Notes: a model not told the origin generated them from the letters alone. DNA of 64,000 nt from an uncultured Spirochaetota bacterium (GCA_963734495.1 CAVTHK010000013.1:160001-224000), one strand, 5' to 3'. Positions 1 through 64,000 are shown, numbered from the stretch's first letter. Numbers and translations: made by a program.

Positions 1-370
1 CGCAGCGCACGCCGCCCGCGTCGGCGGAGACCGCGCGCCAGCGGTAGCCGGCCAGGTGTCGATCGCATAACGCGTCGAGCACCGACCCGTTCTCCAGCTC
101 CTGCAGCGCCACGATGTCGGGCCCGCCCGGACACGCGCGGCGGATCACCGTGGCGACGGCTGCGAGCTTCCGCTCGTAGAGCGCGGCGTTCCAGCGGCCC
201 CGGCCCGGGTCGTACTCGCGGTACTCGTTGCCCGCGTCCTCGGCATCGAAAAGGTTGAAGGTATTCCAGGTGAGAAGCGTCACCGGCCGGACGCCCGCCG
301 AGGACAGCGGGCCATGGCACCCGGCGCAGGCGAGCGCGAGAGCGGCGGCTGCCGGGACTCCGGCCTTCAC
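1..370 (-). CDS. Endonuclease/exonuclease/phosphatase (EEP) family lipoprotein, 5' part only (runs off the window)
   Basis: Translated by hand from GTG at 370, overlapping the purC stop: MKAGVPAAAALALACAGC (lipobox-like), then VTLLTWNTFNLFD and PDIVALQELEN, typical EEP motifs. Confidence 0.8.
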   Translation of the reverse strand, partial: MKAGVPAAAALALACAGCHGPLSSAGVRPVTLLTWNTFNLFDAEDAGNEYREYDPGRGRWNAALYERKLAAVATVIRRACPGGPDIVALQELENGSVLDALCDRHLAGYRWRAVSADAGGVRC

Positions 371-1326
371 CGCCGGCGGGCGAGCCACGCGCGCAGCGCT
401 GCGGCCTCTTCGTCCACCGATCCCGCCGCGGGAACGAAGCGTTCGCCGGTGACGGCCTCGAACGCCTCGACGTACCGGTACGCGGTCTCGACGCGCACCT
501 CGTCGGGGATCGCCGGCGGCTCGCCCGTGCCCATGAACCCGCGCTCCATCAGCCAGCGCCTCAGGTACTCCTTGTCGAGCTGCCGCTGCGGCTCCCCGCG
601 GCTGAAGCGCGCGTCGTAGTCCGCCGCGTACCAGAAACGGCTCGAGTCGGGGGTGTGCACCTCGTCTATCAACAGGAGCGCGTCGCCGTCGACGCCGAAC
701 TCGTACTTCGTGTCGACCAGGATGAGGCCGCGCGAGGCGAGCAGCTTCGACCCCCGCTCGAAGAGCGCGAGCGCCGCTTCCTCGACGCGGCGCCAGAGCG
801 GCTCGGGCACCCGGCCCTCGGCGATGATCTCGGCGCGCGAGATCGGCCGGTCGTGCGCGCCCTGCTCCTCCTTGGTCGAAGGCGTCAGGATCGGCCGCTC
901 GAAGCGCTGGTTCTCGCGCATCCCGGCCGGGAGGCGTATGCCGGAGACGGAGCCCGAGCCCTCGTAGTCGCGCCACGCGCTGCCGGTGAGGTAGCCGCGG
1001 ACGACCACCTCGATCGGGATGACGCGGCACTTGCGCGCGAGCATCGAGCGCGGGGACGGACGGCCCGCGACGTGGTTGGGGATGATGTCGCGGGTCTGGT
1101 CGAACCAGAACAGCGAGATGCGGTTGAGCACCTCGCCCTTGCACGGGAGCGTCGTGAGCACCCGGTCGAAGGCCGACACGCGGTCGCTCACGAGGATGAG
1201 CAGCCCGTCGCCGAGGTCCCAGATGTCGCGGACCTTGCCGCGCCTGTGCCCGGCGCCCTGCACGAGCCCGGGGTCGGGCGTGTGCAGGGTGCGGCCGAGG
1301 TGGCGGGCGAGCTCCGCGCGCTCCAT
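367..1326 (-). CDS. purC: SAICAR synthetase
   Basis: GKVRD, SDRVSAFD, ILTPSTK, LVDTKYEFG and DEVHTPDSSRFW motifs. Confidence 0.97.
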   Translation of the reverse strand: MERAELARHLGRTLHTPDPGLVQGAGHRRGKVRDIWDLGDGLLILVSDRVSAFDRVLTTLPCKGEVLNRISLFWFDQTRDIIPNHVAGRPSPRSMLARKCRVIPIEVVVRGYLTGSAWRDYEGSGSVSGIRLPAGMRENQRFERPILTPSTKEEQGAHDRPISRAEIIAEGRVPEPLWRRVEEAALALFERGSKLLASRGLILVDTKYEFGVDGDALLLIDEVHTPDSSRFWYAADYDARFSRGEPQRQLDKEYLRRWLMERGFMGTGEPPAIPDEVRVETAYRYVEAFEAVTGERFVPAAGSVDEEAAALRAWLARRR

Positions 1327-1327
1327 G

Positions 1328-1936
1328 CTACAGCTCCGCGCCCTGTTTGATGACGCGCGAGAGCAGGCCGTACTGCGTCGCCTCCTCGGCGTTCATCCAG
1401 TAGTCGCGGTCGGTGTCCTTGGCCACCTTGTCGAGCTTCTGCCCCGTCTGGTCGGCGATGAGCCGGTTGATCTTGTCGCGCAGCTTTTCGAGCTCGCGCG
1501 CATGGATCTCGATGTCCGTGGCGACGCCCCTCATTCCGCTCAGCGGCTGGTGGATCAGGTAGTGCGAGTTCGGGAGCCCCACGCGATCCTCCCTGGGCGC
1601 GGCGAGCAGCACGATGGCGGCGGCCGACGCGACGAGCCCCATCCCGATCACGATCACCCTGGGCTTGATAAAGCGCACCATGTCGAAGATCGCGAACCCC
1701 GCATCCGCGTCCCCTCCGGGGGAGTCGACGAAAATCTTGATCGGGTCGCCGCCCGCGTCCTCGAGCAGGATGAGCTGCCTCACGATGCGCTCCGCGAGAG
1801 GCTTGTTGATCTCGCCGGACAGCAGGACCGTCCGGGTCTTGAGGGCCCTCTGAATGAGAAAATCAGGAGACCGTTCCTCGTGCTTTTCTTCCTGTTCCTC
1901 GGGCTCCTGGAACCGGCCCAGATACAGTGGTTTCAT
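1328..1936 (-). CDS. clpP: ATP-dependent Clp protease proteolytic subunit
   Basis: DSPGG, catalytic Ser in GLVASAA, IHQP, DTDRDYWMNAEEA; start taken at ATG 1936. Confidence 0.95.
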   Translation of the reverse strand: MKPLYLGRFQEPEEQEEKHEERSPDFLIQRALKTRTVLLSGEINKPLAERIVRQLILLEDAGGDPIKIFVDSPGGDADAGFAIFDMVRFIKPRVIVIGMGLVASAAAIVLLAAPREDRVGLPNSHYLIHQPLSGMRGVATDIEIHARELEKLRDKINRLIADQTGQKLDKVAKDTDRDYWMNAEEATQYGLLSRVIKQGAEL

Positions 1937-1942
1937 GCGGCC

Positions 1943-1971
1943 AATATACCGAGACCCGCTGGTGAATGCAA
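1943..1971 (-). promoter_or_regulatory. Sigma70-type promoter for clpP, leaderless geometry
   Basis: TTGCAT-17 bp-TATATT, then 6 nt to the ATG, no SD. Confidence 0.6.
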
Positions 1972-2061
1972 CGCGCGGAGCGCCCGCCGCGAGTCGCCGG
2001 CTGCGCCGGCCCGCGCAGCCGGGTTCCTCGAGTGCGGCCGCTGCGTATATAATGAGGCGCA

Positions 2062-2973
2062 ATGAACGCCGACATCGCGATCATCGGTGGGACAGGCCTG
2101 GAGGCGATCGGCGGGGCGCGCCTGCTTGACGAGCGGCGGATCACGACGCCGTTCGGTCCGCCGTCCGACGCCGTCGCGCTCTGGGAGATTGCGGCGCCGG
2201 GCGACGCCGCGCGGCCGGGCGCGCGCCGGCTCGTGGCGTTTCTCGCGCGCCACGGCCGCTCGCACGACCTGCTGCCGTCGGAGGTGCCGTCCCGCGCCAA
2301 CATCTGGGCGCTCAAGTCCCTCGGCGTCCGGCAGATTCTCGCCTTCAGCGCGGTGGGCTCGCTCAGGCAGGACTACAGGCCCGGGGACTTCGTCGTGTGC
2401 GACCAGCTGATCGACCAGACGCGCGGCCGGCCCGGCACGTTCTTCGGCGGAGGCGTGGCGGGCCACGTCGCCTTCGCCCAGCCGTACTGCGAGCGCATCC
2501 GCGCGGCGCTCTCGCAGGTGCTCACCGACGCGGGGGCGCCGTTTCATCCGCGGGGGACCATGGTCGTGATGGAGGGCCCGGCATTCTCGACCCGCGCGGA
2601 GAGCCGGCTCCACCGCTCGCTAGGGGCTGACCTCGTCGGCATGACCACACTCCCGGAGGCGCGGCTCGCCCGCGAGGCCGAGATGTGCTACGCGACGGTC
2701 GCGATGGTGACCGACTACGACTCGTGGAACGAGGAGGAAGCCGCGGTCAGCCAGGAGGGGATCGAGCGGATCATGCGGACGAACAGCGAGCGGGCGCGCG
2801 CGCTGATACCTTCGCTCGTGGACGCGGTCGCGGGCTCGGGCGAGTGCCCGTGCTTCACCGCGGCCCGCGGCGCGATCCTCACGGCGGCGTCCGCGATCCC
2901 CGCCGAAGCCAGGCGCAGGCTCGACCTCCTCTACGGCAAGTACTGGAACCCGAGCGAGGAGGCCGGCCGGTGA
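2062..2973 (+). CDS. mtnP: S-methyl-5'-thioadenosine phosphorylase
   Basis: IIGGTG, ARHG, ANIWALK, MEGPAFSTRAES, GMT, VTDYD motifs. Confidence 0.93.
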   Translation: MNADIAIIGGTGLEAIGGARLLDERRITTPFGPPSDAVALWEIAAPGDAARPGARRLVAFLARHGRSHDLLPSEVPSRANIWALKSLGVRQILAFSAVGSLRQDYRPGDFVVCDQLIDQTRGRPGTFFGGGVAGHVAFAQPYCERIRAALSQVLTDAGAPFHPRGTMVVMEGPAFSTRAESRLHRSLGADLVGMTTLPEARLAREAEMCYATVAMVTDYDSWNEEEAAVSQEGIERIMRTNSERARALIPSLVDAVAGSGECPCFTAARGAILTAASAIPAEARRRLDLLYGKYWNPSEEAGR

Positions 2974-3842
2974 TCGCCCGCAGGTTCGGGACGGTCGCCG
3001 TCGTCGGCCGCCCTTCGGCCGGCAAGTCGAGCCTCGTCAACCGCCTCTGCGGAGGCAAAGTCTCCATCGTTTCCAGCGTGCCGCAGACGACCCGCAACCG
3101 GGTGCGCGGGATCGTGACCACCGAGCGGGGCCAGCTCGTCCTCATCGATACTCCTGGCCTCCACGACTCGGAGAAGAAGCTCAACGTTCATCTCAAGGGG
3201 CTGGTCACATCCTCCCTCGGGGAGGTCGACATCGTCCTGTACGTCGTGGACGTCTCGCGCCGGCCGGGCGACGAAGAACGCGTGATCGCCGAGATCGTCG
3301 TCTCGCTGAGCGGGCCCAAGGTCGTGGTCTTGAACAAGACCGATCTCGCCTCGAGTCACCGCTCCGAAGCGGAAGCGTTCCTCTCGGAGCGCGGCCTGCA
3401 GGGGATGCCGGTCTCCGCGCTCACCGGCGACGGCGTCGACGGCTTGCGCGAGCGTCTGCTCGACCTCTCCCCGGAGGGCGACCCCCAGTACCCCGAGGAC
3501 TACTACACCGACCAGGACGTCGAGTTCCGCATCGCCGAGATCATCAGGGAGAAGGCGATCCAGCAGGTCCGCGAAGAGGTCCCGCACGCGCTCTACGTCG
3601 AGATGGCCGACACGGAGATGCAGGGCGAGGCGCTGTGGGTGCGCGCCTTCGTGTGCGTCGAACGGGAGTCGCAGAAGGGCATCCTCATCGGCAAGGGGGC
3701 GAGCCGCATCCGTGCGATACGGCTCGAGGCGGAACGCGAGCTCGCCGACATCTTCCCCTACCCGGTCAAGCTCGACCTTCAGGTCAAGGTCCGCGCGAAC
3801 TGGCGCCATCGCGACGAGCTGCTGCGGCGTCTCATCCAGTAG
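2970..3842 (+). CDS. era: GTPase Era
   Basis: [22 protein letters not shown]-domain GILIGKG; GTG start overlaps the mtnP stop. Confidence 0.96.
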
Positions 3843-3867
3843 ACGGCGGTCTCCGATAGTCTTGGGT

Positions 3868-4488
3868 GTGAAACGGTTGGCCGCCGCCGCGATGATGCTC
3901 TGCGCCCTCAGCCTCCGCGCGGAGGAAGGTCTCGCCTCCTGGTACGCCGGGAAATTCCAGGGTCGAAGGACTGCCAGCGGCGAGATCTTCGACACGCGGC
4001 TGATGACGGCTGCGCACAAGACGCTCGCGTTCGGGACCCTCGTCCGGGTGCGCAACCTGGACAACGGCCGCGAGGTCGTGGTCCGCGTCAACGACCGCGG
4101 CCCCTTCGTCAAGGGAAGGATCATCGATCTTTCCCGAGCGGCGGCCGAGGCGATCGGGATGACGGGCAGCGGCGTGACGCGGGTCAGCGTCGAAGTCGTC
4201 GGCGCGCCCGGGGCGGCCGCCGGCGCTGCGCCAGGCGCCACGCCGGGTGCCGCTTCGGGCGCGTCCGGGCGGTACACGGTTCAGGTGGCGGCGTTCTCGC
4301 AGGCGGGGAATGCTGAGCGGGCTGTGGCGCGCCTCGCAGCCGAGGGCCTGCGGGCCTCCGCGGAGCGGGGGCAGGACGGGATTCACCGCGTGCGCGTCAC
4401 GGGCGTTCCCGCGTCGGACCTCTCGCGGGTGCGCGACGCCGCCGCCCGGGCGGGTTTCCCAGCGGCCCTCGCGGTCCCTGAGTCCTGA
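3868..4488 (+). CDS. rlpA: Septal ring lytic transglycosylase RlpA family protein with SPOR domain
   Basis: [26 protein letters not shown]-terminal [13 protein letters not shown] motif. Confidence 0.9.
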
Positions 4489-4563
4489 CCGCGGCCGTCT
4501 CTTCTCCATCGTCCCCGACCGGTGATACCATCAGCCTTCGATTCCGCACGCAGGAGATGACCC

Positions 4564-5163
4564 ATGGCATTCACACTCGAGCTCGGCAAGAAGGCGCCCG
4601 ATTTCGATCTGCCCGCGACCGACGGCAGGACGTACGACCTCGCAGACTTCGGGGACGCCGACGTCCTCGTCGTGTTCTTTACATGCAACCACTGCCCGTA
4701 CGTCATGGGTTCGGACGAGGTTACGCGCAGGACCGCGGAGAAGTTCCGGCGGAGGGGCGTCGTCTTCGTCGGGATCAACGCAAACGAAACGGACAACCAC
4801 CCGGCGGATGATTTCGCCAACATGAAGAAGCGCATGGCCGAGCAGAAGTTCCCCTGGGTCTACCTCCGCGACGAGGACCAGAGCGCGGCCAGGGCGTACG
4901 GCGCGCTCCGCACGCCGCACTTCTTCGTGCTCGACAAACAGCGCCGACTCGTGTACACGGGCCGCGGCGTGGACAATCCCAAGGACACCGCCCACATGAC
5001 GGTGAACGACCTGCAGAACGCGCTCGAGGACGTCACGTCCATCAGGCCGGTCCGCGTTCCGTTGACGAACCCCCTCGGCTGCAACGTCAAGTGGAAGAAC
5101 CGCGAGGAGCACTGGATGCCCGCTGACGCCTGCGACCTCGTTCCGCGGGCCGCGGCGAAGTAG
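4564..5163 (+). CDS. Thioredoxin-fold AhpC/TSA-like protein
   Basis: [28 protein letters not shown]. Confidence 0.9.
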
Positions 5164-5166
5164 GCT

Positions 5167-5761
5167 TCAGCGCCCGAGGTCCGCCAGCAGGGGCGCCATG
5201 CGCGCCGCGGCCCGGCCGCGGTGGGAGATGCGGTCCTTCTCGCCGTCCGCGAGCTGCGCCACGGTCATCTTCCGATCGGGCAGGTAGAACAGCGGGTCGT
5301 AGCCGAAGCCGCCCGAGCCCGCGGGCGCGTGGGCGATCACGCCTTCGAACGGTCTCCTGGACCGCGACAAAGCGATAGTCCGCCATCACCAGCACGAGGC
5401 AGCAGACGAAGAAGGCCCTGCGATCGGTGACGGCGCGCATGCGCTCGAGCAGGTACCGGTTGCGGTCCGCGTCGGCCAGCTTCGGCCCGCCCGGCGACGA
5501 GCCGTAGCGGGCGGAGTAGACGCCGGGCTCGCCGTCGAGCGCGGCGACCGAGAGGCCCGAGTCGTCGGCCATCACCGGGCGGCCCACCCGCCGGAACAGC
5601 GCCATCGCCTTGCCATAAGCGTTGTCGAGGTAGGTGGCGCCGGACTCTTCGTGGTCCAGCGCGATCCCCAGGTCGGCGGGCAGAACGATCTCGTGCGAGC
5701 CGAACAGCCGGCGGAACTCCACGGCCTTGTGACTGTTCTCCGTTGCGAGCACGATCTTCAC
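5167..5761 (-). CDS. rdgB: Non-canonical purine NTP pyrophosphatase (RdgB/HAM1), apparent frameshift near 5355
   Basis: ATENSHK, DDSGL, PGVYSARY in one frame; GFGYDPLF and ISHRGRA in another frame. Confidence 0.9.
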
Positions 5762-5765
5762 GGCG

Positions 5766-6618
5766 TCAAGCATAGCGGATCGAGTCCGGTCGCGGAAGCC
5801 CGGAGGCGCCGCGGAGGGCCGCGCGCAGGCACGTGTCTACGGTGCCCCGCGGCATCCCCAGCTCGGCGGCGATCCGCCGGTGCGTCGGCTCGAGCGGCAC
5901 CCGCCCGATGAGGCGGCACGCGCGGCGCCAGCCCGCGGCCTCGCGCGCGACCTGCCGGTCCAGCCGCTGCCGCTCCTGCGGGTCCGCGGCAAAGGCGCGC
6001 CGCTCCTGCAGCAGCCGCATGCGGGCGTACGCAGCGTCGCGCCTCGCCCGCAGCCGCTCGAGCCGCCTGAGCCGCGGCGCGAGGGCGCCGCGGAGCGTCG
6101 CCGCGACTCCCGCGAGCCACGCCGCGCTCACGCGCGCCATCTTCGCGGCGCGCTCCAGGCGCGCATCGTCCAGCCGCCAGCAGCTGCGGAGGACCAGCAG
6201 GAGGAAGCGCTTGCGGTCCGCCCGACCGCCGAGCTGCGGCACGAGGGGCAGGGCGCCGGTCTCGCCGCTCCCCGCGACCGCCGGACGCTTCCGGCCACAG
6301 CTCCGGCAGCCGGCCGGCCTGCCACCTGAGCTCCGCCGAGCGCGCCCGCCTGCGATAGCTGCGCATGTTCCAGGCCAGGACCGAGTTGAGGTAGTGCTCA
6401 AAGGGAACGCCCGCATCGCGGTAGCGGTCGATCAGCCGCTCGAGGCGCGGGTACATGAAGAGGAGGAACTCCCCCGGCTCGTCCTCGCTCGCGCCGCGGC
6501 GTCCGCGGGCAAAGCGGTAGGCGCGCTCCGCGAGCTCGGCGAGCACGCGGTCGCGGGCCTGACCGCTGCGGGTGCAGCGGAGCACGTCTTCCTTCAACTT
6601 GTCGTCCCCGTCTTCCAT
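5766..6618 (-). CDS. Putative sigma-70/ECF-like factor, apparent frameshift near 6285
   Basis: N-terminal region-2-like segment (FLLFMYPRLERLIDRY...FEHYL) and C-terminal HTH (PTHRRIAAELGMPRGTVDTCL) in two frames. Confidence 0.5.
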
Positions 6619-6846
6619 TTCTTCCTCCTCGACGGGGCACGGGAACTGCAAGGGGCGTGCCTGAAAGCGCGCCTTCGCGGGCCGCCGAGAGCCGCGGGAT
6701 TACGCTCGTTTACGCCGGGTGTCCGCGGCGCGCGGCACTCAGGACGGTGTCGATTCCAGCCTCTCGCGGTGTTCAGAGAGTGTGTCGCTCCGCGGGCGGC
6801 CGCCCGTGGCGTCGGCGGCGCGAGGGCACCACTCCCCCGGAGGGCC

Positions 6847-6898
6847 TTGCCGCGCTGCCCCTCGGCGGCTATAGTGTTACCGATCGTTCGGTCACACT
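6847..6898 (+). promoter_or_regulatory. Promoter plus TetR-type operator palindrome of the efflux operon
   Basis: TTGCCG-17-TATAGT (6847-6875); inverted repeat AGTGTTACCGA-tcgt-TCGGTCACACT (6873-6898, 1 mismatch). Confidence 0.65.
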
Positions 6899-6928
6899 TT
6901 AACAAAAAGGAAAAGGGGGAAAAGGGGG

Positions 6929-8164
6929 ATGCCTCACGTACGCCCGCGGCAGCGGGCTGCACGCAGAGAGCAGATCGTTGCCGGCGCGTTCGAGACCTGG
7001 GGCCGCAGCGTCTTCTACCATACGCGGCTCGACGACGTCGCCGCCAGCCTCCACATGACCAAGCCCGCCCTCTACCGCTATTTCCGCGGCAAGGGCGAGC
7101 TCGTCGAGGCGATGGAAGAGCTGTTCGTCGCGGAGTACGCCGCGATGGGAACGCGCTTCGCCGCCGCGGCGGCCGCGGTCGACCCCGTCGAAGCCGTCGA
7201 CCTGTTCGTCCGCGAGCGCGTCCGTTTTTTCGGAAGGCACCTCCCGTACTACTACTTCATGATCCACCACATGGGGACGCGCCGCGACAGCGCGCTGCTT
7301 CGGGAGCTCGCCGCGCAGCTGGCCGTCCTCGCCTCCGCGATCGCGCGGGTGCCCGGCATTCACGACCCTGACGCGGCCGCGAGCTACATCCGGACGACCT
7401 TCTCCTTCTTTCTCATGAGGCCCGCCCTCAAGGACCACGCCCCGCGCCCGCGCAGGCTGAGCGAGCCGGAGCTGGAAGAGCTCGTGTCGCTCGTGAGCGC
7501 GATCTGCGCCCGGGGCTACGGGGTCGCGGGCGCCGACCTGCGCGAGGCGCGCATGCAGGAGATCGAGACGACCTGCGCCGTGGCTCCCTCGGACCTCCCC
7601 GCGGAGGACCCGATCCTCCGTGCCGTCGCGCAGACCGTGGCGGAGCACGGCTTTGCCGAGGCCTCGGTCGAGCGGATCGCGCGGCGCGCGGGGCTCACCA
7701 AGAGCACGCTCTACTTCCACTTCCGCGACCGCGACGACATGTTCTCGCGCCTCATCGGGCGCCACAACGACAGGCTGCGCGAGATCTTCGTTGCGAGGTC
7801 CGCGCCCTACGCCAGCCCCTGCGAACGCCTCTACGGCTTCCTGGTGGTGCTCGCCTCCTACTTCCGCAACGCGCGGGAAATCCCGGCCGTGATGAACTGG
7901 TTCAGGTACCACGGCTACCAGATCCATGTCAGCCACCCCGACGAGGCGACGCTCGCGGGCTGGTTCGATTTTCTCGCGGACGCGGTGCGCGACGGCGTCC
8001 TCGCGAGCCGCGGGATGCCGGTCGCGCACATCGGCGGGCACCTGAGCTTTGTCGTCGTCAATCACATGATGATGGCCGAGAGGGCCGGGGATGACGCGTG
8101 CATCGCCGACCTCCGCCAGATCTACGATTTGTTCATCCACGGTTACAAAGGAGCGAACCCATGA
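6929..8164 (+). CDS. Tandem (double) TetR/AcrR family regulator
   Basis: Two HTH motifs: LDDVAASLHMTKPALYRYF and VERIARRAGLTKSTLYFHF. Confidence 0.9.
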   Translation: MPHVRPRQRAARREQIVAGAFETWGRSVFYHTRLDDVAASLHMTKPALYRYFRGKGELVEAMEELFVAEYAAMGTRFAAAAAAVDPVEAVDLFVRERVRFFGRHLPYYYFMIHHMGTRRDSALLRELAAQLAVLASAIARVPGIHDPDAAASYIRTTFSFFLMRPALKDHAPRPRRLSEPELEELVSLVSAICARGYGVAGADLREARMQEIETTCAVAPSDLPAEDPILRAVAQTVAEHGFAEASVERIARRAGLTKSTLYFHFRDRDDMFSRLIGRHNDRLREIFVARSAPYASPCERLYGFLVVLASYFRNAREIPAVMNWFRYHGYQIHVSHPDEATLAGWFDFLADAVRDGVLASRGMPVAHIGGHLSFVVVNHMMMAERAGDDACIADLRQIYDLFIHGYKGANP

Positions 8165-9477
8165 GCATCCGCACACTGGCGGCAGCGGCCGCCCTCCTCG
8201 CCCTGGCTGCCGCCGCTCTCCCCGCGGAGCGCGTGACGGTCGACCGGGCCGTCGAGCTTGCCGTCGCCAACAACCTCGGGCTCGCATCGGAGCGCGTGGG
8301 CCTCGAGGCGAGGAAGCTCGTGCGCGACACGGCCTGGAACCGGTTCATCCCGAACGTCACCGCGGGCACCAGCCTCTTGCGGCGCAACGAGGGAACCGAC
8401 TGGCTGGCGCCCGGCGCCCCGCGCTGGGCCTTCGGGGTGAGCCTGAGCGCGACGCTGCCGCTCAGCATCGCCCTCCGGGACGGCATCGAGGCGACGGTGA
8501 TCGACTACCAGGCCGGGCGCCTGAGCCTCGAGACCGCGGAGAAGCAGATCTCCCGTGACGTGCGCAAGGGCTTCTACAGCCTTCTGCTGATCCAGAAGAA
8601 CATCGAGCTGATGCAGCAGAGCATCGACAACGCCGACAAGCGCTATGCGCAGGCCAAGGCCAACTACCAGGCGGGCCTCGTCCCCGAGTACGACATGCTG
8701 AGCGCGGAGGTCGCGCTCAAGAACCTCCGACCGCCGCTGGAGGACCTGCGCAACTCCTACGAGGCGGCACTGGGGGGGTTTCGCCTGACACTGGGCGTCG
8801 ACCGCAAGGCACCGATCGAGCTCGACGGATCGATCGAGATCGCCCCGTCGACGTTCGACGCGACGAACCTGATCGACACCCGGGTCGCGCACAGGCTGGA
8901 CATCCAGAGCCTCGACCTGGCCCTGGTCGGCCTGCGCAACGGGCGCCAGGCGGCGTTCTACCAGCAGATGACTCCGACCCTCGCGCTGTCGTTCCTCGTC
9001 GATCCCACCTACAACAGGGACCCGTTCAGCGGCGACCTGTCCGGCGGGGAATGGCAGCAGAGGCAGGGCTCGTTCGTCATATCGCTCACGATGCCGCTCG
9101 ACCCGCTCGCTCCCCATTCGGTCACGCGAGTCGGGCTCGCGAAGGTCGACAGCCAGATCAGGCAGACGGAGCTGGCCCGGGAACAGGCGCTGCGGGGCGC
9201 GGCGCTCGAGATCGAAACCCTCGTGCGCAGCCTGGACAAGGACCGGACGTCGGTCGAAACGCTCGAGGGCAACGTCGATCTCGCCGACAGGGCTTTCCGT
9301 CTCGCCCAGGAGGCGTACAACGCCGGCGGCCGCTCCCTGCTCGAAGTCCAGAACGCGGAGCTCGAGCTCAACACGGCTCGCGTCGAAGTCCTCAAGGCCA
9401 AGTACGGCTACATTACCGGCCTGCTCGACCTGGAATACGCGGTGAACATGACCCTGAGAGAGGGAGGACAGAAATGA
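8161..9477 (+). CDS. TolC family outer membrane efflux protein
   Basis: Signal peptide, AVELAVANN, coiled-coil repeats ending YQAG/YNAGGRSLLEV; operon context. Confidence 0.9.
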   Translation: MSIRTLAAAAALLALAAAALPAERVTVDRAVELAVANNLGLASERVGLEARKLVRDTAWNRFIPNVTAGTSLLRRNEGTDWLAPGAPRWAFGVSLSATLPLSIALRDGIEATVIDYQAGRLSLETAEKQISRDVRKGFYSLLLIQKNIELMQQSIDNADKRYAQAKANYQAGLVPEYDMLSAEVALKNLRPPLEDLRNSYEAALGGFRLTLGVDRKAPIELDGSIEIAPSTFDATNLIDTRVAHRLDIQSLDLALVGLRNGRQAAFYQQMTPTLALSFLVDPTYNRDPFSGDLSGGEWQQRQGSFVISLTMPLDPLAPHSVTRVGLAKVDSQIRQTELAREQALRGAALEIETLVRSLDKDRTSVETLEGNVDLADRAFRLAQEAYNAGGRSLLEVQNAELELNTARVEVLKAKYGYITGLLDLEYAVNMTLREGGQK

Positions 9478-10442
9478 AGATCACGCTGAAGGCGCCCGTG
9501 CGCCTTTTTGCCGCCGCAGCCCGGATGGCCTCGATCGTTCTGGCGGCCGGCCTGCTCGCGTCCTGCGGGGCTTCGGCCGGGGGCGGCGCCGCAAAGGCGA
9601 CCGCCGCGGCCAAGCCGGCCGAGACCGTGTTCGCCGTCGACACGACGACGGCGACCGCCGGAGAGATCCTCGATTACCTCCTGATCAACGGCGAGGTCGT
9701 CACGCGCACGAGCGTGGACGTGTACCCCGAGACGGCAGGGAAGCTCTCGCGCCTGCCGGTTCGACTGGGCGAGTATGTCGCGAGGGACCAGGTCGTCGCC
9801 GAGGTCGACCCGTCGCGGCCCGGCATGAACTTCGTGCCGAGCCCCGTCAAGAGCCCGATCGCGGGCACGATCATCGCGCTTCCCGTGCAGGAGGGGGCTA
9901 CAGTCACCGCCGCGGTCCCGGTCGCGCGGATCGGCCGGCTCGACGAGCTCGAGGTGCGCTCGCGCGTCGCCGAACGCTTCATCTCGAAGATCCGGCCGGG
10001 CCTCGAGGGCGTGCTGCGCTTCGACGCATACCCGGCGGACCGTTTCCGGGCCGTCGTCGCGGAGCTGAGCCCGGTCGTGGACCCGCAGTCCCGCACCCTC
10101 GACGTGCGCCTGAGGCTCGTGACGCCCGACCGCAGGATCAAGGCCGGCATGTTCGGCTCGGTCAAGATCGTGACCGAGCGCAGACAGGGAATCGTCAAGG
10201 TTCCGTCGGACGTGGTGGTGCAGCGCTTCGGCGTCGCCTACGTCTTCGTGGTCAAGGGCGACGTCGCGGAACGGCGCAAGGTCAACGCGGGCCTTCAGAT
10301 CGACAACGGGGTGGAGATCACCGAAGGGCTCGCCGCCGGAGAAGAGATCGTGCTGCGCGGGCAGACCCTGCTGGAAGACAAGTCAAAGGTCCGCGTCGTC
10401 GACCGCTACCCCGGCCTGCCTGCCGAGCACGTGATCGAGTAG
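9474..10442 (+). CDS. RND efflux periplasmic adaptor (MFP) lipoprotein
   Basis: LLASC lipobox, VKSPIAG, SPVVDPQSRT, EITEGLAAGEEIV. Confidence 0.92.
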   Translation: MKITLKAPVRLFAAAARMASIVLAAGLLASCGASAGGGAAKATAAAKPAETVFAVDTTTATAGEILDYLLINGEVVTRTSVDVYPETAGKLSRLPVRLGEYVARDQVVAEVDPSRPGMNFVPSPVKSPIAGTIIALPVQEGATVTAAVPVARIGRLDELEVRSRVAERFISKIRPGLEGVLRFDAYPADRFRAVVAELSPVVDPQSRTLDVRLRLVTPDRRIKAGMFGSVKIVTERRQGIVKVPSDVVVQRFGVAYVFVVKGDVAERRKVNAGLQIDNGVEITEGLAAGEEIVLRGQTLLEDKSKVRVVDRYPGLPAEHVIE

Positions 10443-10506
10443 CCCTCGGCGCGGGCTCGAGGGAGATGGCCGCGGGACCGCGGCCGCGAAGGCCAAGGAG
10501 ACCCTT

Positions 10507-13500
10507 ATGAGCGTAGTCAAGACGGTCGTCGGCAGGCCGACGACGCTTATCGTGATGTTCGCCCTTCTCGTCGGGCTCGGGTTCTATGCCTCGACCCGCC
10601 TGGCGATCGACCTCTACCCGGAGATCTCGGCGCCCGTGCTCCTGGTGTTCACCAACTACCCGGGCTCGGGTCCCGAAGAGATCGAAAAGACGATCACCCG
10701 GCCGATGGAAGGCGCCCTGAGCAACGTGAGCAACATCGACAAGATCACGTCCGTCTCCTCGGAGGGCACCAGCCAGATCGTGATGCAGTTCGTGTGGGGC
10801 ACGAACATGAACGAGGCGCCCAACGACGTGCGCGACAAGCTCGAATACGTGCGCACCTTGCTGCCGCCCGAGGCGGAGACGCCGCAGATCTTCAAGTTCG
10901 ACCCCGCGATGATTCCCATCCTCTTCCTCACGATCACCGGCAGCCGCTCGCCCGAGGAGCTGCAGCAGATCGGCGAGAACATCGTGCAGCCCCGCATAGA
11001 GCAGGTCGAAGGCGTCGCGCTGGCGAGCGTGTCCGGCGGCCGCACGCGCGCGGTGATGGTCGAGATCCCGCAGAACCGGCTGGAGGCATACGGCCTCACG
11101 CTCTCCCAGGTGGCGCAGATGCTGCGGGCGCAGAACGTGCAGGTGAGCGCGGGGACCGTCGCCGAGGGCAGCCGGAACTTCCTCGTGCGCACCTCCGGCG
11201 AGTACACGAGCATCGAGCAGATCAAGAACACGGTCGTGGCGTACAAAGGCACGGCTCCCGCCCCCGGCAGGCAGGCGGCCGACGGCTCTTCGGTGGTGCT
11301 CCTCCGCGACATCGCGAACGTCTATGACGGATACAAGAAAGAGGAGACGAGCGTCATCATCAACGGCAAGCCGGGCGTCTACGTCGTGATCCAGAAGCAG
11401 AGCGGGACCAACTCCGTTCGCACGGCTGACAACGTGATCAAGCGCATCAAGCGCATCAACGAGGAGGTGCCCGCGGGCGTCGAGGTGTCCGTGATGCAGG
11501 ACACGACCACGATCATCCGCAACTCGCTCGCGGAGGTCTCCTCGAACGCGATCTCGGGCGCGGTGCTGGCGGTCCTCATCCTCTTTATCTTCCTGCGCAG
11601 CCTCCGATCGACCACCATCATCGGGCTCTCGATCCCGATCTCCGTCATCGTCACGCTCATGCTCATGTACTTCTTCCACCTGACGCTGAACGTCATGACG
11701 CTGGCGGGCCTCGCGCTCGGAGTGGGCATGCTCGTCGACAACTCGATCGTCATCCTCGAGAACATCTACCGCTACCGGGAAAAAGGGGCCAAGCTCACGA
11801 CGGCCGCCATCCTCGGCAGCCGGGAGATGATGCTCGCGATTTCCGCTTCGACCGTTACGACGATCTGCGTGTTCGCGCCGCTGGCGCTCTTTCGCGCGGA
11901 GCTGGGCTTCGTGGGAGAGCTGTTCAGCAGCCTCGCATTCACGGTCGTCATTTCGCTCAGCTGCTCGCTCGCGGTGGCCATCTTTCTCGTGCCGGTGCTG
12001 GCGAGCCATTACCTGCCGATCCGCTCGCGAAAGGACGACCCGCTGCACGGCCTTATCGGCCGAATGGACGCGGCCATGGAGCGCTGGTACCGCGGCATGG
12101 AGGACGCGTACAAGAGAGGCCTCGCCTTCGTTCTCCGCCACCGCCTCCTCACCATCCTGGTCGTGCTGGCCGCCTTTGTGGGGACGCTCTTCCTCATCCC
12201 GCTTGCCGGGTTCGAGTTCCTGCCCACCGCGCAGCAGGATTCGGTCGTGCTCAACGTCGAGCTGCCGGCGGGCACGCGGCTGGACATCACACGCGCGATG
12301 CTCGACCAGGTCGAGAACGTCATCCGCAAGGAGATCAAAGGGTACGACAAGATCCTGACCAACGGCCGGAGAGCGCAGCTTTTTCGGCTTCCTCGGCGCG
12401 GCCCTGTCGCACAAGGGCAACATGACGATCACGCTGCCTCCCTACGACAAGAGGATCGACACGCAGCAGGCCGTCGAGGCCAAGCTGCGGAGCCACTTTA
12501 ACGATTTCCCCTCGGTGAAGTTCTCGTTCGCGCAGCACGGCGGGATGGGCGGCGCGCAACCCGTCGACATCCTCGTCAAGACCGACGACCTCGCGAAGGG
12601 CCGCTCCATCGCGAACCGCATCGTCGAGCTGCTCAAGGACCGGGTCCCGGGCGTGACCGAGCCGAAGACCGACTTTTCCGAAGGTCTGCCGCAGGTGGAG
12701 ATCGTCATCGACAGGGCCAAAGCCATGGCCCTGGGGCTGAACATCGCCTCCATCGGCCAGGAGGTGAGGGCCAACATCGACGGCACGGTGGCCACCCGCT
12801 TCCGAAAGGCGGGGAGCGAGTACGACGTCGTGGCGATCCTCGCGCCCGATGACCGCAACGAGATCCCGGACCTGGATCGTGTATTCGTCGTCAACGCGAC
12901 CGGCGACCGGATCCCCGTCGCGAGCTTCGCGACCCTCGAGCGCTCGACGGGCCCGACCAGCATTCGGCGCGAGAACCAGACGCGGACCATTCACGTCACC
13001 GCCGGGACCGTCCCGCGGGCAAAGATCAACGAGATCGAAGCGAAGGTCCGCTCCCTGCTCGCCGCGGAGATCCCCGCGAGCGACGACGTTGTGATCGAGT
13101 ACTCGGGCGACTACCAGCAATTGATGGACTACGGGACCCAGGTCATCTACATCTTCCTGATCGCGATCGTCCTCGTCTTCGGCGTCATGGCCGCCCAGTT
13201 CGAGAGCTTCCTGGACCCGTTCATCATCTTTTTCACCATCCCGATCTCTTCGATCGGCGTGCTGCTCATCCACATCGCCACCAACGACCGGATGAGCCTG
13301 TTCACGGCGGTCGGGCTCGTCGTGCTGGTGGGGGTGGTCGTCAACAACGGCATCGTTCTCGTGGACTACACCAACCTGCTGCGCAAGCGCGGCTACGGGA
13401 TCTTCGAGGCGTGCGTCGAGGCGGGGGGCAACCGGCTGCGGCCGATCCTGATGACGACCCTCACGACCGTGCTCGGCCTGCTGCCCCTCGCCTTTGTCCA

Positions 13501-13696
13501 GGGCGAGGGCTCCAGCATCGTGCAGCCGATCGGCAAGACCATCCTCGGGGGACTCTCGGTGAGCACGTTCCTCACCCTGTTCCTCATCCCGGTCATCTAC
13601 TCGATCTTCAACCAGGCTTCGGACAGGAGACTGGCTCGCGCCGCGGCGCGGCGGGAACGGACCCGCCGCCGCAGGCTCGAGGAGGTCCGCGCATGA
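10507..13696 (+). CDS. RND efflux permease (AcrB/AcrD/AcrF family), apparent frameshift near 12365
   Basis: GMLVDNSIVILENI, GVVVNNGIVLVD, RLRPILMT across ORFs 10507-12501 and 12422-13696. Confidence 0.93.
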
Positions 13697-13968
13697 GGCG
13701 TATCGAGATCATCGCCAACCGGTCGGTCGAAACCGACGTGATGGAGGCCCTGCGCAGGCACGACGCGGCGCGGTATCACACAAAGGTCCCGACGGCCCAC
13801 GGGGTGGGCAGCTCGGGGCCGCGACAGGGGGACGCGGTCTGGCCCGAGGAGAACTTCGTGCTTATTGTCTACTGCGAGGACGCGGAAGCGCTTCGGGTTC
13901 GCGAGGCGATCGGCGAGGTCAAGAAGCTCTTCCCGGACGAGGGCGTCAAGCTCTTCGAGATGGCGTAA
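13693..13968 (+). CDS. Small PII-like transporter-associated protein (PG0541-like)
   Basis: MRRIEIIAN...HGVGSSGPRQGDAVWPEENF; overlaps the RND permease stop. Confidence 0.75.
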   Translation: MRRIEIIANRSVETDVMEALRRHDAARYHTKVPTAHGVGSSGPRQGDAVWPEENFVLIVYCEDAEALRVREAIGEVKKLFPDEGVKLFEMA

Positions 13969-14012
13969 CCCGCCGCGACCGCCCCCTCTTGTCCTCGAGG
14001 GAGGAGGAGAGA

Positions 14013-14996
14013 CTGAAGGCCATCCAGGTCGAGACGCGCGCCGGACGGCCGGTCCTGGTCTGGGGCCACGCCCCCGATCCGCAGCCGGCTGCCGGCGAGG
14101 TTCTCATCGCCGTCGCCGCCGCCGGCGTCAACCGCGCCGATCTCGCCCAGGCCGCGGGCGGCTACCCCGTCCCGCCCGGCGCGTCGCCGGTGCTCGGGCT
14201 GGAGGTCGCGGGATCGATCGCGTCGCTCGGCCCGGGCGTCTCGGGCGAATGGCGGCCGGGCGACCGCGTCTGCGCCCTGCTCGCCGGCGGCGGCTACGCG
14301 GAACTGGCGGCGGCGGACCAGAGGCTGCTGCTCCGCCTCCCGGACGCCTGGACCTTCGCACAAGGCGCCGCGGTGCCCGAAGCGTGGCTCACGGCCTGGG
14401 TCAACCTGATGATCGAAGGAAGGCTCCGCGCGGGCGAGAGCCTGCTGGTGCACGCCGGCGCGAGCGGGGTCGGCACGGCGGCGATACAGACGGCGCGGCG
14501 GGCCGGGGCGACGGTATACGCGACCGCGGGCGGTGAGGCCAAGATCGCCGTCTGCCGCGAGCTCGGCGCGGCTGCGGCGTTTGACCGCGTGCGCGGCGAC
14601 TTCGCCGAGGCCGTGCTCGCCGCGACCGGCGGCGCGGGAGTCGACCTCGTGCTCGACCCCGTCGGAGGGCCCTACCTGCGCAGCAACGTGCGCGTCCTCA
14701 AGGAGCACGGCCGTCTCGTGAGCATTGGCCTGCTCGGAGGCCGCAGCGGCGAGCTCGACCTCTCGGCGGTGCTCGGCCGCAGCCTCGAGATCCGCGGCTC
14801 GCGCCTGCGCCCCCGCCCGCTCTCCGAAAAGGCGCTCATCGTGCAGGGGTTCGCGCGCAACGTGTGGCCCGCGCTGCTTGCCGGAGAGCTGCGGCTGATC
14901 GTCGACCGGGCCTTCCCGATGGCCGAGGCCGGCGCCGCGCACGACTACGTCCGGGCCAACCGCAATACGGGCAAGGTGATCCTGTCGGCCCCTTGA
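14013..14996 (+). CDS. NAD(P)H-quinone oxidoreductase, PIG3 family
   Basis: AGVNRADL, LGLEVAG, HAGASGVG, GKVIL; start uncertain (CTG 14013 after GAGGAGG, or TTG 13989). Confidence 0.9.
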   Translation: MKAIQVETRAGRPVLVWGHAPDPQPAAGEVLIAVAAAGVNRADLAQAAGGYPVPPGASPVLGLEVAGSIASLGPGVSGEWRPGDRVCALLAGGGYAELAAADQRLLLRLPDAWTFAQGAAVPEAWLTAWVNLMIEGRLRAGESLLVHAGASGVGTAAIQTARRAGATVYATAGGEAKIAVCRELGAAAAFDRVRGDFAEAVLAATGGAGVDLVLDPVGGPYLRSNVRVLKEHGRLVSIGLLGGRSGELDLSAVLGRSLEIRGSRLRPRPLSEKALIVQGFARNVWPALLAGELRLIVDRAFPMAEAGAAHDYVRANRNTGKVILSAP

Positions 14997-15023
14997 CCCC
15001 GCGCTCGCCAGGGCGCGTGTCGC

Positions 15024-15052
15024 TTGACCCCGACCAGCGCTGCGGATAGCGT
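15024..15052 (+). promoter_or_regulatory. Sigma70-type promoter for purU, leaderless geometry
   Basis: TTGACC-17-TAGCGT, 6 nt before ATG 15059, no SD. Confidence 0.6.
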
Positions 15053-15058
15053 CTCCGG

Positions 15059-15910
15059 ATGAGCGAAGTGATCCTCCTGATGACGTGCCCCGACCGAACG
15101 GGCATCGTCGCCAGGACCACGATGCTTCTCTACGGCATCAACGCCAACGTGCTCAAGCTCGAGCAGCACGTCGAGGGCACCGGCCAGTTCTTCATGCGCA
15201 TCCACGCCGACACGACAGCCATCGACATCGACGCGGAGGAGTTCGTCCGCCGGATCGAGGCGCTCTCGCGCGAGCTCGAGGCGAAGATCTCGCTGCACGA
15301 CCCCGCGGCGGTCCAGCGGATAGCGATCATGGTCAGCCGCGAGGACGCCTGCCTCTGGGAGCTGCTGCTCAAACAGCGCTCGGGGGACCTGCAGGGCGAG
15401 GTGCGGCTGATCGTCAGCAATCACGACGAGCTGCGCCCCATCGCGAACGGGTTCGGCCTCCCGTTCCGCTGCCTGCCCGTGACGGCGGACACCCGGGAGA
15501 AGCAGGAGCTCGCCGTCCGCGAGCTGCTGCGCTCCGAGTCGATCGACGTCATCGTGCTGGCCCGCTACATGCAGATCCTGAGCCCCGCGTTCGTCGCGGA
15601 GTACGCCGGGCGGATCATCAACATCCACCACGGCTTCCTGCCGGCGTTCAAAGGCGCGCGGCCGTATCACCGCGCCTGGGAGCGCGGCGTAAAGATCATC
15701 GGGGCCACCGCCCACTACGTCACGGAGAACCTGGACGAAGGCCCGATCATCGACCAGGACGTGATCTCGGTCTCGCACCAGCACTCCGTGGCCGAGATGA
15801 TCGCGCGGGGCAGCGACATCGAGCGGCGCGTGCTCCTGAACGCGGTCCAGGCGCACCTGCAGCACCGCATCATCATCCACAACAACCGCACGATCATCTT
15901 CCACCCGTAG
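15059..15910 (+). CDS. purU: Formyltetrahydrofolate deformylase
   Basis: ACT domain CPDRTGIVA, LARYMQIL, INIHHGFLPAFKGARPY, DEGPIIDQ. Confidence 0.96.
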   Translation: MSEVILLMTCPDRTGIVARTTMLLYGINANVLKLEQHVEGTGQFFMRIHADTTAIDIDAEEFVRRIEALSRELEAKISLHDPAAVQRIAIMVSREDACLWELLLKQRSGDLQGEVRLIVSNHDELRPIANGFGLPFRCLPVTADTREKQELAVRELLRSESIDVIVLARYMQILSPAFVAEYAGRIINIHHGFLPAFKGARPYHRAWERGVKIIGATAHYVTENLDEGPIIDQDVISVSHQHSVAEMIARGSDIERRVLLNAVQAHLQHRIIIHNNRTIIFHP

Positions 15911-15955
15911 AGCTCGCGAGCGCGGGAGGCGCGGGCCAGGCCGGCGCGCCCGGGC

Positions 15956-16912
15956 TTACGAGGCGAAGTCCTCGAGGAGGCGCTCGAGGATCACGCGCCG
16001 GGCCTCGGCCACGGACGACCTCGCCACGTAGCCGGCGGCGGGCCTGTGTCCGCCTCCCCCGAGAGCTTTGGCCACGATGCTCACGTCGTAGCCGTCGCTC
16101 GAGCGCAGGCTCACCGAGCATTCCGACGGCGCATCCTCTTTGATGAGAACCACGACCTCGCACCCGCGGATCATCTGCAGGTACTGGTAGAGCTCGTTCA
16201 GGCCGCGGGAGGTCCCGCCGGTCTCCTGCACGTCGACGAGCGAGACCCACGAGAGAAGGACCCGTCCGTCGGCGTGGCTTTCGGTGCGGTCGAGGAGCCG
16301 GCCGAGCAGCCTGGTCTGCCCGAGGCTGCGGCCGCCGTAGATCTCGCGATAGGACCGCAGCGGAGAGGCGCCGTTCTCCACCAGCCGCGCGACCTCCCTG
16401 AGGGCGGTCGCGCCGCTCTCGTCGACGTGGCGGAAGAAGCCCGTGTCCGTGCAGAATCCGAGGAGCAGGAGCTGCGCCTCCTCCGGCGTCGGCCGCATCT
16501 CGAACGACTCGATGAGCCGGAGCACGAGCAGCGAGGCGGACGCGGCTTTCTTGTCGACGAAGAGGGCGTCGCCGAAGGGCTCGGCGGACGCATGGTGATC
16601 GATGACCAGCGTCGGCAGGCCCTGCGCGAACCGGCCCGGGGCCCCGACCCGATCGAGGCTCGCGCAATCGACGAGCATCGCTGCCGCGCCGGCCAGGGAA
16701 GCCGGATCGACGGCCTGGACAAACTCGGCGGCGAAGCTCCTGATCTCCGGACGCTCGAAAGGCCCCTCGGAGAGGCACACCGCCGACTTGCCGAGCCGCC
16801 CGAGCCACGAGCGCAGGACGAGCTGCGACCCGAGGCAATCGGCGTCGGGGTCCGAGTGGCCGAGGAGCAGGAAGTGACTGTGCTCTTCGATGAAGGCCCG
16901 GGGGTCGGTCAC
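15956..16912 (-). CDS. nrnA: DHH family phosphoesterase (oligoribonuclease/PAP phosphatase NrnA)
   Basis: HSDPDADCLGS, IDHH, TDTGFF, GGGGH. Confidence 0.88.
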   Translation of the reverse strand: MTDPRAFIEEHSHFLLLGHSDPDADCLGSQLVLRSWLGRLGKSAVCLSEGPFERPEIRSFAAEFVQAVDPASLAGAAAMLVDCASLDRVGAPGRFAQGLPTLVIDHHASAEPFGDALFVDKKAASASLLVLRLIESFEMRPTPEEAQLLLLGFCTDTGFFRHVDESGATALREVARLVENGASPLRSYREIYGGRSLGQTRLLGRLLDRTESHADGRVLLSWVSLVDVQETGGTSRGLNELYQYLQMIRGCEVVVLIKEDAPSECSVSLRSSDGYDVSIVAKALGGGGHRPAAGYVARSSVAEARRVILERLLEDFAS

Positions 16913-16961
16913 TGGTGCAACGGGAGGACGCCGCCCGCCGCGGACGGCGGCGCTCCGCGGA

Positions 16962-17372
16962 CTACTCCGACTCCAGCTTCGGCTCGTCGACCTTGAAGTG
17001 CTGCTCGGCCTCCGCCTGCGGCTCCTTGAGCACGCCCCAGGTGTACGCCTGGATGTCCTGGACCAGGAACAGCTTGATGTGGCTGAACTTCCCGTTGATC
17101 CAGTAGATCGACATGTAGGGAAACTGGGGGCCGCTGCCGTAGGTGATCGACGCCTTGCCGCCGGCCTGAAGGAACCACTCGGCCGGGACGTAGAAGCTGT
17201 CAACGCCTCCGCGGTTGGTCTGGTAGAAGACCTTGTACCCCAGCGCGTGGGTAAAGACCTTGACCACGGGAATCGTACGGACATAGATACTCTCGTTGTC
17301 TTTGGGCCGGCCCTGCGCGAACACGGACAGGCAGAGGGCCAGAAGAGCGACCACGAGGGCGAGCCTTCTCAT
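16962..17372 (-). CDS. Hypothetical exported protein
   Basis: SD AGGAGG, signal peptide MRRLALVVALLALCLSVFA, protein-like composition. Confidence 0.75.
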   Translation of the reverse strand: MRRLALVVALLALCLSVFAQGRPKDNESIYVRTIPVVKVFTHALGYKVFYQTNRGGVDSFYVPAEWFLQAGGKASITYGSGPQFPYMSIYWINGKFSHIKLFLVQDIQAYTWGVLKEPQAEAEQHFKVDEPKLESE

Positions 17373-17575
17373 CCATCTCCTCCTTCGAGAGTATACCACC
17401 GCGGCGTTCGCCGCACTCCCGGGGACGCGAGGAAGACCGTCACGAATTATACCCGCCGCTCGTCCCCCATAGCAAGCGCTTTTCCGGCCTGAGGGCCGCC
17501 GTGGGGGTCGCCGGGGACCGCCGCGCGAAGCCGCGGGCTCACCGCGCGCGGGCGGGATCGGCCGCGCGAAGCCCT

Positions 17576-19231
<1,656 letters not shown>

Positions 19232-19266
19232 GGCGTGGCCTCCGTGCGGCGATCCGGTCGCCGCCG

Positions 19267-19749
19267 TCAGTACTTGTACCCGAATCGGCGCAGCAGCGCC
19301 TTGCGCTCTTCCCTGTCCTTCGCGCTCTCGACGCCCCTGGGCGCCGAGCCGTCGATGACGCCGACGATGCCGCCGCCCTGCTCGCTGCGCGCGACCAGCA
19401 CCTGCAGCGGGTTGGAGGTGGCGCAGAACACGCGGCACACCTCCTGGCAGGCCTTGACGGCGTTCAGCAGGTTGATCGGGAAGGCTTTGCGCAGGACCAG
19501 GTAGAAGGTGTGCCCGGCGCCCACCGCCCGGGCGCACGCGGTGGCGTCGGCGACGAGGTCCGCGGCGTTGCCCTCCGTGCGGATCAGGCACGGGCCCGAG
19601 GCCTCGCAGAACGCCAGCCCGAACTCCACCCCGGGCACCGCGGAGACGACGATCTCCGCCAGGTCCTCCACGGTCTTGATGAAGTGCGACTGGCCGACCA
19701 CGATGTTGCAGCCCTCCGACCACTTGAGAGCGACCGCCTGGACTTCCAT
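19267..19749 (-). CDS. Adenosine-specific kinase family protein (DUF355)
   Basis: [30 protein letters not shown] terminus. Confidence 0.85.
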
Positions 19750-19883
19750 GCCCACCTCCCGCGCGCCTCTTCATTCTACCATCCGACCGCGGCCTCCGGC
19801 TATCTCGCCGCCCCGGCCGTCCCGCGCGTTTGATGGCGGCCGACGCGCCGTGGTAGTCTCATGCCGCGAGGAGGCACGTTTCC

Positions 19884-21227
<1,344 letters not shown>

Positions 21228-21239
21228 GGCGCGGGGCGC

Positions 21240-21270
21240 GCGCCTGCCGCGGTCCGACCCCGGCAGGCGC
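21240..21270 (+). terminator. GC-rich hairpin after the GH1 gene
   Basis: GCGCCTGCCG-11 nt-CGGCAGGCGC perfect 10-bp stem; no U-tract. Confidence 0.5.
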
Positions 21271-21291
21271 TGCGCCCCTTCGGCTGAGGCT

Positions 21292-21435
21292 GCGCCTCGG
21301 CGGAGCCCCCGCTTCGGCTCAGCCGCCTCGCGTGCTACCGCGCCTCGGCGGAGCCCCTCTTCGGCTCCGCCGCCTCGCCTGCTGCCGCGCCTCGGCGGAG
21401 CCCCTCTTCGGCTCCGCCGCCTCGGCGGAGCCCCC
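21292..21435. repeat. Tandem REP-like palindromic repeats (3 full units of 47-48 bp plus a partial unit)
   Basis: Units start at 21292, 21340, 21387 (partial at 21419); core GGCGGAGCC-loop-GGCTCCGCC. Confidence 0.85.
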
Positions 21436-21437
21436 CT

Positions 21438-21595
21438 TCATTTTCCCTTCCGGGCTCTGAACATCCGTTCCAGGACGACGATCGACACGAAGAACGCGGC
21501 GATCACCACGAAGACGCCGGCAAACCCGGCGATCGCGAGAAACAGCCCCTGGCCCAGCACGCTCTGGCTTTTCACGAAAGCGATCAGCTCGTCAT
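21438..21595 (-). CDS. Small single-TM OadG-like (decarboxylase gamma-type) protein; start disrupted by an apparent 1-bp deletion
   Basis: DELIAFVKSQSVLGQGLFLAIAGFAGVFVVIAAFFVSIVVLERMFRARKGK directly after oadB; not in the ORF track. Confidence 0.65.
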
Positions 21596-21599
21596 CGGC

Positions 21600-22832
21600 T
21601 CACCCCAGGACGATCGGCGCCAGGGCCAGCAGGACGCCGCCGGCAACCACCGAGCCGAGCTGGCCCGAGACGTTCGCGCTGACCGCCTGCATCAGGATCC
21701 AGGTCTGGTTGTCCTCCGCCTGCGCCATCTTGTGAACCACGCGCGCCGACATCGGGAACGCCGAGATGCCGGCCGCCCCGATCATCGGGTTCACCTTTGT
21801 CCTCGCGAATACGTTGTAGAGCTTGGCGATCATCACGCCTCCGGCGGTATCGAAGATGAAAGCCCCGAGACCGAGGCTCAGGATCATCAGGGTCTCGAGC
21901 CTTATGAACTTGTCGGAGGTCATCGAGCTGCCGATGGTCACGCCGAGCAGGAGGGTGACCAGGTTCGCCAGCTCGTTCTGCGCCGCCTTCGAGAGCCGGT
22001 CGAGCACGCCGCTCTCCCGGATGAGATTGCCCAGCATGAGGAATCCGACCAGCGGGAACGCTGATCGGCGCGATGAGCGCGGAGACGAACGTGACGACGA
22101 TCGGGAAAGGCGACGCGGGCGGCCCGCGACACGTCGGCCTCGTGGTAGCTCATCTTGATCCTTCGCTCCTCGCGCGACGTGAGCAGCCGCACGATGGGCG
22201 GCTGGATGAGAGGGACGAGCGCCATGTAGGAGTAGGCGGCGACCGAGATCGGCCCCAGGAGGTTTCGGGCCAGCCTCGTGGCCACGTAGATCGACGTCGG
22301 GCCGTCGGCGGCCCCGATGATGCTGATGGCGATCGCGTGGTTCATGCGCGAAGCCGAGCAGGATCGCTATGATGAGCGTCGCGAAGATTCCGAACTGCGC
22401 GGCCGCGCCGAAAAAGATCATCTGGGGCATCTTGAACAGCGGCGTAAAGTCGCACATCGCGCCGATCGCGATGAAGATCAGCACGGGAAACAGCTCCGTG
22501 ATGATCCCCGCGTTGAACAGGATCGACAGCACGCCCGGCTCGGTGCTGTACGCCCGGCCGCTCTCGAACACGTAGTGCAGCGTGCGCTCGAAGAACTCGC
22601 GCGCGTCCGGGTTCGCCGCCACGAACCTCGTCACGAACGGGTCGAGCGACCTGCCGGCCGTGAGCACGACCGACAGCGGCAGGTTCACGAGGATGGCGCC
22701 GAAGCCGATGGGCAGCAGCAGCATCGGCTCGTACTCCTTCTTCACGGCCAGGACGATGAGCGTGAGGCCCACCACGTACATGATGAGCTGCTGCCAGGTC
22801 GGAAAAGCGAATTGCAGAGCCATGGGATCCAT
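21600..22832 (-). CDS. oadB: Na+-translocating decarboxylase beta subunit, apparent frameshifts near 22345 and 22080
   Basis: [55 protein letters not shown]. Confidence 0.92.
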
Positions 22833-23061
22833 TCAGCACCCCCAGGAGAGATGGCGCGCGGCCGTCGCCGGCGGCCCCGACGGCCCGGCGGCGACATGAT
22901 CAGCGTGCCGGCACGAACGACCGCGGCAGGAAGCCGCGCTGCGGTGTTCACGGTCCGTTCCCTTTCGACGATCCGCGGGAGGCTCTGGAGCCTGTCGGAC
23001 CTGCGGCTGACCGCCGTTCCCGCCGATACCGCGGGTCTGGGCACGGCGGACCGTGCCCGAT

Positions 23062-24779
23062 CTACCCGGAAGCCATCAGGAGGTCCAGGTCGATCTCGAG
23101 GCAGGCCGTCGGCATGACGATCCCCCAGTTGGCGAGCACCTCGGGGTGGACTTCGCCGAGGAGACCGACCCGACGGCCCCCGCACGAGGACCTCGGCGGT
23201 CCGCCCCTCGACAGGCGCGGGATCGACCGCCGGCCTCAGCTCGAGCTCGCGCACGAGATAGTAGAAGAGGGCGCCGACGACAGGCGTGACCTCGTTGAGC
23301 CCGGCACCGCGATCCGCCCAGAGCGCGCCCAGCGTGTTGCGGGTCACGCAGCCGCTCGGGTCTGAGCTCGTCGCGAAACGCCACCTTCCCGACCTCGAAG
23401 ATGCGGTGCGGGTACACGGCGTTCGCCGGACGCGGCCTCGGACGTGAGCAGGTGCGCCAGGGTCGAGTTGCGGACGACCGCGTAGTTCTCGGTCATCGGA
23501 TTCGAGATCTCGATCACGCTTCTCGCCGGACAGGCGCATCTTCTCGACGAAGTCCTTCCACGAGCCCAGGTAGTTGTAGATCATCTCCTGGAAACCGAGG
23601 CCCACCATCACGTCGCGCGCCCTGCGCACGAAGACCTCCGCGTCGGAGAGCCGGCCGATCGTGTAGTCCCGCGGCATCTCGGGCTCGAAGCTCGTCAGGC
23701 CGCGGGCGATCACGGCCTCCTCGGCGACGTCCACCGGGTGCAGGAAGTCGTTGCGGTAGGCGGGAGGCGTGACGACGACGCTCCTGCCCTGCGACCGCGA
23801 CCGCGTGCCCGTGCTTGCGAAGGAGCGTCGCCAGGCTCGCGGGCGCTCGATCTTTTCGCCGAGCAGCCGGCTCGCGAAATCGGCCTCGAGGGCCTGCGGC
23901 TTCTGGAAGTACAGCGGGCGTGACCGTTTCGCGGCCGTAGGGGGTCTCGTAGGGATAGACGATCCTGACCGGCAGGATCTCGAACCCCATGTCGGCGAGG
24001 TCGCACGCCGCGATCGAAGTCGCGAGCAGGAGCGAGTTGATCTCCGTGCCGGTGAGCTCGATGAACAGGCTGCGTGTCGCCGACCTCCACGGCGCCCGAG
24101 GCGCGCGCTGTTGATGATCGGGGGAAACGACAGGACCTCGCCCGCGGAGTCCTCGAGGAACGGGTAGCGCTCGAGCCCTTCGAGCGCGAAGGCGAACTCG
24201 ATCCCCTTGGGGTGGCGCTCGAGGATCTGCGTGAGGCTGAGGGTCTCGCTCATCCCCAGCGGGACGAACCGCGTCGCTGTCGGGATCGACGGCGCGGTAG
24301 CGCACGGGGTAGCGCACGAGGTCCGCCCGGTAGTACCCCATGGCGATGCCCTTGCGCTTGCTGGCCGTAGTTCCAGCAGAGCTTCTCCTGGGTCTGGATG
24401 ATGTCCTTGAGCTGCTCATCGCTGATCGCCGGGCCCCTGCGCGACGAACGCGGCGATGTACGGTCGGATCGTCGCGCAGGCCGCGGTCCACCGTGACGAC
24501 GCGCTCGCCGGCGTCGAGCGCCGACTCCGGCGTCGAGAGGAACTGGTAGACCGGCGCCTTGCCCCCGCGCTGCAGCCGCAGCTCGCGGGCGAGCCCGGCG
24601 GTCGACCACAGGTCGGGCCTGTTCGTGTCGTTGAGCTCGATCCTGAGCAGGCCCTTGTCGGGCTCGCGGCCGTCGAGCTGGGCCTTGGCGGACTGCAGCA
24701 GGTCCTCGAACGCATCGCCTTCGATCCGCTCCCCGAGCAGCCGGTAGAAGGGTGTCTCGTAGACGTCGATCTTGGGCAT
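23062..24779 (-). CDS. pheT: Phenylalanyl-tRNA synthetase beta subunit, archaeal/spirochaete type, multiple apparent frameshifts
   Basis: MPKIDV, ELNDTNRPDLWS, VLSFPPIINS, PAYRNDFLHPVDVAEE, YPHRIFEVGKV. Confidence 0.9.
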
Positions 24780-24781
24780 CG

Positions 24782-26322
24782 CTATCTCCTGGTCCGCAGG
24801 CGCGACCGTCTCGATGTCGGGGGTGAAGAGGTCGCGGATGTCGTTGATGCCCATGCTCACCATGGCCATCCGGTCGATGCCGAGCCCCCAGGCGAGAACC
24901 GGCACGTCGACGCCCATCGGCTTGGTGACCTCGGGCCTGAAGATGCCCGACCCGCCGAGCTCCATCCAGCCGAGCTTCGGGTGCTTCATGTGCACCTCGA
25001 CGGACGGCTCGGTGAACGGGAAGTACGCGGGCACGTACTTGATCTCTCTGGCACCGGCGACCTCCTCGGCGAACATCTTGAGCAGACCCAGCAGCGTCTT
25101 GAGGTTCACGTCCTCGCCCAGCACGATGCCCTCGGTCTGGTAGAAGTCCGCGGCGTGGTGGGCGTCCACGTCGTCCGGGCGGAAGCAGCGCACGCAGCCG
25201 AAGTACTTGCCCGGCACGCGCGCGTTGTGCAGCTGCCTGGCCGAGAGCACGGTCCCCTGGCTGCGCAGGATGAGCCTGCGGGTAAAGTCGCGGTCGAAGC
25301 TGTAGCCCCAGCCGCGGCTGCCGGTCTCCCAGCCGTCCTGATGCGTCGCCGCGACGCGGTCGAGATACGGCTGCTCGATCTCGGCGTGATGCGTCGGCTG
25401 CTTGACGTAGAACACGTCGTGGATGTCGCGCGCCGGGTGGAACTGCGGCATGAACAGGGCGTCGCAGTTCCAGAACTCCGTTTCGACGAGCGGCCCGTCG
25501 AACTCCTCGAAGCCCAGGGAGACCAGCTTGTCCTTGAGGCGCTCCAGGAACTCGACGTAGGGGTTGCGCCGCCCGATGACCGGGCGCACCCTCGCGCCCG
25601 CCACGTTGTACGGCCGGAACCTCTTCGCGCGCCAGGACCCGTCCTGCAGCATCTCCGGCGTGAGCGCGCCGACCTCGTCGCCGGTCTCGCCGCGCTCGCG
25701 CAGCAACTCCCTGGCGCGCACGCCCTGCGCGCTCATGCGGTAGACCGACGTCTTCGCGCTCGACGACGCGGAACGGCGCGGACGACGAGCCGCGCTTGCG
25801 GCTCATCGAGGCGACGATCGCCCAGTCTGCGCCCTCGAAAGCCTTCTCCGTGAGGTGCTCCCCCGCCGAGAACCTCTCGAGCAGCGCGCGCACGCGGGCG
25901 TTGTGCTGCGACGGCCTTCCTGTGGAGATCACGCGCTTTTCAGCGTCGAGGGCGAGCACGCCCTCCTTTGAGAGAGCGCCGAACGCGGAGCCGAGATCGC
26001 TCTGCTCCAGGCCCAGCGACGCCGCAAGCTCCGGAAGCGTCCGCGGGCCGCCGGCCGCCACGGCGTCAACCATGCGCTCGGCGGGGGTGCCCTTCTCTTT
26101 GAACTTCAGGCCGAGGTCGGTGAGGTCGGCGAGGGCCTCGCGGCGGCGCTCGCGCTCCTCGATCAGCCCCTTGGCGAGGAGCCAGCTGAAGGCCTGGTTG
26201 CACTGCCCCTGGTTGAAGCCGAGGCGCGCGGCCGCCTGACGGCTGTCGATGCTCTCCTCCGCGTCGAAGCCGAGGAGCAGCCTGATCTCCAGGGGATGCA
26301 GACCCTTGACCAGAGCCTCCAT
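24782..26322 (-). CDS. pheS: Phenylalanyl-tRNA synthetase alpha subunit, archaeal/spirochaete type, apparent frameshifts near 25745 and 24805
   Basis: LHPLEI N-terminal extension, FWNCDALFMPQFHPARD, YFPFTEPS, GSGIFRPEV, WGLGIDR. Confidence 0.93.
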
Positions 26323-26505
26323 GAGGGTGCCTCCGATTGCCCTGCGCCGTGCACAGATGAGCGAAACGCGGTGAGCGCCGGCGACTTATACGTACCGGGA
26401 TTGTGCGCCTTTGTAAAGAGCCGGAGCCGCCGTTGCCGTCCCCGCGGGCGGCCGCCTATACTTGGCGTGTTCGTGTTCCGGCGCAAACCGCCGGCAGGAG
26501 GCCCG

Positions 26506-27333
26506 ATGGGAAAGCTGAAGGGCCAGGTGGCGATCGTCACCGGCGGCGGCCGGGGCATAGGGCGCGAGATTTGCTCGGCCTTCGCCTCCCAAGGCGCAAG
26601 CGTCGCGGTCGTCTCGCGTACACGGGAGCAGATCGCCGAGACCGTTCGCCGGATCGCGGACGAAGGCGGCACGGCCTTCGGCATCGCGGTCGACGTGACG
26701 GACTTCGCCGCCATCGAGTCGATGGTGCGCCGGGTCGTGGACAAGCTGGGTCCCATCGACCTCCTGATGAACAACGCCGGGAGCAACTCCGCGATGGCGC
26801 CTGTGACTGAGGCCGACCCCGCGGCGTGGTGGCGGGACGTCACGGTCAACCTTCTCGGCCCGTTTCACGCGTCGCGGGCAGTGCTCCCCGGGATGCTCGC
26901 GCGGCGCGGCGGCCGGATCATCAACATGGCGGGCGGAGGCATGGCGACGCCCGTGGCCTGCCTGTCGGGATATGGAAGCTCCAAGGCCGGCCTGATGCGC
27001 TTTACCGAGACCCTCGACCGCGAGGTGTGGGAACTAGGTGTGAAGGTCTTCGCCATGAGCCCTGGGCTCGTGCGCACGGAGATGAACCTGGCGCTGGTGA
27101 GAAGCGGAGCGCTGGAGCGCTGGGGGAAGCCGACGTACGACAGGCTCGAGCGGGGCGAGCACGTGCCTCCGACGATGGCCGCCGCCCTCGCGGTGGAAAT
27201 CGCGTCGGGGAGGCTCGACGAGCTGCACGGGCGGTGGTTCGGCGTCGGCGAGGACCTCGACGAGGTGCTCTCGCAGAAGGACCGCATCCTCGCTGAGGAC
27301 CTCAGGACCCTGAGGATGACGGGCCTCACGTAG
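26506..27333 (+). CDS. SDR family oxidoreductase
   Basis: TGGGRGIG, NNAG, YGSSK. Confidence 0.92.
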   Translation: MGKLKGQVAIVTGGGRGIGREICSAFASQGASVAVVSRTREQIAETVRRIADEGGTAFGIAVDVTDFAAIESMVRRVVDKLGPIDLLMNNAGSNSAMAPVTEADPAAWWRDVTVNLLGPFHASRAVLPGMLARRGGRIINMAGGGMATPVACLSGYGSSKAGLMRFTETLDREVWELGVKVFAMSPGLVRTEMNLALVRSGALERWGKPTYDRLERGEHVPPTMAAALAVEIASGRLDELHGRWFGVGEDLDEVLSQKDRILAEDLRTLRMTGLT

Positions 27334-27373
27334 ACTCCGGCTCGCGGGGCATGTCCGGCATGTCCCCTGGCGC

Positions 27374-27402
27374 TTGACCTTGCCCGCGGGGGTCCATAGA
27401 AT
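27374..27402 (+). promoter_or_regulatory. Sigma70-type promoter of nfnAB
   Basis: TTGACC-17-TAGAAT upstream of ATG 27462; hairpin AGCGGCAA-gtca-TTGCCGCT in the leader. Confidence 0.6.
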
Positions 27403-27461
27403 CCGGACAGCTTTCCAAGCGGCAAGTCATTGCCGCTGAGGGTCGACTTCCTGGAGCGGGG

Positions 27462-28313
27462 ATGAACCGGATACTGGCCAAGAAGCAGCTCGCAGAGAAC
27501 GTCTTTACGATGAAGCTCGACGCTCCGCTCATCGCGGAGGAGCGGAAGCCGGGCCAGTTCATCATCCTGCAGCTCGACGAGCACTTCGGCGAGCGCATCC
27601 CGCTCACGATCGCCGACGCGGACGCCGGCGAGGGCTCGATCACGATCGTCTACCAGACCGTCGGCAAGACCACCATCAGGCTGTCGCAGCTCAACCCGGG
27701 CGACTCGATCTCCGAGCTGCTCGGCCCGCTCGGAAAGCCGACGCACATCGAGCGCTTCGGCACCGTCGTGTGCGTGGGCGGCGGCATCGGCGTCGCGCCC
27801 CTTTACCCCATCGCCCAGGGGATGAAGCAGGCCCGCAACCGCCTCGCCGTCATCATGGGCGCGCGCACCCGCGGGCTCGTCATCCTCGAGGACGAGATGA
27901 AGGCCCTGGCCGACGAGCTCGTCGTCTGCACGGACGACGGCTCCTACGGCCGCAAGGCCCTCGTCACCGAGCCGCTCAAGGAGATGTGCCAGCGCAGCCC
28001 GAAGCCCGACCTCGTCGTGGCGATCGGCCCGCCGATCATGATGAAGTTCTGCGCGGAGGCCACGCGGCCCTTCGGGGTGCCCACCGTCGTCTCGCTGAAC
28101 ACGATCATGGTCGACGGCACCGGGATGTGCGGCGGCTGCCGCGTCTCGGTGGGCGGCCAGACGAAGTTCGTGTGCGTCGACGGCCCGGAGTTCGACGGCC
28201 ATCAGGTCGACTTCGACAACATGATGCGGAGACTCTCGGCCTACAAGGAGAGGGAAGACGCGGCGCGCCACGCCTGCCTCCTCGACGCCGTGCCGTCCGG
28301 AGGAAAGCCATGA
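27462..28313 (+). CDS. nfnA: NADH-dependent reduced ferredoxin:NADP+ oxidoreductase small subunit (NfnA/SudB type)
   Basis: GERIPLT, GGGIGVAP, MVDGTGMCGGCR, CVDGPEFD. Confidence 0.9.
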   Translation: MNRILAKKQLAENVFTMKLDAPLIAEERKPGQFIILQLDEHFGERIPLTIADADAGEGSITIVYQTVGKTTIRLSQLNPGDSISELLGPLGKPTHIERFGTVVCVGGGIGVAPLYPIAQGMKQARNRLAVIMGARTRGLVILEDEMKALADELVVCTDDGSYGRKALVTEPLKEMCQRSPKPDLVVAIGPPIMMKFCAEATRPFGVPTVVSLNTIMVDGTGMCGGCRVSVGGQTKFVCVDGPEFDGHQVDFDNMMRRLSAYKEREDAARHACLLDAVPSGGKP

Positions 28314-29781
28314 GCGACGCGGCCGCGCTTCTCGAGCAGATCAGGACCCGCACGGAGCCGCTCAAGAACCGCGACCGCCTCGCCATCCCCGCGCAGCCCA
28401 TGCCGGAGCAGCCGGCCGAGGCGAGGCGCCGCAACATCCACGAGGTGGCGCTCGGCTACAGCGATGCGCAGGCGATGGTCGAGGCCACCCGCTGCCTGCA
28501 GTGCAAGAACGCCCCCTGCGTCGAAGGCTGCCCGGTGCGCATCGACATCCCCGGCTTCGTGCGCGAGGTCGCGGCCGGCAACTTCAAGGCCGCGGCGGAC
28601 GTCATCCGGAAGAACAGCCTGCTGCCGGCGGTCTGCGGCCGCGTGTGCCCGCAGGAGACCCAGTGCCAGCTCCCCTGCACGGTCGGCAAGTCGCTCAAGG
28701 ACGTCGGCAAGGCGGTGGCGATCGGGAGGCTCGAGCGCTTCGTCGCGGACTGGGAGCGCGACAACGGCCATGCGCCGGTCCCCGAGGTCAAGCCCGAGAC
28801 GGGGAAGAAAGTGGCGGTGATCGGCAGCGGCCCCGCGAGCCTGGTGGTGGCCGCGGACGTCCGCCGCGAAGGCCACGCGGTGACGATGTTCGAGGCGTTC
28901 CAGAAGCCCGGCGGCGTCATGATCTACGGCATCCCGGAGTTCCGTCTCCCCAAGCGCATCGTCCAGCACGAGATCGACACGCTCAAGCGCATGGGCGTAC
29001 ATCTCAAGACGAACTTCGTCATCGGGCGCACCCGCAAGCTCAGTGACCTCATGGCGAAGGACGGCTACGACGCCGTGTTCGTCGGCAGCGGGGCCGGCCT
29101 TCCCAAGTTCATGGGCATCGAAGGCGAGAACCTGGTGGGCGTGTTCTCCGCGAACGAGTACCTCACCCGCGCGAACCTGATGCGGGCCTACGACCGCGAG
29201 CGCGCGGACACGCCGATCTTCCGCCTCGAAAAAGGTGGCCGTGCTCGGCGGCGGGAACGTCGCGATGGACTCGGCGCGGATGGCGCTGCGGCTCGGCGCC
29301 GAGCAGGTCTCGGTGGTCTACCGCCGCACCGAGAAGGAGATGCCCGCGCGCGTCGAAGAGGTCCACCACGCCAAGGAAGAGGGCATCGTCTTCCACTTCC
29401 TGCAGAACGCGAAGCGCATCCTCGGCGACGACAAGAGCCGGGTCACCGGGCATGGAGTGCCTGCGCTACGAGCTGGGCGAGCCCGACGAATCCGGGCGAC
29501 GGCGCCCGGTGGAGGTCGCCGGCAGCGAGTTCGTGATGGAGGTCGACACGGTCATCGTGGCGATCGGCAACGACTCCAACCCGCTGATCAAGCAGACGAC
29601 GCCGGAGATCGCCACCAACAGGCACGGCAACATCACGGTCGACGACAGCGGCAAGACGTCGATCGACCGCGTCTTTGCCGGAGGCGACATCGTGCTCGGC
29701 GCCGCCACGGTGATCCTCGCCATGGGCCAGGGGCGCCGGGCCGCGGCATCGATCAACGCGATGCTGAACGGCAAAGCGTAG
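28310..29781 (+). CDS. nfnB: NfnB/GltA-like (SudA type) large subunit, apparent frameshifts near 29225 and 29450
   Basis: RCLQCK..CVEGCP, CGRVCPQETQC, GSGPA, YGIPEFRLPK, GGGNVAMD, GGDIVLGAATVILAMG. Confidence 0.88.
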
Positions 29782-29794
29782 CGAGGGGGCAGGC

Positions 29795-30166
29795 ATGGCG
29801 GCGAAGCGCGCGATCGTCAGGCGCGCGGACGACGTGAACGCGTCCGCGGTGGCGGCCGGAACGGCGACCGTGATGCGGGTCCTCCTGGGCCCCGCGGACG
29901 GCATGCCTCACTTCGCGATGCGCCGCTTTACCATGCAGGCCGGGGGCGGCATGCCGCTCCACACCAACACGGTCGAGCACGAGCAGTACGTGCTGCGCGG
30001 CCGCGCGCGTGTCATTGTCGACGGAGAGCGCTTCGAGGTCACCGCGGGAGCGGTGCTCTACATGCCCGCGGGCAGCCCCCATTCCTACGAGGTGCTCGAA
30101 GCGCCGTTCGAGTTCCTCTGCCTCGTGCCCGACCTCCCCGACGAGATCAAGCTCGCCGGTCGTTAG
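29795..30166 (+). CDS. Cupin domain protein
   Basis: MPLHTN..EHEQYVL, PAGSPHSY. Confidence 0.88.
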   Translation: MAAKRAIVRRADDVNASAVAAGTATVMRVLLGPADGMPHFAMRRFTMQAGGGMPLHTNTVEHEQYVLRGRARVIVDGERFEVTAGAVLYMPAGSPHSYEVLEAPFEFLCLVPDLPDEIKLAGR

Positions 30167-30180
30167 GCCCCGGGGCGCCG

Positions 30181-31143
30181 GTGAACGTCAACGAACGGCT
30201 GCTCAACGAACGCATCGACCCTTATCTCTCAACCGACCGACTGACGGAAATCGCGCGGCTGGCTCTGGGCCGTCCCGTGAGCGTGCGCGGGGCGCGCATC
30301 CTTACCGGGGGCTGCTGGAACCGGGTGATCGCCGTGGAGCTCGACGGCGGCGAGCCGCCTCTCGTGTACAAGATCAACCCGGAGACCGGGAACGCGGGCA
30401 TCGCGCGCGAGTACGCGGTCCTGCGCTGCTTTGCCGCAACCGAGATGCCCGTCCCCGAGCCGTACTACCTGGACTCGAGCGGCTCGATCATCCCCGGCAC
30501 GATCATGGTAATGAAGAAGGTCGCCGGCGTGGTGATGCACCACGTCTTCGGCAGCCTCGGCCCCGCCGACCGGCGGCGCGTCACCGAGGAGATCGCGCAC
30601 GCGGTCGGCCGCCTGCACCGGCGTCGCGCGCGGGGCTTCGGCGGCGTCGAGCTCGACGACGCCGGCCGGAGCGCCGAGTGGGCCGACTTCTGGCTGCCGC
30701 GATTCGACAAGGTGTTCGAGGACATCGCGGCGAAGGATCTCCTCGAGCCTTCATTTCTGGACGAGGTGGGGCGGGCGCGCGAAGGCTTCGCGCCTCACCT
30801 GCGCGTCGGGCCCGAGGCCACGCTGACCCACTACGACATCTGGAGCGGCAACGTGATGATCGACCGCGGCGGGGACGGCTTCCACGTGAGCGGTTTTATC
30901 GACATCCCCGGCCACTGGGCGGACTACGCGCGGGAGCTCTCGTTCATGGAGATGTTCGGCGTGGCCGACGCGCTCGTCTATCGCATCTACCGGGAGTACC
31001 GCGAGCTCGACGCCGGCTTCGAGCTGCGCAAGAGCATCTACAACCTCAAGATGCACCTGCGCCACATCACGATGTACCCGGACGAGCTCTACTACCGCAG
31101 GGGCGCCGAGGCGTGCCTGCGGCACATTCAGCGGGCGGGATAG
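30181..31143 (+). CDS. APH/fructosamine-kinase-like phosphotransferase
   Basis: Gly-rich TGGCWN, PVPEP, HYDIWSGN catalytic loop, FID. Confidence 0.82.
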   Translation: MNVNERLLNERIDPYLSTDRLTEIARLALGRPVSVRGARILTGGCWNRVIAVELDGGEPPLVYKINPETGNAGIAREYAVLRCFAATEMPVPEPYYLDSSGSIIPGTIMVMKKVAGVVMHHVFGSLGPADRRRVTEEIAHAVGRLHRRRARGFGGVELDDAGRSAEWADFWLPRFDKVFEDIAAKDLLEPSFLDEVGRAREGFAPHLRVGPEATLTHYDIWSGNVMIDRGGDGFHVSGFIDIPGHWADYARELSFMEMFGVADALVYRIYREYRELDAGFELRKSIYNLKMHLRHITMYPDELYYRRGAEACLRHIQRAG

Positions 31144-31643
31144 GCGGGGTCGCGCGCAGGGTCGCTCGAGCCGAACGCCTGCACCAGCCGGTCGATCAGC
31201 GGCGCCTGGCAGGCGCTGATGAGGGTCCGCGCCTCGTCGGGAGCGACGAACGCCCCGCGGTCCACCTCGGGAAAGCTCTGCCTGCGCCCGGACCGCGGCG
31301 GCCACTCCATCTCGAAGCTGTTGCTGTGCACCGCGATCTCGAGCCCGGGAGGCGCCTCTACGGCCCAGGCGTGCACGACCTTGCCGCTCTTCTGCCGGAC
31401 AGACCCGAGCGGCAGCGCCCCCGCCGTGTCGACCGCGAGCCCCACTTCCTCGGCGAACTCCCGCGCGGCGGCGGCCAGCAGGTCCTCGCCCGGCTCGACC
31501 TCTCCCTTGGGCACCGACCAGACGCCTTCGTTCCTGCCCGCGAAAAAGGGGCCGCCGGGATGGACGAGGAACACCTCGACGGGCCGGCCTGCGGGCCTGC
31601 GGAAGAGGAGGATGCCTGCGCTGACGCGGGGCGGAAAAGCCAT
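31128..31643 (-). CDS. NUDIX hydrolase
   Basis: LVHPGGP, WSVPKGE, AAAREFAEEVG, EWPPRSG..FPEVDR. Confidence 0.9.
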   Translation of the reverse strand: MAFPPRVSAGILLFRRPAGRPVEVFLVHPGGPFFAGRNEGVWSVPKGEVEPGEDLLAAAAREFAEEVGLAVDTAGALPLGSVRQKSGKVVHAWAVEAPPGLEIAVHSNSFEMEWPPRSGRRQSFPEVDRGAFVAPDEARTLISACQAPLIDRLVQAFGSSDPARDPAYPAR

Positions 31644-31729
31644 GGCCTGCGGAAGGTTACCTCGCGCGGCGGTGCGCGGCAACACTCATGCGTCGTGAGG
31701 GATGGACCGCGAGGCCCGACGTGCGCCGG

Positions 31730-32107
31730 CTATGCCAGCAGGTTGACGACGAGGCCAGTCTCGGGAAAGAGCCCGGAGAACAGCGGCGCGGTCGCCCGCA
31801 GCGCCGTGTGGAGCTCGCCCTGGAAGCGCTGGATGAGCGCGTCGACGTTGCCTCCGTCGACCGGCATCGACTCGCCCTTTTCCCCGCGAAGCTTGACGAG
31901 CCTGTCGATCAGGTTGTCGAGGACGCGCAGCTTGCTGATGGGGACCTGGTCCCCGGCCGAGCGGGACGGCACGCCCATCACGTGCTTGAAGAGGTAGAAG
32001 GAGAAGCTGGGCCGCACGGGCACCGAGCGCTTGCCGGCGCCGATGCCGTCGACGGAGAGGATCGTCGGGCTCAAGTAGGTCGCGGCTGAGCTGATCCCCT
32101 CGATCAT
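31730..32107 (-). CDS. Hypothetical protein
   Basis: SD GGAG; FKHVMGVP, ISKLRVLDNLIDRL, GLVVNLLA; resembles spirochaete conserved hypotheticals (from memory). Confidence 0.65.
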   Translation of the reverse strand: MIEGISSAATYLSPTILSVDGIGAGKRSVPVRPSFSFYLFKHVMGVPSRSAGDQVPISKLRVLDNLIDRLVKLRGEKGESMPVDGGNVDALIQRFQGELHTALRATAPLFSGLFPETGLVVNLLA

Positions 32108-32225
32108 CGCTCCCTCCGCTTTGATTATCGGAGGGCGCACAAGAGCGAATGAGTCAGGCCGGGCGGCGCGGTCCGCTGCGAACGGACGACCGCTCGAATC
32201 GATCAGCCGGGCTGCCGACAGGCTC

Positions 32226-32582
32226 CTATCGGTTCCGGCGCTCTTCGCTGGACTTGCACTTGACGCAGAGCAGCGCGTACGGGATGGCCTCGAGCCTCTC
32301 CCTGGGAATCTTGTCCCCGCAGGACATGCAGATCCCGTACTTGCCGTTCTTCATGCGCGCCAGGGCCGCGTCTATCCGGTTCAGCCGGGTGACCTCCACG
32401 ATCTCCAGCGCCTCGAGGGTGGTGCGATCGATGTCGGAAGCCGCAATATCGGCGAGATCCTTGGGCTCCTTGTCCTCGATGAGCTTGCGGAAGTCCTCGT
32501 TCTCCTGGGCAAGATGCTGGAAGATCTCGTCTTTCATCGCGAGGAGCGCCCGCTCCATCTTTTCGACGAATCTCTTGTCCAT
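32226..32582 (-). CDS. dksA: DksA/TraR C4-zinc-finger transcription factor
   Basis: DLADIA coiled-coil tip (DxxDxA), CMSC...RLEAIP...CVKC. Confidence 0.88.
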   Translation of the reverse strand: MDKRFVEKMERALLAMKDEIFQHLAQENEDFRKLIEDKEPKDLADIAASDIDRTTLEALEIVEVTRLNRIDAALARMKNGKYGICMSCGDKIPRERLEAIPYALLCVKCKSSEERRNR

Positions 32583-32648
32583 CGGTCCCCTGAACGCGCA
32601 AAAAAGTTGCACGACAATGGACGATAAGTTCCTAAAAGTCAAGATTGA

Positions 32649-32677
32649 TTGACAAATGGGCCGGGCTTCCCTACTAT
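32649..32677 (+). promoter_or_regulatory. Near-consensus sigma70 promoter of infA
   Basis: TTGACA-17-TACTAT followed by SD AGGAGG. Confidence 0.75.
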
Positions 32678-32696
32678 CCTACTGTCAGGAGGACAC

Positions 32697-32915
32697 TTGG
32701 CAAAAGAAGAAGCGATCGAAGTCGATGGTGTCGTAAAGGAGTCGTTGCCGAATACCATGTTTCGGGTGTCGCTCCAGAACGGGCACCTCATCCTTGCCCA
32801 CCTCTCCGGCAAGATGCGCAAGCACTACATCCGCATCGTCCCCGGAGACAAGGTCAGGGTCGCGCTCTCCCCGTACGACCTGACCCGCGGACGGATCATC
32901 TACCGCGAGAGGTAG
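32697..32915 (+). CDS. infA: Translation initiation factor IF-1
   Basis: [42 protein letters not shown] start. Confidence 0.98.
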
Positions 32916-32974
32916 GTGCTTCGCCCGCGCCCCGCCGAGACCACTGCCGTCCCGCACCGCCCCGAGGAGGAATC

Positions 32975-34345
32975 ATGAGCGATCCCAAGGCGGCCCTGCA
33001 GTTCTGCCGGGCCCAGCGCGAGCGTTTCGTCGCCGACCTGCGCGAGCTCATCGCCATCCCGTCCGTCTCGACCGATGCCGCCCGAAGCGACGACGTGAGG
33101 CGGGCCGCGGAGTGGCTGGCTGGCCGGCTGCGCGCCATGGGAGCCCGCGGCGTCGACGTCGTCCCCACCGCGGGACACCCCGTCGTGCTGGGCGACCTCC
33201 CGGCCGCGCGGTCCGGCGCACCGACGGTCCTCGTCTACGGGCACTACGACGTCCAGCCAGTCGACCCCGTCGCCGATTGGAAGACACCCCCCTTCGAGGC
33301 CACGGTGCTGGGCGAGAACCTGTACGGCCGCGGAGTGACCGACATGAAGGGCCCCACGTGCGCCGCCCTCTTCGCGATCGAGGCGCTGGTCGCCTCGGGC
33401 GGCGTCCCGGTCAACCTGCGCTTCCTCCTCGAGGGAGAAGAAGAAATCGGCTCGCCCCACCTCGAGCCCGTGGTGACGGCGCACAAGGAGCGCCTGGCCG
33501 CGGACGTCTGCCTCAACCCCGACGCCGGCATGCTCGGGCCCGACTCCCCTACGATCACCTACGGGCTGCGCGGCCTCGCCTACTTCGAGCTTCGCGTGCG
33601 CGGGCCGAAGGTCGACCTCCACTCCGGCCAGTTCGGCGGCGCCGTTCACAACCCGGCCATCGTCCTTGCCGAGCTGATCGCGGGGATGCACGACGCGAAG
33701 GGCCGCATCACGCTTCCGGGCTTCTACGACCGCGTGCGCCCGCTCGGAGCCGAGGAACGGGCCGAGCTCGCGCGCCTTCCCTCGGGCGACGCGGAGATCC
33801 TCGCGCAGTCGGGCGCCCCCGCCCTCTTCGGCGAGCAGGGCTACAGCGCGGTCGAGCGCGTCGGGGCCCGGCCGACGCTCGACGTCAACGGCATGCTTTC
33901 CGGCTTTACGGGCGAAGGCTCGAAGACGGTGCTGCCCGCGACCGCGATGGCGAAGATCTCGACGCGCCTGGTCCCCGACCAGGACCCGAAAGAGGTCAAA
34001 GCCCAGCTCGAGAAGTATCTAAAGAAGAAGGCCCCCCCGACCGTCACGTGGGAGCTCAAGGACCTGGCGGGCACCGACGCCGCGATCACGCGGCGCGATT
34101 CGCCCGCGGTCTCCGCGATGAGCCGCGCGATGGAAGAGGTGTGGGGAAAGCGTCCGCTGTTCGAGCGGGCCGGCGGCTCGATCGCCGTGGTCGCGATGCT
34201 TCAGAAGAAGCTCGCGATGGAGTCGCTGCTCATGGGCTGCAGCCTCCCGGACGATGCCATGCACTCGCCGAACGAGAAGCTTCACCTTCCCACATGGCAC
34301 AAGTGCACCGAGGCCTTCGTCCGTTTCTTCTGCAACCTGGCCTGA
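32975..34345 (+). CDS. M20 family dipeptidase
   Basis: YGHYDVQP, GRGVTDMKG, EGEEEIGS, DLHSG, HSPNE. Confidence 0.93.
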   Translation: MSDPKAALQFCRAQRERFVADLRELIAIPSVSTDAARSDDVRRAAEWLAGRLRAMGARGVDVVPTAGHPVVLGDLPAARSGAPTVLVYGHYDVQPVDPVADWKTPPFEATVLGENLYGRGVTDMKGPTCAALFAIEALVASGGVPVNLRFLLEGEEEIGSPHLEPVVTAHKERLAADVCLNPDAGMLGPDSPTITYGLRGLAYFELRVRGPKVDLHSGQFGGAVHNPAIVLAELIAGMHDAKGRITLPGFYDRVRPLGAEERAELARLPSGDAEILAQSGAPALFGEQGYSAVERVGARPTLDVNGMLSGFTGEGSKTVLPATAMAKISTRLVPDQDPKEVKAQLEKYLKKKAPPTVTWELKDLAGTDAAITRRDSPAVSAMSRAMEEVWGKRPLFERAGGSIAVVAMLQKKLAMESLLMGCSLPDDAMHSPNEKLHLPTWHKCTEAFVRFFCNLA

Positions 34346-34894
34346 TCAGGGTTTCTTCGGCTCGCGGAGCGCCGCCCACGTCGCGCCGCTTCCTCCCATG
34401 TCGCGGTCGGCCGGCCCGAAGGCTCCCGTGTGGGGCGAGCGCTCGAGGTACGCCCGCACGAGGCGCTGCAGCACCGGCTCGCCCTGCGAGTGCTTGCCCT
34501 TGCCGTGGATGATGAGCACTTTGCGCAGCCCCGAGCGCCGCGACGCCGAGACGAACCGCTCGACGGCCGGGATGACCTCTTCGGCCCGCAGGCCGTGCAG
34601 GTCGAGGGCGGCCTGGGGCTTCATCCGCCGCAGCTCCGCGGCCCGCTCCGCGCGCTCGACGTGCGGGGAGCCGTAGCCCTCCTCGCGCCCGGCCTGCTCC
34701 TTTGGCGGGTGGCGCTCCAGCCACTCCGCGAGCGCGCGGGAGGCGCGGCTTCCCCCGCCCGCCTTGCGGCCGGCGTCGCGGGGCGCCTCCGGCTGCGCCT
34801 CGCTCTGCGCCTCGCGCTCCGCGCGGCGGCGCTCCTCCCATTCGTGCAGGATCTCTTCGAAGCCCACGCTCGATGTATAGGTGCGCGCCGCCAT
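34346..34894 (-). CDS. Smr/MutS2 C-terminal domain protein
   Basis: LDLHG, IIHGKG, GGSGAT. Confidence 0.88.
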   Translation of the reverse strand: MAARTYTSSVGFEEILHEWEERRRAEREAQSEAQPEAPRDAGRKAGGGSRASRALAEWLERHPPKEQAGREEGYGSPHVERAERAAELRRMKPQAALDLHGLRAEEVIPAVERFVSASRRSGLRKVLIIHGKGKHSQGEPVLQRLVRAYLERSPHTGAFGPADRDMGGSGATWAALREPKKP

Positions 34895-34899
34895 CAAGG

Positions 34900-35845
34900 T
34901 CAAGGCGCCGACGGATCCAGCAACAGCTCGCCCTTGATCCAGCCCTCGACCTGCAAGCCTGTCTCGACCAGCACGTGGGCCGAGGCGCGGCGCGCGGGTG
35001 CGCAGGCTGGTGCCCTGCGGCAGCGTCATCCACACCTGGGCCTGCTCCAGGGGCACGCGGCGCAGCGGCGCGCTCTCGGCCGAGACCACGGCGAGCGGGG
35101 CACGCGCCTCCGCCTCGGTGTAGACCAGGAGCCCCGCGGCCGAGGCCGCGGCGAGGGCCAGCAGGGCGAACGCGATGAACGACGAGCCGCGGCCGCGCGA
35201 CCTGCGGGCCAGCAGGAGGCCGAGGGCGACAAGGGCCGCGTCGGCGAGGACGACGGCCGCGGCGAACAGCGCCTGGGGAGAGAGCGTGCCGCGCGGAAGG
35301 ACCTGGGAGTCGAGCCCGTATTCCGCGCTGAGGAGAGCGAAGGTCCCTCGGTACTCGGCGCTGCCCGGCTCGTGCCGGATGGACCGCAGCAGCGCGGCCA
35401 TCGCCTGGGCCCTGCGGCCGAGGGCGTAGCTGCAGAGCGCGCGGTCGTAGGCGAGCGCGGCGTTGCTGCCCGCCGCGCGCTCGGCGTCGCCGAACAGGCG
35501 CTCCGCCTGCGCGTATTTTCCGGCCGTAAAGGCCTCGACCCCCGCCGTGACCGCGGCCCGCTGGTCGGCGGAGAGCGAGAGCAGCAGCGGCAGGCAGCAC
35601 ACCATCGAGGCCGCGAGCCAGCGCCGGCCCCGAAGCGCCAGCAGCGCGAGCGCGGCCAGCCCCGGCAGCAGGCCGAGATAGGACAGGGGCTCGCGCCAGG
35701 CGCGGCCGCGCGACGACGCCTCGACCTGGGGAAGGTCCTTGAGGTTCAAGGTATGCTCCCCGATCCGGACGGGGGTGCCTTCGCGGGCCGACACGCTCGC
35801 GGCGGACCAGAGCAGCAGCGCCAGCACGGCTGCGGCAGCCTTCAC
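34900..35845 (-). CDS. BatE-like TPR/SH3 membrane protein, apparent frameshift near 34985
   Basis: TPR-like AERLF..LAYDRA, TM segments, C-terminal VLVETGLQVEGWI SH3-like end in a shifted frame. Confidence 0.6.
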
Positions 35846-36441
35846 CAGTCGTTCCCCTTTTCCGGAGCCGGCTGCCGCGGAGCGGACTGCCACGCGTGCG
35901 TCTCCTTCTGCCGCGCGATGTCGAGGATCTCGCTCGTGCGCCGATCGATCCTCTGCGCGGAAGCGGTCGAGATCTCGCGCTGCGCGGCGCCTGCGTGCAT
36001 CTTGCGCAGCGCGAGCTCCAGGTTCACCTTGGCGTCCACGTCGCCGGGCTTCTGCCGCAGCGCCTCGACGTAGCTGTTCGCCGCGTCCTCGAAACGCCCC
36101 TGCTCGTACTCCAGCGCGCCGAGGTTGAACTGCGCGCGGAAGAGGAGCTCCCTGCCCTGCCCTTCGAGGGCGCGCGTGATCGTGTCGCGCGCCGCGGCCG
36201 GCTCCCCGAGCGAGGCGTAGACGTTGCCGAGGTCGTACTCCACGTAAGGCGCGGCCGCGCGCGACGCTTTCTCGAAGGCGGCGAGGTACGCGACCGTCGC
36301 CCGGCCGTACTCGCCGTTGCGGGCGCTCAGGTTGCCCCGCAGCACCAGGAGGTCTGCGCTGCCGGCGGGGCGGCCGCCCCGCGGCGCGCACGAGGCCAGC
36401 ATGAGCGCGAGGGCGAGCGCGGCAACCCATCGCGGCGTCAC
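35842..36441 (-). CDS. BatC-like TPR lipoprotein
   Basis: LASC lipobox, YDLGNVY, FNLG, DAKVNLELA, C-terminal NDW. Confidence 0.8.
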   Translation of the reverse strand: MTPRWVAALALALMLASCAPRGGRPAGSADLLVLRGNLSARNGEYGRATVAYLAAFEKASRAAAPYVEYDLGNVYASLGEPAAARDTITRALEGQGRELLFRAQFNLGALEYEQGRFEDAANSYVEALRQKPGDVDAKVNLELALRKMHAGAAQREISTASAQRIDRRTSEILDIARQKETHAWQSAPRQPAPEKGNDW

Positions 36442-37427
36442 GACATCTGCCTCCCGCGGAGGATCCGCACCAGCCGCGCGAGCACGAGCAGCGCCAGCGC
36501 CAACGAGAGGAACAGCCGGTAGAGGGGCCGCTGCTCCGCCCTCACCCCCTGCGTCCAGTCCTTCTCGCCCAGCCCCTTGAGCAGCGGGAGCAGGTCGCGG
36601 GCGACGCGCGCGGTCTCTCCCGAGCGGTAGACCCGGCCCCCGCTCGCGGCGGCGATCTGCTCGAGCTGCCGGAGGTCGAGCCGGCTCACGACGGGCCGAC
36701 CCGACCGGTCGAACACCGTGCGGCCGTCCGGCAGCACGAGCGTCGCCCCGGCCTCGGTGCCGATCGCGATCGCCAGGATCGGCACGCCGGCGTCGCGCGC
36801 GTCGCGCGCCGCGCGGACGGCGTCGCCGCTGAGGCTCTCGCCGTCTGAGAGGAGGAAGATCGCGCGGTACCGGCCAGGGTCGTGCAGGCTCGCGAGCGCG
36901 GCCCGGATGCCGGCCTCGACGTCCGACCCGGTCGAGGTCGACAGGTCCGGCCCCGCGGCGGAGAGCACCAGGGCGAGGGCCTCGGGGTCTTCGGTGAGCG
37001 GCAGCAGGCGGTACCCTTCGCCCTTGAACGCGACGACGGCGAAGCGCGAGGCCGGCAGCGCGGCGGAGAGGCGCTCCACCGCGGCCGTCGCGCTCGCGAG
37101 CCTGCTCGGCGGCTCGTCCGCCGCGAGCATGCTGCGCGACACGTCGAGCAGGTACACGACGTCGAGACCGGCGCGCTCGTCGACCGCCAGGCGCTTCCCG
37201 CCGCGCGGACCCGCGAGCGCCACGACCGCGAGCACGACGAACGCGACGGCGAAGGCGCCGGCGAAGAAGCTCTTGACCACCCAGACGTTGTAGAGGCCGG
37301 CGAAGCGCCTGCCGCCCGCGAGCGCGCGCAGGGGAGCGCGATCCGCGCGGAACCGCGCCATGAGCAGAAACGCGAAGGCCGGGGCGAGGATCAGCAGCCA
37401 GAGGGCCGACGGGTTGTCGAGCTTCAT
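36438..37427 (-). CDS. BatB-like VWA domain protein
   Basis: MIDAS DVSRSM, LPLTED, LSDGE, IGTEAG. Confidence 0.85.
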   Translation of the reverse strand: MKLDNPSALWLLILAPAFAFLLMARFRADRAPLRALAGGRRFAGLYNVWVVKSFFAGAFAVAFVVLAVVALAGPRGGKRLAVDERAGLDVVYLLDVSRSMLAADEPPSRLASATAAVERLSAALPASRFAVVAFKGEGYRLLPLTEDPEALALVLSAAGPDLSTSTGSDVEAGIRAALASLHDPGRYRAIFLLSDGESLSGDAVRAARDARDAGVPILAIAIGTEAGATLVLPDGRTVFDRSGRPVVSRLDLRQLEQIAAASGGRVYRSGETARVARDLLPLLKGLGEKDWTQGVRAEQRPLYRLFLSLALALLVLARLVRILRGRQMS

Positions 37428-37470
37428 CGGAGGACCCTCACGGGGCGCGGGCCCTGCGGTGCCGCGCGCA

Positions 37471-38472
37471 TCAGAACAGCTCCTTGAGCAGGGCCTTGCC
37501 CGCGGCCAGCCGCAGCAGGACGAGCAGCAGCCCGGCGAGCAGGAACCCCTCGTACAGAGGCGTCCGGACCACCGTGATCTTGACGCGCTTTTCCGTCTTC
37601 TCGTAGGAGTCGATCGCCTCGAAGATCGCGGCCAGCACTCCCGGGCTGCTCGCGTGAAAGAAGCTGCCGCCCGACGTGCGGGCGATCCGCCGGAGCAGCG
37701 CCTCGTCGAAGCGCCCCCGGTAGGTCCCGCGGACGGTGCGGCCCGTCTGCGGGTCGGTGTAGACGAGGGGCGCCTCGCCCTCGCGGCCGATCGCCACGGT
37801 GTGGATGCGGATGCCGAGCCGGGCGGCGGCCGCGGCTGCGTCGTCGGGCCCCACCTCGCCGGCGTTGTTCTCGCCGTCGGTGAGCAGGATGATGACCTTG
37901 CCGGTCGCGGGGCTGCGGGCGAGGTGCAGGCTCGCCAGCGCGATGCCCATGCCGATGGCCGTGCCTTCGCCAGGGCTCTCGATGCGGAGGGATTCCACCG
38001 CGTCCAGGAGCAGCGCGTAGTCGACGGTGGGCGGAACGCGCAGCACCGCCTCGTCCGCGAACGTCACCAGGCCGATCGGGTCGTTCTCGCGGCCGCGCAC
38101 GAAGGCACGGATCACGGCCTTGGCCGCTTCGAACCGGTTGTCGGGCTTGAAGTCCTGCGCGAGCATGCTCGGCGACTCGTCGAGCACGATCATGATGTCG
38201 AAGCCGCGCGAGAGGTAGCTCTTTTCCCTGGCCACCCGCTGGGGCCCGGCGAGGGCGATCACGAGCAGGGCGCACCCGACCCAGAACGCGGCCTCCGCCA
38301 GCGCGAGCGCGACCGCGGCGGGCTGAAGGCCGGGGGCAAAGCTCTCGCCCCGCCAGACCCGCCAGGCGAACGGGATGCGGCCGCCGCGGCGCGGGCTGAA
38401 ATGGATCAGCCAGACGAGCGGCGGGATCAGGAGCAGGAGGGCGAGCGCGGCGGGGTGCTCAAGCGTTCCCAC
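37471..38472 (-). CDS. BatA-like VWA domain protein
   Basis: DESPSM, GTAIGMG, LTDGENN. Confidence 0.88.
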   Translation of the reverse strand: MGTLEHPAALALLLLIPPLVWLIHFSPRRGGRIPFAWRVWRGESFAPGLQPAAVALALAEAAFWVGCALLVIALAGPQRVAREKSYLSRGFDIMIVLDESPSMLAQDFKPDNRFEAAKAVIRAFVRGRENDPIGLVTFADEAVLRVPPTVDYALLLDAVESLRIESPGEGTAIGMGIALASLHLARSPATGKVIILLTDGENNAGEVGPDDAAAAAARLGIRIHTVAIGREGEAPLVYTDPQTGRTVRGTYRGRFDEALLRRIARTSGGSFFHASSPGVLAAIFEAIDSYEKTEKRVKITVVRTPLYEGFLLAGLLLVLLRLAAGKALLKELF

Positions 38473-39385
38473 TGGAGGCCTCCTCGAGCCGCCGCGAGCA
38501 CGCTTCGGCGCTCTCCACAGCCGCGAGCAGCTCCGCGGGGTCGGCGGCGAGACCGCCGAACTTGACCCAGTCGCCCCTCGCGAACAGGCGCGCGAGCCCG
38601 TCGGCCGCCTCGCGCTCTTCGCCAGACGGGGCCAGGACCCGCAGTCTCTCGCCCAGCTCGCGCGTCGTGGAGGTCGTGGCGGCCAGCCCGTGCCTCCGCT
38701 CGAGATAGGTCCGCAGCGCGGAGGTGAGCTCGATGTAGAACTCGCGGCCCGCGAGACGGGCCGCGCGGAGGCGCAGCCGCTTCAGGGCGCGCTGCAGGCG
38801 GCTCCACGGGAGCGCGAGACGCCGGGTGCGGCCCACCCGCCGGCCCAGGCGGACCGCCCTCACCGCCAGCCACGCGGCGAGGATGGGGCCGCCGATCGCC
38901 AGGGCTGCCGCGGTCGCGAGGCGGAGGGCGGTGCCGGGCACGAAGAGCTGCTCGCGCGGGGGGGCCGGCCGATCCGCTTTCTTCTCCTCGAGGATCGAGG
39001 CGGTCTGGATGCGCAGGTCCTCGAGGGCGACTGCGCCGAGATCGAGCCGCGGCACCCGCGTCGGGCCGGGAGCGAACGAGACGAGCTCGATGCGGACGTC
39101 CCACTCGCCGCCGCCGAGAGGCGCGACCCTCACGCGCTGCACGTCGAGCCACGGGGCCGACGGCATCTTCGCGGGGGCGCGCAGCTCGACGGTCTTCGCG
39201 CCTGCGCCGACCCGCACGCGCACGCGCAGCTCCACGGGGTCGCCGACGTAGAATCGCAGCGGCGCGGTCCCCGATTCGAGGACGGTGTAGCCGGGCTGCG
39301 CGGCCCCCTGTCCCGCGGCGAGCAGCGAGAGCAGCGCCGCAAGGGCGAGGGCGGCGGGGAGCCGCCGGAGGCGATGCCGGCTCAT
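38459..39385 (-). CDS. Hypothetical membrane protein of the Bat operon
   Basis: Signal peptide, VGDPV, TM segment, LRTYLE..STTRE, DWVKF. Confidence 0.7.
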   Translation of the reverse strand: MSRHRLRRLPAALALAALLSLLAAGQGAAQPGYTVLESGTAPLRFYVGDPVELRVRVRVGAGAKTVELRAPAKMPSAPWLDVQRVRVAPLGGGEWDVRIELVSFAPGPTRVPRLDLGAVALEDLRIQTASILEEKKADRPAPPREQLFVPGTALRLATAAALAIGGPILAAWLAVRAVRLGRRVGRTRRLALPWSRLQRALKRLRLRAARLAGREFYIELTSALRTYLERRHGLAATTSTTRELGERLRVLAPSGEEREAADGLARLFARGDWVKFGGLAADPAELLAAVESAEACSRRLEEASSGNA

Positions 39386-40311
39386 CGGCGCTTCCTCCGG
39401 CGCTTGAAGAACTCGTCGAGCCTGAGGCCCGGGTCGTCGGAGGTGCCGATCTCGAGCGTCTCGACCCCGCACCGGCGGCATCGTGCGTTCCATTCCGCAA
39501 GCCGGTCGAGGGCGAACCTCTGCCAGCCGAGCCTGAATGAGCGCGAGCCGAATGCGGACAGCGTCGCCCCGCTCTCGGGGTCTTCGAGAGCGACGAGGCC
39601 CACGTCGGGAAAGTCCGCGTCCGCGGAGTCGGTGACCCGGACCGCGATCACGTCGTGCCGGCGGGCGAGGAGGGCCAACTCATGCCAGTAGCCTTCAGTT
39701 TTGAAGTCCGAGAGGATGACGCAGATGCCGCGCCTCTTGAGCGACTGCCCGATGGTGCGCAGGGCCAGCGCGAGGTCCGAGCCGCGTCCCGCCGCCGCAA
39801 AGCCGGCATAATCGTTGAGCAGCCTGTGGATGTGCTTGCGCCCCTTGCCGGGCGCGACCCACTTCTCGATGCGGTCGGAGTAGAGCACGGCGCCCACGCG
39901 GTCGTTGTTCGCGACCGCGGAGAGCGCCAGCGTGGCGAACGCGAGGAGCGCCGTCTCGTCCTTGCCGGTGTCGCCCGAGCCCGCGTACATCGAGGCGGAG
40001 ACGTCGGCGGCGAGGAACAGCGAGAGCTCCCGCTCTTCGCGGAACGTCTTGGTGTACGGGCTGCCCATGCGGGAGGTCACGTTCCAGTCGATGAGGCGCA
40101 CATCGTCGCCAGGGGAGTAGTCGCGCACTTCGTCGAACTCGATGCCCTGGCCGCGGAACACGCTGCGGTAGCCGCCGGCGAGGAGGCTTTCGACGAGGCG
40201 CACGCTCGAGAGCTGGATCGCGCGGAGCCTCCGGGCGAGGAGCAGCCGGTCGGGGCTCTCGTCGCGGCGGCCGCTCCTGCGCGGGCCCGCGCGCTCTCGC
40301 TTGCGGAACAC
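39382..40311 (-). CDS. DUF58 domain protein
   Basis: GIEFDEVRDY, DVRLIDWNVT, DVSASM, ILSDF. Confidence 0.92.
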   Translation of the reverse strand: MFRKRERAGPRRSGRRDESPDRLLLARRLRAIQLSSVRLVESLLAGGYRSVFRGQGIEFDEVRDYSPGDDVRLIDWNVTSRMGSPYTKTFREERELSLFLAADVSASMYAGSGDTGKDETALLAFATLALSAVANNDRVGAVLYSDRIEKWVAPGKGRKHIHRLLNDYAGFAAAGRGSDLALALRTIGQSLKRRGICVILSDFKTEGYWHELALLARRHDVIAVRVTDSADADFPDVGLVALEDPESGATLSAFGSRSFRLGWQRFALDRLAEWNARCRRCGVETLEIGTSDDPGLRLDEFFKRRRKRR

Positions 40312-40324
40312 GGCCGCCCCCGGC

Positions 40325-41359
40325 TCACGGCACCGCGACGCGGGCGAGCAGCTCGCGCACGATGTCGTCGGCGGCCAGGCGCTCGCTCTCCGCCTCGTAG
40401 CTGAGGATCAGCCGGTGACGCAGCACCGCGGGAGCGACGGCCTTGACGTCCTCGGGGATGACGAAGCCCCGGCCTTCGAGCAGCGCCCGGGTGCGCGCGA
40501 GCCGGTAGGTGTAGATCGAAGCGCGCGGCGAGGCGCCGTACTCGATGTAGCGGAGCAGGTCCGCCCTGCTCTCCGCCTTGCCCTCCGGCCTGCTTTCCGG
40601 CCCGCCTGCGCCCCCGCCCGCGCCGGCGGGACGCGTGGCCACGACGAGCCGCACGATGTATTCCTCGACGCGCTCGTCGACGTGGATCTGCTCCGCGAGC
40701 CGCTGCACCTCGGCGAGCGCCTTGCGGTCAAAGGCGCGCTCGACCGGGATCGGCCTCTCGTTGCCGACCAGGCGCACGATCCGCACTTCCTCGTCGAAGG
40801 CGGGATAGCGCACGAGCAGCTTGGTCATGAAGCGGTCGAGCTGCGCCTCGGGCAGCGGGTAGGTCCCCTCGTGCTCGATGGGGTTCTGCGTGGCCAGCAC
40901 GAAGAACGGCGGGTCCAGGGGGTAGGTCGCATCGCCGAGGGTGACCTGGCGCTCCTGCATCGCCTCGAGCAGCGCCGACTGCACCTTGGCCGGGGCGCGG
41001 TTGATCTCGTCGGCGAGGATGATGTTGGCGAAGACCGGGCCCTTGCGCGGCGCGAACCGGCCGGTGGCCTGGTTGAAGACCATGGTGCCCACGAGGTCCG
41101 CGGGCAGGAGGTCGGGGGTGAACTGGATCCGGCGGAAGACCCCGTCCATCACCTCGGCCAGGGTCCGGATGGCCAGCGTCTTGGCGAGCCCCGGCACGCC
41201 TTCGACGAGAACGTGCCCGCCGCAGACGATGGCCATGAGCAGGCCCTCGATCATCTCGCGCTGCCCGACGACCCGGCGCTCGACCTGCTCGATCGCGCCC
41301 GCGAACAGCGCGGCGGCGGCCCTGACGTCCTGCTCGTCCAACTGCCCGGCTCGCTCCAT
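40325..41359 (-). CDS. MoxR family AAA+ ATPase
   Basis: EGVPGLAKT, RIQFTPDLLPAD, DEINRAPAKVQSALLEAM, ATQNPIE. Confidence 0.95.
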   Translation of the reverse strand: MERAGQLDEQDVRAAAALFAGAIEQVERRVVGQREMIEGLLMAIVCGGHVLVEGVPGLAKTLAIRTLAEVMDGVFRRIQFTPDLLPADLVGTMVFNQATGRFAPRKGPVFANIILADEINRAPAKVQSALLEAMQERQVTLGDATYPLDPPFFVLATQNPIEHEGTYPLPEAQLDRFMTKLLVRYPAFDEEVRIVRLVGNERPIPVERAFDRKALAEVQRLAEQIHVDERVEEYIVRLVVATRPAGAGGGAGGPESRPEGKAESRADLLRYIEYGASPRASIYTYRLARTRALLEGRGFVIPEDVKAVAPAVLRHRLILSYEAESERLAADDIVRELLARVAVP

Positions 41360-41479
41360 GAACGTAACTGTATAGCCGATCGGCGGAAGCCGCGGCAAGG
41401 ACGCGCGCGGCCGCCGCCGACGCCCGCGCCCCCTTGACTCGTGGTAATACCGGGTATCATCCTCACGACAGGGGGAAGA

Positions 41480-42400
41480 ATGGCGTCCCGCCACGGGAGG
41501 CTGCTCATCGCAGCCGCGGCGGTCCTGGCCGTCGCGGCGGGCTGTGCGCGGTCCGCGGCCACCGACAACAGGATCCGCGTCGCGGTGACGATCGCTCCGC
41601 ACGGCTACTTCGTGCAGAGGATCGCGGGCGCCCGCGTGTCCGTCCAGGTCCTCGTTCCTCCGGGACAGGACCCGCACACCTACGACATCACGCCTCAGGC
41701 CCTCAGGGAGCTGTCGCGCTCCCGGCTCTACTTCACGGCCGGGCTGGAGATCGAGAACACCCTGGCTCCCCGGGTCGCGAAGATAGGGAACATCCGGATC
41801 GTGGATACGCTGAAGGTTCTCGGGCCGTCCCTGTTCGCTGCAGCGCCGCAGGGCGCGCAAGCCGGTCAAGCCCCCGGCGGTCCGCAGGCCGGCTCGCAAG
41901 CGGCTTCCGCGGAAGGCGTCGATCCTCACGTCTGGCTCAGCCCGACGCTGGCCGCGCGTCAGGCCGAGACCATGCGCGATGCCCTCGTCTCCGTCGATCC
42001 CGCGGGCAAGGCCGACTACGAGCGCGGCTGCGACGGGCTTGTCGCGGACCTGCGCGCCGCGCGCGAGCGCATCGCCGCGCTCCTCGCCCCGCACCGGGGC
42101 GCGCGGCTCTACGTCTTTCACCCCGCGTGGGGCTATTTTGCCCGCGAGTTCGGCCTCGAGCAGGTGGCGATCGAGGTCGAAGGCAAGGAACCGACGGCCA
42201 GACAGCTCGCGGACCTGGTCCGCACCGCGCGGCAGGAGCGCGTCCGGGTGGTGTTCGCCGAGCCGCAGTTCAGCACCGCGAGCGCGCAATCCGTGGCGCG
42301 GGCAATCGGCGCCCGGGTCGCGCTCATCGACGATCTCTCGCCCGACTACCTCACCAACCTCGACCGCGCCGCCGCCGAGATCGCGGCGGCGCTTCGTTAG
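41480..42400 (+). CDS. Zn/Mn ABC transporter substrate-binding lipoprotein (ZnuA/TroA family)
   Basis: AAGC lipobox, DPHTY, DPHVWLSP, FHPAWGYF, EGKEP. Confidence 0.9.
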   Translation: MASRHGRLLIAAAAVLAVAAGCARSAATDNRIRVAVTIAPHGYFVQRIAGARVSVQVLVPPGQDPHTYDITPQALRELSRSRLYFTAGLEIENTLAPRVAKIGNIRIVDTLKVLGPSLFAAAPQGAQAGQAPGGPQAGSQAASAEGVDPHVWLSPTLAARQAETMRDALVSVDPAGKADYERGCDGLVADLRAARERIAALLAPHRGARLYVFHPAWGYFAREFGLEQVAIEVEGKEPTARQLADLVRTARQERVRVVFAEPQFSTASAQSVARAIGARVALIDDLSPDYLTNLDRAAAEIAAALR

Positions 42401-42481
42401 CCGCAGGCCAGTCAGCCGCGCGCGTCCTTGCCCAGCCGCGCGCAGTGCGGGTATGCTGACCGGCGTCCGCGGAGGATTCAA

Positions 42482-43363
42482 GTGAGCGCAACCACGGTGG
42501 AGCTGGTCTGTGATGCGAAGGCTGAGCTGGGCGAAGGCCCCATCTGGGACTACCGCAGGGGCCTGCTGTACTGGCTCGACATCGCGGGCAAGGTCATCCA
42601 CGTCTACGATCCGATGGCGGACCGCGATCGGACGATCGAAGCAGGTCAGGAGGTCGGATGCCTCGCCCTGCGCAGCAATGGGGGCCTGATCTTCGCGGGC
42701 CGCAACGGCTTCGCCGAGGTCGACCTCGAGTCGGGCGCGATCGTCGACGTCCTCGATCCCGAGCGCCACCTGCCGGACAACCGCTTCAACGACGGCAAGT
42801 GCGATGCGCGCGGCAGGTTCTGGGCGGGCACGATGAACACAAAGGGGCAGCAGAACAAGGGCTCGCTCTACTGCCTGTACCCGGACTTCAGGCTCCGCAC
42901 GCTCATCACGGGCGTCAGCATCTCGAACGGCATCGCCTGGTCCGCGGACCAGAAGACCATGTACTACATCGACACTCCGACCCGGGAGGTCGTCGCCTTC
43001 GATTTCGACCCGGACACCGGGGACCTCTCGGGCCGCCGCGTCGTCGTACGCGTGCCGGACGACAGGGGCAAGCCCGACGGGATGACGATGGATACCGAAG
43101 GCATGCTCTGGGTCGCCCTGTACGGCGGCGGCGCCGTCACCCGGTGGGACCCGCAGGACGGAAAGCTGCTCGCGACGATCGAGGTGCCGGCGCCGAGGGT
43201 CACCTCGTGCGCGTTCGCCGGCCTGCGGATGGACGAGCTGTACATCACCACGGCGCGTCAGGGCCTCGACCCCAAGGACGCGGCCGCCTTTCCCCACTCC
43301 GGCGGCCTGTTCCTTGCGCGGCCCGGCGCGCGCGGCACGCACGAGCCGCTGTTCGGCGGCTGA
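42482..43363 (+). CDS. SMP-30/gluconolactonase family protein
   Basis: LGEGP, RFNDGK, SNGIAW, PDGM, TSCAF. Confidence 0.93.
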   Translation: MSATTVELVCDAKAELGEGPIWDYRRGLLYWLDIAGKVIHVYDPMADRDRTIEAGQEVGCLALRSNGGLIFAGRNGFAEVDLESGAIVDVLDPERHLPDNRFNDGKCDARGRFWAGTMNTKGQQNKGSLYCLYPDFRLRTLITGVSISNGIAWSADQKTMYYIDTPTREVVAFDFDPDTGDLSGRRVVVRVPDDRGKPDGMTMDTEGMLWVALYGGGAVTRWDPQDGKLLATIEVPAPRVTSCAFAGLRMDELYITTARQGLDPKDAAAFPHSGGLFLARPGARGTHEPLFGG

Positions 43364-43389
43364 GCCGGCGCGGCCGGCCCGCGCCCGCT

Positions 43390-44685
43390 TCAGCTCCGGT
43401 AGTCGGCGTTCTCCTTGACGTAGCCGTAGGAGAGGTCCGAGCCGATCGCCGCGACTCTCGTGTCGCCGCCGCCGACCGCGATCTCGATCTCGACCGAGCG
43501 CTCGTGCTCCGGGTAGCCGCGGTCGCCGCTGGTGTACTGGCAATCCTTCATGTAGCGGCTCAGGCGCTCCTCCGTCCCCGGGTCGAGCGCGAAGCTCCCG
43601 CCGCGGTAGACCTGCGCCCCGCCGATGGCGAACGAGAGCTCCGCCGGATCGACAGCGATGTCGTGGTTGCCGAAGTAGTCGCCCAGCGCGCTGAGCACCC
43701 GCCCGACGTTGGGGTCGTTGCCGAACACCGCGGTCTTGACCAGCGGCGAGTTGACCACTGCCTTGGCGGCGCCGAGCGCCTGCTGCCGGCTGAGCCTGCC
43801 GCTCACGGTCACGCGCACGACGTGCTGCGCGCCTTCGCCGTTGCGCACGACGTCCTCGGCGAGCGCGGCACAGACTTCCGCGATCGCCGCGGCAAGGGCG
43901 CCCGGCCTCGCCGGCCCCCGCTTCGCGGAGCTCAGCAGCAGCACGGTGTCGCTCGTGCTCTGGTCGCTGTCCACGGAAATACGGTTGAAGGTGTCCGCGA
44001 CGGCGCGCGACAGATCGTGCCGAAGGTCGTCGCGGGAAGCCTTGACGTCGGTGAGCAGGAACACCAGCAGCGTCGCCATGTTCGGCTCGATCATGCCCGC
44101 TCCCTTGGCGACCCCCACGATCCGTCCCTCGCCCCCGTCCTGCAGGCTCACCGCCGCGGCCCTCACCTTGGGAAAGGCATCGGTCGTCATGATCGCCCGG
44201 GCCACCGGCAGGTACGACTCGCGGCTGAGCCCCTTTACGAGGTGCGGAAGCGTCTTGACCATGTCGTCGACCGGCAGCTTCCAGCCGATGATCCCGGTCG
44301 ATGCGGGCACCAGCTCCTCGGGCTTCACGTCGGTGAGCGCGGCGAGGCTCGAGAGAAGCCGCTCGGCGTCCTCGCGGCCGCCGGCCGTGTTCACGTTCGA
44401 GATCTTGTTGTTCACGAGGACGCCCGCCAGGCGGCGGCCCGCCAGGCGTTCGCGGCCGATGACGACGGGCCAGCCGGCGAAACGGTTGCGCGTGTAGCAG
44501 CCGGCGAACAGCTCCGTGGGCTCGTCGGCGAGGATCAGGGACAGGTTCATGGGAAGCGGCGCAGCGACCTGCCGCTCCGCCGGGTGGAACTCCAGGTGAG
44601 CGGTGGAGACGCGGAAGCCGTCGGGGAGAGCGGCCCGTTTCGCGAGAGCCGCCATGTATGCATCGCGGTCAGCGTATTCTGCCAT
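43390..44685 (-). CDS. argJ: Ornithine acetyltransferase / N-acetylglutamate synthase
   Basis: STGIIG, IMTTD, KGAGMIEPNMAT, DQSTSD, SPLVKTA, ENADYRS. Confidence 0.93.
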   Translation of the reverse strand: MAEYADRDAYMAALAKRAALPDGFRVSTAHLEFHPAERQVAAPLPMNLSLILADEPTELFAGCYTRNRFAGWPVVIGRERLAGRRLAGVLVNNKISNVNTAGGREDAERLLSSLAALTDVKPEELVPASTGIIGWKLPVDDMVKTLPHLVKGLSRESYLPVARAIMTTDAFPKVRAAAVSLQDGGEGRIVGVAKGAGMIEPNMATLLVFLLTDVKASRDDLRHDLSRAVADTFNRISVDSDQSTSDTVLLLSSAKRGPARPGALAAAIAEVCAALAEDVVRNGEGAQHVVRVTVSGRLSRQQALGAAKAVVNSPLVKTAVFGNDPNVGRVLSALGDYFGNHDIAVDPAELSFAIGGAQVYRGGSFALDPGTEERLSRYMKDCQYTSGDRGYPEHERSVEIEIAVGGGDTRVAAIGSDLSYGYVKENADYRS

Positions 44686-44691
44686 GGCCCT

Positions 44692-45819
44692 TTATAGCGC
44701 GCCGCCGCGATCGCCGTCGAGGAAACGGACGCACACCGCGGTAGGCACTTTGACGACCTCGCCGACGCGCGTGAGCTTCCCGCTGGCCCGATCGATGGCA
44801 AAGGTGAAGACGTCGTCGGTGTCCTGGTTGGCGGCCAGCAGGTAGCGCCCGCTGGGGTCGATCCCGAATCCTCTCGGCGTCCTGCCTCCGGAGGCCGTGT
44901 GCCCGATCGGGGTGAGCTTGCCCGATCCCTGATCGATGCGGTAGCCGGCGATGCTGTCGTGACCGCGGTTCGACCCGTAGAGGAACGCGCCGTCCGGGGT
45001 CACCTGCACGTCCGAGCACGTGCTGTGGCCCGCGAACCCTTCGGGAAGGGTCGAGACCGTCTGCAGGCGCTCAAGAGCGCCGCTGGGCCGCTCGCGGGCG
45101 AAGGCGCTGATCGTCGAGCTCAGCTCGTTGATCAGGTAGGCGTAGCGGCCGCTCGGGTGGAAGGCAAAGGAACGGGGCCCCGCACCCGGCTTTTCCGCGA
45201 CGAGGAGGTCGTCGCGCGCGCGCAGCTTTCCGCGCTTCGCGTCGACCTCGTACACGACGAGCCGGTCGAGGCCGAGGTCGGGCACGAAGAGGAGGCTCCG
45301 GGAGGCGTCAAAGTTGACCGCGTGCGCGTGGGGGCCGCGCTGCCGCACCGGGTCCACGCTCGAGCCATGGTGCTGCACGAAGTCGCTGGCCTCGGCGAGG
45401 CTTCCGTCCGCGTTGACCGGAAACACCGAGACGCTGCCGCTCGCGAAGTTCGCGACGAACACGTGCGAGCCGGCGTCGTGCACGGAGACGTGGCAGGGGT
45501 CGGTGCCGCCCGTGGCCTGCTGATTCAGGAACGTGAGGCCCCCGTCCTTGCCGATCGCGTACGCGCTGACCGCTCCGCTCGCCTGCTCGCGGAACTTCTT
45601 GAACTCGTTCACGCAGTAGAGGAACCGCCCGTCCGGCGAAAAGGCCAGGTACGAGGGGTTGACGATTCCGCGCATCGTGGCCTTCGGGGTGAGCGACCCG
45701 TTGCGAAGGTCCAGAGTGAACAGGTAGATGCCTTCACCTTTGCTCTGAAGGACCTTGCCCGTTCCAAACAGGATGGGCTCCGTGTAGGTGCCAAAGTACA
45801 CCGAAAGTTGATCCGCCAT
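44692..45819 (-). CDS. Lactonase family beta-propeller (6-phosphogluconolactonase-like)
   Basis: GTYT, NPSYL, PHAH, PDLGLD, GPR, SNRGHD, ANQ. Confidence 0.9.
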   Translation of the reverse strand: MADQLSVYFGTYTEPILFGTGKVLQSKGEGIYLFTLDLRNGSLTPKATMRGIVNPSYLAFSPDGRFLYCVNEFKKFREQASGAVSAYAIGKDGGLTFLNQQATGGTDPCHVSVHDAGSHVFVANFASGSVSVFPVNADGSLAEASDFVQHHGSSVDPVRQRGPHAHAVNFDASRSLLFVPDLGLDRLVVYEVDAKRGKLRARDDLLVAEKPGAGPRSFAFHPSGRYAYLINELSSTISAFARERPSGALERLQTVSTLPEGFAGHSTCSDVQVTPDGAFLYGSNRGHDSIAGYRIDQGSGKLTPIGHTASGGRTPRGFGIDPSGRYLLAANQDTDDVFTFAIDRASGKLTRVGEVVKVPTAVCVRFLDGDRGGAL

Positions 45820-45977
45820 CGATCCCGTCCCCCTCTCGCGCCGGTCGGAGGACTATAGGCGGAATTGCGCGTCGATTTCAACGCCTCCGATTCGCTATAA
45901 TCCACGCTGAGAACGGTCTCATGCCCGAGGCGCCGGGCGCTTGTGCGAACCCGTCGCGCGGGGGAGGAGGAACGCCG

Positions 45978-46907
45978 ATGAAGTTGGGCACTTCCATATG
46001 GCCCTGGAAATGGGGACCGCCGTATGACGATGCGATCACGCGCATCGCGAGAGCAGGCTTCAAGGCGGTGGAGCTGATCGCGTGGGAGCCCAGGGTCTTC
46101 GACGAGTACTACACGCCGTCGAAGATCAAGGAGCTGAGAAAGCGCATCGCGGACGAAGGGCTGGATCTGTCCGAGTTCGTCTCCACGCCGCGCGACCTGG
46201 CGCACCCGGACAAGAGCAAGCGGCAGGCGTCCGTCGATCACTTCAAGCGCATGGTGGACACCGCCGTCGCTCTCGGCACAAAGATCGTCAACAGCGTGGC
46301 GCCGCACCCGTTCTCGCTCGAGTTCCCGAGGATCACGGATCTGCCGCACGTGCAGGAGTTCCGCGCGAACCTGCCTTCGGGCCTCGACTGGAAACGCAAC
46401 TGGGAGGACTACGTCGGCGCCATGAAGCAGTGCTGCAGAGTCTGTGAGCAGGCCGGGGTGCGCTACGCTCTCGAGTCGCACCCTTACCGCATCATGCGCA
46501 ACGCCGATTCGATGCTGCGGCTGATCGAGCACGTCGGCTCTCCGGCGCTCGGGATGAACCTCGATCCGAGCCACCTGTTTCCGCTCGGGGAGCTTCCCGA
46601 GGTCGTGATCGGCATGCTGGGCGACCGCATCTTCCACTGCCATTTCTCCGACAACGACGGCGTGACCAACGCGCACTGGAGAGTCGGGCGCGGCAAGGTC
46701 GACTGGAAAGCCGTGATGCGGGCGCTCAAGGAGACCGGGTTCAATGGCGTGATCTCGATCGAGCTCGAGGACGCGCCGGGCGGCCGCGACGAGCACGTTC
46801 CGGGAGAAAAGAGATCGGCGGCGACACAGGAGTTCGAGGAAGAGAACAAGGCGTCCATGGAGCACATCAAGCGGATCTGCGCGGAGCTGCAGATCAGGCT
46901 CGAGTAG
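45978..46907 (+). CDS. Sugar phosphate isomerase/epimerase (TIM barrel)
   Basis: ALESHP, NLDPSH, HFSDNDG, GKVDW, SIELE. Confidence 0.88.
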   Translation: MKLGTSIWPWKWGPPYDDAITRIARAGFKAVELIAWEPRVFDEYYTPSKIKELRKRIADEGLDLSEFVSTPRDLAHPDKSKRQASVDHFKRMVDTAVALGTKIVNSVAPHPFSLEFPRITDLPHVQEFRANLPSGLDWKRNWEDYVGAMKQCCRVCEQAGVRYALESHPYRIMRNADSMLRLIEHVGSPALGMNLDPSHLFPLGELPEVVIGMLGDRIFHCHFSDNDGVTNAHWRVGRGKVDWKAVMRALKETGFNGVISIELEDAPGGRDEHVPGEKRSAATQEFEEENKASMEHIKRICAELQIRLE

Positions 46908-46924
46908 AGCGGCGCGTCGGGGCG

Positions 46925-46974
46925 GTCGCTTTGACCGCCGTCGCTTTGACCGCCGTCGCGCGGCCGGCTATCAT
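46925..46974 (+). promoter_or_regulatory. aroA promoter with a 15-bp tandem duplication of the -35 region
   Basis: GTCGCTTTGACCGCC x2; TTGACC(46946)-17-TATCAT(46969), 8 nt before the ATG. Confidence 0.6.
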
Positions 46975-46982
46975 TACCGACC

Positions 46983-48239
46983 ATGGAAGTCACCATCCGC
47001 CCCGGAACGCTCTCGGGCCGCGTTCGCGTCCCGGCGTCCAAGTCGCACACGATCCGGGCGTTGATCATAGCCGCCCTCGCCGAAGGCGAGTCGCGCGTCA
47101 TCCATCCGCTCGACTCGGCGGACACGCGCTCGTGCCTCGCGTGCTGCCGGGCGCTCGGCGCCGAAATCGGGGAGCGCCCCGGCGAATGGGTCGTGCGCGG
47201 CACGGCAGGCCGGCCGATTGCGCCCGAGAACGTCGTCGACGTGGGCAACTCGGGCACGACCCTCTACATCGCCATGGCCGCCTCGGCGCTGGCCAAAGGC
47301 TTTACGGTGTTCACGGGCGACGAGCAGATCCGGCGGCGGTCCGCGGCAAACCTGCTCGGCGCGCTGCGCGACCTCGGGGCGACGGCGTTCGACACGCGAG
47401 GCAACGGCTGCGCGCCCCTGGTCATCGGCGGCCCCCTCCGCGGCGGCCGCACGGCGATCGCCTGCCCCACCTCGCAGTATCTCTCGGCCCTGCTGCTGGC
47501 GGCCCCGCTCGCCGCTGAAACGAGCGAGATCGAGGTGACGCTGCTGAACGAGCAGCCGTACGTCGAGATGACCCTCGACTGGCTGAAGCGCCAGGGCATC
47601 CGCCTCGAGCGGCGCGGGCTGATGTGGTACCGCGTGCCCGGCGGCCAGGCGTACGGCGCGTTCGAGCGCGCGGTGCCGGGCGACTTTTCCTCGGCCACGT
47701 TCTTCTTCTGCGCGGCGGCGGTCACGGGTTCGTCGGTCACAGTGGAAGGGCTCGACCCCAACGACTCGCAGGGCGACAAGGAAGTGCTCGGCCTGCTCGA
47801 GCAGATGGGATGCCGCGTGAGCTGGAGCGACACCTCGGTCACCGTCGAGGGCGCGGCGCTCAAGGGGATCGAAGCCGACCTCAACGCGATGCCCGACGCC
47901 CTGCCCGCGCTCGCCGTGACCGCCTGCTTTGCCGAGGGGACGACCCGCCTCGGCAATGTCCCGCAGGCGCGGCTCAAGGAGACCGACCGCATCGCGGTGA
48001 TGGCCACGGAGCTCTCCCGCCTCGGCGCCACGGTGCGCGAGGAGCCCGACGGTCTCGTGATCGAAGGCTCGCGACTGCGCGGCGGAAGCGTCGACGGCCA
48101 CGGCGACCATCGCGTCGTCATGGCGCTGGGGATCGCCGGCCTGGGGGCCAAGGGGGGCACGACGGTGAGCACCGCGGAGTCGGCCGCGGTGACCTTCCCC
48201 AGGTTCTTCGATCTGATGGAGGGCCTGCGGGCGCGTTAG
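46983..48239 (+). CDS. aroA: 3-phosphoshikimate 1-carboxyvinyltransferase
   Basis: SKSH, GNSGTT, SQYLSALL, KETDRI, DHR. Confidence 0.96.
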   Translation: MEVTIRPGTLSGRVRVPASKSHTIRALIIAALAEGESRVIHPLDSADTRSCLACCRALGAEIGERPGEWVVRGTAGRPIAPENVVDVGNSGTTLYIAMAASALAKGFTVFTGDEQIRRRSAANLLGALRDLGATAFDTRGNGCAPLVIGGPLRGGRTAIACPTSQYLSALLLAAPLAAETSEIEVTLLNEQPYVEMTLDWLKRQGIRLERRGLMWYRVPGGQAYGAFERAVPGDFSSATFFFCAAAVTGSSVTVEGLDPNDSQGDKEVLGLLEQMGCRVSWSDTSVTVEGAALKGIEADLNAMPDALPALAVTACFAEGTTRLGNVPQARLKETDRIAVMATELSRLGATVREEPDGLVIEGSRLRGGSVDGHGDHRVVMALGIAGLGAKGGTTVSTAESAAVTFPRFFDLMEGLRAR

Positions 48240-48282
48240 CCCGATGGCCGGTGAGCCGGTACCTGGCCGCGGGACCCGCGCG

Positions 48283-49020
48283 CTACCAGTCGACCTCGCT
48301 CTGGAAGCGCGAGATCACGCGCGCGAGATCGATCTTGCCCTCGTAGATCGCCTTGCCCGTGATGATGCCGCGCACCAGGGGGTGGCGGCGGCGAGCCACG
48401 GTTTCGACGTGCAGCTCGGATCCGATGCCGCCGGAAAGCAGCGTCGGAAGCCCCGCGGCCTTGGCGACGAGGTTCGTCCTCTCGATGTCGGGACCGGCCA
48501 GGGTCCCGTCCCGGCCGATGCTCGTGTAGATGAGCCGCTGGAGCCCCGCGACGGCGAGCCCCAGCGCCATCTCCTGGTCCCGGCGGTGGGTGTCCTTCTT
48601 CCATCCCTTGATCTTGACGCGGCCGCGCTCGGCGTCTATCCCCGCGGCGAACCGCGGCGCTCCGAAGCGTTGGAGCCACTCGGCGACTGCCTCGGGCTCG
48701 CTCACGAGGACCGTGCCCAGGATCAGTCGGTCGGCGCCGAGCTCGATCACGCGGCGGACGTCCGAGGCGGTGCGGATCCCGCCGCCCACCTCGATGCGGC
48801 AGGCGACGGCGCGGCGGATCGATTCGATCGCGGCGCGGTTGTCCACCTCGCCGCGCGCGGCGTCCAGGTCCACGACGTGGAGCCACGCGGCCCCGGCCTG
48901 CTCGAGCTGCTTCGCCATGTCGGCGGGACGCTCGTCATAGATGCGGCTCGAGCTGTAGCGGCCCTGGAGCAGGCGCACGCATTTGCCGTCGAGCAGGTCG
49001 ATCGCGGGTATGATCAGCAC
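48283..49020 (-). CDS. hisA: ProFAR isomerase
   Basis: IIPAIDL, HVVDLD, GGGIR, DGTLAGP, GKAIY. Confidence 0.94.
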   Translation of the reverse strand: MLIIPAIDLLDGKCVRLLQGRYSSSRIYDERPADMAKQLEQAGAAWLHVVDLDAARGEVDNRAAIESIRRAVACRIEVGGGIRTASDVRRVIELGADRLILGTVLVSEPEAVAEWLQRFGAPRFAAGIDAERGRVKIKGWKKDTHRRDQEMALGLAVAGLQRLIYTSIGRDGTLAGPDIERTNLVAKAAGLPTLLSGGIGSELHVETVARRRHPLVRGIITGKAIYEGKIDLARVISRFQSEVDW

Positions 49021-49061
49021 GCCGTTTGACTCCTCGCACCCCGCATACTATCCTCGCGCGC

Positions 49062-50306
49062 GTGGAAGATAAAGCGTCGGTCGAGCGGCTCCAGAAGCGG
49101 CTGCTCCAGCGCCTGCTGAGCTACGTACGGGTCGACACGGCCTCGGACGGGCACCTCGCAGCCCGGCCTACCACGCCCGGCCAGGGGCAGCTCCTGCAGG
49201 CGCTCCAGTCGGAGCTCGCCTCGTTCGGCGGCGTGGACACCGAGCTGCACGAAGGCCGGGTGCTGATCGCGCGCCTCCCCGGCACGCGGCCCGGGGCGCC
49301 CGTCGTCGGCTTCATGGCCCACGTCGACACGGTCGGCGACCCGAGCGGGTCGGGAGTCACGCCGGTGGTGCACGAGCGCTACGACGGCCGCGCGATCGAG
49401 CTGGCCGAGGGCAGGAGGCTGGACCCGGCCGAAGCGACCGATCTCAAGCGCTACGCGGGCGCCACTCTCGTAACGTCAGACGGGCGTACGATCCTCGGGG
49501 CCGACGACAAGGCCGGCGTCGCCGAGCTGATGACCGCGGCCGAGGCGCTGGCGTCGATGCCGGCGCGGGCCAGGGGACCGGTCGAGATGTACTTTACGAC
49601 AGACGAAGAGACCGGCTTCGGGATGCAGGGGTTTCCCAAAGAGAAGGCGCGCTGCGTCTGCTGCTACACGCTCGATGGCGAAGGCGAAGGCGGCATCGAG
49701 GCCGAATGTTTCCACGCCTACAGGGTGCAGGTGCACTTTACCGGCCGCGTCTTCCACCTGGGGAGCGCTCGGGGCAGGCTCGTCAACGCGGTCGAGATGG
49801 CGGCCGCGCTGGTCAGCCTCCTGCGCGGGGCGGAAAGCCCGCAGGCGACCGACCTCCGCCACGGCTACTACTGCCCGTACGAGATCGGCGGAAACGTCGG
49901 CGAGGCGAGCCTCACCATCCTGCTTCGGGACTTCGACGACGCCCAGTGCTCACGGCGCATCGAGGCGATCAGGGCCGCTGCGGCCGCGGTCGAGCGCATG
50001 AATCCCGGCGGCACGACGCGCGTCGAGGTCGAAAAGCAATACGCGAACATGCGCGAGGAGCTGCAGCGCCACCCCGAGGTGCTGCGCCGGCTCGAGGAAG
50101 CGGTGCGCAAGACCGGGATCGAGCCCGAGTACAAGCTGATCCGCGGCGGGACTGACGGCGCGCGGCTCACGGAGATGGGCGTCCCGACTCCCAACATCTT
50201 CGACGGCGGCTACAACTATCATTCGCTTCTCGAGTGGGCGGCTTTGCCCGCGATGGTTCGGGCCACGCAGGTCGTGCTGAACCTTGTCGACCTCTGGGCC
50301 AAGTAG
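49062..50306 (+). CDS. pepT: Peptidase T
   Basis: AHVDT, GADDKAG, DEE, IRGGTDG, PNIF; promoter TTGACT-17-TATCCT lies 7 nt before GTG 49062. Confidence 0.92.
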   Translation: MEDKASVERLQKRLLQRLLSYVRVDTASDGHLAARPTTPGQGQLLQALQSELASFGGVDTELHEGRVLIARLPGTRPGAPVVGFMAHVDTVGDPSGSGVTPVVHERYDGRAIELAEGRRLDPAEATDLKRYAGATLVTSDGRTILGADDKAGVAELMTAAEALASMPARARGPVEMYFTTDEETGFGMQGFPKEKARCVCCYTLDGEGEGGIEAECFHAYRVQVHFTGRVFHLGSARGRLVNAVEMAAALVSLLRGAESPQATDLRHGYYCPYEIGGNVGEASLTILLRDFDDAQCSRRIEAIRAAAAAVERMNPGGTTRVEVEKQYANMREELQRHPEVLRRLEEAVRKTGIEPEYKLIRGGTDGARLTEMGVPTPNIFDGGYNYHSLLEWAALPAMVRATQVVLNLVDLWAK

Positions 50307-50392
50307 CGCTGCACAGGCCGGTGGGCGGGTCAGGGCCGACGCGCTGCTTCGTTTCATGCGCGAAAGCGCAGTCAGGACGCAGAGGAAAGACC

Positions 50393-51109
50393 GTGAAGGA
50401 ACGAAACGTGAAAAAGGTTTGCATAATAGGGGCATCCGGAAAGCTTGGCCAGTACATGGTGAGACACGCGCTTGATCGGGGGTACGAGGTCATCGCCGTC
50501 TGTCGGGGGCGTAGTGTGCCCAAGCTGGAAGCCTTCAAGGGACGAATCACGGTTGTCCCCGGAGCGACGAACGACCGCAAAGTGATCAGAGAGGCGGTTG
50601 CTGGATGCTACGGGGTGCTGACCGTGCTGTGGCCCTGGGGAGTTCACCAGTACTCGTCAGGGACGGCGCAGGCGGTGCTCGACTACGCGCCACCTGGTGC
50701 GCGCCTGGTATTCTCCTGCGGTTGGCATATCTCGCGGGACGGCCAGGATGTCTACTCAAAGGGCTTCAAGACGATGGAAAAGGCCGCCAGTTTGCTCGGC
50801 AAGCTGCTGCGCGCATTCGAGATCGAGGACCAGGTGGAAGCGTGTCGACGCGTGTTTGCCAGTGACACGCGGTGGACCGTGGTTCGCGGGAGCGATCTGG
50901 AGGAAGGCGAGAGCCAGGGTCTGCCGGTATGGAGCAGGCATGTTGGCGACCCGATTCTAGAGAGCAACATGACGCGCCGTGTGGACTTCGCGCTGTTCAT
51001 GGTGGCGGCGCTCGAGAACGACGAACTGGTTCACGAGGCTCCGGCGATTGTGGGCTGCCAGACGACTTCGGCACTCGCCGCCAAGGGGCAAGAGCGCGTG
51101 CAGATCTGA
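50393..51109 (+). CDS. NAD(P)-binding oxidoreductase (NAD-dependent epimerase-like), lower GC
   Basis: IIGASGKLG Rossmann motif, WTVVRG, RVDFA; SD GAGG before GTG 50393. Confidence 0.85.
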   Translation: MKERNVKKVCIIGASGKLGQYMVRHALDRGYEVIAVCRGRSVPKLEAFKGRITVVPGATNDRKVIREAVAGCYGVLTVLWPWGVHQYSSGTAQAVLDYAPPGARLVFSCGWHISRDGQDVYSKGFKTMEKAASLLGKLLRAFEIEDQVEACRRVFASDTRWTVVRGSDLEEGESQGLPVWSRHVGDPILESNMTRRVDFALFMVAALENDELVHEAPAIVGCQTTSALAAKGQERVQI

Positions 51110-51208
51110 CCACTACTCGCGTGCACCGAGCATGTGGAACGGAAACCGTGATTGTGCGCCCCAGTGTGCACGTGTCACTCGCATGGCTCCCATAAGGCGC
51201 GTCGTATT

Positions 51209-51784
51209 CTACGGGATGGCTTGCTTCGGAAAGTCACCCTTTGTGATCGCCTGGATTTTGCCGCACACAAACTCCACCCGGTCACTGACCGAAGCCCGTG
51301 GAACTTCGACGACAAGATAGCCCAATCCCGCATAGACCCTGCGCACGTCCTCTCCGAACTGCCGTGCCGATTCGAAGTCCATCTTCCTTTCGTCATCTGT
51401 TGTGTATATCTCCTTCCAGCCACTGAAGAAGAACACGCACCTGTTGTATACGAACCGGCTGGCCGCCCTCTCATAGACCGCCCTGTCGACTTTGAAGAGG
51501 TCAGCATATGCAATGAGATCCGGAATCCCTCTGTCGAAAAGCGTGATCCCTTCTGCTTTCGGGTTGCTTTCGAATGCGTACATCGCCCTCGAAAGCAGCA
51601 ATTGATTGAACAGGCCGGCATCCGACTCCGGAACCCCCTGGCCGCGAATCGAGCGTTGCTCCCTCAGTACCTGCCGAGCCGGATCGTCGACACAGGCGAA
51701 ACCGACGGGCTTCATCCGAGCGAATACAGTGGACTTGCCGGCTCCCATCGCTCCAGTGAATACGAAGAACCTGTCCCGGATCAC
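51209..51784 (-). CDS. AAA_28-type ATPase (distal cassette)
   Basis: TGAMGAGKST Walker A, FDRGIPD, YTTDDER; SD GAGGAG before GTG 51784. Confidence 0.85.
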   Translation of the reverse strand: MIRDRFFVFTGAMGAGKSTVFARMKPVGFACVDDPARQVLREQRSIRGQGVPESDAGLFNQLLLSRAMYAFESNPKAEGITLFDRGIPDLIAYADLFKVDRAVYERAASRFVYNRCVFFFSGWKEIYTTDDERKMDFESARQFGEDVRRVYAGLGYLVVEVPRASVSDRVEFVCGKIQAITKGDFPKQAIP

Positions 51785-51915
51785 GCCAATCTCCTCAAAT
51801 CCGTTCGATCGCGAGATGGCCATGCGGCGGCGGAGCCGCGCATCCCGTGAGCGAATTCCCCTTCGGACGGCCAGAGGGATCTACTCTCCGCGCGATCAGT
51901 GGTCTACCAAACGCA

Positions 51916-52030
51916 GCCCGACATGGAGTTGAGCTGCGCCGCCGCGCGTACCGCGCCGCAGTGTACGCCACATGGCCGACGGTGGTAGGCGCGGCTTAAG
52001 TCGTCAGCTCCAACGATTTGATACTTATGC
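51916..52030 (-). repeat. attC site 1 (degenerate cores)
   Basis: L boxes pair with canonical bulges (GTTG[G]AGCTG[A]CG / CGCAGCTCAAC); R' is GTCGGGC; R'' has a 4-bp insertion (+ strand G[ATAC]TTATGC). Confidence 0.8.
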
Positions 52031-52053
52031 TCATCAAGCGATGGTGGCAATGC

Positions 52054-52962
52054 TCAGTTGAAGCCAGGAATGTCAAGAAAACCGCCGAATACCCACCCGC
52101 CGATGCCGTCGGGTCTGCGGACGGGGTACCACCAATCGTTCATGCCACCTATGTGCTGTTGGAGCTCCGGTCGGCCAACAATCTCTATGGTGTCGCCCTG
52201 ATTGAGGTAACCTACTATCCCGCCGTCAAGGCCAGGCATATTCCGGATCCGTACTTGTGAATCGCTCAGGATTGCCGAGACAGGCCTTGTGGGCCCTTCC
52301 GGAAGACGAGGCCACATTCGCCAACGAATCTCTGTGGTTGCGCGCACCTTGTAGCGTGTCCATGGACTGCCAGTATTGGTGTTCGTGTACTCGATCCTCT
52401 TTACGATCGCGAGGCCGCCGCCGAGGGCGCGGGCGAACCGGTAATCGTTCAGGTCGTCGGGCAAGAGAAGGTCCGTGCGTGTGACTCGACCATCCTTGAT
52501 TTCATACTTTGCGAATCCATATCGGTCGACGAGATTGTCCGACCGCCGTCCGTCCTGGATGGTGACGGCGATGGTGTTGCTGTTCATCCAGGCCCAATCG
52601 CCCTGACGGTTACCACCGCCAATATCCACGCCGGCCGCGACGTCAATGACTGTGAAAACACGGTAGGGAGAGGTCCCTGTATCTGCAAAGAGGTACCGAT
52701 CGTCGGGGGACCAACTGAGGAATCCAACGCCGTAGAAGTACTTGACCGGAACGAACACCTCCGATCCTCCACGATTGAGGTAAATGCCGGTGTGGTCGTT
52801 GTCCACGCCTTTGATGTCAGCGATGATCACTGAGTAGCTACGGCCATCGTTGGAAGAGTATCGCTTGGCATTTCTGACGACGGCAGTTACGTAGGTCGGC
52901 ACCTGAGCGTGGACGGTGACGGACACAGCCAGGAATGACGCGAAAGCAGCGGCGAGCCTCAT
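52054..52962 (-). CDS. Secreted protein with C-terminal bacterial SH3 domain (cassette)
   Basis: Signal peptide; WSPDDRY propeller-like motif; VRIRNMP..G.IVGYL..WY.V..GWVFGGFL SH3b motif. Confidence 0.75.
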   Translation of the reverse strand: MRLAAAFASFLAVSVTVHAQVPTYVTAVVRNAKRYSSNDGRSYSVIIADIKGVDNDHTGIYLNRGGSEVFVPVKYFYGVGFLSWSPDDRYLFADTGTSPYRVFTVIDVAAGVDIGGGNRQGDWAWMNSNTIAVTIQDGRRSDNLVDRYGFAKYEIKDGRVTRTDLLLPDDLNDYRFARALGGGLAIVKRIEYTNTNTGSPWTRYKVRATTEIRWRMWPRLPEGPTRPVSAILSDSQVRIRNMPGLDGGIVGYLNQGDTIEIVGRPELQQHIGGMNDWWYPVRRPDGIGGWVFGGFLDIPGFN

Positions 52963-53104
52963 CCTTGCCTCCCGCGATCAATCACTGCGGATGGTAGTAC
53001 GCATTCGGCTGCGACGCAATGCTTTCCGGAGCACGCGGAGCACGCACTGACGCGCAGAGTCTCAATCGACACCGCCGTTCATCGAAGGAGCTAGTCCCAA
53101 CACG

Positions 53105-53219
53105 GCATAATATAGAGTTCAGTAGAGCCGCCGCATCAAACCGGCCCCATCTGGAATTCCCAATTGCATTTTCCGATCCAGACGACCCTCAAGGCGACTA
53201 CCGCAACGATTAGTTGTGT
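53105..53219 (-). repeat. attC site 2
   Basis: + strand GCATAAT-ATAGAGTTCAGTAG...CTACCGCAACGATTA-GTTGTGT, 115 bp; R' GTT changed to ATT. Confidence 0.75.
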
Positions 53220-53251
53220 TCAATTGATTGTGATCTGCAACCTTGGGAAAG

Positions 53252-53809
53252 CTATTTCCCTTCATTTGAATAATGGAGAACAACAACCCCTGACTTGAAG
53301 ACCTTCGTGTCAACCAATGTAAGATTGATTCTCTCATTCAGATTATCGAATAGCCGCTTGCCCTTTCCGACAACAATCGGCTGAATTGCGAGCCAGTATT
53401 CGTCGATCAGGCCGCGGCGCATGAATTCCTGGCTAATGCTTATTCCACCTAACGAGATGTTCTTGCCAGGCTGCTGTTTCAACTGAATGACTTCGTCCAC
53501 CATGTTGTCTTTAGCTAATCTAGTATTGTTCCAGGCGGCCTTCTGAAGAGTCCGAGAAAAGACTATCTTTGGAACAGCATTAATCCTGTCAGCGAAATCA
53601 AGCTCACTCTTGGTGGCGTTTGGATCCTGGTGCGCATGGGGCCAGTAGCTTTCCATAAGCTGGTAGGTCACTCGTCCAAAGAGGGCAACGTCTGTGTCGT
53701 CGAGTAGACCACTGAAAAACTCGTGCAGTTCGTCGTCCGCGGCAACGGCCACCGTGTGATCAGCGAAACCATCGAGACTTAGGTTTATTGCTAAGGTCAG
53801 TTTCCTCAT
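53252..53809 (-). CDS. Dihydrofolate reductase / RibD C-terminal family protein (cassette)
   Basis: NLSLDG, LFGRVTY, KIVFSRTL, LIDEY..PIVVGKGKRLF, SGVVVLHY; most AT-rich gene seen. Confidence 0.9.
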   Translation of the reverse strand: MRKLTLAINLSLDGFADHTVAVAADDELHEFFSGLLDDTDVALFGRVTYQLMESYWPHAHQDPNATKSELDFADRINAVPKIVFSRTLQKAAWNNTRLAKDNMVDEVIQLKQQPGKNISLGGISISQEFMRRGLIDEYWLAIQPIVVGKGKRLFDNLNERINLTLVDTKVFKSGVVVLHYSNEGK

Positions 53810-53995
53810 GCACACCTCCAGCATTGGGCCCTACCTTGCAGTTCTTTTCACTGGCGCGGCCAAAAATATGCTCCAGTCCAATCTAAGAAATGCGAGCAAT
53901 CGAGGCAAACTTTGGTGATGTGAAGTTGACTGTCTGATGGCCCGTCTCCTTCTTGAGGCCAAACAAGCGTTGGAAGACGATAGCGTTTCATAGGC

Positions 53996-54102
53996 GCATA
54001 ACATAGAGTTTAGCTGCGCCGCCGCAAGCTCCCGCGCATCCAGTGTATACCAGGCCCGCTGACCGTGCCGGCGTGGCATAAGGCGTCAGCGATTTGGTAG
54101 AC
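53996..54102 (-). repeat. attC site 3 (6-bp deletion in the L'' arm)
   Basis: + strand GCATAAC-ATAGAGTTTAGCTGCGCCGCCG...GGCGTCAGC[TCCAAC missing]GATTT-GGTAGAC. Confidence 0.8.
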
Positions 54103-54196
54103 AGCCATCGAACACGCGCGTGGCATGTGTGATTGGGGATTGGTTCGGTCAGAGCGCATCCACGTTGGTGTGGCGTGAGTTGGAGCACACGACGCT

Positions 54197-54973
54197 TCAG
54201 CCCCCCTTTCTGGCGTGGATCAAGACGCAGACGTAGGATCGCAGCACTGATCCCCCGCTGTCGTCGATCGTACGTCGGATAACGTCAGCCATCTTGCTCT
54301 GCCGATCGAGCCCGAGGTTCCTGTAATCGGAATACGTTCTGAACAGGCCGATGTACTCCTCGGCAGAGTAGTGTTGCTGCCAGGGGTACTCTCGCAGTTG
54401 GCACGGTTCGAATAGCTTGCAAGCGCGCAATTCGTTCACCCAGCGGTCGATATCGCCCCTCGTTTGGGATTGGGTGATTCTTCCGCCGGTTTCATGCTCG
54501 AGCTTGTCGTTCAGGATAGCGAGCGGGCCTTCAAGAAAAGGGGTGAAGTTGTACAGCAGCGCGAGACTGCCCTTCTGTGACAGCAACCGGACGGTGTTCG
54601 TGAGCCGAACCATCGGGTCTATCCAGTGGAAGGCCTGCGCCGAGAAGACCAAGTCATAGTGGCCGGCGGGCGCCTCGAAAGACTCAAAAGCACCCGCTGA
54701 TATGCTGACAGCCGGCCAACGCCGGCAATTGGCAGCTGCAAGGGCTGCAAGCCGCTCCCCCAGCTCGATAGCGTGGATTCGATAGCCCATAGTCGCCAAG
54801 GGAACCGTTGCCTGCCCTGTTCCGCAGCCGACCTCCAGTAGGAGCGAAGATGGCCCTAACTCGGACAGTGCGACCATGTCACGTAGAGCGGCGGTAGGGT
54901 AACTCGGTCGGTAGGTGTCGTAATCCGCCGCTGCATCGTCGAAGACCACGCGAACGGATCGGTCGAAATCCAA
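54197..54973 (-). CDS. Class I SAM-dependent methyltransferase (cassette)
   Basis: YDTYRPSYP, LEVGCGTGQAT, AQAFHWID. Confidence 0.9.
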   Translation of the reverse strand: MDFDRSVRVVFDDAAADYDTYRPSYPTAALRDMVALSELGPSSLLLEVGCGTGQATVPLATMGYRIHAIELGERLAALAAANCRRWPAVSISAGAFESFEAPAGHYDLVFSAQAFHWIDPMVRLTNTVRLLSQKGSLALLYNFTPFLEGPLAILNDKLEHETGGRITQSQTRGDIDRWVNELRACKLFEPCQLREYPWQQHYSAEEYIGLFRTYSDYRNLGLDRQSKMADVIRRTIDDSGGSVLRSYVCVLIHARKGG

Positions 54974-54992
54974 GGCTACACCTCTCGAGGCG

Positions 54993-55036
54993 GGCTGTAA
55001 TTGGCTAGTTTAGTCAGCTCTAACGATTTGGACCGC
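54993..55036 (-). repeat. attC site 4, collapsed remnant
   Basis: Only GTCAGCTCTAACGATTTGGACCGC (R''/L'' arm) and GGCTGTAA (R' remnant) remain. Confidence 0.6.
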
Positions 55037-55094
55037 ACCGGTACTCCACCCGAGCCTCGGCGTGTGTTGCGGGACCTCCCGTTGCTGACTGATC

Positions 55095-55427
55095 CTACTT
55101 GTCCGAACGGCCGGACAGGGTCATCAGTTTCCTCACCTCTGTCGCGCTAGATCCAGCAATCAAGAGAGACCGCACCAGTAGGTCGAGGCTCACGGTCGGG
55201 TCGGCCGCCTCCATCTTCGCCACTCGCGACTGACTGGATCCGACCATTTTCGCGAGCTGGCTTTGCGACATGTTACGTTTCAGCCGCTGCCGGCGCAGTC
55301 TGTCTGCCAGCTCGAGCTTGATTTCGACATAGGCGGCCTCCTGCGGGGACAACTGCAGGAACTCGGCCGTAGTGCCTACTCTCCAGCCCTTGGAGGCAAG
55401 TCGTTTCTTCTTGCTCTCACGCATCAT
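55095..55427 (-). CDS. XRE-HTH antitoxin (HigA-like)
   Basis: GWRVG..AEFL, MSQSQLAKMVGSSQSRVAKME, VSLDLL; overlaps the upstream toxin. Confidence 0.88.
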   Translation of the reverse strand: MMRESKKKRLASKGWRVGTTAEFLQLSPQEAAYVEIKLELADRLRRQRLKRNMSQSQLAKMVGSSQSRVAKMEAADPTVSLDLLVRSLLIAGSSATEVRKLMTLSGRSDK

Positions 55428-55740
55428 CGTACTCCCGAAAGCGTTTCCGGCACGTTTCCATGATCGCTGCGGGGATAGCCTGGGTCTTCTTGCTGAACAC
55501 CTCGGCTATGACTATTGCGTCCCGGTCGATCCGATAGACGATTCGCCACGCCCCGCCGGTATCCCGTATGCGCAATTCGTAACACCGCGGCCCCAGTGTA
55601 GGCAGAGGTCTGGAAAACGGCATGCTGAGCAGCTCGCCTCGCTGTAGCCGTCGCAAGAGGAACCCCGCCTCCAACCGGCCCTTTTCAGAAAGAGGCGGCG
55701 TCCCCACCTGGCCGTGGAGCCATACCAACGGCTTATCCAA
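55417..55740 (-). CDS. RelE/HigB (Gp49-like) toxin
   Basis: KPLVWL..TPPLS, PFSRPLP..CYELR, WRIVYR, FSKKTQ; start TTG 55740 inferred from the promoter. Confidence 0.88.
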   Translation of the reverse strand: MDKPLVWLHGQVGTPPLSEKGRLEAGFLLRRLQRGELLSMPFSRPLPTLGPRCYELRIRDTGGAWRIVYRIDRDAIVIAEVFSKKTQAIPAAIMETCRKRFREYDDA

Positions 55741-55747
55741 TAGCCAC

Positions 55748-55776
55748 AATGTATGTCAGGCCTGACATATTGTCAA
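55748..55776 (-). promoter_or_regulatory. TA promoter with perfect 18-bp operator palindrome
   Basis: TTGACA-17-TACATT; TATGTCAGGCCTGACATA (55752-55769) spans the spacer. Confidence 0.8.
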
Positions 55777-55835
55777 GAGGCGTCCAACGGGGGCGCAGAC
55801 GACGCGGCTTCGTACGAACGACCTGATCTTGCGCG

Positions 55836-55949
55836 GTACAACATAGAGTTGAGTCGCGCCGCCGAGTAGCTCCCGCTCCCTCAGTGTACTGCAGCCCGGG
55901 CGGCCGTGCCAGCGACGGTTAAGGCGAAAGCTCCAACGATTTGCTAGGC
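55836..55949 (-). repeat. attC site 5
   Basis: + strand GTACAAC-ATAGAGTTGAGTCGCGCCGCCG...GGCGAAAGCTCCAACGATTT-GCTAGGC, 114 bp; R'' AAC changed to AGC. Confidence 0.85.
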
Positions 55950-56050
55950 GCACGAGCCATCACCTGAGCCTTGCTGCAAACAGAGCTTGAATCAGTTGTC
56001 AGGAATGATTGGATTTTCCCCACTTTCTGAGTCGCCCGGTAATCCCCTCA

Positions 56051-56797
56051 TCACCGCGGCATCAGCGCAAACACACCCCAGCCCAGGTATTCACGCGTGT
56101 AAGCGGCGTAGCGCTCGGGTTCCGAGGTCAGTTTGGCTCGAACATCTTTCGCGAACTCGTCGTCGGGATTGGCTTCAAGCCATCGGCGCATGGTGAGCCA
56201 TTTGGCCGCCTCGTATCTGTCCCAGCCGTCTTGGTCAGCCAGAACCATTTCAACGACGTCGTAGCCAAGATGGTCGAAAGACGCGAGAAGTTCAGGAAGC
56301 ACGAGAAAGTCGGAGATTGAGTTGGCAAGACACCCCTTGGCAACATCTTTCGTCGGCGGTAACTGCCGCCAGTAGGGCTCGCCGATGAGGATGATCCCTC
56401 CGGTGCGCAGGCTCCGCGCCAGAAGCTCGATAGTCCCGACGACTCCCCCGGCGATCCAAGTCGCACCGACACAGGCTGCCACACTGACCTTCTCGTCAGA
56501 GACATAGCCGGCAGCATCGCCATGGATGAACTTGACTTGATCGGCGACGCCGAGTTCTTTAGCACGGAGCTTCGCTTGCTCGGTGAACAACTGGCTCATG
56601 TCGACGCCGATGCCGATCACGCCGTGATCGCGTGCCCAGGTGCACAGCATCTCCCCCGAACCGCTGCCGAGGTCGAGCACTCGGGCCCCCGATTCCAGAC
56701 GCAGCGCCGCGCCGAGAGTGGCGAGCTTTTCGGGTGTGATCGGGTTGTGGATGCGGTGAGCACTCTCAGTGATGTTGAATATCCGTGGAATATCCAA
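56051..56797 (-). CDS. SAM-dependent methyltransferase, YjhP-like (cassette)
   Basis: MDIPRIFNITESAHRIHNP, LDLGSGSGEML, GEPYW, REYLGWGVFAL; recalled as close to E. coli YjhP. Confidence 0.88.
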   Translation of the reverse strand: MDIPRIFNITESAHRIHNPITPEKLATLGAALRLESGARVLDLGSGSGEMLCTWARDHGVIGIGVDMSQLFTEQAKLRAKELGVADQVKFIHGDAAGYVSDEKVSVAACVGATWIAGGVVGTIELLARSLRTGGIILIGEPYWRQLPPTKDVAKGCLANSISDFLVLPELLASFDHLGYDVVEMVLADQDGWDRYEAAKWLTMRRWLEANPDDEFAKDVRAKLTSEPERYAAYTREYLGWGVFALMPR

Positions 56798-56837
56798 TGC
56801 AGAAGATCTCCCTTTGGGTGTGAATAGATTCAGTTGC

Positions 56838-56951
56838 GCCTAACATAGAGTTGATAGCGCCGCCGAGTACCTACCCAGCTCACAGTATAGTCGAGCCTCA
56901 CCGACCGTGCCAGTCGGCCTCTTAGGCGTCTACTCCAACGATTCGTTGGAC
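56838..56951 (-). repeat. attC site 6 (intact cores)
   Basis: Top (-) strand GTCCAAC-5-GTTGGAGT...TATCAAC-5-GTTAGGC, 114 bp; matches RYYYAAC...GTTRRRY. Confidence 0.9.
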
Positions 56952-56964
56952 AGCGCGTTCGCGG

Positions 56965-57255
56965 CTACCCGCTCGACCGCCTGGAGCTTTCGGGTTCTGC
57001 CCGAGCGCGCCTCCAGAACTCCTCGTGTGTTTCGCCGCGTCCCGCTATGATGTTCCCGCGCGACCGCTTCAGCAGCGAGCGAAACCGTGGCGACCGAGAT
57101 AGCAGGATACCCTCCAGATCGTCGTCGTCCGCTGGTGCAACAATCACAGCAACCGCTCGCCCCTTGCGGGTTATCACAACGGGCCCGGAAGCCTCCGCCT
57201 CCTGCAAGTAGGCACTGAGTTTGGCCTTTATCTCGGCCAAGGAAGCGACCCTCAT
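56965..57255 (-). CDS. Phd/YefM family antitoxin
   Basis: MRVASLAEIKAKLSAYL..GPVVITRKGRAVAVI; ATGA overlap with the toxin. Confidence 0.9.
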   Translation of the reverse strand: MRVASLAEIKAKLSAYLQEAEASGPVVITRKGRAVAVIVAPADDDDLEGILLSRSPRFRSLLKRSRGNIIAGRGETHEEFWRRARAEPESSRRSSG

Positions 57256-57578
57256 AGCATGAACTCCTTTCCGCCAAAATAGAGCCGGTTGCCCTCTTTC
57301 ACGCCTATGGCTAGGACCCAAACCTGGCGCCGGTCCACGATGACCTCGTAAAAGACGCGGAAGCGATTCCTCGGGCCACAGCGTAGCTCCCACGTCGCGC
57401 CGAACGGGCCAGGAGAGCGTTCGAGCGGTTTCCGGTTGCGGGTAACCGCCTCCGGCGTGAACGATAGCTGCTCCCCAATCGTGTCGCTGAGCAGGCGAAA
57501 ATGAGAGCGGCCAAGTGCACGGACATGCTCATGCACCTCGGGTGCATACAGTAACGCGTACTTCTGCCTGCTAGCCAC
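57252..57578 (-). CDS. RelE/ParE family toxin
   Basis: TRNRKPL, WELRCG..RFRVFYEV, VLAIGVK; own promoter TTGACC-16-TATAAT 8 nt upstream. Confidence 0.88.
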   Translation of the reverse strand: MASRQKYALLYAPEVHEHVRALGRSHFRLLSDTIGEQLSFTPEAVTRNRKPLERSPGPFGATWELRCGPRNRFRVFYEVIVDRRQVWVLAIGVKEGNRLYFGGKEFML

Positions 57579-57757
57579 AGACCATAATTATAGTCATCTC
57601 GCCGCAAAGGTCAAGCGGCGGGAACTACGATTGGTCCCGGAAGGCCGCAGGAAGCGCGCCACGGCTGCCGAGCCGCAGCCGTCGTGCGTCCGCCCGAACG
57701 TGAAGGCGGCCGGTTATCGATGTGTCATTGGCGAATTGGGCGCGATCTAGTTTCAAA

Positions 57758-57799
57758 GCGCTGTCCGACAATCATATTCTGCAGTTTTGTGCCTGGCAA
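57758..57799 (-). promoter_or_regulatory. Putative attI crossover with overlapping Pc-like promoter
   Basis: - strand TTGCCA-17-TATGAT-T-G|TCGGACAGCGC; the 12-mer is 11/12 complementary to the R'' end of attC6. Confidence 0.65.
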
Positions 57800-57935
57800 G
57801 AATGCGCAATCGCCCGGAGGATCGCTGGTTCGTGTTGAGGCGGCGCGAACTGTCTCTTTGGAGTGTTGGGTGGTTGCTGCAATATCGCCTCAAGCGGTGG
57901 GTTATCGTCGCGTCGCTTGGGCGGGCGAGGCAGGT

Positions 57936-57970
57936 CGCGCTCGCGGCAACCATAGCGCCCCGCGAGCGCG
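57936..57970 (-). terminator. Hairpin after comM
   Basis: CGCGCTCGCGG-13 nt-CCGCGAGCGCG perfect 11-bp stem just after the comM stop. Confidence 0.5.
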
Positions 57971-57974
57971 GCAG

Positions 57975-59513
57975 CTAGCCCGCGTTCCAGAACGGGTGCT
58001 CCTGCCCGTGCCGGCGGTGCTGCAGCGCCTCCAGCACGTCGTCCTTGCGCAGCGTCTCGCTGCCGGCAAGGTCCGCGATCGTGCGCGCCACCTTGAGCAC
58101 CGAATGGCAGGCGCGCGACGACAGGTGCATGGTGCGCGCGGCCGTCACGAACTTTTCGGACACCTCGTCGTCCAGCTCGCAGTAGCGCGCGATCCGGCCC
58201 GGCGGGATCTCTGCGTTCCAGCGGAAGCCTTCGCCCTGGTAGCGGCGGCCCTGCATCGCCGCGGCGCGCGCCACGCGCTCGCGCACGGCAGCGCTGCCCT
58301 CCCCCGGCTTCCCGATCATCGTGCGCAAGGTCTCCGGCGCGACCGGGACGCGGATGTCGATGCGATCGAGGAGCGCTCCTCCGAGCCGCTTCCAGTAGCA
58401 GCGCACCTCTTCGGTCGAGCAGATGCAGACCTTTTCCGGGAGGCCGAGCTTGCCGCAGGGGCACGCATTAGCGGCGAGGACGAGCTGAAACGCGGCAGGG
58501 TAGCGGATCGAGGCGCCCGCGCGCACGACCGTGACCCAGCCGTCCTCAGCCGGCTCGCGCAGGCTCTGCAGCAGCGCCTGCCGGAACTCGAGGACCTCGT
58601 CGAGAAAGAGCACGCCGCGGTGCGCGAGGGAGACCTCGCCCGGCCGCACGAGGCGGCCCCCGCCGACGATGCCTTCGGCCGACGCGGTGTGGTGAGGCAT
58701 GCGGAAGGGCCTGCGCGTGATCAGCCCGCCCCCCGCGGGCAGCATGCCGGCGAGCGAGTGGATGCGGGTCACCTCGAGGCTCTCGTCACGGTCGAGCGGA
58801 GGCAGCAGCGTCGCAAGGCGGCGGGCGGCCATGGTCTTGCCGCTTCCGGGAGGACCGCAGAGGAACAGGTTGTGCCTGCCGGCCGCGGCGACCTCGAGGG
58901 CGCGCTTGAGGCGGCCGCTGCCGCGGATGTCGGAGAGGTCGCCGTACAGCTCCTCGAGCGGCGGCTCGGGCGCGGGCCGCGGCGGGGCGGCGGCCGCGAG
59001 CGCGCCGCTGCGCAGACCGCGCGCGCCCTCGGCGAGCGACGCGATCCCGCAGACGCGCCCCAGCCCGAGGCACAGCGCCTCCCGCAGATTGGGCGTCGGC
59101 ACGAGGAAGTGCGTGAGGCCGGCCTTGAGCCCGGTCGCAACAGCCGAGAGCACGCCGGTGACCGGCCGCACCTCGCCCGAGAGGTTGAGCTCGCCGAGCA
59201 CCATCACGCGCTCGAGCGCCCCGGGCGGGACCTGCTCGGACGCGGCCAGGACCGCGAAGGCGATCGCGAGGTCGAAGGAGGCCCCTTCCTTTCGGATGCC
59301 GGCGGGCGCGAGGTTCACGAGCACGCGCTCGCGCGGGAACTCGAAGCCGCTGTTGCGGATCGCGACGCGGACGCGCTCGCGCGACTCCTTTACGGCGCAG
59401 TCCGGCAGGCCGACGATGTCGATGCCGGGGACGCCGCGCCGGAGGTCCACCTCGACGCGCACGACCTCCCCGTCGATGCCGACCGGGGCATGGCACGCAA
59501 CCGAAGCGAGCAT
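57975..59513 (-). CDS. comM: YifB/ComM Mg-chelatase-like AAA ATPase
   Basis: IVGLPD.AVKESRERV, NLAPA, GPPGSGKTM, FRMPHHTAS, GEVSLAHRGVLFLDE, ARTIADL. Confidence 0.93.
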   Translation of the reverse strand: MLASVACHAPVGIDGEVVRVEVDLRRGVPGIDIVGLPDCAVKESRERVRVAIRNSGFEFPRERVLVNLAPAGIRKEGASFDLAIAFAVLAASEQVPPGALERVMVLGELNLSGEVRPVTGVLSAVATGLKAGLTHFLVPTPNLREALCLGLGRVCGIASLAEGARGLRSGALAAAAPPRPAPEPPLEELYGDLSDIRGSGRLKRALEVAAAGRHNLFLCGPPGSGKTMAARRLATLLPPLDRDESLEVTRIHSLAGMLPAGGGLITRRPFRMPHHTASAEGIVGGGRLVRPGEVSLAHRGVLFLDEVLEFRQALLQSLREPAEDGWVTVVRAGASIRYPAAFQLVLAANACPCGKLGLPEKVCICSTEEVRCYWKRLGGALLDRIDIRVPVAPETLRTMIGKPGEGSAAVRERVARAAAMQGRRYQGEGFRWNAEIPPGRIARYCELDDEVSEKFVTAARTMHLSSRACHSVLKVARTIADLAGSETLRKDDVLEALQHRRHGQEHPFWNAG

Positions 59514-59576
59514 CGTGCCCTCCCGAGGGAGGAGTCAACGGGCCCGCGGGTCGCGCTGCCTTGCGAGTCGCGTCGC

Positions 59577-60989
<1,413 letters not shown>

Positions 60990-61036
60990 CTTTTTCTCCT
61001 TGAGAGGCGGGCGCAGCCCGCCGCGCGGCGCCCGGT

Positions 61037-62328
61037 CTAGAACAGGACCGCCATCGGGTTTTCGATCATTTCCTTGAGATCCGCGAGGAAGGCCGCCCCC
61101 ACCGCTCCGTCGACCACCCTGTGGTCGCATGAGAGCGTCGCTTTCATCAGGGAGCGCGCGACGATCGCGCCGTCGGCCGCGACCACCGGAACCTTCGCCA
61201 CCTTGCCGAGCGCGAGGATCGCGGAGCCGGGAGGGTTGATGATCGCCGTGAACTCCTCGATGCCGAAGGAGCCGAGGTTGCTGATCGAGAACGTCGCTCC
61301 CGTGTACTCTTCGGGGGTGAGCTTGTTCGCGCGCGCCTTCTCGACGAGCGCGGAGAGCTCGGCGTCGATCTCGAGGATCCCCTTGGCCGCGCAGTTGCGC
61401 ACGACGGGCGTGATCAGCCCGTCGGGCAGGGCCACGGCCAGCCCGATGTCGATGCTGCCGAAGCGGCGGATCGTGTCGCCCTGCCAGCTCGCGTTCACCG
61501 CGGGGTGGCGGCGCAGCGCCTCGGCCGCCAGCTTGTGCATGAAGGCGTTGAACGAAACCTTCTCCTTGCGCCGCTCGTTCAGCCGGGCGCGAGCCGCCAT
61601 CAGGCCGTCCATCTCGAAGGAGACCTTCAGATAATAGTGGGGAGCCTGGAACTTGCTCTCGACCAGCCGCTGAGCGATGACCTTGCGCTTGCCGGTGACC
61701 GGCACGATCTCGTCGGCCGGGGCGACGCCCGCGGCCGCCGCCGGGCGGGCGTACGCGCCGGCCCCCGGCTGCGCCGGCGCGCCTGCCGCGCCTGCTGCCG
61801 GAGCCGCCGCGCCGGCGCCCTCGACGTCGCGGCGCACGACGCGGCCCGCTGGCCCCGAGCCGTGCACGGCGGCGATGTCCACGCCGCGCTCCTTTGCGAG
61901 GCGCCTGCGCCAGCGGCGACGCGCGCACGATGCCCGGAGGGAGCCGCGGCCGCGACCGCCGTGGGAGCCGCAGGCGAGGCGCCGGCCATCGCATCCATCG
62001 GCAGGCGCGCCGCAGCGGCAGGGGCCGCAGCCGGCGCTTTCGCCGTTCCCTGCGGCTTGGTCTGCGCGAGGAGCGACGAGATGTCCTCGCCCGGCTTGCC
62101 CACGATGGCGATGGGGTCCGCGACCTTGGCCTGACTCCCCGCCGGCACGAGCACCTTCAGCAGGGTGCCTTCATTTTGAGATTCATACTCCATCGTCGCC
62201 TTGTCGGTCTCGACCTCGCAGAGCAGGTCGCCGACGGCGAGCGTGTCCCCTTCGTTCTTGTTCCAGCGGACGATCGTGCCTTCCTGCATCGTCGGCGAGA
62301 GGGCGATCATCAGGACTTTTTCTGCCAT
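61037..62328 (-). CDS. pdhC: Pyruvate dehydrogenase E2, apparent frameshifts near 61890-61925
   Basis: Lipoyl VETDKA, E3-binding GSGPAGRV, SISNLG, SCDHRVVDG. Confidence 0.92.
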
Positions 62329-62356
62329 TCGCGCTTCTCCTCTCCGCACAGTCCAC

Positions 62357-62456
62357 GGTCCCGCCCGCTCGGCGGCCAGCGCGCGCCCCGAGGCCCCGCC
62401 CGCCGGGCGGCCAGGCGGCCGCGCGCGCGAGGCCCCGCCCGCGGGGCGGCCAGGCG
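62357..62456. repeat. Three REP-like hairpin repeats between pdhB and pdhC
   Basis: GAGGCCCCGCCCGC(C/G)GGGCGGCCAGGCG at 62390 and 62429; divergent copy at 62357. Confidence 0.7.
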
Positions 62457-62475
62457 CGCGCCCGGGGCCGCTCGC

Positions 62476-63456
62476 CTACTCCAGGTACATGACCCGGCGG
62501 ACCGCGTCGACGATCCTGGACACCGAAGGCTGAGCCGCCAGCTCGAGGCCGTGGTTGTAGGGCATCGGCACGTCCTCCGAAGCCACCAGCTCGACCTGGG
62601 CGTCGAGCGAGTCAAAGCAGTTCTTCGAAACCAGCCAGGCGACGTGCGAGCCCACGCTCGCCACGGGCCAGGACTCCTCCACGACGACGCAGCGGCTGGT
62701 CTTGCGCACCGACTCGTAGAGCGCGTTCTCGTCGAGGGGCCGCAGGGAGCGCAGGTCGACGACCTCCGCCTCGATGCCCTGGCCCGCAAGCTGGTCCGCG
62801 GCCTCGAGGATGGTGCGGACGGGCTTGGAGTAGCCGACGATGGTGACGTCGCGGCCCGGCCGCTTCACGTCGGCGGCGCCCAGCGGGACCAGGTGCTCGC
62901 CGTCGGGCACCTCGCCCTTGACGCCGTACATCATCTCGGACTCGAGAAAGATGACGGGGTTGTCGTCGCGGATGGCGGACTTGAGCAGTCCCTTGCCGTC
63001 GGCGGGCGTGGCGGGGGCCACGACCTTGAGACCGGGGACGTGGGCGAAGAACGACTGCAGGGCCTGCGAGTGCTGCGACGCCAGGAACTCCGCGGGCCCG
63101 TTGGGACCGCGGATCACCATTGGGACCGTGAACTGCCCGCCCGACATGTAGCGCATCTTCGCGGCGTTGTTGATCACCTGGTCGAGGGCAAGAAGACCAA
63201 AATTGAAGGTCATCCACTCGACGATGGGCCTCACGCCGGCCATCGCCGCGCCCACGCCCAGGCCCGTGAACCCGAGCTCGGTGATCGGGGTGTCGAGCAC
63301 GCGCTTCGGGCCGTACTTGGCCAGCAGGCCCTTGCTCACCTTGTACGCGCCGTCGTATTCGGCGACCTCCTCGCCGATGAGGCAGACCCTCTCGTCGCGC
63401 GCCATCTCCTCGTCGATCGCCTGGTTGAGCGCCTCGCGGAACGTCATTACAGCCAT
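62476..63456 (-). CDS. pdhB: Pyruvate dehydrogenase E1 beta
   Basis: GEEVAEYDG, DTPITE, QHSQ, DLRSLRPLD. Confidence 0.95.
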   Translation of the reverse strand: MAVMTFREALNQAIDEEMARDERVCLIGEEVAEYDGAYKVSKGLLAKYGPKRVLDTPITELGFTGLGVGAAMAGVRPIVEWMTFNFGLLALDQVINNAAKMRYMSGGQFTVPMVIRGPNGPAEFLASQHSQALQSFFAHVPGLKVVAPATPADGKGLLKSAIRDDNPVIFLESEMMYGVKGEVPDGEHLVPLGAADVKRPGRDVTIVGYSKPVRTILEAADQLAGQGIEAEVVDLRSLRPLDENALYESVRKTSRCVVVEESWPVASVGSHVAWLVSKNCFDSLDAQVELVASEDVPMPYNHGLELAAQPSVSRIVDAVRRVMYLE

Positions 63457-63475
63457 CGCACTCGTCCTCCGGTCT

Positions 63476-64000
63476 TCACGCCAGCACGTCCTGCCACAGC
63501 GCGTCCGGCGCGGGCTCGGGGCTCTCCTCGGCGAACGCGGCGGCCTCGTCGCCCGCCCGCTTCGCCTGCTCGTCCAGCTTGCGGTACTCGTCGTCGCTCA
63601 GCACCCCCGCCTCCTCCATGATGGACTGCAGCAGCAGGATGGGGTCCTGCTTGCGGTAGTCCTCCACCTCGTCGCGCGTGCGGTACGTGGCGGGGTCGCT
63701 CATGCTGTGCCCGCGGTAGCGGTAGGTCCTCACTTCGAGGAACACCGGCGTCCCCTCCTTGGCGATGCGGACCGCGGCCTTGACCTCCTCGTAGACGGTG
63801 AGCACGTTCATCCCGTCCACCTGCTTGCCGGGGATGTCGTAGGCGGAGCCCATCTGCGAGAAGTCGTGCACCGAGGACACCCTGTCGAATCGCGTGCCCA
63901 TGCCGTACTGGTTGTTCTCGCAGATGTAGACGATCGGCAGGTTCCAGACCTTGGCCTGGTTGAGGCTCTCGTGGAACGATCCCTGGTGGATGGCGCCGTC
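63476..64000 (-). CDS. pdhA: Pyruvate dehydrogenase E1 alpha, 3' part only
   Basis: DGA...FHESLN...ENNQYGMGT TPP motif, TYRYRGHSMSDP. Confidence 0.93.
   Translation of the reverse strand, partial: DGAIHQGSFHESLNQAKVWNLPIVYICENNQYGMGTRFDRVSSVHDFSQMGSAYDIPGKQVDGMNVLTVYEEVKAAVRIAKEGTPVFLEVRTYRYRGHSMSDPATYRTRDEVEDYRKQDPILLLQSIMEEAGVLSDDEYRKLDEQAKRAGDEAAAFAEESPEPAPDALWQDVLA

Follow-up and report, generated by a model that had tools for sequence, protein, structure and literature searches.

How does a string of gene cassettes come to lie between pepT and comM with no integrase beside it, and can its cassettes still move? The question is raised by positions 51209–57769 of the 64-kb stretch of DNA analysed here (henceforth the window). 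What lies there is a partly decayed array of about seven mobile gene cassettes, stranded in the genome of an uncultured spirochaete; very probably it is a CALIN and forms part of the host's own chromosomal integron system. Membership of the array, and of the attC class, was judged by a covariance model specific to the repeat family together with the geometry of the sites.

Layout and content of the array

The covariance model was built from 22 copies of the repeat, all of them outside the window. Within the window it returned five matches (55–110 bits, E 1.6e-32 to 5.8e-15), all on the plus strand and all in the array; the next best match in the rest of the 64 kb has E = 0.45. These are the repeats that a preliminary description had placed at 51916, 53105, 53996, 55836 and 56838, where a repeat search also shows them; each is recovered by the model with 4 nt of flank. 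The remnant that it put at about 54993 also exists, but as a 19-nt half-site at 55012–55030, which consists of the R″–L″ arm only and was missed by the covariance model. All nine cassette genes lie on the minus strand, and a site follows each gene or toxin–antitoxin pair (the AAA_28 gene excepted), much as first described. The lower GC content also holds: 0.50–0.62 over 51000–57999, against 0.69–0.73 (47000–49999) and 0.71–0.76 (58000–59499) in the flanks. The neighbours are indeed PepT (405 bits, cut-off 255) and a YifB/ComM-family ATPase (544 bits, cut-off 362). Read from the comM side, the features are:

57771-57799: promoter-like site abutting the first cassette boundary (10 of 12 consensus positions)
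57761..57769, minus strand: comM-side array boundary and start of the first cassette, R′ core GTCGGACAG, complement of the cassette 1 R″
57587..57614, minus strand: promoter-like site before the first toxin–antitoxin cassette, TTGACC, 16 nt, TATAAT (a consensus match only, 11 of 12)
57252..57578, minus strand: cassette 1, gene 1, small RelE/HigB-like (Gp49) putative toxin (Pfam Gp49 E = 0.0042, under cut-off)
56965..57255, minus strand: cassette 1, gene 2, Phd/YefM-family antitoxin (PF02604 45.5 bits; TIGR01552 33.8, cut-off 20.8)
56834..56953, plus strand (bottom, recombining strand): attC of cassette 1, the best preserved (109.6 bits)
56051..56797, minus strand: cassette 2, class I SAM-dependent methyltransferase (Pfam)
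55832..55951, plus strand: attC of cassette 2 (90.3 bits)
55748..55776, minus strand: promoter-like site before the second toxin–antitoxin cassette (10 of 12 consensus positions)
55417..55749, minus strand: cassette 3, gene 1, Gp49/HigB-like toxin (PF05973 43.1 bits, cut-off 23.9)
55095..55427, minus strand: cassette 3, gene 2, HTH_3 (Xre-type) antitoxin (PF01381 38.1 bits)
55012..55030, plus strand: half attC of cassette 3 (weak, nhmmer E = 0.018 in an 11-kb search; model positions 92-113)
54197..54973, minus strand: cassette 4, SAM-dependent methyltransferase (Methyltransf_11/25, Pfam)
53992..54104, plus strand: attC of cassette 4 (75.2 bits)
53252..53824, minus strand: cassette 5, RibD_C protein of dihydrofolate-reductase-like fold (PF01872 65.8 bits)
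53101..53221, plus strand: attC of cassette 5, more decayed than any other full-length site (55.0 bits)
52054..52962, minus strand: cassette 6, bacterial SH3 domain protein, SH3 C-terminal (Pfam SH3_3 39.7 bits)
51912..52028, plus strand: attC of cassette 6 (72.3 bits)
51209..51823, minus strand: cassette 7, probably terminal, AAA_28 ATPase (PF13521 106.4 bits)

The comM-side boundary is the sole match, allowing up to two mismatches, to the complement of the cassette 1 R″ within 57580–57990, and the two are complementary at 6 of 6 bases; as background, six matches with at most one mismatch occur over the two strands of the window (128 kb). At the other end, the AAA_28 gene starts 90 nt past the R′ of the attC before it, neither the covariance model nor nhmmer gave an attC signal at 51100–51210, and the gene was not found in any of the four related genomes searched.

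The first gene of cassette 1 is called a putative toxin mostly because of its position beside the Phd antitoxin. Among the at least 120 clusters listed, homologues of the cassette 2 methyltransferase are 89–97% identical and come from many phyla (one bears the name YjhP); for the cassette 4 methyltransferase no NCBIfam model scored above its cut-off. The RibD_C protein has three paralogues elsewhere in the genome (37–40% identity), none of them within an array, and the translation of cassette 6, read by eye, has an apparent N-terminal hydrophobic signal-like stretch. Pfam and NCBIfam profile searches recognised no antibiotic-resistance gene among the window cassettes.

Cury et al. (2016) define a CALIN as a cluster of two or more attC sites that lacks a nearby intI. 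Here five full sites are spaced at 0.9–1.8 kb, and the window contains no TIGR02249 match at E ≤ 0.001; the sole matches on the 577-kb contig are weak (44–47 bits) and lie ∼200 kb from the array, in keeping with the earlier statement that no integrase adjoins it. The arrangement of a complete integron, with intI adjoining the array, is absent from the window array and present at C1:17065–18003 and C11:2484–3419, on two other contigs of the genome. The CALINs treated in the excerpted text of PMC4889954 (2016) likewise have at least two serial attC sites, no intI nearby and cassettes of mostly unknown function with no resistance gene among them, and about half of them reside in replicons encoding IntI. 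By that account the window array, with ∼5–6 sites, is of typical size, its genome likewise encodes IntI, and nothing essential differs from the elements described there. The CALIN is a well-known kind of element, and the array is nothing new in kind; what it has beyond those of the excerpt is decay that can be measured against intact arrays of the same genome, and a locus bounded by a same-genus relative.

The attC family and its integrases

The supposition that the attC family is private to this array proved wrong: the genome holds 31 copies in six clusters, 11 of the copies adjoining the intI of C1 and two that of C11, and of 31 genomes of the order 14 contain related sites. The integrase had been thought either lost or encoded elsewhere. 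A whole-genome search with the IntI-specific profile TIGR02249 bears out the second alternative, the two genes over cut-off (425.4 and 385.6 bits, cut-off 265) both lying beside same-family arrays. None of 14 control genomes exceeded this cut-off; both proteins also match Pfam Phage_integrase and Phage_int_SAM_4, and both genes have the classical orientation, divergent from the cassettes. The assembly is a genome bin (completeness 83%, contamination 4.7%), and we infer that the intI contigs and the array contig come from one cell because they share the attC family and are similar in GC content. The nearest relatives of the integrases, at no more than 54% identity, are found in Spirochaetales/Spirochaetaceae assemblies, consistent with the probable spirochaete first suggested.

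On the plus strand the family reads RYYYAAC, 5 nt, GTTGAG ... GGCG[T]CTACTC[C]AAC, 5 nt, GTTRRRY. The 3′ arm GGCG[T]CTACTC[C]AAC faces GTTGAGTAGCGCC on the 5′ arm, and the bracketed bulges, at positions 16 and 23, are separated by six pairs and belong to the arm opposite AAC; the part of PMC5027507 drawn on here places the extrahelical bases of attC sites at 16 and 23/24, six pairs apart and on the same arm. The T bulge is present in 21 of the 22 outside copies, while the position-16 bulge is C in most copies, A in four and T in one, the usual attC base being G. AAC occurs in 22/22 outside copies and GTT in 16/22; the other six read GAT because an IS (five sites) or a 4-nt insert (one site) splits GTT. 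The spacers ATAGA and GATTT are 5 nt each (5–6 nt in attC sites), and sites are ∼113–121 nt long, one reaching 130 nt, within the attC range of 57–141 bp. In R boxes, spacers, L box and bulges the repeats match canonical attC, which upholds both their original identification and the array of about seven cassettes.

Compensatory stem changes support the attC fold. Across the 22 outside copies 93.2% of cells in 18 pairs are paired, versus 28–50% in controls with slid partners, and six of the 18 pairs show changes on both sides, with a score that none of 500 shuffles reached; because the copies are related, the covariation is supportive and not a probability. Of 23 adjacent site pairs, 13 show full complementarity of the six variable bases next to GTT and AAC (mean 4.74 of 6, versus 2.90 of 6 for 706 non-adjacent pairs). 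The window pairs score 6, 4, 3 and 3 of 6, the last pair spanning the half-site and the methyltransferase cassette scoring 6/6.

Rfam returned no attC or other matching family (only two chance-level matches), and the window copies fold poorly alone, both of which would suit a genome-specific palindromic intergenic repeat (REP- or MITE-like) or a set of terminators. However, the copies are confined to six clusters, of which two adjoin intI, and invariably occupy the strand opposite the genes, rather than being scattered irrespective of gene boundaries. With cassette-wise R′/R″ complementarity and canonical bulge geometry also pointing to attC, a non-integron repeat is extremely improbable.

The sedentary chromosomal integron of Vibrio cholerae and its VCR repeats (in part after PMC5027507) share with this system a long (∼115–120 nt) attC family that is homogeneous genome-wide, many-cassette arrays with interspersed toxin–antitoxin cassettes, and a divergent intI. 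They differ in phylum and in the bulges, position 16 being mostly C here rather than G, with two bulges against the three of VCR2; unlike the Vibrio integron, the window array is detached from intI. Treponema integrons are likewise a chromosomal system in Spirochaetota. Typical Spirochaetota IntIs are in reverse orientation according to the excerpt of PMC9668308, whereas both intI genes here are classical and divergent. The abstract of PMC3607928 names Treponema as the only spirochaete clade with integrons, whereas in this order 16 of 31 genomes, the present one included, have an IntI above the cut-off, and in one genome of the order the arrays reach at least 65 sites within 40 kb. Integrons are thus not rare in this order, against the earlier remark that few are described in spirochaetes.

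Decay of the window sites

The bottom strand of an attC site folds to an imperfect hairpin, and the integron integrase cuts its AAC triplet between AA and C. The bottom strand of the window sites is the plus strand of the window, and the hairpin would be expected to form there.

Every attC in the window carries lesions in its R boxes, L box or stem. In the cassette 1 site AAC, GTT and both bulges are intact and the L′ box lacks 1 nt; the site is off at 2 of 34 invariant columns, and its DNA fold (z = −1.67) leaves the R boxes unclosed. At cassette 2 the R″ GTT has become GCT, there are mismatches in the stem and the T23 bulge, and 13 of 18 model pairs are retained (z = +0.82). The cassette 4 site has a 6-nt deletion in the L″ box, a variant common to two sites on contig C18, together with GGT for GTT and 11 of 18 pairs retained. 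At cassette 5 the AAC cleavage triplet reads AAT and 6 of 34 invariant columns are off; at cassette 6 AAC reads GAC and the R″ GTT is interrupted by four inserted nucleotides, ATAC. AAC is thus intact in three of the five full sites and GTT in two. Departures from the 34 otherwise invariant columns average 2.8 in the window versus 0.5 outside it (leave-one-out; one-sided Mann–Whitney p = 0.0009, the copies not being independent). Closure of R plus L boxes as the minimum-energy DNA fold is found in 0/5 window sites versus 12/22 outside copies, and fold z-scores run from −1.67 to +0.82 in the window, compared with −1.85, −3.48 and −3.65 for three outside copies. The bottom-strand fold expected of the repeats is supported for the family and unconvincing for the window sites.

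The array looks largely fossilised, since none of the window sites forms the complete attC hairpin. Its lesions probably make it a poor integrase substrate now, decaying in place, and since the window sites fold unconvincingly alone, present activity is doubtful. The alternative is a fully working satellite that exchanges cassettes with the two integrons. Integrases do tolerate divergent attC, single bulges being dispensable in some (PMC5027507, in part), and the site at 56834 retains AAC, GTT and both bulges; but AAC or GTT is mutated in four of the five full sites, where the 22 outside copies are invariant or nearly so, a further site is a half, and none shows the full fold. We consider a working satellite quite improbable.

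An IS of ∼1.56 kb, with a DEDD/IS110-type transposase (PF01548 + PF02371) and subterminal inverted repeats, is inserted at the identical point of one attC end (G^TT of R″) in five attC sites of the genome. In transposase type and attC-end target it resembles the IS1111-attC group, which includes ISKpn4 and ISPst6 (PMC11187229, in excerpt). The ATAC insert in the site at 51912 equals the first 4 nt of this element and may be its footprint. Unlike IS1111-attC elements in attC sites, the window array has only these four nucleotides: no IS copy lies in the window, and no copy or end at either array boundary.

Origin of the array and a shared cassette

Homology to a same-genus relative (G001) ends at 50299 and 57987. 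Its pepT–comM gap has no attC, and 1.5 kb there is taken up by unrelated genes, namely a Cad transporter and a MazE/PemK pair; the interval is variable in content, as the preliminary description anticipated. Both flanks keep synteny with this relative, which excludes a simple integron split by inversion or translocation.

In each unit of the array an attC of ∼115 nt follows a single gene or toxin–antitoxin pair encoded on the minus strand. The candidate integrases would act in trans, from the two other contigs with same-family arrays, and could in principle excise window cassettes and reinsert them at their own attI. With no upstream Pc, expression would most likely depend on the promoter-like sites of the two toxin–antitoxin cassettes, whose presence may also stabilise the array. 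An integrase acting in trans at a secondary site may likewise have built the array in the variable gap, a tentative proposal that falls somewhat short of probable. It is countered by the two ends of the array, each of which has GTC in place of GTT; the recipient site is not reconstructable because the relative carries different DNA there.

The array might instead be a piece of a main array, moved by rearrangement or by homologous or IS-mediated recombination. Its attC family is that found beside intI, the 6-nt deletion variant recurs in the two C18 sites, the attC-targeting IS is active in arrays and a 4-nt mark sits in the last attC of the window; rearrangement is also among the CALIN origins proposed in the excerpt of PMC4889954. 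Yet neither boundary has an IS copy or end, and tblastn found no copy of any window cassette protein in the genome's other arrays, so that a moved piece appears unlikely. Less likely still is a relic of a complete local integron that subsequently lost its intI and attI. The same excerpt counts intI loss among four proposed CALIN origins, and a promoter-like site abuts the first cassette boundary, but only ∼205 bp separate this boundary from the stop of comM, itself syntenic with the relative; moreover, the window lacks a TIGR02249 match at the threshold given above, and the junction DNA resembles neither the C1 nor the C11 region next to intI. We infer that assembly at a secondary site is likelier than a local remnant.

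One cassette has a counterpart in a genome of another family (G009), where the cassette 2 methyltransferase is 94.75% identical over 800 nt. That copy has the GTTAGGC start of the window copy, and after it comes an attC (39.5 bits) with an R″ complementary to this start. Homology ends at the stop codon, 3′ of which the window has an attC of its host's family (about 89–90 bits) and the other genome an unrelated tail, with a site that fits neither genome's attC family (12 and 17 bits). In two of four metagenomes (X3, X7) contigs carry a tail whose end, compared by eye, is like that of G009. The metagenome contigs, which are assembled and give very thin cover of the organism, contain no cassette-skipping joints, a result of no weight at such cover. 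It is conceivable, though improbable, that the window copy represents a natural re-fitting of a cassette with the host's own attC type. If true, re-fitting would bear on how cassettes acquire their attC and on why the sites of chromosomal arrays are homogeneous.

The current picture of integrons is unchanged by the array. It is a well-bounded example of cassette arrays persisting, and decaying, away from an integrase, and it comes from an uncultured order of spirochaetes where integrons of classical orientation are common (16 of 31 genomes).

attC sites and cassette structure

A repeat had been described at six positions between pepT and comM, and a repeat search, in agreement with the full sequence, located conserved arms at 51912, 53101, 53992, 54999, 55832 and 56829. 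Members of the family were located genome-wide by means of two short motifs and nhmmer; the 22 copies outside the window (hereafter outside copies) were aligned, and a covariance model was built solely from these. Run with filters off, this independent model gives five matches in the 64-kb window, every one of them on the + strand and within the reported interval.

attC sites matched in the window (covariance-model scores)
56834-56953, + strand: attC, 109.6 bits
55832-55951, + strand: attC, 90.3 bits
53992-54104, + strand: attC, 75.2 bits
51912-52028, + strand: attC, 72.3 bits
53101-53221, + strand: attC, 55.0 bits

The sixth-best match in the window has an E value of 0.45. The supposed remnant survives as a 19-nt half-site at 55012-55030, found by nhmmer (E = 0.018 in an 11-kb search) and missed by the covariance model. 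A second half-site, suspected by eye near 57625-57650, was dropped as nhmmer --max gave it no support. An Rfam scan of 49000-60000 returned two matches only, both at chance level.

The family consensus (+ strand) reads RYYYAAC, ATAGA, GTTGAG-TAG-CGCC ... GGCG-[T]-CTA-CTC-[C]-AAC, GATTT, GTTRRRY, and has the attC architecture attributed to it: canonical R boxes, 5 nt in each spacer and a paired L box. The 3′ arm, which is the one opposite the AAC triplet, has two unpaired bases; counting from the 3′ end inward these are positions 16 and 23, and they enclose exactly six pairs. In the published geometry (PMC5027507) position 16 is ‘usually a G’, position 23 or 24 has a conserved T, and the stem between the two is 6 bp long. 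The unpaired T is kept in 21 of the 22 outside copies. At position 16 the usual G is not seen: most outside copies have C, four have A and one has T, a variation of the kind expected of an unpaired base. RNAalifold set the L box of the 22-copy alignment in the wrong register through G-U pairs; a hand-derived structure was therefore used instead and checked by counts. Across the outside copies 93.2% of cells pair, versus 28-50% with the partner slid by 1-3 columns; in 6 of 18 pairs both partners have changed (e.g., TAG/CTA, CTG/CAG, TCG/CGA), and none of 500 shuffles reached the covariation score.

The genes of the array are, as first described, all on the minus strand, one gene or gene pair per unit followed by a site; in cassette terms the minus strand of the window is thus the top strand, and its + strand is the bottom strand that recombines. 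The lower GC content also holds (0.50-0.62 in the array versus 0.69-0.76 in the flanks), as do the flanking genes, PepT and a YifB/ComM-family ATPase each scoring over the curated cut-off.

Cassettes of the array (all minus strand)
Cassette 1: Gp49/HigB-like gene (weak match) and Phd/YefM antitoxin
Cassette 2, 56051-56797: class I methyltransferase, 248 aa
Cassette 3: Gp49/HigB-like toxin and HTH_3 antitoxin
Cassette 4: second methyltransferase
Cassette 5: RibD_C protein
Cassette 6: SH3_3-domain protein with an apparent signal-like N-terminus (read by eye)
Cassette 7: AAA_28 ATPase without an attC of its own

A feature peculiar to cassettes is that their opening bases (TTRRRY of R′) are complementary to their own R″, since R′ and R″ make up a single R box once the cassette is circular. 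At the six variable positions next to the triplets, complementarity was 6/6 in 13 of 23 adjacent site pairs, with a mean of 4.74 versus 2.90 for 706 non-adjacent pairs; the class I methyltransferase cassette of the window scores 6/6. Within 57580-57990 the only match to the complement of the cassette 1 R″ with two mismatches or fewer is GTCGGACAG, at 57769-57761 (minus strand), and matches with at most one mismatch number only 6 in 128 kb. This places the start of cassette 1, and the array therefore extends from 57769 to the last site, at 51912, with a probable terminal cassette, the AAA_28 gene, beyond it to 51209. Neither the covariance model nor nhmmer gave an attC signal at 51100-51210, where AAA_28 and the NmrA-like gene adjoin.

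Of the nine cassette proteins only Phd passes an NCBIfam cut-off; the other eight reach none. PADLOC returned generic methyltransferase-domain and HTH matches only, so no defence system is called, and no resistance family exceeded a cut-off among the cassette proteins. Promoter-like sites, as consensus matches only, precede both toxin-antitoxin cassettes (11/12 and 10/12 positions). A further promoter-like site at 57771-57799 (minus strand; TTGCCA, 17 nt, TATGAT, 10/12) ends right at the cassette 1 R′ boundary and is directed into the array.

Integrases and the genome-wide attC family

No integrase adjoins the array, as had been reported: the 577-kb contig that carries it has only weak matches to the IntI profile TIGR02249 (44-47 bits), ∼200 kb off. 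The suggestion that one is encoded elsewhere was borne out by an IntI-profile search of the genome, which gave two integron integrase genes (intI) over cut-off, on contigs C11 and C1.

Integron integrase genes (TIGR02249 curated cut-off 265 bits)
C11:2484-3419: intI, 425.4 bits
C1:17065-18003: intI, 385.6 bits

Both are divergent from their cassettes, which is the classical arrangement, whereas a passage in PMC9668308 calls the reverse orientation typical of Spirochaetota. If the longest open reading frames are real, both genes carry N-terminal extensions (2118-3437, +, in the C11 locus L010 and 16612-18042, +, in the C1 locus L009; open frames of 439 and 476 aa). The closest IntI relatives fall in Spirochaetales/Spirochaetaceae assemblies, at identities of up to 54%, in keeping with the proposed spirochaete host.

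The covariance model finds 31 attC sites in the whole genome, in six clusters.

attC clusters in the genome
C1, 0.5-15.6 kb: 11 sites, ending 1.5 kb from intI
C11, contig start: 2 sites, adjoining the other intI
C18: 5 sites
C9, 23-27 kb: 5 sites
C9, 60-64 kb (59890-64372): 3 weak, very degenerate sites (62, 35 and 32 bits), distant from any integrase
Window array: 5 sites

Contrary to what had been supposed, the attC family is not the array's own: besides these other clusters, the model matches 14 of the 31 genomes of the order (this one counted), two of them with 83 and 77 matches. IntI scores over cut-off in 16 of the 31. G009, a relative in another family, has 65 attC sites in 40 kb (loci L104/L105, G009:C1:686000-726000) at a spacing of ∼0.4-0.9 kb, and matches reach 808 kb on the same contig: a very large, dense chromosomal array.

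Decay of the window sites

Set against the family, all five full sites of the window carry lesions, and the sixth is only half a site.

Lesions in the window attC sites
51912: GAC in place of AAC; ATAC inserted into the R″ GTT
53101: AAT in place of AAC; L box degraded
53992: GGT in place of GTT; L″ box missing; 6-nt deletion common to two C18 sites
55832: GCT in place of GTT; stem mismatches; T bulge gone
56834: 1-nt deletion in L′

Departures from the 34 columns invariant in the outside copies number 1-6 per window site (mean 2.8), against a leave-one-out mean of 0.5 for the outside copies themselves (one-sided Mann-Whitney p = 0.0009, the copies not being independent). Departures in the C9 cluster without integrase likewise exceed those of the intI-linked arrays. 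With DNA parameters, the minimum-energy fold closes both R and L box in 12 of 22 outside copies and the L box alone in five, these being the five with R″ displaced by an insertion sequence; the other five fold otherwise. The full attC fold appears in none of the five window sites (z-scores -1.67 to +0.82, versus -1.85, -3.48 and -3.65 for three outside copies). Judged by its sequence, the window array appears largely fossilised.

The insertion sequence, ∼1.56 kb with an IS110/IS1111-type transposase, interrupts five attC sites (four on C1, one on C9), always at exactly the same point, G^TT of R″.

Insertion sequence copies (approximate ends)
C1 locus L009, 2495-4060
C1 locus L009, 4687-6250
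C1 locus L009, 7149-8715
C1 locus L009, 12827-14390
C9 locus L011, about 3630-5200

ATAC alone occupies the G^TT point in two more sites, one of them window site 51912 (mark at 52021-52024). It is an addition, since a paralogous cassette without the insert exists, and is possibly an excision footprint of the insertion sequence. Members of IS1111 that target attC are already known, as noted in part of PMC11187229.

Position and possible origin of the array

The pepT-comM interval differs in content between relatives. In the same-genus relative G001 the distance from comM to pepT is 1.5 kb, and a MazE/PemK pair and a Cad-family transporter occupy it; at the nucleotide level G001 is homologous to the window up to 50299 and again from 57987. 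In G004 the gap has different content, 4.8 kb with five larger ORFs. Neither gap gave an attC match. The locus is therefore variable, and of the genomes compared only this one has the array with the AAA_28 and NmrA-like genes. A search of G001, G009, G016 and G028 at E <= 1e-10, run without a positive control, gave no AAA_28 protein. The NmrA/NAD_binding_10 gene (50396-51109, + strand, GC 0.63) converges on the last gene of the array and has no counterpart stretch in G001.

Synteny on both flanks excludes the simple splitting of an integron by rearrangement. From comM to the first cassette there are only ∼205 bp, a stretch unlike intI and unlike the intI-proximal regions of C1 and C11. For the junction DNA (57580-57990 and 51100-51215) the rest of the genome, intI-proximal regions included, gave no meaningful match. 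The syntenic flanks and the ∼205-bp stretch weakly favour, as a possible origin, assembly of the array at a secondary site by the trans-acting integrase, a route mentioned in PMC4889954 and in the abstract of a preprint (10.1101/2022.09.11.507474).

The class I methyltransferase (56051-56797, minus strand) looks like a very widely transferred gene. Homologues 89-97% identical occur in at least 120 listed clusters, with named members spanning many phyla; those listed include Acidobacteriota, Betaproteobacteria, Nitrospirota, Verrucomicrobia, Spirochaetaceae and others. Each of the 24 sequencing runs listed contains only 6-10% of the sequence words. In four metagenome runs the methyltransferase gene takes nearly all the depth, many times that of the rest of the stretch, where coverage was thin or absent; no joints were seen in these runs. 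Metagenome homology stops at both ends of the gene, and two loose ends, read by eye, resemble the start of another attC. In a plasmid collection copies of the gene were only 70-83% identical and its attC had no copy. The G009 copy (locus L101, 1451-2249) shares 94.75% identity over 800 nt and the same GTTAGGC start, and behind it lies an attC with an R″ complementary to that start; its 3′ tail and attC (L101, 2250-2383) are unrelated to those of the window (55952-56050), despite the ∼95% identical ORF and shared 5′ boundary. The 3′ tail of the window cassette (55945-56055) has no second copy in the genome.

The array is, as first proposed, a real integron cassette array; it is of the CALIN type and partly decayed, and the two integrases of its genome are encoded at other loci. 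The CALIN type is well described in the relevant part of Cury et al. 2016 (PMC4889954), and integrons in Spirochaetota are already on record in passages of that paper, PMC8352920 and PMC9668308. The array adds an example to this already described kind.
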